DNA from: Yuukianura sp. NJ FZ-2021
Lineage: Eukaryota
Direction of reading: 5' to 3'
DNA length: 64,000 nucleotides
Assembly: GCA_046563655.1 (NCBI GenBank)
Contig: CM102290.1
Coordinates: forward strand, 14,756,001 to 14,820,000
Part shown: positions 1 through 64,000 of the stretch, piece by piece
Position numbering within the stretch: the first letter of the stretch is position 1
Layout: every line of letters begins with the position of its first letter
Notes under the pieces: model-generated
What the model was told of the DNA's origin: nothing
What the model saw: the letters and a program-made list of their open reading frames with translations, nothing else
Databases searched by the model: none
Position numbers and translations under genes: made by a program

Positions 1-599
1 GGGAATTCTGAATTTTCACAAGTGGTAGGAAATTCTGAATTTTCACAAGTGGTAGGAAATTCTGAATTTTCACAAGTGGTAGGAAATTCTGAATTTTCAC
101 AAGTGGTAGGAAATTCTGAATTTTCACAAGTGGTAGGAAATTCTGAATTTTCACAAGTGGTAGGAAATTCTGAGTTTTCACAAGTGGTAGGAAATTCTGA
201 GTTTTCACAAGTGGTAGGAAATTCTGAATTTTCACAAGTGGTAGGAAATTCTGAGTTTTCACAAGTGGTAGGAAATTCTGAGTTTTCACAAGTGGTAGGA
301 AATTCTGAGTTTTCACAAGTGGTAGGAAATTCTGAGTTTTCACAAGTGGTAGGAAATTCTGAGTTTTCACAAGTGGTAGGAAATTCTGAGTTTTCACAAG
401 TGGTAGGAAATTCTGAATTTTCACAAGTGGTAGGAAATTCTGAGTTTTCACAAGTGGTAGGAAATTCTGAGTTTTCACAAGTGGTAGGAAATTCTGAATT
501 TTCACAAGTGGTAGGAAATTCTGAATTTTCACAAGTGGTAGGAAATTCTGAATTTTCACAAGTGGTAGGAAATTCTGAATTTTCAAAAGTGGTCGGGAA
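1..599. repeat. 27-bp minisatellite (GTGGTAGGAAATTCTGARTTTTCACAA), ~22 copies, in an LLTP intron
   Basis: Directly visible tandem units. They generate the spurious VVGNSEFSQ repeat ORF 22..771. Confidence 0.97.
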
Positions 600-810
600 T
601 TCATGTACAGGGTTCGAAGGCTGTAACTTACGTCCTGTAACTTACGTAACTTACGTACGTAAGTTACGTAATTTTCAGAGGGGTTGTAATTTTCGAAATT
701 TTCATTCTTTTGAATTTTACGCGGGAGGGAGACAGCGTAGGAGTCAGGGGAGCGGGAGAAGTCCAAAATAACAAAAGAGCAGTGATTTAGATGATTATTT
801 TTTCCGTTTT

Positions 811-1230
811 TTCTCGAGCAGACTGCTCGAGAAATACCAGGATATTCTTCGAGCAGTCTGCTCGAGAAATACCAGGATAATTCTCGAGCAGTCTGCTCGA
901 GAAATACCAGGATATTTTTCGAGCACTCTGCTCGAAAAATACCAGGATAATTCTCGAGCAGTCTGCTCAAGAAATACCAGGATATTCTTCGAGCAGTCTG
1001 CTCGAGAAGTACCAGGATAATTCTCGAGCAGTCTGCTCGAGAAATACCAGGATAATTCTCGAGCAGTCTGCTCGAGAAATACCAGGATAATTCTCGAGCA
1101 GTCTGCTCGAGAAATACCAAGATATTCTTCGAGCAGTCTGCTCGAGAAATACCAGGATATTCTTCGAGCAGTCTGCTCGAGAAATACCAGGATAATTCTC
1201 GAGCAGTCTGCTCGAGAAATACTAGGATAT
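811..1230. repeat. 35-bp tandem array (~12 units) with a 23-nt palindrome TTCTCGAGCAG-T-CTGCTCGAGAA, inside the hAT element
   Basis: GAAATAC recurs every 35 nt from 831 to 1216. The linkers are near-identical. Confidence 0.95.
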
Positions 1231-1275
1231 GCTTCGTAGCTTTTCTTTCTGTTGTTTTAACTGGCTGTTATTGAA

Positions 1276-1476
1276 ATGCCACGAGTCAGAGATCCGATTT
1301 GGAACGATTTTGACCTTGAACCAAACCCGGGCAGTAAGATCCCCTGGGCAAATTGTAAGTTGTGTGATTGGAGACATGCAGGAATCCCGGACAGGATGAA
1401 ATCACACTTACAGAAACATCAAAACGTTGGCAAAGACTCCGAATCAATTGGGCCAAGTACGTCATGTTCACTTTAA
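1276..1476 (+). pseudogene. BED zinc-finger N-terminal remnant of a hAT transposase
   Basis: RDPIWNDF...CKLC...MKSHLQKH matches the BED W-x2-F...C-x2-C...H-x3-H pattern. No catalytic domain follows before the right TIR. Confidence 0.8.
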
Positions 1477-1924
1477 CATTTGCAGAGTCTAATTGTTGAG
1501 AGTGAGGAGCGAGCCTGAGGAAGAGTTAGATGTGATGGCAGTGGAATAATTAGTGTTATGTTTCTCGAACTATTCGTGTTAATTGCGTCAAGTGTGTTAG
1601 TTTAGTCTTAAAAATAAAATAGTAGTAAATATTGTCTACCGCAGTATATTTCTATCAGGCCTTGGTTTGATTTTTAACGCAATTAGATAGTAGATATTAA
1701 TAGTTTATGGTTTGGGGATGGGAGTGGGGTGCAGGCGGCTTGTTTTGAAAATTACAATCTTACGTAGATTACGTAAGTTACGATAATTACGTAAGTTACG
1801 TAGTTTTCGGCAAAAATACCGTAATTTTCGAACCCTGTTCATGTATATGCAAAAACTGTACAAAAAATGTGCAAGAAATGTGCAAAAAAACTCAAAAGTT
1901 AACAATTTTGTAAAAGGGTCATAC

Positions 1925-4900
1925 CTGTGCAGAAAGTGGAGCATTTCTCCAGTCAATGAGTGAGCGGGAGTTGATTGGATAGGCGGGCAGATTTGAAATG
2001 AGACCAAAAACGAGTTGACCATTTTGCAGTGACCCTTCCAGCTTCAAGTCCTCTTTTGTATTTCGCTCCAGGCGGATCATGGCCTTCGAATCTCCAAATT
2101 TGAGTGACCAAACGACATTTTCCAATTTGTAAAGTGGACTGTTAAATTGAATTCGGATTTCTCCGGAATCTGAACCGAACCGACCTTCCATTTTGCCCAT
2201 GTACCGAACGCGGTCGTTTTGAAACTTGAAACTGCCGGTACTCCGGACTTGACTGAGACTCACGTGAGTTTCTCCATGGAGTGTCCGGTAGCCTTCAAAC
2301 GGAGTCGTAATGTCGCAGTTGACCTTGAATTGTCGCAAACCGTCGAATGACCCTTGCAATTTAAGGTCAATGACCTTTTCGTTTAGTTGGAGCGACAGAG
2401 CAGTGTCGGACAGGCGACCATAGTTGCCAGAAGCAACGAAGTTCCGGACAGGAGCAAATGACGAAGCGGCTTCCACTTTGAAGGCGGAGCTATTCAGAGT
2501 AAAAGAGCCCGCGCAGGAGTAGTCAACACCGTTGTGAGTTAGAGTAGCTCGCAAAGACGTTTCACCTTCAAGGTCAACCTGAAAATTTTAAAATTTTGAA
2601 AAAAAATTCTTTCAAAATTTTTGAAATTTTCATTTTTTTTTCAATTTTGACATACTTTCATGGCCAGGTCAACGCCACTGGTAAACCGGATCTGCGGAAG
2701 TTGCAGGGAGCCCTTGAAGGTCATCTCTTGACCTTGACCTTTGGGCAAGGTCAAATACACTTCGGATTTAAGTACTTCAGAGTCCTTCGAGAGGTCAAAG
2801 GTTACTTTATGGCTGTTTCCAGTCTGTTTGTACTGCGCATGACTCTCGACGTGTTCCCATCCAACTATGGTGCTGTCCACGGTGACCTTCAAGGTCATGT
2901 CACCATTCCCTGCGTCGCTGTTCAAAAATTGACCTTTCGTTTGGAGGCCACTGACCCACCGGAAGTTGTCTTTTCCACGGTGCACTTCAATTTGTAGAGT
3001 TTTGCTGGTCGAAGTCCCCTCATAGCCAATAGCTCCATTGACTTTGTTCCACGGTTCTCTCAGGGGCGATTCGAGGTCAAAGGTCACCGTTTTCGGAGTG
3101 ACAGTGGCTGACCCGGTCAGCTGATTTTGTTGGCCGTTGAGGTTCCACGTGACACTGACTTTGTTTGTGCCTGAACCCAGGCGGGTAAGGGTACCCTTCG
3201 CCCCGAAGTTCTGGAGGGCGGGAAATGGCGTGTGAAGCTCAATTCGGATTTCGGAGGGTTCCAGGACAAACTGCCCGCCAACTTGGTGTTTCCGTCCGGA
3301 AAAGTCCAAGGATGCTTCAGCATTGTACCTAAGAAATCAAAATTTGAAAAATCAAAAACAAAATTTTTTGAATTTTTCGTTTTTTACCCTTTTCTAAAAT
3401 CGTATTTGAATTCGGCTGTTCCCGCCTCTTCTCCGCCAAGCGTCGCTTGACCAAATCCGTGCGTCGGACTGAAGTCCCAAAGAAATCTCAGAAGATGCGA
3501 TCGCTGATTCAGCGCTGCCGTGATTTGCAGCGTATTTGACTGTTCCTTAATAAACTGTACGGAGATCAGAAGTTTCTTGACGGGGTCAAAGGGCGTTGCC
3601 AGGTCAAACTCGACTTGTGTCGAGGTCAAAGTACCCCGCAGGGTCACTTTACTCTGCGCAGGGTCCAAGGACCCTTGGACCAATCCCTTCCACACATCTC
3701 CCTCTCTGTCATACTCTCCTTTGTAGTTGATTCTACTGTAGCCTCTCCACGGCGTTTCCACGGTGACCTCAATCCGTCCAGAACTTGTACTCGATTGTGA
3801 TTGGATGTTGATGCTGTACGCTGATTGGTCAATGCGCATGCTCAGAGTGGCCAAATTTTTAGTTCCTGCAAGATTCAGCTCTCCTTCTAAACTAAACTTC
3901 TTGAGTGACTGAAAAGGCATGTCCAGCTGAAGCAATATTTTGGACAGGTCAAGTCCAACTACAGCCTGAAATGCATAAGTCTTCTGCGTCTGCGTGACCC
4001 AGGCTCCCTTAAGGGTGTGTTTTCCAAATCCAAAGTCCCCTGCGTCAAGGTCATAGTCCATTGTGAGTGCAAACACTTTTCGGCCAGAGTGGATTGCAAT
4101 AGCTTCCAAGCGATAGTCGTTGTGCAAGGTCAAAGTGTAGCTCAATTCGTGTGACCCCGTGACCTTCAGTTCCAGTTCTTTCCGGGCGTAAGTCAATTCA
4201 CCCACTCCACTAACAGAACTTTTGCCGTTTAAAGTTTCAAAAGTGGCTTCAATTTCAAATTTCCCGGGAAATAGGCGGTACTTGGCGTCCAAACTCTTCT
4301 TGGCCAATAGAGCGTGTCCTTTTCCGTCCACAGCCAATTCCAGCTCACCTTCACTTCCACCGACCTTTTGTTTTTTTACAAAAAAAAAGTTATTACCGTA
4401 TTTCTTCGCATAAATCCACTAAAAAATCATTATTACCGCATTTCATCGCTTATGTTGTTAGGATAACATGACGACTATTTTTTTTAATAATTGGCAGAGA
4501 TGTCAAAAATATGTGCTAAAAACCCCCGAAATATGGACAAAAAATATGTTTTTTAAAAATCGCCCAAATATTTACTTATTTACATTAGGGGCATGGGCAA
4601 ATAAATAAATATTTAGAAACGAAAACCCCCCAAATATTTTTTTTGTTAACATTACGGGCATGGAGACTAAATATGTTTGACATCCCTGATAATTAGGTTA
4701 GTTAACTTCGGAACCTAACCGGATTTGAAATTACCTGGAATTTGACCTTGAGATTGATGAGTTCCTTCTGGGTTTCAGCGATGTCCAGCTCCATTCTGCC
4801 AGTTGAATAATCAAATTTTCCTTCTGCCTGGACCACATGACCCATCGGGCAGTCAAAATGCAGTTTTCCGCCAATATTCGAATCTTTACCAAACCACTCC

Positions 4901-7900
4901 ACTGCCCAATGGTAGAGTTGTGTTCCATTTAAATTGAAGTCCACAAAAGCATCTCCTCCTTCCTCCGCATTTTTCTGCACACCAAAGGTCACGTCGTAGT
5001 CAGGAATGAACGGCGTCGTCGCTTTGCCCCTCACGAATCGCTCTTCAAAACTGGCTTCTCCCTCTACCGTGAAATAGTCCGTACCAAACGAAAATCCACT
5101 CTGGAACTTACGATCTTTCAATGTAAAAATGAAAGCACCGCGGCGGTCATCCTCTCCTCCGAGGAGTGCCGAAGTTTTCCGAACGGTGTACTCTGTCTTG
5201 TGTTCCAACGATTGAATGTCTCTGAAGTCATGGTGACTGGCCAAGGTCACTTCGGGGATGAAGTTGAGTGGTGACGAAAGTTTAGCGGTCATGTCATATT
5301 TGAGCCAACTTTCCTGGTCCATGGCAACCGTGACCGTTGTCATGGCACGGTCCACCAATCCGAATTGAAAGTCCATCAAGTACGAATCGCTGCTGCGCTT
5401 ATGTTCAAATGAAACTAACATTTTCGGTCTGTCCGGCACCGTGGCCCACAATGACGTTCGGATTTCTTTAAAACCGTGAAACAGCCACTCCAGTCCGACT
5501 TCCGCGGTTTGGTCGTCGTAGGTTCCGCTGCACTTGAGTTGGAATCCGTCTTCGTCGGTACGTTTCGATACGAATCCAAGGTCGAACCGATGGTCCGGTA
5601 TTTTGGCGCCAAGAATCATTTCGGAATCTTCCAGGATGGAGTTGAACCGTCCGGCTGCCGTGAGTTGAATGGACTTCTGTGACCTTGCGTGACCTTGACC
5701 TTGGAACCATGTCAGGAGCAAAGAGTGACCAAATTCTGTCACCGTGCCACCGCGTTTGACCTCAAAGGTCACGGGAAATGCTGGATGAGGACCGTTGATG
5801 AACAGTTTAACTTCATGGTTCAAGTCAGAGTCAAAAATGGACAAACGACCTTCAAATTTTTCCAGATTTTGCCACGGCGTGGTTACCAAGAAGCTGACTT
5901 TGAGCGGATTTTGTAAGTGGGACACGCGACCTTCAAAAGTTTGACTTTTCCCGCCAAAAGTTTTCCAGCGCATGACAAACGTGTCGGTCACTTCAGAAGT
6001 TCTCTGACGATTGTACTCCGCCGAAATCTGTTTGAAACGAGAAATCAACAAAATTTAAATTTAAAAAAAATTTCAATTTAAAAAAATCAAAGAAGGTGGG
6101 AATTTGAAATAGGGCTGTCGCCGTTTCCGTGTAAAACGGGAACGGCGAAACGGACTTTCGTTTCCGTTTTTGTTTTGTTTTTTTTTTGCTAATTTGCCTA
6201 ATTTGAAATGTTGAATTTTGGAATTTTGAACTTACTTCAGGAATGAAGGAACAACCGCTGAAATCCAGTTTGACTGTGCGTGACCTTTGACCCACGGTGA
6301 CTTGACCTTTGAAAACTGAGGTCAGGAGGCCCTTTTGTGTCGTGACCTCTAGCAATCTCGTGTCACCAGAAGTTGACATTTTGGCCACAGCCGCCAGTTT
6401 GTCCATTCCAGAAGCTTCCAGCATTGCAGAAAAAGTGGACTGCGGAATGTCCAGGTTTCCGTAAAGAGCAGTTGCTGCTGTCCAGGCATCCCAGTGACCT
6501 TGGCACTTCGTGCTCAGTGTATTTCCGTTATAAGTGTGCTCAATTGTGAATCCAAGGGAACTGTACCCACTGACTGGAGTGGCAAGCGATGCAGCGATTT
6601 TGAATCGCTCAAGCGATTTCCAGTGGTTTTCCAGCGTGAAAGCAAATCGCTGTGAATCCAGTTCAGCTTCTACTTGGATCTTGCTGTCGAGATACACTCC
6701 AGCTAAGGAACCAATTCGACCGAAGTAGTCCACTTGACCTTTGATGCTGTGGTCGTTGACCTTTGCTTCCAAGGTCACTTTGTCGTTTGGATGAAAGTCT
6801 TTGTCCGGAATCACGGTCAGCTTACCCCAAAACAAGTCGTCGTCTACTTCCCTCAACTGCAAAAACAAAAAAAAATACCTTTTGACCTTCAAACTGAAAA
6901 AACCTTGAGCTGTTACCTCAAAATTGAATAAACCTGATAGGCAGTGGGAAAATGATAGGTGGTCGGAAAACTTGTAGGTGGTCGGAAAACTTTTCCGACC
7001 ACCTATCATTTTCCTATCACTTTCCAGATCACTTTTGCGACAACCTATTATTTTCCGACCACCTATAAGTGGTCGGAAATCTTATAGGTGGTGGGAAAGT
7101 GACAGGCTGACAGGTGGTCGGAAAACTTTTAGGTGTTCGGAAAAGTGATGGATAATCGGGAAGTGATAGGTGGTCGGAAAATGATAGGTGGTCGGGAAAG
7201 TTATAGGTGATGGGAAAATGGTAGGTGGTCGAAAAAGTAATATGTGGTCGGGAAAATGTATGGTGATGGTAAAATGGTAGGTGGTCGGAAAATGATAAGG
7301 TGGTCGGGAAAGTGATAGATGTGATCACTATTGCTGAAAAAAACCTTGACATTGAAAAAAATTGAAATCTTACGAGCAGTTCGGAGTAGAAATGCTGCGA
7401 GAAGTGGATGTCAGCAGTGTACGTTTGGTCACCTGACCTCGCCTGCCTCCAGTTGAGTTCACCCGAGTAGTTGACCCCGTTGAGGTCAACTTTTGCCTCC
7501 ATCTTGTGAGCATACCTCTTACTAGCGCTGTATTCAAAACTTCCTCCCCACTGTCCGCTGTAGCGCTCATTTCCTTCAATTTGAATCTTCGACGTCATCA
7601 TACTTTCCCGCTCACTTGCCACGAATTTCCCCGAAAACGATACCGGAACTCTCGCGAAATTTTCGACTCGCGCTTCCAGTGCGTGATCTTGCCGACGTTT
7701 ATTTGAACCGTTTTTGTATGTCACCGTGGCTTTCTTCTGGGCCGAACCGTTCGGTAGCACGACCAGTTCCGATTCGTATTCTCCGGTACGAACTTCGGTA
7801 ATTCCGCTTCTCAGAGCATGCGTCGTTCCAGGCCAACTCACTTCGGCATTAAAGTTCCTTTTGAGCAGTTTTTCATTTGTTCGGAGATACTCAGCTTGTG

Positions 7901-10900
7901 ATCGGAGTTCGTTTCGGGGGTCAAGTCGACCGGTGAATCTTGTGAAAATACCGGTTTGATTTTTTTGGTGTTGAAAGTCAACCAAGTAGTCGATTCGGTT
8001 TTGTGGTGCCGTGAGAGAAATGAGAAATTGAATGTCTTCCAGTTGGCGCCGATTTTGATTTTTAAAAAGTGTTTTGGCCTCCCACTGTGATTGACCTAGA
8101 ATGACCTTGACATTATTCTCAAAGTAGCCTCGAGCCATGGCCGTTTCCCAGGCGAAGTCAGTATTCAGAGAAGAGACTTGGGGCGAAGTGAGACTTGCCG
8201 CAGCAGAGTACTTGACCAAAGCGCCCTTTTCAAATTTTGAAAATTTCCCACCAAAATTTAAAACTCGCGGTTCCCCGGTTGTGCATGAATATTGGATTTC
8301 TGCCTTGGAAGTGACAAGCCCTGGCCGAACTCTGACCTGTGACCGCACATTACCTGTCACCAAGGAGGATTCGATTCCAAGCCGACTGCTGTAAGCATCT
8401 CGTTGGCGTATCACTTCACCTAAAAAAAATCAAAAATTAATGAGTTTTTGAAAAATTTGAATTTCAAAAAAAAAAAATTCTAAAATTCGAATGAGGAAAT
8501 GTGGCTACTTTTAACCGGTGTTTCGTAAAAAGCACTTTTTTAAAGTCGATGCTTTACTTTTTGCTGTAAATAGCTTTTTTTTTACTGTTTTTTTTGAAAA
8601 GTTGCTAGTTTGAAGTAAAAGTGAGAACCTGTGAGTTGGATTGGCTTCTCAGTCAAGTATTTGACCTTGAGGTCAACATTTGCTTTTCCGTCACTGTGCA
8701 GAATGTTGGCCAAGTACATGACCCCTTGGACATCGATGATTGGTCGATCGAAGTAGGACATGACAAAGTGAGGTTCCAATTTTGTATTTTGTTGTCTCAG
8801 GCCAGTGCTGAGCATAAAAATTTGTTCGTCTTTAGAGCGCAGACTCAGTTGCAAGTTCTGGGCCGTTTTGGAGTACATGCCTTGCGCCGTGAGTGACTTC
8901 CGCGGTGTTTCAATGGATGCTTCCAGCTTTCCTTGGGCAGTATCCAGCACATACGTGACTGCCAAACGACGGTCGACCTTTGACCCCGGAGTGTTAAAAA
9001 GTAAACTCACGTCTTGCTGCCCGCCGTCGTCACTGCCAAGCCATTTGTAATCAAATTCGTAACTGTTGAAAGTGTCAGTTTTTTCCACGGTCAAAGCAAG
9101 CGCCGCTGGTTTTAGCAGGGGGAAGCTCATTTCGTCCGGCATTGAAGCACTGCCGCAGAATTTTAGTCCAATCAAAGTCGAAACGATCTCTGGAGTGCAG
9201 ATTTCAAAGTCTGAAGAGATCTCGTGACCTCCGATGACCTCTGTGTAGAGGTCACTTGGTGACATAAGCACAAGTTGAGACTTGACCTCAAGAATTTCCT
9301 GTTTGGGTTGCGGTAGAGTCAGAGCAGCGTGGACGACATTTGAGCCCTTGATGAGTACTCTAGCTTGGACAGCCGTAGCAGTGTGCAGAGAATTTTGAAA
9401 TTTAACACCACTTTTCAAATTTGAATTTGAGCGCCCCAGGGTCACTCCCAAGTGCCCGTCGACTTGAAGGGCTCCACTGGGCTCAAGGGCTCCGTGAATG
9501 TCCAGTTCTTGGTCTTCCCAGAAATTGGCCAAATCAATCTTGCCAGACGCTTTGACTGCAACGGTCGACGCTGCTTGGACTCCAAGCGACAACGGAAGCC
9601 CCGCCCCCGTCGGCACAATGTACCTGTTCAAAAATAGTTCATTCATAAACAAAACTCTAATACTAAATTTCGAAATTTAAAATTTTCCTTATATTATACT
9701 CTAACTTTCATATTAAATTTCTAGCTTTTTGAATTTTTGAATTTCTCTTTAAATGTCATATTTTTCCATCAGAATCCGTCCAAATCCGGAATCCGGATTT
9801 TTTAATCAGAATTCTTCCAAATCCGAAATCCGGATCTAAATCCGGATTTTTTAATCAGAATCCTTCCAAATCCGGATCTAAATCCGGATTTTTTAATCAG
9901 AACAGTACCTCGAGTCCATGATGACATTTGACTTCACAAACTCCGCCTTCTTGCCAGTGCCCATGTTGTCAAAGAGATAAGTGATGTCCAGCCAGTTTCG
10001 TCCATTTTCATCCACCAGAGTTGGAGCCGTCTGTTTGTGCGAAAATTCAAAGTGTTTGTACGAAATTTCATTGCCGAAGATCCGGACGAAACCGGATCCG
10101 CCCGGAAGGTTGTCCCGATTAAGTCCGGCTTGGTTAAAAACTTGGCTGAGTCGTTCCACTTGGTTTGAAGTGGATGCCGTTCCGCTCCGTTTCGTTCGGA
10201 TTGAGTTCAGGGCTTCGGCGACATGCGGTTCCGGAAAGTATCCGGTCGGACCGAAGACGGATTCCAGAAGCGGTTCGAGTGAGTGAATTCGGCCGCCGAT
10301 TTCAAATAGGTTGATGGATTCACCGAAAAGATTTGTTGTGACATTGACCGTAAGTGAGCGGGGGACAAATGAACCGGGAGTGAAAATTAAGTTCGACTCC
10401 AGTCCGGCTCCCACGTTCACCTCTTCCCAAAATGTTGAAGTTTCAAAATTTCGTGAAAATTTTCGCGCGTCAGTATTGAATTTGTTTTTCAAAAAGTCAT
10501 TTGACAGAAGATCTTTCAGATTTTGTTTGTCCGGACTGGAAGTTTCTTGTAAGTTTGTCAGATGTGTCCACACAAATGAGCCAACTAAAAAATGTTTTCA
10601 AATTCAGAAAAAAAAAAGAATTTCAAAATTTTGAAAATTTTGAAAATTTCATACCTTGATTGACAGTATCCGTGTAGAGCGTATCCTTGACGACATCGAC
10701 CAAATCCCTACTTGGACATCGCATGGACACCAAGTATGCACCAATCCTAACTTCCGTTTGTTCCTTCATGTTTTGATACAGCGCTGTGATTGGTGCTTGG
10801 TCATAGTGGTCACAGGGCATGCGTCGAAAGGCTTCCAGCGCAGCCAATCGCGACTCGAGTGGATTCGTGGTGTCTTCAAAGCACTTGCGCAGTAGCTGGA

Positions 10901-13900
10901 AGCTTCTGTCGTCGGTTTCAGTCGGAAGGCGACCGGCGTTTCCGATGGCTTTAAGGCCAAACATGGCCCGTGTCAAGTCACGGTCGCCATATTTGGACAA
11001 CTTGCAGGATTGGCCAAGGAATGACAAGATTTTGCGCAGTGCGTCCTGGACAGGGGCTTCTTGACTGCAGTCGTCATGGTCACGGCAATACGCATGAATC
11101 ACGGAAGAAATGGACAAAAGAGCTTGGTTTCTTGGTTGACCGTCCAGAAGAGGCTGAAAAGCGAATTATAGAAATTATAGAACTTATGAAAATTATAGAA
11201 ATTATAGCGGGTGGTGACGCCACTTTTCACATTTTTTAGTAGAAATTTTGGAAATTATAGGAAGTGGTGACGTCACTTTACAAATTTTTTAATAGAAGTT
11301 ATGGAAACTATGATGGAAATTATAGAAATTATGGAAATTATAGCGTACGGTGACGTCACTTTTCAGAGTGGACCAATCACAGGAGCCGTTACAAAAGGGG
11401 TGGCAGGGGTTGGGAGGCGGAGCTTCTTAAATTCTCTTAATCGCATATTCTCTAATTTCTATAATTTTCATAATTTCTGTAATGTCCATAATTTCCATAA
11501 TTATTTCTACAATTCATAACGCAAGTTCCATAAAAGTATAAACTTACTGAAATGGCTGGAATCATTTCGAGACTTGGATGTTTGATAAACGCAATACTCG
11601 TGAGCCAAGCATCTATTTGAATTTCGGTGAGTTTGCCGCCAGAAAACATTTCTCGCATGAAGGTGAGCGCAGGGGCAGTTCCGACCAATGGCAGAGCATC
11701 GAGTAGAAACGTTCGAGCGACGTCGCTTGGTGCTTTGTTGAACAAAGTAGAAATGACGGCATAGTTGACCGTTCGCAGGCGAGTGACGAGGTCAATGAAC
11801 TTCTCCGGAGCGAAGACGCTGACCTTGGGCACACTCTCACGCTCCAGGTCACTCAAAAGGTCAAGTATTTCCTGGATGTTTCCGTCAGCAGCATCTTCCG
11901 GTCCTTGGGCCTCGTACGTTAAACTCAACTTCTTAAAATCTCTCCAATCCACTAAATAGCCAAAAATAAGGTAAAGTAATCGAAAGTAAAGTAATCGAAA
12001 GTAATTGTACCTTGTTTATAGTTTGGAGCAGCTCGGGAAGATTCGTAGACCAATGACTGCGACACGACCGTTGTGACAGCACTGCTTGACCTGTCAAAAG
12101 GCTGAAACTTGTGTTCTTCCGTACATTCAACCTTGGTCAGCTGTTGATTCCGAAATGTCTGAGTGCATTCCTGGGCTCCAGATAAAAGCGGAATGTTTTG
12201 AACCGGAGAGCTGGAAGCGTACGGAACAGACTGAATCGCTGAAATGTGGCTGGATCGCTGGCTGCATGACTTGAAGTTTTTGGTCCTCTTGACCTGAGAT
12301 TCAGTCATGAGGTCATAGCGGGTCAAGCAGTTGCCATGGACGTCTCTCTCATGGACTGTTTGACCTCGGTTGAGGTCATCCATTGTGTTTTGAAGGACAG
12401 ACAAAATTCCTCTCTTGACATTCACAACCCATCGTTCCTCACCTTCTCCTGAACAAAGATGTTCGACTTTGCCGTTCTGGAAGGAAAACCGGAGCGGAGA
12501 TTCCGTAAGTTCCCGAATCAGTTGATCCGAATTCGGCAAATCGGTTTCCGGTACTTGGCGGTTGGTCGGATGAGATTCCGTAAGTCTCACTTCTTTAAGC
12601 TGTGGACATACAAAAAAAAACGTTTTTCAGCCGACAAAAAAAACGTTTTTCGAACGACAAAAAAATAGTTTTCAAAAAACGATGTAATTTTGAAAATGAA
12701 CAAAGAAAAACTAAATTTTTGAATTTCCCACCTCCAGCTGCTGTTCACATCCCGTGATCGCCGTAATTTCTACAACGGCCGTTAGATGAAGCCGAGATTC
12801 TTGGGCCGAAGCTCCTGCAGCAAAAGTTCGAACGTCCGTACGGTATTTGTACCGAGTTGTCGTACCGGGTCGAAGTCCAAACTTGGTCGATTCTGCACAA
12901 AAAATTTTTTGCAACTTTAAATAATTCGCAATTCTAAAAATGTGCAAATTTAGAAATCCTAGAAGTTTTTTTTATCATTACCTTTGCAAAATGAGGCACA
13001 TTTGAGCTGTGACGTTCCTTTCGGGCCGGGGCTTATCGCAATTCTAGAAATCGTTTCTAAAACGATACAAAAGGAAATCGCGACGTGAATTTTTGATTTC
13101 ACTGAATTTCGCGACGTGAAAATTCGACTAAGTACTTACCAGTGTCGTCTACATTCAAGTTAACATAGGAATTGCGTGTGGGAGCAACTTTGAAGTCAAC
13201 TCGACATCGGTATTTTCCCTCATCTGCTGGCGCCACATTTTGAATTTCCAAAACCGCCGGAACGACATTCATGTCAAACCGACCTCGTGTTCCAAGTACC
13301 GTTTCGTCGGACCAGTGCTGGACCGATCTACCTCTTGAATCCACACTTAACAAAACAAAAATTTCAAATTTTCAAAAACTTTTTGTTGAAAAACTTGAAA
13401 TTTCAAAATGCCTTACCTGTAGATGGGGCGTCCCAAGTCCTCTCTGTACCACAGCACAAGAACTGCTTCGTCCTTGACACTCCGGAGGGGGGTGGAGTTT
13501 GGAACGGAAATATCACAGGGTAACTTCGCAACTCCATTCGCTACTGCTTCAACGTCTCTCGTCTCAACTTCAAAAAAACGAAAAATCAAAGAAAAAGTTT
13601 AAAAAAACTGAAATTTCGAAAAGTCAACTCCAACAAACAACATACATATCAAGTCGTAAACCAAATCCAGAAAAACATCACGTGGGAAATTTGTTTTCCG
13701 TTCTTTCTTAAAGTAACTCTAAACGCGGTCAAAGTTCAACTCTCACTCTTTTCACAAGTCGCAATAAACAATTACATTTCAAAATTTCCAAAAGTTACGT
13801 AAAATTTTGGAGTTTTTAAAAATTTAAAAATTTCAGATTTTCCAAAATTCAGGAATTCAGCAGAATTCCTGTAGTCACAGCTAATTGTTTCAGCGTGAAA

Positions 13901-15726
13901 ACTTTCTATGTCCTTGTATTATTATTTGTTGATATATTTATAAATATATATATTATAATATGGGTCCATGCCAATACATCGAAAAAAACACATCGAAACG
14001 AAAGACATCGACACAAAAGACATCGACACGAAAGACATCGACAATAGAAACACATCGACAATGAAACACATCGACAAAAAAGACATCGACCAAAAAGACA
14101 TCGACAATAGAAACACATCGACACAAAAGACATCGACAATGAAAACACATTGACACAAGGGACATAATCCGTATAATTAAATAAGCAAGGAAGTTTACGT
14201 AACCTAAGTGAAAAAAACACTAGTAAAATTTTGAAAAGTCCACCTAAGCCAGACCTAACAAGTGACCCTACCGACGTAATCACTATGGCGTGCTTTACCA
14301 AACCTAACGCCGCGCCTTCGGCGCGGTACCGCAAGCTAAGCTAGCCATACGTCATCAGTATTGCCAGACATATTTTTTTTTCAAAATTTGAAGAAGAATA
14401 CGCAATTTCATTTCCTGGTATAAAAAATAAAATTTCTGTCGATGTCTTTTCTGTCGATGTGTTTCGTTGTCGACGTATTTCTATTGTCGATGTCTTTTTG
14501 GTCGATGTCTTTTTTGTCGATGTGTTTCATTGTCGATGTATTTCTATTGTCGATGTCTTCTGGGTCGATGTCTTTCGTGTCGATGTCTTTTGTGTCGATG
14601 TCTTTTTTTCGATGTAATGGCGTGCTTCGTTATAATATATTTTTAGCAAAGGTCATCTTTTCAGCGTTACAAAAGTATGCTGCAGTTTTAAACTTTAAAA
14701 ATGGTTGAAAGTGACTTGACCCCAAAAGTTGTTTGTTCTAGCATGTTTTTCTTAGGATTAGATTAGAAACTAACAAGCCATTAATTTCAAAAAAAGTTTA
14801 AAAAACATGTCGTTAAGTTCAAAATTTTGAAAGTGAGGAGCTCGTGTGTTGGGGTGACGAATATGGAGAGATTGGAGTGTTATCATCCTGGAATGACCTC
14901 AGGGTGTCAGTAGATACTGCAGAGAGTATATGACGAAGTGGACACCCATGGCCACTCCCTATGTCCACTAGGTGACATCATGGACCACGGACATGAATGG
15001 ACCAACTTCAGTCCAAATCTTAGTAAATTTGCGCATGTCGCACTTTTTTTCCCCCGTTTCCTAAAAAAATGAGCGTGTCAAAGGTGATGATTTGGAGGAA
15101 AGTGATCAAAAGGCTTTTGAAATTTTTCCTTCGTAGTTTCCACAGAAAAAAAGAGTCTGTCGAAGGATATTGACTTGACCTCTGCGCAGGTCAAAGTCCA
15201 AAGTCTAACTTAACCAAAACTAACCCAGTTTAATTAACAATTAACTTAACTAATTAATCAACAATCTTAGTTAAAGCAGTGCTAAGGAAAATTTTAAATA
15301 CGAAAAAGCTTGTCTTTATCCCTAGCAACAATTTGGAAGCAAAAGTTGAACCGAAGTTCAACTGAACTTGAGATGAGTAAATTAAAAATATAAAAACAAA
15401 AGTTACAAAATTTAAAAAATTTCTTTAAAAAAATTTAAAATGGCGACCTTAGTGGATCCTTAATCCATAATCCATATGGAACATATTAAGCATTTGATGC
15501 ACTTCCACAATGTCTGGAATTTTGGAACTTTCACCGAAACACAAGGGGGGGGGGGGTATTCGGAGGAGGAGCTAAGAAGGGGGGGGGGTTGAGGGGTACG
15601 GGGGGTTGCTTTACCTGGAGATACGCTGGGCAGAACAAGCAAAATGGCGGCCAAGATTGGCCATTGCCAACGTTTTCGAAGTGGGCTAAATCCACTCGCT
15701 GTTTTGTCGGGAGCGAGTTGATCCAT
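1925..15726 (-). CDS. Large lipid transfer protein (apolipophorin/apoLTP-like) with an N-terminal Ig V-set domain; 3' partial. Exons: 15615-15726, 13417-13567, 13140-13345, 12982-13056, 12732-12892, 12011-12599, 11548-11951, 10655-11153, 9909-10584, 8629-9623, 7374-8419, 6236-6856, 4735-6027, 3388-4364, 2656-3328, 1925-2578
   Basis: 16 GT-AG exons with consistent phases total 9132 nt (3044 codons, no stop). LLT/vitellogenin-N motifs: PLRFSFQNGKV...NVKRGILSVLQN, ERDVHGNC, LKAIGNAG, EVRIGAYL, NQVGSFVWTHL, FSRNFE, SFVPRSL, YIVPTGAGLPL. Furin-type RTKR at ~10187-10198. Long amphipathic beta-strand region follows. The last donor at 1924 shows the gene continues left of the window. Confidence 0.88.
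4495..4688. mobile_element. hAT-like MITE in an LLTP intron
   Basis: TIRs CAGAGATGTCAAAAATAT / ATATGTTTGACATCCCTG. 8-bp TSD ATAATTGG / ATAATTAG (7/8). Confidence 0.75.
6935..7320. repeat. Degenerate intronic repeat (ATAGGTGGTCGGAAAA) in both orientations
   Basis: The motif repeats, with a palindromic junction AGGTGGTCGGAAAA-C-TTTTCCGACCACCT at ~6976-7004. Confidence 0.8.
9768..9902. repeat. Short tandem repeat (AATCCGGAT...TTTTTAATCAGAA), ~3 copies
   Basis: Visible repeated units in an LLTP intron. Confidence 0.75.
11162..11530. repeat. GAAATTATA/GGAAATTAT 9-mer low-complexity repeats with an inverted block
   Basis: Forward copies at 11162-11345 and reverse copies at 11450-11510. Confidence 0.65.
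13967..14624. mobile_element. Foldback/MITE-like element with long inverted arms of CATCGAC repeats
   Basis: Left arm 13967-14160 (ACATCGAC units) and right arm 14435-14624 (GTCGATGT units). Ends CATGCCAATACATCGAAAAAAA / TTTTTTTCGATGTAATGGCGTG. Core has AACCTAA motifs and a GC hairpin CCGCGCC-TTC-GGCGCGG. Confidence 0.75.
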
Positions 15727-18700
15727 GTTTAAAAAAGTTTTTAGAACAAGCACAATTTAAAAAAAAACTTATTGTTTTAAATATTTTCAAAAAACAAGTT
15801 TCCAAAAGTTAAAAAAGAGTGGAAGAAAAGTGGAAGATGATCTGGAGCCTATTTATAACATTGGTCACCCCCAGTTTGTTGGGGTGGCAAGTGGACTTTG
15901 ACTCCGCAGCGACGCTGAACGCTGGAAGGACCTGGAAGCGACTCTGACTCGTTCAAGCGCCAACTTTAACTTGGCTCTAGCCCCTCTCACATCAGTTAAG
16001 GATTTAAGTTGTGCACCAATTAATTGATTCATCATTTCTTGACCTTTGCTGAGTCTCAAAAACAAAGCAACTTTTTAATTTTTTAAACTTTGGCTTATTG
16101 AAAGGTACTCTCACTCTCAATGTTTTAAACTCTAGTCTTGAAATCCCTGACCTTTGACCTCTGCACCAACGCAGTCCTGAATTCCAAGGAGACCCAGTTT
16201 CCAGGAAATCTAGATCTAAACTTGCACTTTTTTTAAAAAATCCTAAAGTTGCAAATTCAGAGGAACAGTAAATCCCTTTGTTCAATTTAAAAACAACTTT
16301 TTCATTTTTAAGTCACCAAAATTTAAAAAAACAACAAAGTTTAATAAATGTTATTCATAAGCACGAGTCTGCAGATTCACTAATTATTTACTTATGCATT
16401 AAGTGAATAATTAATTATAATAATAATATAATATATATAATAATAACAATCATTAAATTTCACAGAGATTCGTTTAAAAAAAAATATTTGTTTTACTATT
16501 GGTTTAAAAAGTTATTGGTTTAAACATTTTGGCGTTTGGAAATTTGGCGTCAAAGAAGAGGCGGGAGAAATTCAAAATAACCGGAACCTTTTCTCACTAA
16601 AAAAAAAAGCAGGATTAAAAAAGTGAAAGTGGGACAGTCATTTCCATTTGTGTCGTTCATTTCGTTGTGACCTCGACTGTCCACTAGGTCAACACGTCGA
16701 TTGATTGTCCAGGACGTCCCGTGTCAACTACTGTCACTGTCACACTGTCCATATTCGGGTGAGTCGGGACAGGATTTGATAAAAAACGATTTAGAAACGA
16801 TAAGCATCAGCTGTTTTGTGGTCCGCTGGAATCTTGACCTTTGACATCCATCGAGCGACATCACACTGCATTGTAGTACTTAAACGAAGGTAAGTTAACG
16901 TTAATGTAACTGTAAGTATCAAAAAATACTGGAAGTATCATGGTTTCCTTCATTTTGTGACATGGTGTGTATCTGAACGTTTATTGTTCTTTTTCAGGTG
17001 ACACGGTGACAACTGGACATTGTCCAGCGGACAACAACGATTCAAACACTCAACTTTGGTATTTCAAATCACAATTTGCACACGAATTGCACCAATTGAT
17101 AAACATAAACGTTTGTTGAACGTTTCCTTTGTTTCTGTGTCTTTTCTAGAAACCTCAAGAATCTAAAAAAAAAATTGTGCGCTACAGAAGTGTCACTCTC
17201 AATCAATCAACTTGTCCAGCACGTTTTTAAGAAGTAACTCCGGTGGTGCTGCTGAATTGACCTGTGAAGACTCTAATTTGACCAAAACTAGACACCATGT
17301 CTACGGAAAATGGTAATGTCTTTGTTTCCTGTTGTTACACAAGTGATAAGTTAGGACTAATCTAATCTCCATTTGTTTCCAAACATGTAAATTGTTACAC
17401 GAGCCAAAAGTCAAGCCTAACCTATAATAAGTTTTAAGCATTTTGAGTTCCTGGAAGCTTGACCTTGGTCAAATCTTCGGTGTGACGTTACCTTGGACCA
17501 TAATCGGGTCAATCGTTCCTTCAACGTTTTTTTTTTTTTTTTGTTTGAGGAGTGAAAGTGATTCGGGGGATTTGTTGACACAAGAAATTAGAAATGGAAA
17601 CTTCATTGTTTCGGTGTGAAAGTGCTATAACTTTCGGATGATTTTGAATTGTTATAGTATTTGAATGCACTATGGACCATTAAAATGTGAGTTAATTGTC
17701 AATTAACTTTTATTGTTTTACTATCAGGACGCCTACCGACTTATGGTTCAGTTGACACTCGGACTGGAAAGAAGGAGGTTTAAAACTTTGTACAGAATCT
17801 CCTTTTTACACAAGTTGAAGCACTGACTCTGCAATACCAAAAAGATCATCTTCTACGACTCTAAAAGCATGTAAGAGATTTAAAAACTAAAATTTTTCAA
17901 ATTTAAAAACATTTTTAGTACGTTGAGTTCAAAATGTTATGATTTTATGCTATGTTTCACCGTAAATTGCACATTTCCGTTGTGGAAATGATGCATTTTA
18001 GAAAGCACTTGGGAAAATTTTTTGAAGAGTCGAGTGAGTAATGGTCTCAATTGAGTTCATCATTTCAAAAGTCAAACAAAGGTCAAAAGTCATGTTCTAG
18101 AAACATTTTGCAACATTGCAATTTTTAAGAAAACTACAAAGTAGGATGAACGTGATAAAATGTTAGGGTAATGCAAAACTTTTAGCGAAATGTTAAATTT
18201 TAACAGTGTAAGCAAAGAAATACAATGGGAAAGGGACGGAAGTGAGGTCAAAGGTCACCGTTTCCTTTACACTTCCCTCCTGCTGAAGCTGAGTTATAGT
18301 ATAACTTTTAAAGAAAAATTTTTGAAAACTTTTTGAAACGAAAATTTTTCAAAATTCCGAAATCATCCAAGTAGATTTGAGAATCATGGCCTTCAGCCAA
18401 TCAGAATCGACCTTTTGGAGTTCACGTACTTTTTAAAAAATTTTGTTTTGACTGCATTCAAACTTGTTTTTTTCTCGATTTTATGGAAGTTTTTTTTATG
18501 AAGGTTGATGCGAGGTTGCTTCATGTGAATTTTTGAGTAGAATTGGACAATCTGTGATGGAAAACCTGTTTGTGAGGATAAAATTTCAAATGGGGGCGGG
18601 GTGAACAATTTAACTTGGAGGGGGGAGGGGGAGACGGAAAATGAGAAAAGATAATCAACGCAATCTTTTTTTGGTTTTTGAGAATGTTTTCAAGGTAGAA

Positions 18701-19832
18701 GGAACCGTGGAAATTGTTATAAAAAAAAGTTAATCGGCATAAAAATTATGATTGTAGTTTTTGTAATGCACTTCACTTGCTCCCTTTACTTGCTTTTGCG
18801 TAATTTGGAAAAATAGGCTATAAAATCATTACATTTTGACTGCACATACAAAAATGACGCAAAACTTTTTTTTTTTTGAAAATGAGGAAGCATGTTCCTA
18901 AACATACAAGATTCCTGAGAAATTGTAAATTACAGTTTCTGTTTTCATTTTTGAGAATTTGGCGGGGAATTCCTGAGGTAGCTTGAACGTAACTATTTTG
19001 TAGTTTTTTTTTCTTGGTTTCTGTGAGTCTTTTCCAAACTTTTCCCAATTTTGAAAAATAACCTTGTCATTTTTTGTTTCAAATCCTTCAAATCAACACA
19101 AGTTTTTGTTTTTCATGTTTTTAGAGTGTCCTCCACTTCCTAATTTTGAAATTTTTAATTTTATTTCACCAGGGAACAACTATCCCTATTTTCCTTTTTT
19201 TTATTGGAAACAAAAGTGAAAGCGCACGTTGTACAAAATTTTAGTTTTTTTTTCTCGAAATTTGATGCCGGTGGGATTTTGAAAAATTGCAACACTCGTT
19301 TCATCTCTGTTTTTTTCTCTTTTCTGATTTTTTTGTGACCTTGTGCCCTGGTTTCCTGAGAAGTACATTAGGTTTATGCTGAGGTCAAATAAAGTGTTGA
19401 GTGATTGATGAGAGGCCGGATGTAGAGAAAAAGCACTTTTGAAAATGTTAAAAGTGCTTGGTGGGAAAAATCATAAAAGTTGAAACTCATTTTTTAGGGT
19501 TTCGTTTTTTTCGTAAATAGTATTTCCCAAATTTCGAATTTTCCCGTTCCACGTCATCCTTGCTGATGATCCTAACTTTTTTTGTGTTCCTTGTGAGAAA
19601 GTGAATTTGTTAGCATGTTTTGACTGGATAGACGAAGTAGTAAGGTGGATATTGTTTAGTATAGAGATGATGATGCCAATGGGAATCCAGGAGAGAGGTG
19701 TCAGGTTGTGGATCCGCCTCAGGCGAGCCACTTTTACATTCCCACCACTCGAGGTGATCAAATATTATAAAGGAACTGGCCACAATCAAATTCAAAATCA
19801 GTGATTCCACCAGTGTGCAACTGGACTCATAC

Positions 19833-19871
19833 TCATCATCATCATCATCATCATTTTGATCATCATCATCA
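19833..19871. repeat. (TCA)n microsatellite
   Basis: Visible run. It gives the spurious poly-Asp ORF. Confidence 0.85.
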
Positions 19872-20016
19872 ATCCTCTTTTGAGCTTTCTTCAAATTTTG
19901 AATATCTTCATCTGCACATTTTGAATCTTTACACTGCCAGAAGCCAGAATTTGTTGTCTCCGTCTGTGAAAAGTTAATTTTTGAAATTTTGACTTTTGAA
20001 ACTTAGAATTTTGAAA

Positions 20017-22001
20017 ATGAGTTGTGGAAATGCTGGACCGTGGCCAGAGGATGTTGGACTGCTGGGGATCGAGCTGTACTTTCCGTCGCAGTATGTTGAC
20101 CAAACTGAACTGGAAGTATTTGATGGCGTTTCGGCGGGAAAGTACACCGTTGGCCTTGGACAGGACAAAATGGGCTTCTGTTCAGACCGGGAAGACATCA
20201 ACTCACTCTGTCTCACTGTCGTCAAAAAACTACTCGAGAAACATAACATTGGTAACTTTTCAAAATTTTGAATTTGAAAAACCTCATTTTTGAAAATTGA
20301 CGATTTGTAATTTTGGTGGACATTTTTAGGGTATGAGCGAATTGGTCGCCTGGAAGTTGGGACAGAGACGATTCTGGACAAGTCCAAAAGTGTCAAAAGT
20401 GTGCTGATGCAACTGTTTGCAGACTCGGGCAACACTGACATCGAGGGAGTCGACTCAACAAATGCTTGCTACGGCGGAACTGCTGCTCTCTTCAATTCCA
20501 TTTCATGGATTGAGTCCAGTGCTTGGGACGGTAAGAAATCTAGCAACTTAAAAAAGTTTTTTCAAAATTTTGGAAATTTTTGACTAATTTTGGAAATGAC
20601 TAATTTGAAATTTTAGGAAGACTTGCGTTGGTGGTTGCTGGAGACATTGCGGTCTATGCTAGTGGAAATGCGAGGCCGACGGGTGGTGCTGGAGCAGTTG
20701 CGATGCTGATTGGTCCCCACGCTCCCCTCGTAGTAGAACGAGGTAAGAAATCTCAAAACCAAAAAATTTACCGTATTTCCACGCCTATAAAACGGCTTCG
20801 CGTTTAACAAGTACTCAGAAAACAGAAATTCTCAAAAATACTCCAATGGAGACAAAAACCTAAAGTTTAAAAGTTAAAAACATACTTTTTTTTGTCAGGT
20901 TTCCTAACTTTCTAAGTATATTTCTCTGTTCCAAGTTTTTTCTTCTGAATTTTTCATATAAAAGGTGGCTTATAAGCGAGGAAATACGGTAGTTAAAAAA
21001 AATTGACAAAAAAAATTTGAAGTCAATCAGGAAAAGTCATGGGAATTTCAAAATGTTGGGAAATTTTGACTAACGAGTTTTTTTTTGTGATTCCAGGTCT
21101 GCGCGCTACACATTCTGTCCATGTCTATGATTTTTACAAACCGGATATGGAAAGTGAGTATCCGCGTGTGGACGGGAAACTGTCTATCCAGTGCTACCTT
21201 TCATCGCTGGACAAATGCTTCCAGCGATACCGCCAAAAAGCTGAAAAGAAAAGTTCAGAGAAAGTGACTTTGAATTCATTTGATGCCGTCGTGTTCCACT
21301 CACCCTACTGCAAGTTAGTCCAAAAGTCACTTGCTCGACTTGTTCTCAACGATGTTGTTGCCATGACGCCCGCCGAAATTTCCAAAACGTATCCAGGCCT
21401 GGAGGGACTCCGGGAAACGAACTTAGAAGAGTCGTACTTTGACCGTGATGTTGAAAAAGCACTGCTCACTGGATCGCAGAAGCTGTTTGATGCCAAGACA
21501 CGCCCTTCGCTGCATGTTGCTAACCAAGTTGGCAACATGTATACTCCGTCAGTCTACGGTGGATTGGTGTCCTATTTGATCAGTAAATCCGAGGAGGAGT
21601 TGGTGGGAAAACGGATTTGTTTGTTTTCTTATGGATCTGGCTCAATCGCTTCCATGTACTCCATTCGGGTGAAGTCGGAGAATCGCTCGGCTCTCAAAAA
21701 ATTGTTGTCGGGAATTTCGGATACAGAAACGAGACTTTTAGCGAGGAAAAAAGTAGATCCAGCAGCATTCTCGAAGACGATGCAGTTGCGACAGGACGAG
21801 CATCACTCTGGTAATTGAAAATTATTAATTATGTTTTGATGATGGAAGTTAATTGAGTTTTGACTGACGTTTGTAGCTCCGTATCGTCCGGTGGGCAGTG
21901 TGGCTGATCTGTTTGGTGGGACGTACTACGTGGACAGCATTGATGACATGCACCGTCGAAAGTACTTGAGAGCTGGTGACGCCGTCAATGGCCAGAAATG
22001 A
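20017..22001 (+). CDS. HMGCS1: Hydroxymethylglutaryl-CoA synthase (cytosolic type), ~466 aa. Exons 20017-20251, 20330-20530, 20617-20742, 21097-21810, 21877-22001
   Basis: WPEDVG...[18 protein letters not shown], catalytic [44 protein letters not shown]. Phase-consistent GT-AG introns. Confidence 0.97.
20771..20989. mobile_element. Tc1/mariner(pogo)-type MITE in HMGCS intron 3
   Basis: TA-flanked TIRs CCGTATTTCCACGCCTATAA / TTATAAGCGAGGAAATACGG. Confidence 0.85.
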
Positions 22002-22354
22002 GACAACTATTTTTGTAACTAGTTTCCTAAGAAATACTTCAAAGACTTCATCATCATCACAGTTTTAGAGAGAACTTGAGAGTAACATTAACCTAATCAT
22101 ATGGTGGTGGAATCAATAACTTTAAAGTTGACATGGAACATAGCTTTAGTAGTTAAATGTCAAGGTAAACCCATTCCGTTGTTATTACTTGTCATTGACC
22201 TTACTAGTTAGACCAAAGAAGGAATAAATTACTCCACAAAAGCCAGTCTGCTTTGCTCCTTTACTAAATAAAAACGAAATGCTCAATTAATTAGAAGTTT
22301 AGTAAGAAAAGAGGATTTAAGAAGAGTTAATTAATTAAGGGTGATCAGCTGGAC

Positions 22355-23162
22355 TTAGTGCTTGCGACGCTGCTTGGGCTTCTTGAGGAAGGCCCAGTCG
22401 ACGGTAATGTTGGCTCCCAGAAGTTCTGTTCCGTTGAGAGCAGTCTTGGCTGCCTGTGCCTCCTTGAACGTCTCGTACTCAATCAAAGCATAGCCCTAGA
22501 ATCACAATTAATCAATTACTGATTACTTGTAGAAGAATCGGTTACTTGAGCAATCGATTAGTTTGATGTTATGGGTTTTGGAATCGTACCTTGAGGAATC
22601 CAGTTCGTCTGTCCAAGTTCAAGTGTAAGTTCTTGACTTCCCCGAATTCAATAAACTTGCTTTGAATGTCATCCTAGAATATAAAGTAATCGAGTTAGAT
22701 CTTCGTTCAGTTCGAAGTGTCCATGTTGTAGTGACATTGACATTCTTCTCATAGTAACAGTATGACCGGTGACGATCGTAAAACGATTGTATGACATTGA
22801 TTACCTCGTGTGACTCTTCATGCAGTCCAGTACAAATCAGAATGTATCCCTCGACGGACCGCTGTGCCTCAGAATCCGGAAAATCATCTTTTGCTGCCGG
22901 GATGGACTCAAAGCCTTCGAATCTTCGTTCTCGGTCGTTCCCAAGGGCAAATCCTCGTCCTTTCCTAGTCGTTGCTTTGGATTTGACATTTGTGATGCTC
23001 ACTACATGATTAATCAAAGAGATTCGTTAGTCGATTGACGATAAGATTGGATTACTTTTAGTGAATGAGTAAAACCGGTACAGGATACTTACTTTCTCCT
23101 TCTCCGTCGTCAATTGCCATTGCTTCGTCCTGTTGGACATCGAGGTCAAGGATGTCTGCCAT
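22355..23162 (-). CDS. RBM8A: RNA-binding protein 8A (Y14/tsunagi), exon junction complex, ~163 aa. Exons 23093-23162, 22805-23001, 22590-22673, 22355-22495
   Basis: [59 protein letters not shown]. Confidence 0.96.
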
Positions 23163-24100
23163 TTTAGTTGTATGGGAATTAAACTTGGTCAATTAACAAA
23201 ACTTAATTAACAATTAACTTAATCGTAACAATCAATCGCTTCCTGTCTCTTGTGAATCAAAAAGATCAAGATCTTCTTGCCGTGTTTTTCTTTTTGTGTG
23301 CGTCTCTCTGCAATTTTTGCTCGGTTTGAATTTGGCGGTATCTTTTTCCTTTACTTTTGAGACGAACTGCCGCGACTATAAATTCTTAGAACAACAGTGA
23401 ATTCTTAGAACAATAGTGTTTTAATTGTAATTATAAATTGATAATATATATTATTATAATTATAACCAAATAAAAAATATTTATATAAATAAGAATGCAT
23501 TAAAATGTGTTTAAATATTTTGTGCTTATAGACCGTAGCAACAAAATGTAAGTTTAAAAAAATCATACAACGTGATACGTGAGGCCCCGAAAAATTATGT
23601 TGTTTTTTTTTTCCGAAATAGCAAAGTAGCAACTTATTTTTGCAAAGTTTAGCAAAGGCCGTTTTTCTCATTAATTCCTCGTTTTGTGTGAGGTTGAGTA
23701 AATCATTTGTCATTGTGAGAGACAAGGAGAATGTAGGTGTGCAGAGCTTAGCGTCTGACACCCCACAAACTAATAATTGAGTCGTTGGAGGATTTGAATG
23801 TTGGCGGCTAAACCTCACCCAAGATTAGCCTTAACATTGGGCGCCCTTATTTGAAAAAAACATATTTTTTGAAAATAAGCGCCCTTGTTCCAAGATACAA
23901 TGAACCATAAACCTGTCCAATTTCAGTTGACAGCTTCATAACCCCGATGACTCAAACTGACCAAAAATGAGTCCATTTTTACCTGGACAGTGGACATTCT
24001 TCTATTGTTCTCGTGTCAGTTGAGTTGTACCACCCAAGACACTTCCCTAGGTCAAAGGTCAACAATTTGTGAAAAAGAACAAAGGAGCGAGGAGTTGGGC

Positions 24101-27100
24101 ATGACAGTGACGAAGATGAGCTTCCGGCCGATCCGCCCTGCACTGCTGCTCCTCTTTCTGGGCGGACGACTTTGCCAAAATATTTGTTTGGCCTACGGTA
24201 AAAAACCAAAAATTTTGAAATTGAATTGAGCATGGGTGATTCCGCAAAAAAGGTGACCTTTGACCTCGAAATTCCGTTGCATGTTTGCTTAAAAGTCGAG
24301 TTCATGTGTCAGCTTAGAGTCAATTTTTGAAATTGACATGAAAGGTAATTACTACCTGGTACCTGTGAAGAATGATTGAAAGATGAAGTGTCATAGGTTA
24401 GGATTTACATCCTACACTTCAACTTTTCAATTTCACAAATTACAAATTCAAATTTTCAAAAAAAAAAAAAAGTTCTTAATGTATTAAAATTTATTGAAAT
24501 TTGTTTTCTCGAGTTGGATTATTAAAGAGAAAATTAAGAAAATAAAAATAAATTGTGGCAATTTTGCGACGCGCAAAGTTACCAGCACTTGGAAAGTAAA
24601 GCTCCAGTTTTTGCTTTTTAGAGGTGAACGACCTTTTGACCCGCTTTTCATCCATTTTTTGCAAAAGGTCAATGACCTTTTGACCTCGTGCGGAATGTTG
24701 GCACTTGAAAAGCCACCGATGAACATTTCAACGCCTCGGTAAATGACAATGATTGAAACGGCTTGAGAAATGATGGAGTCCAATTACCTCCGATTCCCTA
24801 AACCTATGATTAGTCAGAAAAACCTACTCCAAATTACTAACAATTACTCACATTCATCACTCTTGTTAAGAATCACTTCGTCTCAAGGTTAACCTAACTT
24901 TTTCCATAAGGTTAGGCTAACTTTTTTCATGTTAGGTTAGTCTAACGAATCTGACGTAACTCTAGGTTTTGCTGGAGACCTCGCATGTCCAGCGGACGTC
25001 GTGTATGATTTGAAATATGGCTCATTTGAATTTTCGCGCACTCCAGCTACCCTTAAAGGAACCTTGGCATGGGCCCCCTGCCCTCATAACGCTCTGGATT
25101 CTGGCGGGAGGGATTTCATGTGTGACGATGACGAAACGGACCAAAGTGGACATGTCACGTCCACGCCCAAGGTCACCGCCGCGGTCACGGTCACGGTGAC
25201 CGGGAAACCGTTTCGAAACGGATCCGGTCCGACACACGGCGGAACACGGTACTGCTACTACGCTGCTTCAGCGGATGGAACAAACGACGTCGCTGATTGG
25301 ACAGAATTCGACGTCCAATGCTGCAGAACCATTGTATATCAAATTTTCAAAAATTTTCAAAAAAATTTGATTTTTCAAAATTTTGTGACATTTTGGATAC
25401 AGGCAATGGATAAGGCAATTGATGCTGCTCATGCGACCACAACGACTCCAGTGACAGAAGAAAATATTTTGGATTTGATGATTCAAATTGAACCAGTGAC
25501 GCAATATGCAATTTACGACCACCGCAGGTACTAAATTTGGAAAATATTTTTTCAAAATTCTGTTTTTTTTGAAAATTTTGTACGTTTATGAATATGGATT
25601 TATGAAGATGGAAGGTTTAAGACTTGGATGAGCATAAAAGTTGAACTTTTTGTAGAGGTTCAAGTGGTTTGTTTGATGATTGAATCATACGATTGTTTGC
25701 GCATGCGCAAACGGAAACCGGAAAAAATTACAACCCGGTAGTGAAAGATAAAAAATCAAAAGTTTTTTCACTTACACAATTAATGAAATTTTCCGTCGTG
25801 TAAAACAAAGAGAAAAATGAAGGAGCTTCCGGGAAATAAAGTGCGAAAACCACGAAAAGTGAAGAGCAATTAGGAAGAAAAACACTTCAATTTTCACACA
25901 CTTTCTCAAGTGGCAATTAATAATGAGACGCTCAACTCAAACTCTGCGTGACCACCACCTAACTCCGCAGTAGGCAACGGAAGTGTCACTTTTTCAAAAT
26001 TTGTTCAGTTTTATGAAAAAAAAAATCAAAAAAATTTCCGGTTGAGAAGTTGCAAATTTCCTTAAAACAAACAATTGAATGCAGAAATGCAAACAAACCC
26101 CGGAAAATAAGTAAAAAAAAAGCAGAAAAAGCTTGACATTTTAAAATGAAATTACATAATTCACATTATGTAAAAAAAAAAGAAGATATTTTGCATAAAA
26201 ATTTAAAATTTTGCATATGAATTGGTGCCAATTTTTTTTGTCAACATGCGAAGTAGTACTCAACCTGTTAAACAAAATTAACTTTTCATTGTCAAGTAAC
26301 CTTGATTGTCTCTTTTTTCTTGAATTTTACGCCACAGTGCAACTGCCATGGTGGAAACGGTGAACCACGCACTCATTGCAATCGAACTTTTCGAAAATCC
26401 CGCCGATCCACTTCTACATCAAATCAGAGCCGATCTGTTTTCGCATTTGAATAACTACACAAAACGAGTGGTTTTGAAGAAAGGTCAAAAGGTCACGGTC
26501 AACTCCACGGACATTGTGCTAGAAAGTGTGATGTTTCCAGATGACCTTGGCAACTACTCATACCACTTCCACTCTTTCCAAATTCCAAACGAAGTGCTCC
26601 TGTTGGCTGGAGGTCAAAAGGTCAAGGGCTCTCGACTGGAGGTCAAGGGCTACAGGAACACACTGTTTGGTCACTGGGGACTTAGCAGGGACTGGGGGGA
26701 CTTAAATTCGACCTTCAACTTCACCCAAGGTTGTTTAAATCCAAATTTTGTTTGTTTTTCCTTAACAGGTTATGCCATAACTCCTGTTTAAAAAAAAATC
26801 ATTTTTTAGAATTTTTTCTTCGATTCGTTGAGCCTCGCACTATGTAACTGAAACGGGATTCGTACAAAAGTTATTTTTCCGTAATTTTTTGAAAAAAAGT
26901 GACTTATGGCATAACCTGTTAGCGCATTTGTATAAATGGGAGCTATAGCAACCTTGAACTCCACGATACAGAATTTCCGGAAGACGAATTGAGAGTCTAC
27001 GATGTCCAGTTTTCTGATTTGTCGTTCTCGAATTTGTCTACACCAATCAGCTACTCGTTTCCTGTCAACAATTCTGCCTCTGCGCACTGGGTCTGCGTCT

Positions 27101-30100
27101 TCTGGAACGTTACAGGCATGGCAATTCCTGCGGTTGTACAAATTTCGTTTCTAAGACGATTTTTTGACGTTTCAGAACACGCTTGGTCACGTGAGGGAAT
27201 GAGGACGATTGAGAGGAACGATTCGATTGGTTGTGAAGCTACGCATCTCACAGCGTTCAGCGTCCTCCTTGACCCCACCCCTCAACAAAATCCACCAATC
27301 ACGAGCCCCACTTTTCAAATTCACAATCACATCCTTGCTGTACTCTCTTCCATTGGATCTGCTCTGAGTGTCATGGGTCTCGTCCTGACCATTCTCACAT
27401 ATTCACTAATCAGGTACCTCCAAAATGGCGGTACCATGTACCGGGGGTACCTTTCATAAAAGTTGGTACCGCTTCGCCAAAGCTTGGTAGAGTTTCATAA
27501 AGCAGGGTACCCCTGCCTAAAAACTCGGTATCGTTTCATAAATTGTGGTACCCCTCTACAAGATGTGGTACCCCTTTCATAAACAGCGGTACCACTTCAT
27601 AAATTGTGGTACCTCTCTACTTCAAAATGTGGTACCCTTTCATAAACAGTGGTACCGCTTAACGAAACGATGGTTCTCCAATTGTGGTACCCCTTGCGTA
27701 AACAGCGGTACCACTTAATGAAACGATGGATCTCAAATTGTGGTACCCTTTCCATAAACAGCGGTACCGTTTAATGAACACAAGGTTTCTCACTGCTTAA
27801 ACAATGGTACCGCCTCATAAAATTTAGGTACCGCTCTGTAAATCTTGGTATCGGGAACCGATTATGCCCTATTTTTTGTGCAGGTCACTCCGGCGGGAAC
27901 GTTCGAATCAAATTGTGCTGAACTTGGCCTGTGCGTTGCTCGGTCTGCACGTTCTGTCTTTGTTGTCTGGAAAAGGAATTTGGTACGGCGCATGTGCCGT
28001 ACCGTCGTCACTCCTGCACTACTTCCTCATCGCTTCTCTGGCATGGATGAGTGTGGATGCAATGTTCATGTACCGAATTCTGGTAACGGTATTTGTCCAA
28101 CCAGAACTCAAGTTCCTCATGAAGAGACTTCTTCTGGCTTGGGGTAACAAACACACAAAGGAGGCGGGAGGGTTCAAACTTACGCATTTTTAAAATGCAC
28201 AAACAAAGCAGTCTCAAACCTTGTTTGCAGTTTTTGCAAGGACTTAATTCGCATTTCCCTCTTTTGTTCCGCAATAATTTGTATGCTGATTCATTCGTCT
28301 CTTCTCCAATTTGCCTCAAAGCTCCCCGCTTCGTCTGCTAATGATTGATGGGCAATTGGTGGGGACGGTGATCTTAGGGGCGGGACAAGCATTTCAACAC
28401 TTATTTATTTCCCAGCTTCATTCAAAAAAATCCAAACATTTTGTGAATTACATGTGTTTTGTATTTTTACGTAAATTCCAAAATTTTCCACTACAGTGGT
28501 ACAGTGGAATTTCCAAATAAGGGACAGGAGCTCCTCCTCTTTTTCACTTTCACTCGAAGTCGCGGTACCGTAAAGTTTTGATTTTGGAGCGAACGTATGT
28601 TTCAGTTTATCGGCTTATTTTTTACGATTGTTTTTTTTTTGGTTAGTTTTTTTTTTGCGCACAATCTGCGCTACTGCGCACAATCTGCGCTACTGCGCAC
28701 AAACTGCGCAACTGCGCACAATCTGCGGTACTGCGCAACTGCGCACAAACTGCGCTACTGCGCACAAACTGCGCTACTGCGCACAAACTGCGCACAATCT
28801 GCGGTACTGCGCAACTGCGCACAAACTGCGCTACTGCGCACAATCTGCGCTACTGCGCACAATCTGCGCTACTGCGCACAATCTGCGCTACTGCGCACAA
28901 TCTGCGCTACTGCGCACAAACTGCGCACAAACACAATATTGAGACATATATAGAATTCACATATAATTAGCAATAATATATGAATATTATATATATTAAT
29001 ATTAATTATATTAATTTAAACTTCGAAACAGGAAATTTTCATTAGAATGGTTTTCCTAGCCTTAAATTCCATATAAGTGACCGTTTACCAGAAATCTTAC
29101 AGTACTGGGGGAGGAGCCTACTTCCAATCCTCCAATCGTGATTTTTTCCCTTATTGGGAAAAGCCACTGTATTCTGAAGTTTTCAGATGAGATTTTAACA
29201 TTTTGTTCCAAATTTTAACAGTTTTGTTGTAACACATTGAAAACTTCTTGCTGAAGATGTTAAAACGATTTTGCTCAAAGCGTTTTGCGTACGTTTTAAC
29301 CTTGTCGTGCTTTAAAGTGTGTGAAAAATGTTAAAAACTTGTATTGTCGTTGTATTTTTTGATTGATATGTTTAATTCACTGTTGATGTATTTTTTTGTT
29401 GATGTGGTTTCTGTTGAAGTCTTTTTTTATGTTTTTTTTTCGTCTTTTCTTATGTAATGGTATTTACCCAAGCTTAGTCTACACGTTGAAACGTTTTTGC
29501 TTAATTTGTTAACGTTTTGGGTTTTGACTTGTTAAAATGTTGAAACCTTTTGTTTTAACCTGTATTTTGCAGGCGTACCAGCCATTCTGGTAGTTGTTAG
29601 TGCCGCAATTGACCCGTCGGTGTACGCGGCGGGTCGAGATGAACATTGTGTGATGGCGGGTCATTTGAACCTTGCCTTGTTCTACACAACGTACTTGGGA
29701 CCCTGCGTCCTCCTCCTGCTCTTCAACGTCCTCGTCTTTGGACGGATTCTGGTCGTCCTTTGCTATCAGAACAGAAAGAGACGGGAACAGTTTGACCTTG
29801 GGCGGGTCAAAGGTCAACGACCCCACATCCTCTCTCCTATCCAGGTCAAGGGGGCCCTTACGCTCTGTGTCATCTTCGGAGTGGGCTGGATTTTTGGTCT
29901 TCTCACTTTTGGGCCAGAAGAAGTGGAGTTGACCATGCGATATGTGCACACAGTCCTCAATGGAGGTAAGCCACGCATGCGCATCCCCACGCCCCACGCA
30001 TCTAACCTTACTTTTTTTCTTCACGTAACTGAAAATTGACACTTTCGTGTAATTAAAGCGTCAGAGAGTAATTTAAGGCGACAGGTCACGCATCAGGGCT

Positions 30101-30745
30101 TTATCATACAAAGAAAAACACGCTGAAAGCAGTTTTCAACTTTTCGCATTTTCAGACATTTGAATTTTGGTGCTTTTTTTTGCTTCCAAACTTTAGAATC
30201 ATTTGAATTTTTAATTCATTTTTATTTTTAACTTTTTTGAACATTTGAGTTTTAGGTAACATTACCACAAGTTTGTTGTTTTTCATTTTTAACTTTTACT
30301 TCTTTGCATTTACTTTTACATTTTATATTTTTTTGTAGCACAACGGCTTTTCCTCTTTAAATGACACCTTACCGTTTTTCACTTTTAACTTGTAACTTTT
30401 ACTTTTTTTTTACTTTTAACTTTTATTTTTTCACTTTTACCTTTTACATTTTGCGTTTTTTTAGCACAAGGACTCATGCTCTTCATTCTGCGAGTTGTGC
30501 TGGACGCCAAAGTGATTCGAGCTGTGCGCAGAAGCGTTTGGTCCGACACGATTTTTGGATCAGACGGTACAACTTTTGGAACAACCGGTACATCAGGAGC
30601 GTCTGCAATTGGATGTGGGCGGAGCCAGCGACTGGGGTCTCACAAATCGGCTGACGTCACCTCTGTCATGTCAATGTCAACGGAGGAATGCACGCCCAAA
30701 ATTGGCGCCAAAAAATTTCCACAGGAATCGGATATCAAATTCTGA
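24101..30745 (+). CDS. Adhesion GPCR (GAIN/GPS + secretin-like 7TM), ~765 aa. Exons 24101-24197, 24966-25333, 25403-25527, 26338-26729, 26972-27115, 27176-27413, 27884-28143, 29573-29965, 30465-30745
   Basis: Signal-like RPALLLLFLGG. GPS CVFWN...WSREG...C-x-x-THLTAFSVLL. TM motifs SIGSALSVMGL, NLACALL, LHYFLIASLAWMSVDA, LLAWGVPAILV, IFGVGWIFG, NGAQGLMLF. N-terminal exon boundaries and the GC donor at 27116 are less certain. Confidence 0.85.
26726..26956. mobile_element. CAAGGT-TIR MITE spanning almost all of aGPCR intron 4
   Basis: CAAGGTTG...CAACCTTG ends. Inner inverted repeat AACAGGTTATGCCATAA / TTATGGCATAACCTGTT. Candidate 9-bp TSD AACTTCACC / AACTCCACG. Confidence 0.7.
27414..27860. repeat. 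Degenerate GGTACC-centred tandem repeat filling aGPCR intron 6
   Basis: More than 12 (GT/GC)GGTACC palindromic cores at ~20-25 nt spacing. Confidence 0.75.
28502..29169. mobile_element. Tc1/mariner (CAGTGG-TIR) non-autonomous element carrying an internal satellite
   Basis: TA-flanked TIRs CAGTGGAATTTCCAAATAAGGGA / TCCCTTATTGGGAAAAGCCACTG. Confidence 0.7.
28656..28932. repeat. CTGCGCACAA(A/T)CTGCGCTA minisatellite (~19-bp unit)
   Basis: Visible tandem units. They give the spurious CAQ/TAH ORFs. Confidence 0.92.
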
Positions 30746-32197
30746 ATTCATGCTGTGAAAAATCCAAAGCGTTTGAACCATGCTGTACTTTTTGTCTCGA
30801 AAAATGCAACTTTGAACTTGTCAACTTTTTTTTCTTTACAAAAATTGTCTTTAAGCTATTTGACCTCTGCCCTTATTCTGAGTGTCTCGCAAAGAAATTA
30901 CTGAGGTCATTGACCTCTCCGTCTGCATTATAAATTCAAAAATTCAAATTTCCCACCAAAAACGAAATGGCTAGACAGGAAGAACATTACAATATTCAAG
31001 TCTCCTTTATTTGGAATAAGAAAAAACAGTTTGTAACGAAACATGAATCACTTTAACACTCGGGGTAATAAATTAAACAATGTGGGCATAAAAGTTATGT
31101 AAAAAACAACACAAGTTCAATACAACCTCCTGCTTATTACATAAACACATAAAATGTTAACATGAAACAACGAAACATGTTATATAAAACATAAACTTAA
31201 CATGTTAGTAAATAAAACATAAACATAACTTGTTAAATAAAACATAAACATAACTTGTTAAACAAAACAAAAACATAACTTGTTACATTAAAACATAAAC
31301 TATCCAAACTCAAATGTCCCTCCACAAAATCGCAATTTTGGATTTCAAAAAAGCTCAACTTTCCTCTTTTTTTTGAAACTCGCCTCCTGATTGGTCCAAC
31401 AATGACGCTCTTTGGGTTTTGATTGGTTTGACCTCATGTGACCTCAAAGGTCAACAATTTTTGCTTTACTTTTTACAGTTTCTGGATAACAATTGAGATG
31501 AAAAGACAATTGAATTTAATTGGACATGGAAAGGCGGGAGTAGTTGAAATTCTTTTACTGTTTTTGTGCAACAAATTGTCGTTTTAAGTTGGAATTAAAA
31601 TTATGGGAATCAAAACAGTTTTTTTGTTCTTTGCTTTTTTTGTAAAATACTTTTTTGAAACCGGTTTGAATTGTGAAAGAAAACAAATGGCATCATACCA
31701 TGACCTGTCTTTGTTTCCTGACATTTGCAAGCCAAAGATTTTGAAATTTTATCTTTCATCTCAAATTCAAAGCAAGCTGCGATAAATTTGTGTTTTTTTT
31801 TTTAAATTTTTTCAAATTTTCATTTCACGCCAGCACCTTTTTTTGAATACAAATTGTCCTTAATTTCCAGTTTTTTGTAAAGTTCTTTCCCTCATCCTTA
31901 TTCTATATTTTAAATCAAAAGTTATTCAAAATGTGTAAAAATTTTAAAAAGTTAACAATAATTTAAACCAACCGGAATTAAAAATACTTTTTAAAAATTA
32001 CCACTTATACCCTTAGATATGCTTGGCACTTGGCTTTTTTTTTAGTTGTAAAACAGTCTAACCTACCCTAACAAAATTTCAAATTTCAAAAAACACATTT
32101 TTTATACCACTGGGACTATTTCTAATACTCCGCCCCCTCGTGGGGGGTTCCCTCCCCCTCCCCCCGAAGGGGTTCAGAGGGGAATACTCTCGGGGGT

Positions 32198-35100
32198 TCA
32201 CAGGCGGGGGAGAGGGGGCAACTCCTGGCGGCTGAATTTGGTGGGTGGAAAAGGGGCGTGGCCAAGGTGGAGGTGGCGGGGGGTGAGAACAAACGAGGGG
32301 TCGTACTCCACCCCTTTCCCCTTACCCCCCGTACTGCGACGTTTCCATAGAAACATCCACCCACTGATCATGGCAACCTGAATGGCAACGAAGAGAGAAC
32401 CAACAAAAAACAAAGTGTTGACGTTGAGACAAGATCCAGTGAGGACGGGTGGAATCGAACCGTCGGACTCCTCTTCTCCGGTAGTCGCTTTATCGAATGG
32501 GTCAGAAATCTTGAGTTGGTTGATAACCAGCAGTTGTTCGCCGGTTTCCCTAGATGGAGTGCTGCGTCTGCGTCTTCGGCCGTACGATTGCGTCTCAATT
32601 TCTCCGCCAGTTGAAGGATCTGCCATGACTGAGCAGTTGACAGGCGCACAATGCGGGATGCAGGGCATAATGAGGGCTTGGAATTGGACAATTTCTGACG
32701 TGGGGAATTTGAATGCTTCGAATGGGGCTTGGAGTGCTTTGGCTTTCATTCCAGGTACGGTCGTCACAGTGCCCATGATGGACACGTCAGTGGGACACCC
32801 ACGAGAGTCGATCAGCAAAATCTCTCCGCCGTCCACTCCGTCCATAGCAACGAGCTCTCGAACAAAAATTTCATAGGGGCTGGACTTGTCTGTGATTTCA
32901 AATCGGAGTGCCAGGGGATCACCGACCTTTGAAAAAAAAAATTCAAAAAAATTTTTTTTTTAAATTTTGAAATTTTGATAACTTCTTTGTACAAGAATTT
33001 AGGGCTTCAGAAAGTGGGGTAGGCAGGGTTTGACATAATTTTGAAATTAAATCTTCGGATTTAGGAGTAATCCGAAAAAAATGGCGGGAATTTAAGTTTT
33101 AGCTTGACCCGATTTCAAATTTTGATGTTAATCGTGACTGAGAATAGAAGATTTCATTTATCGTTATTTTTTATCCTTTTATCTTTATCTTGTCTTTATC
33201 GTTGTATCTTTGCCAAAAGTCTGTGATCTTTGAATTATGACATTTTTTGAAACACGTAAGGCGGAATAATCCAAATTTTCAAGGTGTCAAAACTTTTTTC
33301 GCTTGATTTTAATCCTAATCCAAAACGAATTAAATTTTCCACTCCCACACCCTGCAATTCCTCATCAAATCAGTCACTCCCTAAATTCTAGCAAGAATAT
33401 GCCAATTCCCTCGAAAGTCAATTCCGTCGAAAGTCAATTCCTCATAAAAAAAAAACCACTCCTTCAATGTTGGCGGGAAAATGTAAATAAATGTAATTTG
33501 TTAGAAATCAATTCCGTCGAAATCAATTTCGTCGATAGTCAATTTAGTCGAAATTACCTGTGCACTGGCAATGTCTCCTCCGATTCTGTCCGTGATTCTC
33601 ATGGTGACATTTGGACTTGGGACGACTGAGGACTCACTGCCCATGGATTGGATTTGTCCGTTCACTTGGAGCTCAATTCCATGCGCAACCGTTTTGTTTT
33701 CAAGGTGGAATGAACAGCGCAGGGCAAATCCAAGGTCAGCAGCGGTCATGACAAGGTCATGATGTTGCAAAACAAGGTCGGTCACAAACCGTCCCGGTTC
33801 GTCCTGTTTCACGCCGCACCCAGCATCAGCATAGTCCATCGAAATCTCAAAGTCCAAACTATTCTTCACATCAACTGCGCATGAGTTCGGTTTTGATCGG
33901 GCATAGATTTTTCCGCTAAAAACTTTGTTTGTGGAAATGGAGGCGACGAGTTGGTGTGAGCGACAGTCGAGGGTGACATTGTAGCAAGTTTGTCGTTCGT
34001 AACTTGCACTTCCGTTCATGATCAAGTAGGGTTCTTCGATATGTGTTACCGTGAAACCGGAATGATGAGACAGTCGACACACGCCTTCAAAGTCGTAAGT
34101 GTGACATCGGTATGGGGCATTGAGACACATTTGACGACATTCCTCCAGTGACGTCACGCCTTCCACGAGAGAGTCCACGGTCTTCAGAAGTCGGTTTTCG
34201 ATTTTTTTGAATTCGCACATTTTGTTCGGTTCCGGTACGCAGACACTCTCCATGTACTCTTTGTTGGGTTGGGCAACGAACGGAATACCGGACTGTGAGT
34301 ATCGGTCGATATCGGCCATGACGCAAGAGTTCGTATCGGAGTCCCACGAAGCAGACCTGCACATGTGAGAAAAAAAAATGATTCGAACATGAGCAATACG
34401 AAAAACGGTATTACGCAAGGTTCATAATAAAAAAAAAACTTTTTTACACCAGGTTGCCCAATAACTGGAAATTTTAAAATTTATTAGAAAATAGCAAATC
34501 TGCCGTACTGTGGTGATTTTTCGCATGTATTGTAAACGGGATTGTTGCAGAAATTGTTTGAAGTAAGATTTTTCGAATCCCTGAGTTTTTGGACAACCTG
34601 TTGTAGGAATTACAATTCGGTTGTCAAGGAACCTTGCCATTACGCATGTGCAGAAAAAACGGCTCACATTGTCCAATGAACTGTGTAATTGTTTCATAAA
34701 TTGTACAATGCAAAAAGCGGGTCACGTCCTCCGGTTAAAATTGTACGGAACAAAAAGGTTCCGTATCATCCTTGTTCCAATTCAGCCACTCATGCGTACA
34801 CCGCCTTTGTTTTGCACAGCTCAAATTAACTTAGTACTTGCGTACCAATCAATAATCCATTTTTTCATTGTCTCCTCTTACATTGAATTTCAAAATTTAA
34901 TGAACCTTTTCAATTTGATTCTTTCTTCTGATTCATTATGAATCATCTTGTACATTTAACAAAAAGTTCATTAAAAAAGATGGCATGGCGTAGTCGCACA
35001 AAAAAAAATAAATAAAAAGAACGAGAATCGATCCCGTTACTCCGTTTTTTTCATGAGGAGGATGTACCACACCTCTTCTTTTTTTTAATGTTCTCCCAAC

Positions 35101-38100
35101 AGGGTTTTACAGTAGTCGAAGATTCCAATCGTCCTTACTCCACACCTAAGAAATCGCCATTTACAAATTGCAAATTGCAAATTTACAAATTGCCCTGAGC
35201 CAATTTTTCGCAAATTTGCAAAATGACCGCACCATGATCCTAACCTACTAAAATGAAAGAGATGGGTCAATTGGTTTACCATGAAAACACAAAAAAAAAG
35301 CGGGAAGGTCATTTTTGAAAAAAAAAGAAAGAAGTCACTCTCACCCTATAATTTTCGTTTTTGGAAAAAAAATTGAATCAATTGAATGAACTCTACTTTT
35401 TTTTTAAGAAAAATGGGTCAAAAATCTGTGTGTCAATTTCACCACAAAAAAAATTGTGCCAATAAATTTTTTGTTCACCTTGTACATTCCATAAAAATTT
35501 TAAATTGGACTGATTTAGACAGGTGTACAAATTTTAGAAAAGAAAATTTTTGAATTTTTTTTTGAAAAGTTGTAATTTGGACATTATAGTGATGATTACG
35601 GAAAGAGATGAGATGAATTGTCAGAAAAGCTTCTCATTATGCGGGTGTGTGAAGTCGTTAAGTTTTTAAATTATATGGGAAGCGTTTTTGAGACATGACG
35701 AGAGGTGACATGTTGCGCAGAAGCCGGATTTGTGTGTGTTTTGGACCTCTGTCACTTTCTTCCTTGTCATCTTCAAATAAAGTCCTTCAGACCGTGACAT
35801 TCTGGTTTTAATTGAGTGTCAACCAATGGTTGAAGAGCGTGACGAAACCGTTAGAGTTGTGCGCATGCGTGGACTTACCGACAGTGGAAGTCTCTTTCCT
35901 GGATACATGCGTCGAGACATGCCATGCGACTCGGCATTTCCATTTGCTTCCTTTCCTCAGCCTTCCGGAATCCATAGCCTCGCACAAGTTCAAAAGCCCA
36001 TGCTTTGTCACAACTCCGGGCGGACGGCAGACACAACTTCTGGGCATACATGGTGAAGACAGGGAACTGCGACTTCAACAGGGTTTCTGAAACCAACAAC
36101 ATACCACAACATCAATAGACGCATAAACAACATACCACAACATCAAACGTCAGATAAACAACATACCACAACATCAATAGACGCATAAGCAACATACCAC
36201 AACATCAAAAGTCATATAAGCAACATACCACAATTTCAACAAGCATATAAGCAACATACCACAACATCAAAAGTCGGATAAGCAACACGCCACAATTTCT
36301 TATCGCCACAACATACCACAAAATGAACTGTCATTTATGCTTAAATAAGGCGTAAAAATGAGCGATTCGAAAAAATTACTTTTCGAAACAATTGACTTTG
36401 AAACATTTCTGTTAGGCACAATGGCATGGAACCAAGCAGCATACCCAACCTCAACATATTCTACCGTAAAATATGGTAACATTAATAACTACACAGGTAA
36501 TACACCAAAAGCTCAACAGTTATATGCTAACATATGCTAACATACCAAACCATCAACAGTGATTTGAGCAACATACGAAGAGATCAACATAGTCTTAGAG
36601 GAACGTTATTACTTGTGATTGGGGTGTCATAAACCCTAATGCGGAAATGGAAGTCAGTTGAGCTAATAATGATCTTTGGAGATGAAAACGTCTTCACCCA
36701 TTGTTCACTCCAAATAATTCAATTCCACACAGTCATCTTCCCATCTCTGCTTCTGCGCAGCCCAACTTCATCTTCTGCGCATCTTCACAAAAGATCATCT
36801 TCTTGCCCAAACAAAGTGTTTTCACTTAGGAAAGTTGAGACCCGGGAAGTCTTTAATTGTTCCTGTGAAAGGAGCATATGAAACCTAACCTAACAATGGA
36901 AAGATGATCTTGTCCATGCTCATCTTGATCTTCTCCTTACACTCTAATCATCACAGCAACTGAGGTGGATCTGTGAACAGTACCGTAAAGCAGGAAGTGG
37001 AGCCCCACCATGGTGGGACTCAACCCACCACAACTTATTATAATTAATAATTTTCATTTAAGTTTATTAATTTATTATTTAAATTTATTAATTTATTGCT
37101 TCTAAACCTGTCAATCAGGAGTTTAGCCAATTCCTGTTTACAATTCTTTCTAAGGAGCACAATTGATTGGAATCTTTTTACAACTTTGTGATTGGCCACT
37201 GTGCAACAAACAACAAAATTTCAGAAAAAAAAACTGAAAAAGTGCCAAAATTTAATTAATACAAACCGCATTCTTCGAAAATTTGCAATTTGGGACGTGA
37301 GAAAGCGGATTTATTTTGAACACAGGATTAAAGTCGGCTTACGAGTTTTTGAACTCCAGTGACTCTCAAGTGTCAAAATCAAACTCAAAATTTGACAAAA
37401 AAAAAAGTTTCAAAATGAAAATCTGACAAAAAAAAAGTTTCAAAAAGAGAATTTTTTGAAAATGATAGCCCTCTAATTTGGAAATTTGCCGAAGGGGGAA
37501 CAAATTCCGCAGGCAAAAGTTGCTCTTTTGACAGTTTTTTGTTTAATTTTGAAAAAATTTGGTGAAAGTTGAATAATCCTTTTGAGAAACAAAATTGAAA
37601 TTGGATTTTCTTTGAAAAACTTTTAAAATTGGCCACTTTTGAAATTTATTAATTAAAAAAAAATTGTCGTAATTTCGATTTCCGCTTTACATTTTTCCTT
37701 CAAATTGAAAGAACTTTTTTAAGTAAAGTAAAACTTTCTCTGCTGGTCGTGATTGGCCTCAAGGCACAAAAAAAAAGTTCACAAAAAAGTTTTTGCGGTG
37801 CTTCTTATCAGTAGTTAGAACCGAAATGTGACTTTTTGACATTTTTTTTTGTATTTCTGCAACAACTTAACACAAAAGTTGTGGTAAGTTCAATTACAGT
37901 AAATTTTGCAAAATCCGGTTTTACATTTTAACAAAAAAAAAACTAGTAAGATTGGATGAGGCGAATGGCACTTTTATCAACTTTTCCAAAATCAATTTTC
38001 TGGAAGGCGACAATAACATTTTTGCACATTTGCAATTTTTTGCACATGCGAATTTTTCATTGTCGAAATTTTTGATTAAACAGAAAACACCACTTTGCAT

Positions 38101-40696
38101 TGTTTTTTTATCACTAAAAAATTTGACATGATTTTTGTGTCATTGTTTTTCTTTGTTAAACTTTAAAAAGTTTATCTTGACGGGAATTGACGTCAATTAA
38201 AAACTTTTTTTTTTCAGAAGTGGCGGAAAACTTTTGAAATTTTGAATGATTTGATTAGACTGTGACCTTACCTTGAAAAAATTTGTTGCGCAATGCGGGA
38301 GTGCGCATGCGTCGAATATTGAAATGGTGCTTGGCTAGCCTAAGTTGGGGCAACTTGATACGGGATTGGTGGATGGAGTCATTCAAGTGTGGGAAAATTT
38401 AAATAGTTTTTGTTGTTCCGTTTTTTGTGGTTTTTAAATTGATCGACACGTCCTAAAAAGCCTTTTAAAGAACTTTCGTCATGATTCGCATCCGGAATCA
38501 CACAATCAATGCTTTGGACACGTTCGATCCTCGCTCCCAAATTGCCATTTTTTATGTAGTTGCAAAAATTTCAAAAAAGAAAAATTTTTTGGTTCCGGAT
38601 TTAGACAAAACGGCATTTTTTGAAAAACAAGATGCGTCTGACGCCTCTTCAGTCTTTAAGTGCACACGCACCAAATGTACAAATTTTTGCAAAAATTTTT
38701 TAACCAAAAGTCACAGGATTCGCCGCAAAATTGCCAGCTTCAAAAATTTGTCATTAACTAACAAATTTGCATAAGTCAAAATTTGCAAAAAGTGAAAATT
38801 TGGCAAGGTTGAAAATTTGCACAAGTGAAAATTTGTAATCAGTCGAATTTTGTTGTTTTTCCCTTCAGTTTCATCGTCGTTTAAAATTTAAGTTCATTTT
38901 GGGGTACAGTGAGAAATTTGTTTAGGAACCTTTTGGTTTCGCACAAATTGGAGAGATTCCCATGTCGTGGTGGGTTTGTGTCCCACCTCATCTTGCCCCA
39001 CCGTCGGCCCCACCTTGAGCTGGGTCTTTTAGTGCCATTTTGAAACTGCGGTTAATGACAACAGTAAAAAGGTGACAATCAGAGACAGCTCGTGGGTGGG
39101 GATGAATAAAAGATGAACAAACGAACTGACCAAAAAGCTGTGCAAAAAACAGTACGAGACAAAGAGGTTCCCTTTTTGACAATACGAGACAAAAAGGTTC
39201 TTCTTTTTGACAATAAATCTGAGGTTAAGAAGCGTAATAAATTTGGATGTCTCCCCTCCTTAATTTACGGGACGCACTGTACTTTATGTTTGTTATGCTC
39301 AAATCCTCCCGCTCAAAAAAGTGTAATGCATAACTGAGGTATTACGGTCACGACCAATCAGAATCCACGTTTCATTGCATCACACGACGCAGTCGCAGAT
39401 TAAATTTTTTTTTCTTGATGTAACTGACAGGGTGATTAGTCAAATCCAATTTGCGGATTAGCCAAAAGTTGCAAATTTGATGGCAACAAATTTGCAAATG
39501 CCAATTTGTAATTTTTATGTACTCGTAGTTACATAGAATCTTTAACATTTTAAATTTTGAGTCACAAAAAATTGTTTTAGATTTAAAATTTTGGGGTTTT
39601 GTTTGTTTTGTTGTTTTTTTCTTTGAAGTAGAAAATTTTGCATTTAGCCGAATTTTTTTTTTGTTAGAATAGTGGTTAGGCTTATTTTTAGAACTGTTTT
39701 TTGTTTTGAAAACCGGCTATTCGAAAAAGTGTTTAAAATTTTGATTTTGAAAAGATGTGAATTTGGAGTGACAATGACAATGTGAATAGTTGGAAATGAA
39801 TTGAATCTAATACTGAGATTTTTCTCACAATCTGACACCTAGGAAGAGGTCACACTTTTTTTTCAGATAAATCAGAAGCTGTGACATTCTGAAACCAACC
39901 ACCTACGCCTCACTCGCAAGGTTCCTTTAGCAATACTTTTTCCTTACCAGGTTAGGTAATAAGTTTCTTTTTTCCAAAAATGTCGCAGCAAACATTTTTT
40001 TTACTCTGAACTTGTGTATGACTATATTTGAATTAAAAATTTGCACTAAACTATATGGATAAAAAAAATTCGGAGCTAAAATTGCCAAAGGCCGCTACAT
40101 GGTTTCATTATTTGAAATTTTTGGGGGAAAACAATTAAAAAAAACCCAACCTGTTAAAAAAACTATTTCCCTCTTTAAAAACCTTGCCTGACTCATTTCA
40201 AACTTCCTACATTCCTCTAAGTGTTAAATTTAGTGTGTGTCAGAAATAACGTCAAGTCTGCCGAATAGTGAAGCCCCCCATGAGGTCAAACCGGCATGTC
40301 AAGAGCTTAGCAGGGGATTGGCTTGTCAGTATAAGTGTCTGACGATTCGTCAGACTTTTCAGAAATGTCATGCCTAACACGCATGCGAACAAATTGAAAA
40401 GTAGTGATTGTCTTACGTGCTTGGTCTTTGTCCAACGCTTGACTGTTGAACAGAACGCAGAGTCCCGTTTCAAAATTGACAGCTTGGCATGAGACGTTGT
40501 TTCTGCACGCATTGAGACACTCTGCCAACTGGAGAGTGCCTGTCTTCGTCTCCAGAATGTCTCCAGGAGAGGAGTACATCCAGCCAGTGACCAACTCAAA
40601 AGTGGCATCCACTGGAGGACAGTTCGTCACCTCGTATTGACCTGAGGTCACTCCGACCAACGTCACCATGGCAACCAGAGTTCCAAGGTTAACCAT
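32198..40696 (-). CDS. PAN/Apple x3 + zona pellucida domain single-pass membrane protein (neyo/nyobe/trynity-type apical ECM protein), ~671 aa. Exons 40417-40696, 35879-36086, 33558-34356, 32198-32926
   Basis: Signal peptide MVNLGTLVAMVTLVGVTSG. PAN repeats (FELVTG...CLNACRNNVSCQAVNFETGLC; KSQFPVFTMYAQK). ZP domain (CYNVTLDC...VGDPLALRFEI...LIDSRGCPTD...FEAFKFP...CAPVNC). Furin site RRRRR. TM FFVGSLFVAIQVAMISGWMFLW. Confidence 0.92.
34416..34636. mobile_element. CAAGGT-TIR MITE
   Basis: CAAGGTTC...GAACCTTG ends with inner CAGGTTG/CAACCTG. Flanks GTATTACG / CCATTACG. Confidence 0.75.
36093..36322. repeat. ~30-bp minisatellite (CAACATACCACAACATCAA...)
   Basis: About 8 tandem units in ZP gene intron 1. 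Confidence 0.9.
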
Positions 40697-43600
40697 AGTT
40701 TAAAATTGGCACCAAAGTTCAAAATGTGACAATTTGAGAAAAAGTTTGAGAGTTTGTTTTGTTCACTTTGAGAGTACAAAGTGAGGAGTGTGGAACCTAA
40801 ACCGTGGTTTTCACTGCGACTGCTCACTGTGGAATGAGGAGTTTCGTGGTCTGAGTCGTTGATTTTCTTGGCTACCCCAAGGGGGTCTTCTTGTCTTCAA
40901 CTTTTCCAAGTGCCGTAATCTTCGATCTGCACAACCACCAGAGTCCTAACCTTAGCTAAATAACATGGCTTTACCCGTCACCCGACGTCCATGGACGGAA
41001 CTTTGTGGACGGCCTTAATATAGTTTGTGGACGGCTTATGGACGATCTTATAATAAACTTAGAGAGAAACTCCTTTTGGAGGGGAAGATGTTACGCTGTC
41101 TCATCGAAGAGCTTATTGGCTATCATGGACGGAAACATATGGACGGAAACGTAAGGACGGAAGCGTATGGACGGATTTTTGTGAAAAGTTCTGGGCCTTC
41201 AGCAAGTTCTATGGATCCGTCCATGGACGACCGGTACGAAAATTTCCGTCCATGAGAGTGCTCCAAGTAGATCATCACCGCATTTAGGATGCTCAAGGTA
41301 AACTTGCGCACCCGTCTTATCTGCCCGAATCATTCCGTTCGTGCAACACGTTCCGTCCAAGATGGCCCTGCCACTGCGACTGACCATGGCCGTGAAGTTG
41401 TGAAGTTATGCAGAGGATTGGAGGAAGATGGGGAAATGACGCCCATTTCTGAGCGGATTTCATTCATTTCCTGAGGAGCAGAGGGGGAGGGCCCTTGAGT
41501 CGTGTCGAACTGTTGGACAAACAATCCGGAACGAAACGACTCGGCACTTGAGTGCTCTTCTTTAGTGGTCCATTAACTCCCAAATGACAATCCTTTCGTC
41601 TCTTCCCCATTGTTTTTACGAGCCCCACTCCTAACGGTTGTCAGAGGTGGACCAAATTGGGCCCACAACTGACCATCTACGGAAAATGACCAACATCGTC
41701 ATGGACACACGCATGGACACAGCAGTCCAACGCCTCATTTCACTCATGGCAAAAACGCTCCTTTTCCACACGCGTACCTTCATAAACAGACTTCATCCCA
41801 CCTCTTAACACCTCTAAATTCTCTCTTGTCACAATTTCTTTTTGTCAATTTTAAGAATTTATTGTTTTTTGGACAAAAAGTTGATCCCGAGTGATGCAAA
41901 CTTGTTTATGTTTGTGTTTTTTGGAAAAGAGAAGAGCATGAGGGGAGAAAAGTGGAGAGTTTGGGGTTGAGGAAGGTCGAGGATGTTTGGAGGGAGATAC
42001 CTATAATTAGTGAAGCGTGAATACCTCGGATGGACTTTCTGGAAGGTACCCCTGCGGTATCCGAGGTATCTGAGGTATCCGAGGTATCTTTTAATCCTGC
42101 AGTATCACCAAATCCGTCTCATTGTGAGAAGAAGATTGATGACACCCAGGGACTTTACAACCCTCCACTTACCACGCTCAATTTCAAAGGATTTACACAA
42201 AAAAGAGTGCCATGGCACGTAACACTTTGATTCAAACACGCCTGGGCAAAACACCCCAACCACTAAAACGCCACTTGTAACAAAATTGCACACAAAACGT
42301 TGAAATACAGATTCAAAACTACATAAAACTTTGAAAACAAATATAAAAAAATCAAATTGTAAACAAAACCGTAACGGACAAATTTGCGGAGAAGCAAAAA
42401 TGTAAAGTATAAATTTGTGTGTAAGAAATTTGTGACGAAATAACATGTATAGTTCCCAATAGGTTAGAAACAGAAATCAAAATATGAAATGATAGAATTA
42501 AAATAAAATCGTAACAGCAAATATGTACAACAGCAAAAGTGTACAGTGTAAATATGTATGCAAGAAATTTATGTAAAAATATGCACAATTCCAACATATT
42601 AAAAGATATTAATTTTGAAACTACATAATTCAAAATGTGAAAAATGCTTGAGTATAGGCAAAAATGTAACTGGAAATGTGTATAACAGTAAAAGTGTAAA
42701 ATGCAAATTTGCTAAAAAGTAAAATTTGTGTTGAGAGGGCTTGGAAAAAGAGTTGTGCCCAGTGATGCTACAGTGCTTTGAGAAGGAAATGGGACGCAAG
42801 TAAGTACATAGTGAATGACAGAAGGATTTGGAACATGATTGCGCATGCCCAGGCGCCGTTTTTGTGCTTACTTTGCTTCTGCTTACTTTGGAGGATTTAA
42901 AAGCCTTTGGAATTTGCAGGAGTATGACTCACTTTTATTCATTTTCAAAATGATGTTGTAATTTTTTGTAAATTTTTAAGTCTTTTTCCCAAGGGATTTG
43001 TAAATTATTGACCTCCTGATTTGGAAGGGAGCAGAAGGGAATGACCCCTTGAGGAAAATCCCTTTGGAAAACAATGCTGCCAGCACATTTTTGGATGCTG
43101 GCAGCACATTGTTGGATGCTGGCAGTATTGTTGTGGAGGTGATGACTGATGACTGTGAGGATGACAGTGCCAAAGGGGAGTAACTATGGCCAAAAGTAAT
43201 TGAATTAATTGGACATTGTTGGATTTTTGACGCCTTCTAATCATGCCCTGATTGTTAAAAAACCTCTGACTTTTTGAAATATCCAAAAATTTAGCAGTTT
43301 CAATTTTTTTTTATTTTCGACTTTTCACTGTAGGTCATGTGGGGTCATTGACCTTTTGTTACTGTTGACCATTCAGTGACATTTTGACACTTTTGCCTTA
43401 TTCCGACGACTACATGTTTTGTAAAATGACAAAAGTGTAATCTTGTATGGACATTCGTTATGTTGACGTAATTTGGGTACGGCATTTCGGCGCGAACATT
43501 GAATGTTCGTATGTTGTGTCTGGTGTGCTGAGTTTTGTTGATGGTAATCAGTGGACTCGTGCAATAATTATCACTCCAAAAGTAACATAGCGGATTCCTG

Positions 43601-43759
43601 CTCTTGTTGACCTCTCAAGTTAAAAGCATGTCTCAAGCAGTGGACATTTATGGAAGTGGACAGGGTTGGCCTCCCCTCCACCCAAAAACCCCCGTCTGGG
43701 CAATATAATCTACCGCAAGTGGGGAAAACAACAACTGTCTCAAATTTTAATTTTACTTG

Positions 43760-44025
43760 AAGGTGCCGGGAAATATGGTATTTAAAGTACCGGGAAATAG
43801 GGTAATTCAAGTGCCGAGTAATAGTATTTCTAGTGCCGGGAAATAGGGCGTTTGAAATACCGGGAAATAGGGTATTAGAAGTACCGGGAGATTTTGTAAT
43901 TCAAGTGCGGGGAAATATGTTAGTTGTTCAAGTGCCGGGAAATAGGGTATTTGAAAGTACCGGGAAATAGGGTATTTGAAGTACCGGGAAATAGGGTATT
44001 AGAAGTGGCGGGAAATAGGGTAATT
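43760..44025. repeat. ~21-bp minisatellite (GTACCGGGAAATAGGGTATTT)
   Basis: About 12 degenerate tandem units. Confidence 0.9.
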
Positions 44026-44754
44026 TGTGGTTGGGAGTGGAGTAACTCTGCTGGATGGAATTTATTGAGGAGGGAATGTTTGAATTTGGGATTTATGTAC
44101 TTGAGAACAAAGGAACTTGAGCAATTTGTGTGTTGAAGTAGCAGGTGAAATAGGTGTGGGTCTCAAAGCAAATAACCATCGTTTACCTAATTACATAACG
44201 ATCCACTTCACATTCTACACTCCATTTCCTCACCTTCTACAATTCATTTCCTCACCATTACTCACATTCAAACAAAAATCACAAAAGGTCAAGGGTTAAA
44301 CAAAGTTTACTTTCGGATAAATTTCAACTCCGTACAAACAAAAAGTTCAACTGGGAAATTTGAGCTTGTAGGTCATTGACTTCGGTGTTAGGGGCATTGA
44401 CCTTTTAGTTTTTTATGACTCATCTCTTTCTTTTGAGTTAGGTTAGTTTTTGATTGAAATTGCATAAGTTGATATGACTCATGAATAATGTTATTTTCCG
44501 AGTAGTACCTCAACATATGCATTTTGATTTTCCGTTTGAGTAGTTCGGCTAAACGTTTGAATTTTTTGGCGCGTGAGTGGTGGGCTTAAGTTTGGAATTT
44601 GGCGGGTGATTGAAAGGGAGTGGCGCTCTGCTTCACTCAACTGTTCTTTTTTTTTGATTTCCTGAGTGGCTCATCTGAATGCCGAAGTCAATTAAGGAAG
44701 CTCCGTTCGTTTCCACCTGAAGATGAATAATTGGAATCCACTTGTCAGCACTGG

Positions 44755-44969
44755 GTCACCGTAGCCTAACATGGTAGCACCTTCCGCTGTCATTCAAATG
44801 TCAATCTCACGACACCTCTGAGGTATCTGCGCCAGGCGACCAAGACATGAGTCGTGGGTTCGATTCCCGGGAGGGGCATGGGGGGCTGGGTGCCCTGGAG
44901 GTCAAGCGGTTTGGGTGTCCTGTCAAAGTCCGCGGTTCGATTCCTCCTCCGGGGACAACACACTTTTTT
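44755..44969 (+). ncRNA. Putative Pol III tRNA-derived element (SINE head or small RNA)
   Basis: A-box-like TAGCCTAACATGG (44762-44774). Two B-boxes GGTTCGATTCC (44857-44867, 44934-44944). T6 terminator at 44964-44969. No clean cloverleaf. Confidence 0.5.
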
Positions 44970-46534
44970 AATGTTCAACTCTGCAGTGACCTCGTCTTTT
45001 TCTTTTGGAGGACACCATGATGATAAGGTGAGTGGCGAAAATGTTGTTTGCGAAATTCCTCACTTTTGCATTGTTGTTGAAACGATTTTCTGCAATGCGA
45101 AAACATTAGCGAATGATTTTGCATTGCCAAAACGAGTTTGGAAAACAATGTGAATCCCACCACCATCACTCATCCAACTCATTCTCAAGCTACCCTGCTC
45201 ACAAACCTGTCATGGGTGAAAAATGGTCAACGACATTTGGTCAACACAAGAGCCTCAGCAATATTTTAGTTCATACTACATCTTGATCAACAGTTTTCCT
45301 AAATCTCCTCAAAAGTTCAACTCGTAAGGTGCAATTAGTCAATATCAAAACTGTCAAAAATAGTGTTTAAGACGTGTCCAAAAAGCACAGGCAAACCAAA
45401 AATTTTCCTTTTGTTTGTGTGAAAACTGTGTTACAGCAGCATGCAAAAAAGTCAACAAATCAGTAACAAAAAATTGCAATGGAGAAAAACCTGATTACCT
45501 TATTCCTAAATTGTAAGTTGATCGTTTTGCCGTTGACCTTTTTGTCAGAGCTCGTCCTGTAGCCACGTTTACTTTGACGTAGACTAAAAAAAAATCTCAT
45601 CCCTAGTTAAAAAAAAATTTAGTTATTTTTAACTTGCGAGTTGACCGTTTTGCCGTTGACTTATTTGTCGAAGCTTATCCAGAGCCATGTCCACTTTGAA
45701 TATTTTTCATTTCCTGTTCCTTTCTCTTTTAACACAACTTTTTGAAGAATCTTTACAAAATTGTGGTTGTCGAGGGAACCTGTTCTCAAAATCCTCTTGT
45801 GCCAGTCAGAGGTCAAAGGTTAAACTCACTCTCAACTAAATAAAAATGGAAATGAGGTGTGCTGGTAACTGTAAGATTTTAATGGTGGATTACAATGGGC
45901 CATTATCCTAATAGTCCCACACTCATTTCATCCTGGATCGTCCGCGCATGCGCATAAATGACCTGCCACAAACATGCGCAATTTGACCCCCCAAGTGACC
46001 GGTGGAATGTGGGTCACGATGAATTGGGTTTTTGCACGGTTTCGTGTGCAGGGTCACATTTGAGCCGAATCAATTCGGATTGATGGTGAGACGAATTTTG
46101 CACAGGTCACAAAAAACTGTGAAAACGGCATAACCTCAACCCACCTAACCTAATAACCGTCTTTTTTCTCAGGATCGATCAAATTTCAAACCAATTTCAC
46201 AATTCGTCACGTTGTAAAAATTTAGCATGATCCGGAATTCGACTCGGATGTCAACAATCGGCACTTTTCACACGCCTTGTTAGGCTACCTAACCTAATCT
46301 AAACTCTAATCTAAACATCACGTAACTTTAAATTAGTAGTTTACAACGCTATCAACAAAATTTAACACAGCATAACTAACAAGCACTTACCAAATTTTAC
46401 CAAATTTTACATATTCCAAAATTAACAGTTACTTTTAGCAAATTATACACAGTTTTATTATATAATTTAGTTTATTTTTTATTTTACAAATTTTACCAAA
46501 AATCTGGACTTGCTAAATTTTGCCTTGTAGCAAC

Positions 46535-46797
46535 CAAGGTTCGTAAACAAACAAATTGTTTATTGTACACCAGGTTGTCGAATAAGTCCACGTTTTTAAT
46601 TTTCTCAAATAATTTGCAAAACTTGTGTCGCCGTGCCTTTCTATGGCAATGATTTGTATGTAATTTAATAGGAATTGGGGAAGAATTGTTTGCAGGAAGA
46701 TTTTTGTAAACCTTCCTTTAGTTAGAATGGAGTAATTAATGGAGTTATTGGAGAAGCTGTTGTAGGAAATATGTATTTCGGTTGTCAAGGCACCTTG
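46535..46797. mobile_element. CAAGGT-TIR MITE (degenerate)
   Basis: CAAGGTTCG...ACACCAGGTTGTC start and TTCGGTTGTCAAGGCACCTTG end, as in the copies at 34416 and 56069. Confidence 0.65.
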
Positions 46798-47912
46798 GTG
46801 CCGAATTTTACCATGTTGTACCTACAACTTTATCAAAAGTTTCAAAATTTTTTCCAAATTTACATAGAGTTAGGTAAATTTACAAAATTTGATTTTGGTT
46901 GACACAAGTGATAACCTACTGACTTGAGTTGAATGACCTTTGTGCATATTTTAGCAGTTTTAGCACAATTCCTCCTAAAAGTTCCATAAAAACGAATGTC
47001 TGTTAAAGCCGTGTGGAATTTGGCGTCATGTTGATAATTTATTTTTACCGCCAACGCAAATTTGAAATTTCCAAGGAAAGGTTCATTTTTTCCTGCGTAG
47101 AGAAGAATCGGTGTGTCAGGCGGTTAGTGATCACAAATACAATCCACTTTGATGCAGTTGAGGAAGTTCGTCAGTGTATTTGCGTAAGCAAGGCTAATCA
47201 AAATCATAATTTAGGTGATTACACACCTCCTACCACTTTTTAGTCATAATCTAAACTTTAACAAACTAACTTTTAACTTTTAAAGTGGAACCAGGAAAAC
47301 CACCGTGGCACAACCAATTACAGCAAACAGTTTGCGAAATTTCAAATTTTGCAAGTTGCGGATATAGGCATTTTGGGGTTCTGAAAATTTAATGTTCCTG
47401 ACTGTACACAAAACATGTTAGTTTTTTATGGGAAATTTTATGACAACATTTGAAAAAAAAGTTCAGAAGAACCATAACCATAAATTGAAATCAAAGTTTA
47501 AAAAGTTAATGTTGTTGAAATGTTGTTAACATTAAACGAGCATTTTCACATTTCAAATCTCCCAAATGTGACGGGAATTGATAATTATAACAAAATTTCT
47601 CGAACGTTTTTAGCAAAAATTTTTAAAATGTGAGAAAAAAAGTTTGGCTGAAACGGAGAAAGATTTTTTTTTTTACGTTTTTTCAACGTTTTGACTGATT
47701 TTTCAGGTTGATTATCATTTCATGTGGAATTTCTTCATCAGCAATTAGGTCAAACCGATCAGGTCAACAAAATAAGCAAGTAAATTTTGAAAGGTCGACT
47801 ATTTAGTAAATTCATAATTCGGAAGGACAATAATTTTGGATATGGAATTATCTCAACTTGTTATGCACGAGTAATCCTGGAGTTTGGGATATTTGAGATA
47901 ACACTGCGGCTC

Positions 47913-48169
47913 CAAGGTGTGTCGACTTTGATTTTCTTTAATAGGTTGGGTAATACCTCATGTTTTTTCATTTTGCAAAAATAAGTATCCTTTTATTTCA
48001 GGGCATCGTAGTCATAATACAGCCGAATTTTTTTAAATTTGGCATACGAATAGGTAGCACTTTTTCGGGTTGGTACTAAAATTGGAACCAATTTTTGTTT
48101 TTCTGTCAATAAGCGAAGTAGTACGCAACCTGTTAAAGAAAATTAACTTTTCGTTGTCAAGGAACCTTG
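47913..48169. mobile_element. CAAGGT-TIR MITE
   Basis: CAAGGT...ACCTTG ends. 9-bp TSD CTGCGGCTC / CTGCGGTTC. The right end is near-identical to 26248-26304 and to the reverse copy at 52475. Confidence 0.8.
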
Positions 48170-48994
48170 CTGCGGTTCCAATGTCCCAATTTGGAAGCTG
48201 GATCGTATCGTATCATGATCGTGAGTAGTTCTGTCCGAAAGTGTATCATTTGATATGATACTGGCAGTGTTAGGGTGACAGTTGATTTGAATCTGACGTT
48301 GGCAGGGACCATGTCCAACTTATCAGTTTACGCAGAAGAACAATACAGTTTGAACAACCTGTTGAATCCAGTATATCAATTGAGTCCCACCGCCTTTGGC
48401 CAGTAGTGGTCCAGCAGTGTTCCTGGAACTGTCTTGCTCCAGTGACAACGGGTATCCCAGTGGACACGGTCTATGAACCACAAGTCACAGTCATAGTTAA
48501 ATCTTAGTTTTTAACTTTAACTTACCAATTAAGTCTAACGTTAACTTTAAGCCAAGAGTGAAGGGAGGGACAAGGAAATGTACTGCCAAGTATCACCAGT
48601 TGACGAACGTGCTTAAGTTCCCAACTATTTCATTTATCGCCTTCCAGAATCTAAAAAGTAAAAGGACAGACGTCAGCACTAAAAAGGACTAATCAGCAAA
48701 CTTAGTTTTAGAAACTAAAAAGTAATTAAAGTTCACTTCCACGCACAATTAACGTGTCGGTCTATTTTGGATGTATCCTCGTCTGGTTCTAGATAAACAA
48801 TTGCTAATGTTAACTCTTGACTTGTGTTTAAATCATACACTTGTGAATTACCTTAAGTGTTGTTGTTCAAAGTGATCCATCCAGGAAGGAGTCCAGAGTT
48901 GAAATCTAATTTTGGACACGACGATCTCATAATCAAAGTAAGTCAAATCTCTCTTTTTAGCACTCCACTTAATTTTCAGACGCCAAATAAAATA

Positions 48995-49113
48995 CCGTAA
49001 ATTTCCAAATAGTGTCCCTCTGCCAACTATTAATGTCCCGGCTCCCTAAGTACCCGTCACCCGAACGCCGACCAGAAAATTATTACCCGGGGGTACTATT
49101 TGGAAAATTACGG
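48995..49113. mobile_element. Short Tc1/mariner(pogo)-type MITE
   Basis: TA-flanked TIRs CCGTAAATTTCCAAATAGTGTCCC / GGGTACTATTTGGAAAATTACGG. Confidence 0.8.
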
Positions 49114-50329
49114 TAGGATGTTCGCCCAAGCATAAATTATGTACGGCCGTAGTCGGTTCTAAACAGTAACAATTGTTATTACATAAAACTGAACCATTGT
49201 GTTTCTTTTGTTAACGAAAATGTGTGTTTGTCGCTCATGTTTGGCTAATGTGGAAAACTAGCGAAGTGAATCCATTATGCTCTAAACCGGATTGAGTGAC
49301 CTTGTCCTTGAGTGGCCATGTTGACTGGCCCATTGTGTCCAGCTGTAATTGATGCCATCACACCTTTGTTTCATTCCAGTAGACAACCCCATTGTGCCCA
49401 GTGTTTGCTAAAAAGTTAAAAGTGGATGATTACGTTATCGACTAAACCACAATTGGAACTAAGGTTAGCGTGTGTGTGGGACGTGGGCCAATGACTGGAA
49501 CTGGTTAATTGGCCCCACTGTGAATTGTTTATAGTAGACACAATAACATTAAGTTTGTGTTAAGGTGTGCCGAGTGGTGTGACATCTCTGAGACGTTGGT
49601 GGTGCATAGCCTGTGTTCGGTGGGGAGGCCAGCAGGAGGATATTTGAGTCTGGAATGGACAAGCCTATTGCTTTTTAGTCTCTTCCTCAACTTCAATCAA
49701 AATGAAAATAAGTTTAGTCATAAGGTCAAAGGTAGAATCCAGCAATTTAGAACAAACTCCAGTTCTAAACGTTCAATTAACGTCAGAATGTGACCGTTAG
49801 CCAAAAGAGGCCAATGGATAGTCCATTACTACGTCAAGGTAAGTTCCAGTGAATCGGGTGTTGTGTCATTTGTCCATTCATTAACTTTAGTTCCTGTCTA
49901 CTCATTAATTAGATAAACAGTCAATTACTTTAGTTAAACATAAGCTTAGTTGCCTACTATAATGTTTGTAAATATTGGAGAGTGGTGACCTTTGGATGTG
50001 GGCTGGTGGTGGACCACGTTAAGAATGTAAGTAGTAAGATACTGCCAGTATCTAACTACTGACTACTGGGCCAGTATTATACTTGGCCAGTAGTCGGTAG
50101 TCATGGTGATGCTGGTTGACAAACTAGTGGTATTAGTGGGAAGTCCATGTTCCGTGATACTCTAGGATTCCAGAATGTGGGTTTTAATTTTTGAAGTGTT
50201 TTAGTGATAAGTGTTAATCTGAATTTCGTAAGGTGTTTAACTAGTACTATGTTATCACTATCAAAACTAATCAACTAATTGTTAATCAATCAATTGTTAA
50301 CCAATCATTTTTTGTTCTTGTATTTCCAG

Positions 50330-50535
50330 TTACCCGGCTCAGAAGAGTAACTGGACGGTGACCACCACTGACCCTCAACTTAATAACTCTAACTTCCTTA
50401 AATCCACTCAAATCAACCTCAACTTTGTTCAATTAGTTAGTAAATTCTTCTACGAGAGCCTGGATACTTAAATTTGAGTCAACTCAGCGTTGTTCGTGTA
50501 CGAACTTAGTGACCCAGTGCTTATCCGGCAAACAG
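50330..50535 (+). other. Probable non-coding 5'UTR exon of PMCA (an upstream exon probably ends at the donor at 48938)
   Basis: Strong acceptor TTTTTGTTCTTGTATTTCCAG and donor CAG|GTGACT. Upstream AA|GTAAGT at 48938. Downstream acceptor TTTTAG at 55852, just before the PMCA ATG. Confidence 0.45.
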
Positions 50536-50582
50536 GTGACTCACATTCTCAATTAATAGTTAACATTGTACTCTCTAGCAGG

Positions 50583-50751
50583 TCATTAGCTCCAAAACAA
50601 TAAGCACGAATTGAGCAACTTGGCAACACTGGAAGTGAACCTTACTGGGGCGTAGGGTAGGGTTTTTAAAGTGTGTCTTAGCTTTCATTGGTAATATAGA
50701 TTCAGTGTTGCCAAGTTGTGAAATTCGCACTTATCGTTTTCGCGCTAATGA
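50583..50751. mobile_element. MITE-like inverted repeat (~49-bp arms)
   Basis: TCATTAGC...CAACTTGGCAACACTG / CAGTGTTGCCAAGTTG...GCTAATGA. Confidence 0.7.
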
Positions 50752-50779
50752 TGTGGTATCTTTTAGTCTATATCCTGTA

Positions 50780-50920
50780 ATATTATGCTAATATGCTGGA
50801 ATATTATATCAATATGCTGGAATATTATGTCAATATGCTGGAATAATATGTCGATATTCTGGAATATGATGTTGATATTCTGGAATATTAAAATATTATG
50901 TTAATATGCTGGAATATTCA
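50780..50920. repeat. ~20-bp minisatellite (AATATGCTGGAATATTATGT)
   Basis: Visible tandem units. Confidence 0.8.
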
Positions 50921-52007
50921 CTAGTTGCCTTTGTAGACTTTATTATTAGTTACTCCCTCCAGAAGACTTATTGATTATTATTTTTTAAACTCGGGCTTCG
51001 GGCATAATTTGTTTAGCTTCCCGCTCCTTGCGTAGCTATGCAACTGACTGGAGAGTATTTTTAGGTTGAATGCAAATCTAATTAATTAGGATGTGCTGGC
51101 GGAGCAGTGTTGGGATTGGGGGATGGTGGGCTTTCCTTTTGAAGGAATTTAATGGAACCAGTCACAATCACCGCAAGTAGGATCATGCTGTACTACAAAG
51201 TCACCGTCTAACTTAAACGGAACGCAGTACAATCAGGGAGTGACGATTTTGACCCTCACGCATCAAAATACGCATCTTTCCTCACGTTTCCCGACTTTAA
51301 ATTTCCTGACACAGCATTTTCCTGACTTTGTGTCTGGAAAATCCTAAAGTCATTGACTTTAGATTTCCGACCAATGGGAATGTCAGTTTGACATGCATGG
51401 ACCAATCACGTCCATTCATCAGTTTTTTTGACCAGCCACGTCCTCGTTGGTGGAAGTTTGAATGTTGTAAGCACATGGCATTGACATTGTTTGTTAATTG
51501 GAGGGTGGAGTGTTGACCTTGTGGACCATAGTGTACAACGTATAGTGTGTACATGCTGATGGGAGTGATTGCCTTGTGGGAACTGGAGTTTGAGTTGTCC
51601 AGAAGTGTTCCTGTTCCACATTTGAGTGTGGTGGAGCAGTATGTATTGATCCAGTCGTCGTCGGCTACAGCCGTTTCCCAAAACGTAAGCCGAAAGAGCA
51701 GTTCGGCACGAAGTTATTGGCCCACTCCTCACTTTCACTTTGTAGTTTGGCAGTGCTGGAGTGGTCTGGCACTGGGTAGTAGTAAGCTCCCTCCAGTACA
51801 ACTTCCAACTAGTCACGAGATGCGTGTGGACGGGTAGGAATGGACGAGTGTGTTCATGGACGGATTAGGTATGGACGAGGATGTTCATGGACGAATGGTT
51901 AGGTTTTGTAACGTCCATCGGTGGGTTTCTCTTGCTGGGACGCTCAGCCATTCGTCAGCGTTTTCAACGACAGTCAGTATTGTAGAATTGCAGAGACTTG
52001 TGAGATT

Positions 52008-52250
52008 TGAGATATTCCTGAGACTTAGCAATTCCTCATCTAGGCTAAACTTTAGATATTCCTTAGAGTTAGCAATTCCTGATCCAGGTCCAGGCTAAAT
52101 TCGAGACATTCCTGAGACAGCAATTCCTCATCCAGGCTAAACTTTAGATATTCCTGAGAGTTAGCAATTCCTCATCCAGGCTAAACTTTAGATATTCCTG
52201 AGAGTTAGCAATTCCTCATCCAGGCTAAACTTTAGATATTCCTGAGACTT
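52008..52250. repeat. 44-bp tandem repeat (AGATATTCCTGAGAGTTAGCAATTCCTCATCCAGGCTAAACTTT), ~5.5 copies
   Basis: Visible tandem units. Confidence 0.92.
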
Positions 52251-52474
52251 GTATTTTTTGCGGTTAGTTTGAGTGAAATATTTGACTTTGTTGCATGGCA
52301 AGTGTGCGGGTAACCTGTTAGCGTACAGAAGTGTTGTGGAATGGGTGGAACGAAGACGGGTATAATTGCGGGAGGGGGGAAATGGTTAAAATTCCAACCC
52401 GTCCCACCCTCCATTGTGGGAGGAAAGTAGGTGACTAAACCCTGGACTACTTTCTGTTCCTGAGTACTTGGGCC

Positions 52475-52738
52475 CAAGGTTCCTTGACAAAAAATTCTTT
52501 AACAGGTTGAGTACTACCTAACCCCCTTTTGTTGACAAAAAAAAATGAACAAAACAAAAACAAAAATTAGTACCAAGTTTGCTACCAATCCAAAAATTGG
52601 TGCCAATTCGTATGTAAAATTTGAAAAATTCGGCTGCATTGATACCCTGAAATGAAAGACACTGTTTTTTTTGCAAAATCGAAAAAAACGTGAGGTATTA
52701 GTCAACCTGTTAAAGAAGATGAAAGTGAAGAAACCTTG
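52475..52738. mobile_element. CAAGGT-TIR MITE, reverse-oriented relative of 47913-48169
   Basis: CAAGGTTCCTTGACAA...AACAGGTTGAGTACTAC start and AACCTGTTAAAG...AAACCTTG end. Internal similarity to the 47913 copy. Confidence 0.75.
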
Positions 52739-54317
52739 TCTATGACGAAGTGTCCAAGGGTAGTACTGGGAAACCTCTTGGGCCTCCTTCCACGAACTCC
52801 GTCAGTTGAGGAGACGTGGTGGGAGGGAGCCTTGAGAGAACAGTTTGTTCAAGGCCCTTTGGAGAAGCCATTCACTCTGTTCCAGTCTATGTAGGTCGCT
52901 CCAGACCCTGTCGGAGGAGCCACGGGTTCGAATCCACTCGTCCCTCTTTTTTGTCCAGTGAGTGGTTTGGTGCAAGGGAGGAATTTGGAGCATGAGGGAT
53001 TGGATGGATCAAATATTTAGATGTTGGACTGCGTTTCACTCTAGCCGCCAACTCACTCCTGTCGCTGGACTTGGACCGAGAAAGAGATGGCGAGGAGAGT
53101 GGCCGACAGTTGTTGGGTCCAAGTCCAACCGTTTTGGTGAGGCGGAAGTGGGCAGTTAAAGCCGGACGTCCAGTGGCTTATGGCTATTTGGAATGACATT
53201 AAACCCGCCTGTGCCCTCCGGCGATGCAGCTCTTTTCTCCAACAAACCTACTTCTCATGTTTCCTCTTCTCTTTTCACTTTCTGGACTTTTCAAGTTTCC
53301 AAAGTTTCAAAATTCTCATAAAAATTGAGTCAAGTTCAAAATTTCATTAAAAAATTAAGTCTAGGTCAAAATTTGATACAGAATTGGGTTAAGCTGTTTA
53401 ATTTTTGCGGAAATTTTGGAAACGCGAAGAGTTTTTAACTGTGTTGGGTTAATTGTGGCATGTTGTGGATGAGCCTGATCCATGTGAAGGGTTAATGTTA
53501 ATGGGTTAATTTTTGTGATGGGTTGTGGATGATGCATGAGGTTAATGTTGACCTGGATGGGAGGTCAAGGGGTCAAAGTTTAGAGAGGTTAATTGAAGTT
53601 GTTGGAAGTGGAGGGTTAAATGTTGGGGGAGAGGAAGTGGGTTGTGGAGACGTGGGTCCCTGCCCTTTGGGAGAGTGTTGGGGTGGGCCTGCGCCGCGGC
53701 GGTGGATCGATGTTACTGTACGGGAGAAAGAAATTGGCACGGTGTCAAGGAGTTGAATATAGTTGTAGGAGAGAGACGACGGTGGACTCGGGAGTGACGA
53801 CCAGTTCTAGACGAGCTCTACAAATGGCCTTTGTCGCTCCAGCCCAGCCACTTCGTCTCTTCCGTTGGCCATGACCAGGCCCTTAAGTCCCTCGGAGTGT
53901 ACTGAGTGTGGGGCAAGGGCTCCTGGCTGAACCCCTCCGTCCCACCCAAGGACTCGTCCCTCCACACCCACCCCAACTGACCCCTGGGCCCTGGAAAATG
54001 TAGTGGGGGCCCTTCCGCAGTGCTCTCTCTAATCTGTGTCAGTGTGTCCACTTCCGTCAACCTCTCCTTTTGTCTATTCTTCTAAGAATCTAAAGAGGGG
54101 AGTCCAATGGTGAGTCATGGCTTATCCAATCTCCACTCTCAAAGTCTACAAAAGTTGGGAATTTGTCTAACAAAAAATTACTTTTTAGTTTTGTTAGGTT
54201 AGGGAGTTAGGGTAGGCTCCAACTTGTGCTGGAACTGTGTTTGTGTCGACTGGAAAGTGTGCTTGGAGCACACTTTGGCGAGTTGGCGCTGAAAGTGGGA
54301 TTTCACTGTGGACAGTC

Positions 54318-54532
54318 TGTGCTGCATGAAACGTTTTCAGTTAGACAGTGTGTGCTGGACAAAACGTTTTTGCTGAGACACTATATGTTTTGGGTTAGAC
54401 AGTGTTTGCTGAACAAAACGTTTTTGGTTAGACAGTGTGTGATGGACAAAACATTTTTTGTTAGACAGTGTGTGATGGACAAAACGTTTTGGGTTAGCCA
54501 GTATGTCGGAATGTTACTAGAGACAGTGTGTG
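54318..54532. repeat. ~33-bp minisatellite (TTAGACAGTGTGTGATGGACAAAACGTTTT)
   Basis: 5-6 degenerate units. Confidence 0.85.
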
Positions 54533-55871
54533 AGGGACGAAATTTTTTAAGTTAGGTGAAACGAAAAACGAAAATTTTACGTTATATAGGTTGTGTAAAA
54601 ACGGAATTACGTTAGGGAGGCTGTATCTGAACAGTTGAAATTTTAGTTTGTAGCTAAAGACTTGACTAAAAAGCAGACATGAGCTGATTCTTTTTGACTG
54701 TATGAGAGGCACTGGCTCACTTTCGCGCCGGGATGGCTGGCTCACTTTTTGAAATTTTAAAGAGTGAAATTTTAAAATTCGGTGTGTCTGCTCGTGCTGA
54801 TGAGTCAAGGAGGGTCGTTGTGGAAGTGTTTTTTTGAAAATTGAAAAGTAGAGTTGGAGTCAGTGGAAACACCACGTAACTGTCGGATTCAGAAACCCAA
54901 CCCAAAAATATCTGTGTCTAATTTTAGAATTCGGGAGAATGTGAGCTCCTTGGGTGCGATGGGAAACTGGCGAGTTGGTTCCGTTCTCGGCTCTGCTAGT
55001 GGGGGAAGTCGTAACGAAAATGAATTGTCCCGGCACTTTTTTTTCTGGATGATGAGTCCAACCGAACTTAAGAATAGAAAAGAGGCTTTTGTTTTTGGTG
55101 AAGTTGGTGATTTAGTGTTTGAAATTTTGAAATTTTGGATTCGGAGGGAAAAGTTTTGATAAGTTTTAGACGGTTGTTGGTTTTGGAGAAGAAAAGCAAT
55201 TTAGACACAAGTTGCCGAGTGTCCTTCGATTTTTAGAGCAGGATTGTTTTTAGACTTTTCTTAAAAACTGTTTTTTAGAACAACATTTTTAGAACAAGAT
55301 TGGAGAAGCAGAAAGTCATTGATTTTAAATTACGGGGATGTTTAGTGATAGGGTGAAGCGTAAGTTATTGTAGGAGCAGAGTAAGTGTGGTTTCTGTTTA
55401 TTTGTTCTTCCTCCTCCGTCCCACGTCGGAATTTTTTTTTTTCGGTTTTTTTAAAAGTGTTGTTCGGGAATTTTTTTTTCGGTTTTTTCAAAAAGTGTTG
55501 TTCGGGAATTTAATTTTGGCCGGGTTTTTAGTTTGGCGTGTATTTTTTAGTAGGAACACGTTTGAAATGTTCTGAGAAAGGGAAATCTAAATTGGAATCA
55601 ATTTCTGAGAATAAAAATCAATTGGAATTGCAATTTTTTGGGTGAATTGTGTGCCAAGGTGGTTGGAATGTGAGTTTTGGAGAAAGCGGGTATTTTGAGA
55701 AAGCGGGTATTTTGTGGAGGTCTAGTTAGTTGGACAATGAATAATTGAAGGAGTTGTGCTAATGGATTTTTGTTTGGATTTGTTTTATAGTCTTTTGGCG
55801 GAGTGTAAAGGATTGAGCGGAGGAACAAACTTTCTTAGTCTTTAACTTTTAGTCGGAGTAGACAAGTCAAA

Positions 55872-58800
55872 ATGATTACGGACAAGATCAACATTTCCAT
55901 CAGGGAGTTGCGGGAGTTGATGGAGCTGCGGGGTGACGAAGCTCATCAAAAAGTGGCAGAGATAGGCGGTGTGCAGAGGATATGTGAACTACTGGATGTG
56001 TCACCCGTAGATGGTAATTACATAACTTCATTTACATCAACTTCACCGTGTATAACTTTATGTGGAATCAAGGTTCGTCAACTAAGGAAGTGGTTTTTCT
56101 ACACCAGGTTGTCCAATAACTCGGGTTTTTCAATTTTTTGCCAGGATTTTTAAAAACCAAACGGGTTAAACTTCGCCTCCATTTCTATGACAATTTTTGA
56201 ATTTTTTTTTTCGACTTTTTTATTCCTATGTGATTTCAAGTGTTCAAGGTTTGAAAAAAAATCGGTCAAAATAGGTGGAAGTATCCACTTCTAGCTTATT
56301 TTATTCAGCCATATCTTCCGGATAAAACCGGATGAAATATATTATCCACTGGGCGAAACGTCAAAAAAGTGGATATCCAGGAACACTGGGGAAATGTTGC
56401 TAAATTGGTGCTAAAGGTTGTTGGAAGCCAAATTTTTGAAAAACCCTGAAGATTTTGGCAAAAAAAATTGAAAACCCTGAGTTATTGGACAACCTGTTGT
56501 AGGAAACCTAATTCCGTTGTGAGGGAACCTTGCTGTAGAATCGTTCTAAGTTAGAGTTAGAAGTGGTTTTGATGTGTTTATTTTGTGTTTAGGTGTGCCG
56601 GATGACCCGGGAGTGTTGGCCCGTCGTCGCCAGGTCTTCGGAGCCAATGTGATTCCTCCGAAGCCTCCGAAGACGTTTCTGCAGCTGATGTGGGAGGCAG
56701 TGCAGGACGTGACTCTGATCATCCTGCAAGTGGCTGCCATCGTGTCTTTGATCCTGTGGTTGGTCACTTACTATGCCAACGTGGAGGGTTCTGAGAGTGC
56801 AGAGGACGAGTCCCACGGGTGGATCGACTCTGTGGCCATTCTGCTGTCCGTGTGCGTGGTGGTGCTGGTCACTGCCTTCAACGACTACACGAAGGAGCGC
56901 CAGTTCCGTGGCTTACAGTCCCGCATCGAGGGTGAGCACAACTTCTCCGTCATCCGCGGAGGGGAGGTCCACCAGATCCCGGTCACTGAAATTGTTACGG
57001 GTGATATTTGCCAAGTGAGACCACTCGAAACTTCACAATTTTCAACTTTTTGGGAAATTTCGAACTTTGATTTTGGTGGTTTCAGATCAAGTATGGAGAC
57101 TTACTTCCGGCAGACGGTATACTAATTCAGAGCAACGATTTGAAAATTGATGAGTCCTCACTTACCGGAGAGTCGGATCACGTCAAGAAGTCGGAAAATG
57201 GAGATCCCATGATTTTGTCAGGTAGGTTTTAAGGTTATGTTAGGCTTATGTTAGGTTATGGTTAGGTTTATGTTAGGTTTAATTAATGCTTGAGTGTAAC
57301 ACGAACGCTGAATCGCTGCGAGTGTTTCAGAGGAAACAAGAGCTGAGTAATTTTGTTAATTTTTGTTAGTGTGTGGCGTGTTTGGGGTAAAATGGAATGA
57401 TTTGTGGATAAAGCCCGCCAAAATGTGAGCGTCTCAACTGTCACCCTCTTAGGACCACCATTTACACGCGATCTAAAAGTCCAACTTCAAATCAAAGGCA
57501 CCTTTTCCTTTTCAACGTTTCTATTTCTCAAATTTTGAAAATAGTTATAAAATATGGAAGTGTAGTATGAAAATATGGAAGTGTAGTATGAAAATATGGA
57601 AGTGTAGTATGAAAATATGGAAGTGTAGTATGAAAATATGGAAGTGTAGTATGAAAATATGGAAATGTAGTATGAAAATATGGAAATATTGTATCAAAAT
57701 ATGTTATAAATGAGTGGATTGAGACTAATTGTGACTTACCATAGGTACTCACGTGATGGAGGGGAGTGGTAAGATGGTGGTGACTGCCGTGGGAATCAAC
57801 TCGCAGTCCGGCATCATCTTTGCTCTGTTGGGAGCAGCAGTTGAGGAGGCTGAGGAGATCAAGGCCGAAGAGAGGAAGGCCAAGAAGCGAGAGGCCACGC
57901 CCAAGTCCAGTCAGCCTGTCCACATTACGAACAGTCATGTCAACACTGCGGGCAATCGGCCCATGGTCCCCATTCCAGAAGAAAACGAAAAGGAAAAAGA
58001 AAGCGACAAGGAAAAGGAACCGTCGTCAGAGAAGCACGAGAAGTCGGTCCTCCAGGCCAAACTCACCAAACTCGCAATCCAAATTGGTTATGGCGGTGAG
58101 ATTTCAAAGAAAAAGACACTGATTTTGGAGAAGTTTTGAAATTTCCCGGGTTTTTTGATGTGGTTTGCAGGTACCCTCATTGCTGTTCTGACTGTGGTAA
58201 TAATGTTCATCAAGTTCAGTATTCAAACGTACGTTATCGAAGGGGATCCGTGGGATATGAAGCATGCGCAGAAGTTCGTCACCTTCATCATCACCGGTAT
58301 CACTGTTCTCGTCGTTGCTGTTCCAGAAGGCCTTCCGCTAGCTGTTACCCTCTCCTTAGCATATTCTGTCAAGGTCAGTCTCTCCTTTGGGCCGGATATT
58401 GTCAATTTCCCGGTTTTTACGGGTTTCCCGGTATTTTGGGAAAATTTCTCGGTTTTTTGGGTTAATTTCCCGGTTTTTTTGGGGGAAATTTCCCGGTTTT
58501 TTTGGGGGTTTTCGAGTTGTGATGAGAAAGCTTCAATTTTCCAATTTTGATGGGAAATTTTCTGGTTCTAACGGGAAATATTCAGTTTTGAGATTTTGAC
58601 GGGAAATTTTCAATTTTCGGATTTTGGTGGGAAATATTGGATTTTTGTGGGAAATATTAGATGTTGGTGGGAAATATTGGATTTTGGTGGGAAATATTGG
58701 ATTTTGGTGGGAAATATTGGATTTTGGTATGAAATATATGATGTTGGTGGGAAATATTGGGATTTTGGAAGGAGATGGAGAGATTTTGAGTTTTTAGTTT

Positions 58801-61800
58801 TGTGGAGACTATTGCTATGACTTTGTCTGTCTGTCCGTCTGTCTGAACTTTGCCTTTTGACTCTGTGAGGTTTTGATGTTTGAAATTGTTGACTGAGTTG
58901 GTTTTGTGTGTTTTAGAAAATGATGAAAGACAACAATTTGGTGCGTCACTTGGATGCTTGTGAGACAATGGGAAATGCGACGGCCATTTGTTCAGACAAG
59001 ACAGGGACACTGACCACAAACAGGATGACTGTCGTTCAGTCCTACATGCTGGGCAAAATGTACATGCAAACTCCCAAATTCAGTGATCTTCCAAAGGAAA
59101 TGGGCGAACTCCTCGTCCAGTCCATGTCAGTCAACTCAGCCTACACCTCCAGAGTCCTCGTAAGGCAACTAACTAGCTTAGTAATTGATTAATTAGTTGA
59201 TGAATCAATTGATTCTCTGTTCATAGCCTCCAGACAGCCCGGGTGACCTGCCGAAGCAAGTGGGCAACAAGACGGAGTGTGCTCTGCTGGGGTTTGTGCG
59301 TGACCTTGGGCGAGATGTGACGGAGATCAGAGATCATATTCCAGAAGAGTCCTTTACGAGAGTGTACACGTTCAACTCCGTCAGGAAGTCCATGAGCACC
59401 GTCATTCCTAGACCAGGCGGCGGCTACCGGCTATTCACCAAAGGAGCTTCAGAAATCATCATGAAGAAGTAACATTTTCAAAATTTTGAAACTTTTTTGA
59501 AAAGTTGATTTTGATTTTTTGAAAAGGTGTGCTTACATGATTGGACCGAATGGGAATGTGCAGAACTTTACGAAAGAAATGCAAGATCAGTTGGTGACGG
59601 ACGTAATTGAGCCAATGGCGTGTAATGGGCTGAGGACAATTTCCGTAGCCTACAAGGACTTTGTCCTGGGACAAGCCGCTGAGAATGAGGTCAGTTTTTC
59701 CAAATTTTGAAAATTTGAATTTCGAAATTTTGAAATTTGAATTGAATTTTTGAAATTGTGCAGGTTCATGTGGATGCTGAGCCGAACTGGGACAATGAAG
59801 ACGGAATTGTGGGTAACTTGACTTGCCTTTGTCTAGTTGGAATTGAAGATCCTGTCCGACCAGAGGTAAGTTGTAACTTGTAAAACTGTAAATTGTAAAA
59901 GCGTAAATTGTAAAACTGTAAATTGTAAAAGTGTAAATTGTAAAAGTGTAACTGATGTAGGTACCTGAAGCAATCAAGAAGTGTCAGAGGGCGGGGATCA
60001 CAGTGCGCATGGTGACTGGCGACAACATCAACACTGCCCGTTCCATTGCGCAGAAGTGTGGAATAGTTCGTCCTGGAGATGAGTTCCTCATTCTGGAGGG
60101 AAAAGAGTTCAACCAAAAGATTCGAGATGGGAACGGTGATATTCAACAGACGCTGATTGACAAGGTGTGGCCAAAACTCAGAGTCCTCGCACGCTCCTCC
60201 CCCACGGACAAGTACACACTCGTCAAAGGAATCATCGACTCCAAGGTAACACGTTTACGGAAATACGTAAAACCGTAAATACGTAAAAGCGTAAATATCC
60301 TAGTAAAAATATAAATAAAAAATATTTTTCCAAAATTTATGATTTAAACGCGTTTTAAACGTTAGTAACGTTACTAACGTCACTTTCCTGAAACTGACGT
60401 CATTTTGCCAACCCTGATCCTGGGTTTCAAAAGTCCGCCTGATCTTTCTCTGCATAAAATTCAACGATAAGAAATGAGATGAAGAAGTTACAGTGGGAGA
60501 AAAAAGATGAGACGGATTTTTGGAACACACGAAAAGCGTAAATGTGTAAAAACGTAAATACTTAAAAGCGTAAATAAGTAAAAGCGTAAATACGTAAAAG
60601 CGTAAATACGTAAAAGCGTAAATACATATTGGGTTTTGTTTGGTGGTGAGAACAGATTAGCGAGAATCGAGAGGTTGTGGCTGTGACTGGCGACGGAACA
60701 AACGACGGTCCAGCTTTGAAGAAGGCCGATGTTGGATTCGCTATGGTATGAATTAGTTGTAATATTTAAATTATATGTTGATATTTTATAATATATTAAT
60801 ATATTATAATATGTTATTTGGTTTCAGGGGATCGCTGGTACGGATGTAGCGAAAGAGGCGTCAGATATCATTTTAACAGACGACAATTTCACGAGCATTG
60901 TTAAAGCTGTACTGTGGGGACGAAATGTGTATGACAGCATTGCAAAGTTCCTCCAATTCCAACTTACGGTTAACGTAGTTGCTGTGGTTGTGGCCTTCGT
61001 TGGTGCTTGCGCAGTAGACAGCAGTCCGCTCAAGGTGACTTATTATATTAATTATTTATAATATATTATTTATTAATACATTTTAATGTATTTAGGCTGT
61101 ACAAATGTTGTGGGTGAATCTGATTATGGACACCCTGGCTTCACTTGCCTTAGCTACTGAGTTACCCACTGCTGACCTTCTCCTCAGAAAACCATACGGA
61201 CGAACGAAACCTCTCATTTCTCGTACAATGTGTAAAAATATAATTGGCCAAGCAATCTATCAACTCGTTGTTATTTTCACGCTTCTATTCGTCGGTAAGT
61301 CATGTGCTGGATACTGCGGAGATATGTGCTGGATACTTGATTTGTTATTTGGTTTAGGTCATCGTATGTTTGATATCGATGATGGTTCCAATCTCCCAGA
61401 ACCATCGGCTCACTTGACAATTATTTTCAACTCCTTCGTAATGATGACTCTGTTCAATGAAATCAATGCTCGTAAAATCCACGGCCAGAGAAACGTTTTC
61501 CGAGGAATCTTCACCAATCCAATCTACTACATCATCTGGGTTGCCACACTCATCTCTCAAGTAGGAGATTAGAAAATTTTGAAGTTTTTGAAAAAAAAAA
61601 GTTTTTTTGGCGGGTTTTGCAATTGGGGTGTATTGAATTTGGCGTATTTTGATTTGTGGTGTTTTGTTTTAGGTTCTAATTGTTCAGTTTGGCGGTCTTG
61701 CCTTTTCTACGTATAACCTCAACCTGGAACAGTGGCTCTGGTGCTTGGTATTTGGTGTGGGTGCTCTCATTTGGTCACAAGTTATCACTACTTTCCCCAC

Positions 61801-62024
61801 TCGCAAAGTTCCCAAAATATTCTCGTAAGTTTCCAAATTTTGAACTTTTTTTGAAATGGTTTTTTGAAAAATGTTTGTGAATTTGTAGTTGGGGACGCGG
61901 GCATCCTGAGGAATACACAACTGGAGTGCCTCTGGGCGAGGATGGGTATGAGGCGGATGCTGAGAAGCGACGAAGTACTGGCCAGATTCTGTGGATCCGC
62001 GGATTGACTCGTTTACAGACTCAG
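55872..62024 (+). CDS. PMCA: Plasma membrane calcium-transporting ATPase (P2B), 3' partial. Exons 55872-56013, 56593-57014, 57086-57221, 57745-58095, 58171-58373, 58917-59159, 59227-59468, 59527-59689, 59764-59865, 59961-60245, 60656-60745, 60828-61034, 61096-61294, 61358-61560, 61673-61824, 61889-62024
   Basis: [34 protein letters not shown], phosphorylation site [52 protein letters not shown]. Start of the calmodulin-binding domain [15 protein letters not shown] at splice site C. Confidence 0.97.
56069..56532. mobile_element. CAAGGT-TIR MITE in the first coding intron of PMCA
   Basis: CAAGGTTC...GAACCTTG ends. Inner inverted repeat CAGGTTGTCCAATAACTC / GAGTTATTGGACAACCTG. 9-bp flanks ATGTGGAAT / CTGTAGAAT. 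Confidence 0.8.
57548..57700. repeat. 21-bp minisatellite (AAAATATGGAAGTGTAGTATG), ~7 copies
   Basis: Visible tandem units. Confidence 0.93.
58400..58770. repeat. TTCCCGGTTTTT and 20-bp GGTGGGAAATATTGGATTTT repeats
   Basis: Degenerate tandem units in a PMCA intron. Confidence 0.8.
60255..60626. repeat. CGTAAATACGTAAAAG repeats
   Basis: Clusters at 60262-60297 and 60530-60626. Confidence 0.7.
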
Positions 62025-63149
62025 GTACACAAAAGTAGTCCACGTCCATGTCCAAACCACTTTTAAGTACCTTTTTCAGTCACTTTTTAAAGCGCGAGTG
62101 AAAAAAACAGGATAAGGCACGCAGACGTCGTAACGTGCGCGTAAAACTTAACGTTTTGTGGACGTAAATACTGGAGAGACGTAAAAGTTTTTACGAATTT
62201 ACGTAAACGCCATTTTACGTTTCTGCAAACTCCAATGTCTTCTGAACACTGTTCTGTTTTGGATATGATTCAACAACGCAAGTTTTCCAAACTCTGCATT
62301 TTCAAAAAAAAAGTTGTTGAATCATTTTTGGAAATTTTTTTGATTTTTACGAAAAGTGTGGAGACGTTGGAGTTAAAACTGACCAAATGAATTCAAGAGA
62401 CAACGGGATTTTAGTGCCCCAGCTTTTCAAGCAAATTTTTTTCTCCCTTTAAAACTATCAAATTTTGAAAAAATGCAAAATAAAGTTATTTTTCCCTCTT
62501 TTTCTATTCTGGACTCTGGGAATTTCCAAACTAAAAGCTAAAGCTTCACAAAAACTTTTCCTGTTCTTTGCTAAAAAGCGACTTGGGCGAAGGAGTCTGT
62601 TTTTATTTTTCGTAAAATGTGACAGAGTTGGGGTGGACATTGTTGGACATGGTCCATGGTCCACCTATGTCCACTTCCGTCTTGTCACAGTGCCATTGTC
62701 CACAGAAGTTTGTCTAATTTTGACTATTTCCTAAGTGTTGGTTAGTAGACATGGATTTTAACTGAGCTTGTGGGGCGTCTTCTCCTTTATACTAGCTGTT
62801 AGCCCTTGCGACTTCTCCTCTCTGAACCTCCTTGACCTCTGACCTCACTCTGACCCCTGACCTTCTCGTGACACAGGATGCCCAAGGTCAACTTGTTCCT
62901 AAGTGGTCACCCGCAACTTTGTGCAACTCTTGGGGAAGGAGGTGGGGAGGTCGCAGTTTTGAAAAGGAGAAACTGGCTGGTTCCTCCACCTCCCCCCACC
63001 CCACCCCTCACCCCCCTCTTTAATCTCTTCTTTCCTCTGACCTCTCTGTGTCTCTATGTCTCTTTCAGTAGTTTTGTTGTCTACTCTTCACCCCCCACCA
63101 CCCACGTTTTGCCACCCCCACCTCACAACCCCCCTTTTTTATCCAGGAA

Positions 63150-63550
63150 CTTTATCTTCTTTATCTCTTTATTTATCTCTTACCTAAACCCCCTCTCATC
63201 TGTCTCTGCTGGGAATATCCAGCCCTTGGTCTCTTTTAAGTATCTCTTTCTCTCTTTTCTCTTTACCTTTTTTTTATCTCGTTATTTCTTTTTCTGTACC
63301 TTTTTTATCTCGATATTGACCACTTTACCTCTCTTATCTCTATCACTGTACCCATCTTATATCTTTCTTTTCACCTCTCTTATCTCTTTCTCTTTACCCC
63401 TCTTATCTCTTTCTCTTCACCTATCTTATCTCTTTCTCTTCACCTATCTTTTCTCTTTCTCTTTACCTCTCTTATCTCTTTATCGTATTTTCTCTCACTT
63501 TTTCGTACTCTTTCTCTTTGTATCTCAACTACTCTTTTTCTCTGATTCTC
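63150..63550. repeat. Polypyrimidine low-complexity tract (TATCTCT)n
   Basis: About 400 nt that is strongly pyrimidine-rich on the + strand. Confidence 0.85.
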
Positions 63551-64000
63551 TCGTGCCTGCCTTTGTTGGGCGTTGAGTTGAATGGAACAGCAGCTATCTG
63601 TTGCTTTTTATAAATCGCTGATTCTCAAATGGAATCATTCCTCTCTGCTCTCTGTTACTTGTAGGCGCTTTTGAGTTTGGAATGAAATCGTGATTCCAAC
63701 TCGGTTGCTTTATTGTTAAAAAGTGAGGTGAAACTTGGGAGACGCAGGGAATTGCCAGCTCAAGTCCTGCTTCTTTCGTTTAAAGGTCAAAAGTCATTTA
63801 GCATCTCTTTTTACGTGCTGGGGAACCTCTCTCTCTCGTATACTTTTTAGAAAAAATTGCAAAAAGCTCCAGCCTTCCACTCTCCTTCGCCAATTTCCTT
63901 CAGATTTTTAACTTTTTGAAAAAAAAGCAATAGTTTTTGTACATAGTTTTGCAGCGCTAACTAAAATTTTGTTTTTGAATTTTGATTTCGAGAACCTTTT

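Follow-up and report, generated by a model that had tools for sequence, protein, structure and literature searches.

Within the 64-kb stretch of DNA that was analyzed (the window), the first immunoglobulin (Ig) domain of a Sidestep (Side) family protein appears to have been inserted into an apolipophorin-II/I (apoLp-II/I)-type lipid carrier gene, and the domain is probably spliced in and fused to the carrier. The carrier gene would have gained a two-exon copy of the Side first Ig domain (Ig1) in its ancestral phase-1 intron 1, with 83 nt left between the copy and the first exon of the mature carrier. The Ig exons would be spliced into some or all mRNAs, the product would run from the signal peptide through the Side-type Ig into the carrier, and a furin cut at an RTKR motif would leave the lipoprotein particle with a small (apoLp-II-like) subunit that begins with the Ig; skipping of both Ig exons would give the ancestral carrier protein. 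Splicing, secretion, cleavage, and binding of the fusion are predicted from the gene sequence.

All features of the gene lie on the minus strand. A TATAAATA box at 15850..15857, ~125 nt upstream of the ATG, is the sole TATAAA within 16000-15727 and the presumed core promoter of the gene. Exon 1 (15726-15615, 112 nt) contains the ATG start and a signal peptide, assigned from a basic n-region followed by a hydrophobic run, and ends in a phase-1 donor (CAG/gtaaag). Intron 1 (13568..15614, 2047 nt) holds a foldback repeat element at 13954-14637 (170-nt arms, 15-nt subrepeats) and is followed by the two exons of an Ig V-set domain. Exon 2 (13567-13417, 151 nt) encodes the first half (A-C strands, B-strand Cys, C-strand Trp) between an AAG acceptor preceded by a T-run (tttttttgaag) and the donor CAG/gtaagg; its 5' end is uncertain, as two more in-frame AGs lie 21 and 24 nt inside and would make it up to 8 codons shorter. 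Exon 3 (13345-13140, 206 nt), separated from exon 2 by the phase-2 intron 2 (13346..13416, 71 nt, 21% GC), encodes the second half (C'-G strands, D-x-G-x-Y-R-C-R-V-D-F) and ends in the phase-1 donor CTG/gtaagt. Intron 3 (13139-13057, 83 nt, phase 1), which carries a 19-nt direct repeat (13078-13096 and 13109-13127), links the Ig module to the lipid carrier, that is, to exon 4 (13056-12982, 75 nt, phase 1 to phase 1), encoding the N-terminal peptide of the mature carrier with a C-A-S-F-C-K motif, and to exon 5 (12892-12732, 161 nt), where the Vitellogenin_N (LLT) domain starts (Pfam profile positions 2-47).

Exons 2 and 3 together measure 357 nt (119 codons) with phase 1 on either side. GT-AG is found at every junction, and the reading frame stays open across exons 1-5 both with the Ig exons and with the Ig exons skipped, so that the Ig-skipped form proposed in the original prediction from the 1-1 phase is permitted. 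With 71, 83, and 89 nt, introns 2, 3, and 4 resemble the short introns of the carrier gene in length (59-132 nt in the clear cases). The exon coordinates and phases and the in-frame 13140>13056 join of the original prediction were reproduced to the base, and its junction peptide NVDDTETISR is exactly what the predicted exon 3-exon 4 splice yields. It had also left no room for a separate promoter or signal exon, which agrees with the length of intron 3 and with a search of intron 1, where no credible alternative ATG or signal exon was found (each of the 16 candidates falls within the repeat arms and has a poor donor). Overall, the Ig exons are a real, intact gene structure within the lipid-carrier gene.

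The domain encoded by these exons is best assigned to the Side Ig1 type, in agreement with the identity first proposed for it. Residues 1-116 of the 119 in the spliced Ig can be aligned with Ig1 of Side-type proteins at an identity of 44-51% (E 1e-26 to 3e-35), the exon 2/exon 3 junction being crossed free of gaps, and the end-to-end match at E about 1e-30 makes the likeness more than chance. The best four PDB matches are Ig1 of Drosophila Side IV, VI, and VII (E 3e-14 to 6e-12), and the best single-stretch protein matches reach 50-60% identity over the exon-3 half of the domain. The best-matching proteins are 566-1070 aa long and are matched at about residues 30-160, and one cluster among the relatives carries the name "Sidestep protein" (Anopheles). 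Among 13 matched Side-type proteins scanned, a V-set match covers Ig1 in 11 and all 13 contain further Ig domains; fn3 lies above the Pfam cut-off in four and below it in two more. Exon 3 alone, which encodes half a domain, falls just under the Pfam cut-offs for I-set (E 6e-5, 23.5 bits vs 23.7) and V-set (E 9e-5, 23.1 bits vs 26), and exon 2 alone gives no Pfam match.

The alignment contains the V-set fold signature (B-strand Cys, C-strand Trp, F-strand D-x-G-x-Y-x-C) and every column that is invariant across 10 aligned Side Ig1 domains. The exon 2/exon 3 junction rebuilds the Side-conserved P-I-Y-S-x-D-x-R, and the R-C-R-V-D F-strand is intact, with an Arg after the F-strand Cys and the R-x-R-x-D triad. 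According to PMC12258940, this Cys is followed by Arg or Lys in every Side and by Glu in every Beat, Ig1 alone mediates binding, and the Side R190A-R192A-D194A substitutions abolish Beat-Ia binding. Many ORF-level Side fragments begin at the position of intron 2, which suggests that this position was inherited from Side genes. The B-C loop of the Ig carries an in-frame insertion of 6 residues that includes an N-S-T sequon. In a tree of 24 Ig1 domains, the Ig joins no supported Side subgroup and its terminal branch is long (0.81 vs a median of 0.14). It nevertheless keeps the fold core, which is expected for a domain that has long evolved under constraint.

No other Side exons were detected in the 64 kb: six out of six full-length Side-type queries match only 13613-13105, and no Ig or fn3 besides exon 3 was identified among 111 reading frames (at least 45 aa) in 12900-24500, which bears out the earlier view that the remaining sidestep exons are missing. 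A whole Sidestep protein was rejected as a candidate, the remaining Ig and fn3 exons being absent from the window. Only Ig1 exons are present and the introns of the carrier are too short to hide further ones; the Ig is therefore a Side-derived module and not a Sidestep protein.

The domain content of the surrounding exons identifies this arthropod gene as one of the apoLp-II/I-type large lipid transfer protein (LLTP) genes. The remaining LLTP exons (1919..12599, minus strand, several intron positions placed by heuristic only) encode Vitellogenin_N, Vit_open_b-sht, DUF1081, and a long beta-rich region. The Vitellogenin_N match announced by the original prediction is clear: exon 5 opens the profile at position 2, the exons after it give E values of 2e-33, 8e-12, and 9e-22, and positions 2-580 are covered over four exons. 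Vit_open_b-sht (E 4e-35 and 4e-18) is matched at positions 1-302 over two exons and DUF1081 has an E value of 1e-6 (29.5 bits vs a cut-off of 25). Furin cleavage into subunits is part of apoLp-II/I biology. A furin-type RTKR motif at 10198-10187 (minus strand) lies ~700 residues into the mature carrier with the Ig not counted; no other R-x-[KR]-R occurs in the 11 LLTP reading-frame pieces that were scanned. Cleavage is predicted at this motif, and the Ig would stay on the N-terminal product, as had been proposed. A C-terminal von Willebrand D (vWD) domain is a feature of apoLp-II/I-type LLTPs. About 2800 carrier residues are visible in the window, and nine reading frames scanned in 1261-8429 contain no vWD match; the 3' end of the gene is probably cut by the window, with the gene running off the window start, or lies beyond minisatellites.

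Two relatives were compared at the N-terminus. A related metagenome locus (L001) contains a homologous signal exon (94 nt, phase 1) with a similar end (P-T-V-T-P vs P-S-V-S-P in the window), a homologous phase-1 intron 1 of 1222 nt in which the Ig is absent, a homologue of exon 4 (2685-2750, 66 nt) with the same phases and the same C-A-S-F-C-K, and a homologue of exon 5 (161 nt, 62% identical). Furthermore, it has a TATAAAG at a similar distance upstream of the ATG and an RSKR at the position aligned with RTKR, in an exon of 73% identity. Among named database proteins, the nearest to the carrier is P0001, an "apolipophorins-like" protein of the gastropod Gigantopelta aegis, in which the LLT is preceded by just 30 residues. 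Both relatives thus start directly with the LLT module, as the original prediction had stated for LLTPs. The signal exon and phase-1 intron 1 are best read as the carrier's own ancestral structure into which the Ig exons were inserted. L001 shares the signal exon, the phase, and the downstream exons and lacks the Ig, which argues for a lineage-specific insertion of a phase 1-1 module into an intron of matching phase, as in exon shuffling. Since L001, the closest relative compared, lacks the Ig, there is no second lineage in which its conservation could be seen. A link of this Ig to the N-terminus of an LLT was found in none of the best 150 Ig matches from a 1.84-billion-protein library.

The Ig exons resemble the coding sequence of this genome. 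They reach a log-likelihood of 0.21 per codon when read in frame (-0.03 and -0.40 in the other frames), compared with -0.64 +/- 0.19 (maximum -0.28) in 103 non-coding windows, and their GC content is 0.53 and 0.48, compared with 0.21 and 0.36 in the flanking introns. The 55 windows taken from the exons of the carrier itself all score higher than 0.21 (minimum 0.27); their scores are inflated because the coding model was trained on these exons. Both Ig exons have AAG acceptors; the nine confidently placed acceptors of the carrier are CAG or TAG, with one uncertain AAG in addition, a count biased to YAG since the first acceptor heuristic favoured a pyrimidine at -3. With the AAG acceptors, a cassette or an exon of weak inclusion is no less plausible than constitutive use. 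The phase 1-1 symmetry, consensus donors, and T-rich acceptors, together with flanking introns of typical short length and a placement between the only promoter and signal exon and the rest of the gene, make it most likely that the Ig exons are spliced into at least part of the mRNAs. As skipping them restores the ancestral protein, a cassette mode is equally possible. On balance, expression of the predicted fusion is favored, with considerable room for doubt.

The strongest alternative, to which we give roughly a one-in-four standing in our judgment, is that the Ig exons came from segmental copying of the 5' portion of a host Sidestep gene, Ig1 exons and internal intron included, and sit silently in carrier intron 1, being spliced in never or at noise level, with the carrier made from the exon 1-exon 4 splice. 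The AAG acceptors and the lower coding score would both fit a silent copy, the ancestral splice of exon 1 to exon 4 remains intact with its frame kept, L001 functions in the absence of the module, and the fusion is absent from database proteins. Ig exons are commonly phase 1-1, which gives the in-frame fit a sizeable prior; the fit would then follow from the fact that phase 1 is usual for Ig exons as well as for signal-peptide introns. If a divergent host Side gene had been copied recently and the copy were still intact, selection at the locus would not be needed to account for the intactness, codon usage, and long branch. However, skipping exons with 71- and 83-nt introns, strong donors (gtaagg, gtaagt), and T-rich tracts would be unusual in a gene with many short introns. 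The frame is open, and all invariant Side residues and the in-frame 6-residue loop insertion are intact despite the long branch. Within an interval of 2.6 kb, the module ends just 83 nt short of the exon 4 acceptor, a position that would be unlikely if random and expected if a working intron had been selected.

A short product made of exon 1 and the Ig exons with intron 3 retained, acting as a small, secreted, unfused single-Ig Side-like decoy, is very improbable. Read-through of the exon 3 donor would reach a stop after 13 codons and give a 132-residue Ig product (without the signal peptide), and a secreted Ig1-only form is plausible in that Ig1 suffices for Beat binding (PMC12258940), but there is no AATAAA or ATTAAA in 13140-12600, the exon 3 donor is the closest to consensus among the five donors of exons 1-5, and a retained-intron mRNA would run into the 10-kb carrier gene and be a target of nonsense decay. 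An assembly artefact that mis-joined the Ig segment into the intron is the least credible, since the foldback in intron 1 is the type of sequence where assemblies break but the key join lies elsewhere, in 83 nt of unique sequence between exons 3 and 4 of a window without N, and it would be an extraordinary coincidence for strand, phase, and splice signals to match at both ends.

If the fusion is made, its most likely added function would be docking of the particle or the N-terminal subunit on Beat-like Ig receptors, proposed because the Ig keeps the F-strand residues that Drosophila Side needs for Beat binding. The full scenario is speculative and rather unlikely as it stands: a lipoprotein with a working Side Ig1 on its small subunit might use the Beat-Side code to dock on Beat-expressing cells (neurons, glia, or muscle precursors), delivering lipid selectively or competing diffusibly with membrane Side, and splicing of the 357-nt cassette might toggle addressed and unaddressed forms. 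For lipophorins, the presumed route to tissues involves heparan sulphate and receptors of the LDL-receptor family; an Ig recognition domain built into the particle would, if true, be a different addressing principle. To our knowledge, the contact of motor axons with their substrates is the only setting in which Beat-Side recognition has so far been known to act as a cue, and Sides and Beats are studied as membrane-bound wiring molecules in arthropods. A Side Ig1 on a secreted particle would widen the Side-Beat system past cell-cell contact. PMC10084454 states that no orthologs of Sides or Beats are reported outside arthropods. If the Ig exons are silent, they would be an ordinary intronic gene fragment. 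Whatever the function, the locus offers a clean natural case of exon shuffling in which the recipient intron, its phase, and the unmodified state in a relative are all visible, so that the origin of a mosaic gene is directly testable.

The gene shares with the insect apolipophorin-II/I precursor and arthropod LLTPs the signal peptide, Vitellogenin_N, the open beta-sheet domain, DUF1081, the long beta-rich region, and a single R-x-K-R ~700 residues in. It differs from insect apolipophorin-II/I by a 119-residue Side-type Ig between the signal peptide and the LLT module, and by the lack of a visible vWD in the window, where the 3' end of the gene may fall outside. With Sides, the Ig shares the V-set Ig1 motifs P-I-Y-S-x-D-x-R, W-x-D, G-x-R, and Y-R-C-R-V-D-F and apparently the same internal intron position. 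Whereas Sides consist of five Ig domains, one fn3, a transmembrane helix, and a cytoplasmic tail (PMC12258940), the window contains Ig1 only, joined to a lipoprotein gene, and this Ig has the B-C loop insertion, a different end after the G strand, and a branch outside all sampled subgroups. A vitellogenin fused with an SOD domain occurs in branchiopod crustaceans (Daphnia, Artemia) according to PMC5963186. The SOD-fused vitellogenin combines an enzyme-like SOD with a yolk protein and has protein-level evidence, whereas the predicted product of the window would combine a cell-recognition Ig with an apoLp-II/I-type carrier. The SOD fusion, for which Kato et al. 2004 and Chen et al. 2011 are reportedly the sources, is a precedent for the addition of an unrelated globular domain to an LLTP.

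The 5′ end of the lipid-carrier gene was read from the minus strand with the exons joined by coordinate, and the exon model obtained is identical to that of the original prediction. Exon 1 (15726-15615, 112 nt) starts with an ATG, its peptide has a basic stretch and then a hydrophobic run, and its donor (CAG/gtaaag) is in phase 1. Exons 2 (13567-13417) and 3 (13345-13140), separated by a 71-nt intron, encode the Ig domain, and intron 3 (13139-13057, 83 nt) connects exon 3 to exon 4 (13056-12982), which is followed by an 89-nt intron and exon 5 (12892-12732), all on the minus strand. The two Ig exons comprise 357 nt and are flanked by a phase-1 intron on either side, so that the reading frame stays open with or without them. 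An alternative acceptor for exon 4, an AG located 13 nt further in, was rejected as out of frame with all phase-1 donors. Introns 1-3 were also screened for hydrophobic peptides that start with an ATG and end in a phase-1 GT; the 16 candidates all have poor donors and are located in the foldback repeat arms of intron 1. As predicted, there is thus no credible separate signal exon for the carrier, and exon 1 is left as the sole credible start of the carrier as well as of the Ig exons.

Several repeats are found in this region. The foldback element in intron 1 (13954-14637) consists of inverted 170-nt arms (13954-14123 and 14468-14637, 89% complementary, 344 nt between them), each with ~12 copies of a 15-nt unit that contains CATCGAC; it probably represents a transposon of the MITE or foldback type and is the main reason for the 2 kb length of intron 1. 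A 19-nt direct repeat (family D13, 13078-13096 and 13109-13127, 84% identity, 31 nt apart) with a TCGCGACGTGAA core takes up much of the 83-nt intron that links the Ig module to the carrier and could be an insertion scar or a splicing control element. A 16-nt repeat (family D14, 15/16 identical) at 12926-12941 in intron 4 and 13036-13051 at the start of exon 4 may represent a small local duplication or chance.

The carrier start had been assigned to the vitellogenin-N/LLT domain, and Pfam places the beginning of Vitellogenin_N at the start of exon 5, with Vitellogenin_N, Vit_open_b-sht and DUF1081 in the exons that follow. The long downstream exons match no Pfam family; the beta-rich lipid-binding part of apoB-type carriers is usually without one. 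The furin-type RTKR motif expected at ~10190 is present at 10198-10187 and is the sole R-x-[KR]-R among 11 reading-frame pieces. Overall, the carrier displays the tested features of an apoLp-II/I-type large lipid transfer protein (LLTP) except for a vWD domain, which was not seen within the window. Short tandem arrays at 7108-7321, 9760-9902 and 11190-11311 coincide with intron positions in the carrier gene or lie close to them. The frame of the first array is open, with many F-P-T-T-Y-like repeats, which makes the exon-intron boundary there ambiguous. Two minisatellites just beyond the last visible carrier exon, at 4-602 (27-nt unit, 22 copies, 98% matches) and 811-1229 (35-nt unit, 12 copies, 93% matches), may be located inside an intron ahead of the missing 3′ end.

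The identity of the Ig domain was analyzed by sequence searches, alignment and phylogeny. Exon 3 alone, which encodes half of the domain, scores slightly below the Pfam thresholds for I-set and V-set, and a HMMER search with it gave 1364 matches at E ≤0.001 among 1.84 billion representative proteins. Among the best 150 of these, the top summed scores belong to giant multi-Ig proteins and the closest matches in a single stretch, with 50-60% identity over the half encoded by exon 3, lie at residues ~30-160 of proteins with 566-1070 residues. These proteins are found in decapods, one amphipod and insects, and one matching cluster bears the name Sidestep protein (Anopheles). In a Pfam analysis of 13 of the closest proteins, a V-set match covered this first Ig domain (Ig1) in 11 and an fn3 match was obtained in six (four at or above the Pfam cut-off, two below); all 13 have additional Ig domains. 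The spliced 119-residue Ig aligns with these Ig1 domains over its full length (44-51% identity, E ~1e-30) and the exon 2/3 junction is crossed without a gap. All invariant columns in an alignment of the window Ig and 10 Sides (11 sequences) are kept in the window Ig. In the PDB, it matches best with solved structures of Drosophila Ig1 domains, the top four being from Side IV, VII and VI; these structures are reported in PMC12258940. According to the same source, Beat is bound through Ig1 of Side. All Sides have Arg or Lys directly behind the F-strand cysteine, where all Beats have Glu, and the triple mutant R190A-R192A-D194A of Side loses Beat-Ia binding (PMC12258940). The window Ig carries R-C-R-V-D at the F-strand cysteine position. 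Together with the full-length identity and the PDB matches, this bears out the proposed Sidestep first-Ig identity, and the window Ig shows the features of a Side Ig1 that were tested. Two features set it apart from the 10 aligned Sides: a six-residue insertion that precedes the C strand and contains an N-S-T sequon, and a different end after the G strand. In a maximum-likelihood tree of 24 Ig1 domains, from which 14 near-duplicate cluster members had been left out beforehand, the window Ig has a terminal branch of 0.81 compared with a median of 0.14 and falls into no supported subgroup.

The Ig domain stands alone, as had been claimed. In tblastn searches of the 64 kb with six full-length Side-type proteins, only 13613-13105 was matched, and of the 111 reading frames in 12900-24500 with 45 residues or more, exon 3 alone has Ig matches. 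The short carrier introns leave no room for further Side exons. The gene does not have the Sidestep architecture and is therefore not a Sidestep. The next gene upstream encodes HMG-CoA synthase (19993-22000, plus strand, at least five exons, HMG_CoA_synt_N and _C with E down to 1e-83); it is divergent from the carrier gene and ~4.2 kb from the carrier ATG, so that a lipid-carrier and a mevalonate-pathway gene adjoin. Further along are an adhesion-type GPCR (24941-30742, plus strand, GPS motif and 7tm_2), a cuticlin-like gene (32204-34421, minus strand, PAN domain and CUT_N), a further PAN-domain exon (40313-40699, minus strand) and a P-type cation ATPase (55839-61569, plus strand, Cation_ATPase_N, E1-E2_ATPase and Cation_ATPase_C).

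When metagenome contigs were searched with exon 6, one related locus was found (L001); its sequence (1-6789; 45% GC compared with 40% in the window) covers the first third, at the 5′ end, of a carrier gene that is an ortholog or a close paralog. Identity to the window gene is 52% for exon 4, 62% for exon 5, 53% for exon 6 and 73% for the furin-site exon, where an RSKR site is conserved. The L001 gene has a TATA-like box and then a 94-nt signal exon with a phase-1 donor after P-T-V-T-P (P-S-V-S-P in the window), followed by a 1222-nt intron, a 66-nt exon that runs from phase 1 to phase 1 and ends in C-A-S-F-C-K as in the window, and a 161-nt exon equal in length to exon 5. A search of L001 for an Ig remnant with the window N-terminus and the six Side-type proteins gave matches at E ≥0.59 only, none of them on the coding strand within intron 1. 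The apolipophorins-like protein of the gastropod Gigantopelta aegis has just 30 residues ahead of the LLT module, and the assumption that related LLTPs start directly with this module is thus confirmed in both relatives. An origin of the signal exon from a Side gene was ruled out, as L001 has the carrier's own homologous signal exon. The comparison suggests that the signal exon and its phase-1 intron represent the ancestral structure of the carrier and that the Ig exons were added in the window's lineage, a gain there being more parsimonious than a loss in L001 based on two taxa and one outgroup. A gain also agrees with the insect apoLp-II/I.

Judged from the genomic sequence, the Ig exons are fairly likely to be included in at least part of the transcripts. 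Their donors are strong, the introns on either side of exon 3 have the short size typical of the carrier gene, and the exons form GC-rich islands (GC content 0.53 and 0.48) flanked by AT-rich introns (0.21 and 0.36). The in-frame codon score (0.21 per codon) exceeds those of the other two frames and is far above those of 103 non-coding windows (-0.64 ± 0.19, maximum -0.28). The frame is open and all fold-critical residues are kept despite the long branch, and just 83 nt separate the end of the module from the exon 4 acceptor. These features speak indirectly for usage. The alternative that the Ig exons are carried in an intron but unused is rather unlikely. A recent copy of a divergent, unsampled host Side gene would, however, be intact without selection at the carrier locus, and three observations cast doubt on usage: both Ig exons have AAG acceptors while nine confidently placed carrier acceptors are CAG or TAG (a heuristic placement whose first version favoured a pyrimidine at -3), the codon score is below that of all 55 carrier-exon windows (the training exons of the model itself), and no second lineage shows the module. 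If the exons are included, constitutive use is about as likely as use as a cassette that can be skipped. A short Ig-only product, for which a poly(A) signal was not found after exon 3, and a mis-assembly are both very improbable.

In a product that contains the Ig, this domain would become the N-terminus once the signal peptide is removed, and it would remain with the small apoLp-II-like subunit of the particle when furin cuts at RTKR. This placement is based on the arrangement of the parts and on the processing of apoLp-II/I, in which furin cleavage yields a small apoLp-II subunit. The most specific functional guess for the fused Ig, by analogy with Drosophila, where Ig1 is described as sufficient for Beat binding (PMC12258940), and given the key residues present in the window Ig, would be docking to Beat-like receptors, although this is a long shot.

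Word-indexed searches of proteins with up to 2000 residues, a size range that excludes full-length LLTPs, returned nothing bearing on the Ig-carrier junction: 10 candidates and no significant match for exon 3, 24 candidates and none for exon 5, and one match among 902 candidates for exon 6 (the 886-aa Gigantopelta protein). The exon 4-5 peptide matched only the G. aegis apolipophorins-like protein in a local BLAST against 178 retrieved proteins (all other rows E ≥6). None of the best 150 of the 1364 Ig matches carries an LLT N-terminus, these being cluster representatives in which a representative without the Ig would hide a fusion. At title and abstract level, the papers listed in the literature searches contained no description of an Ig domain on an LLTP. 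A precedent is provided by the SOD-fused vitellogenins of branchiopods described in PMC5963186, in which, as proposed for the window gene, a foreign domain is joined to an LLTP.
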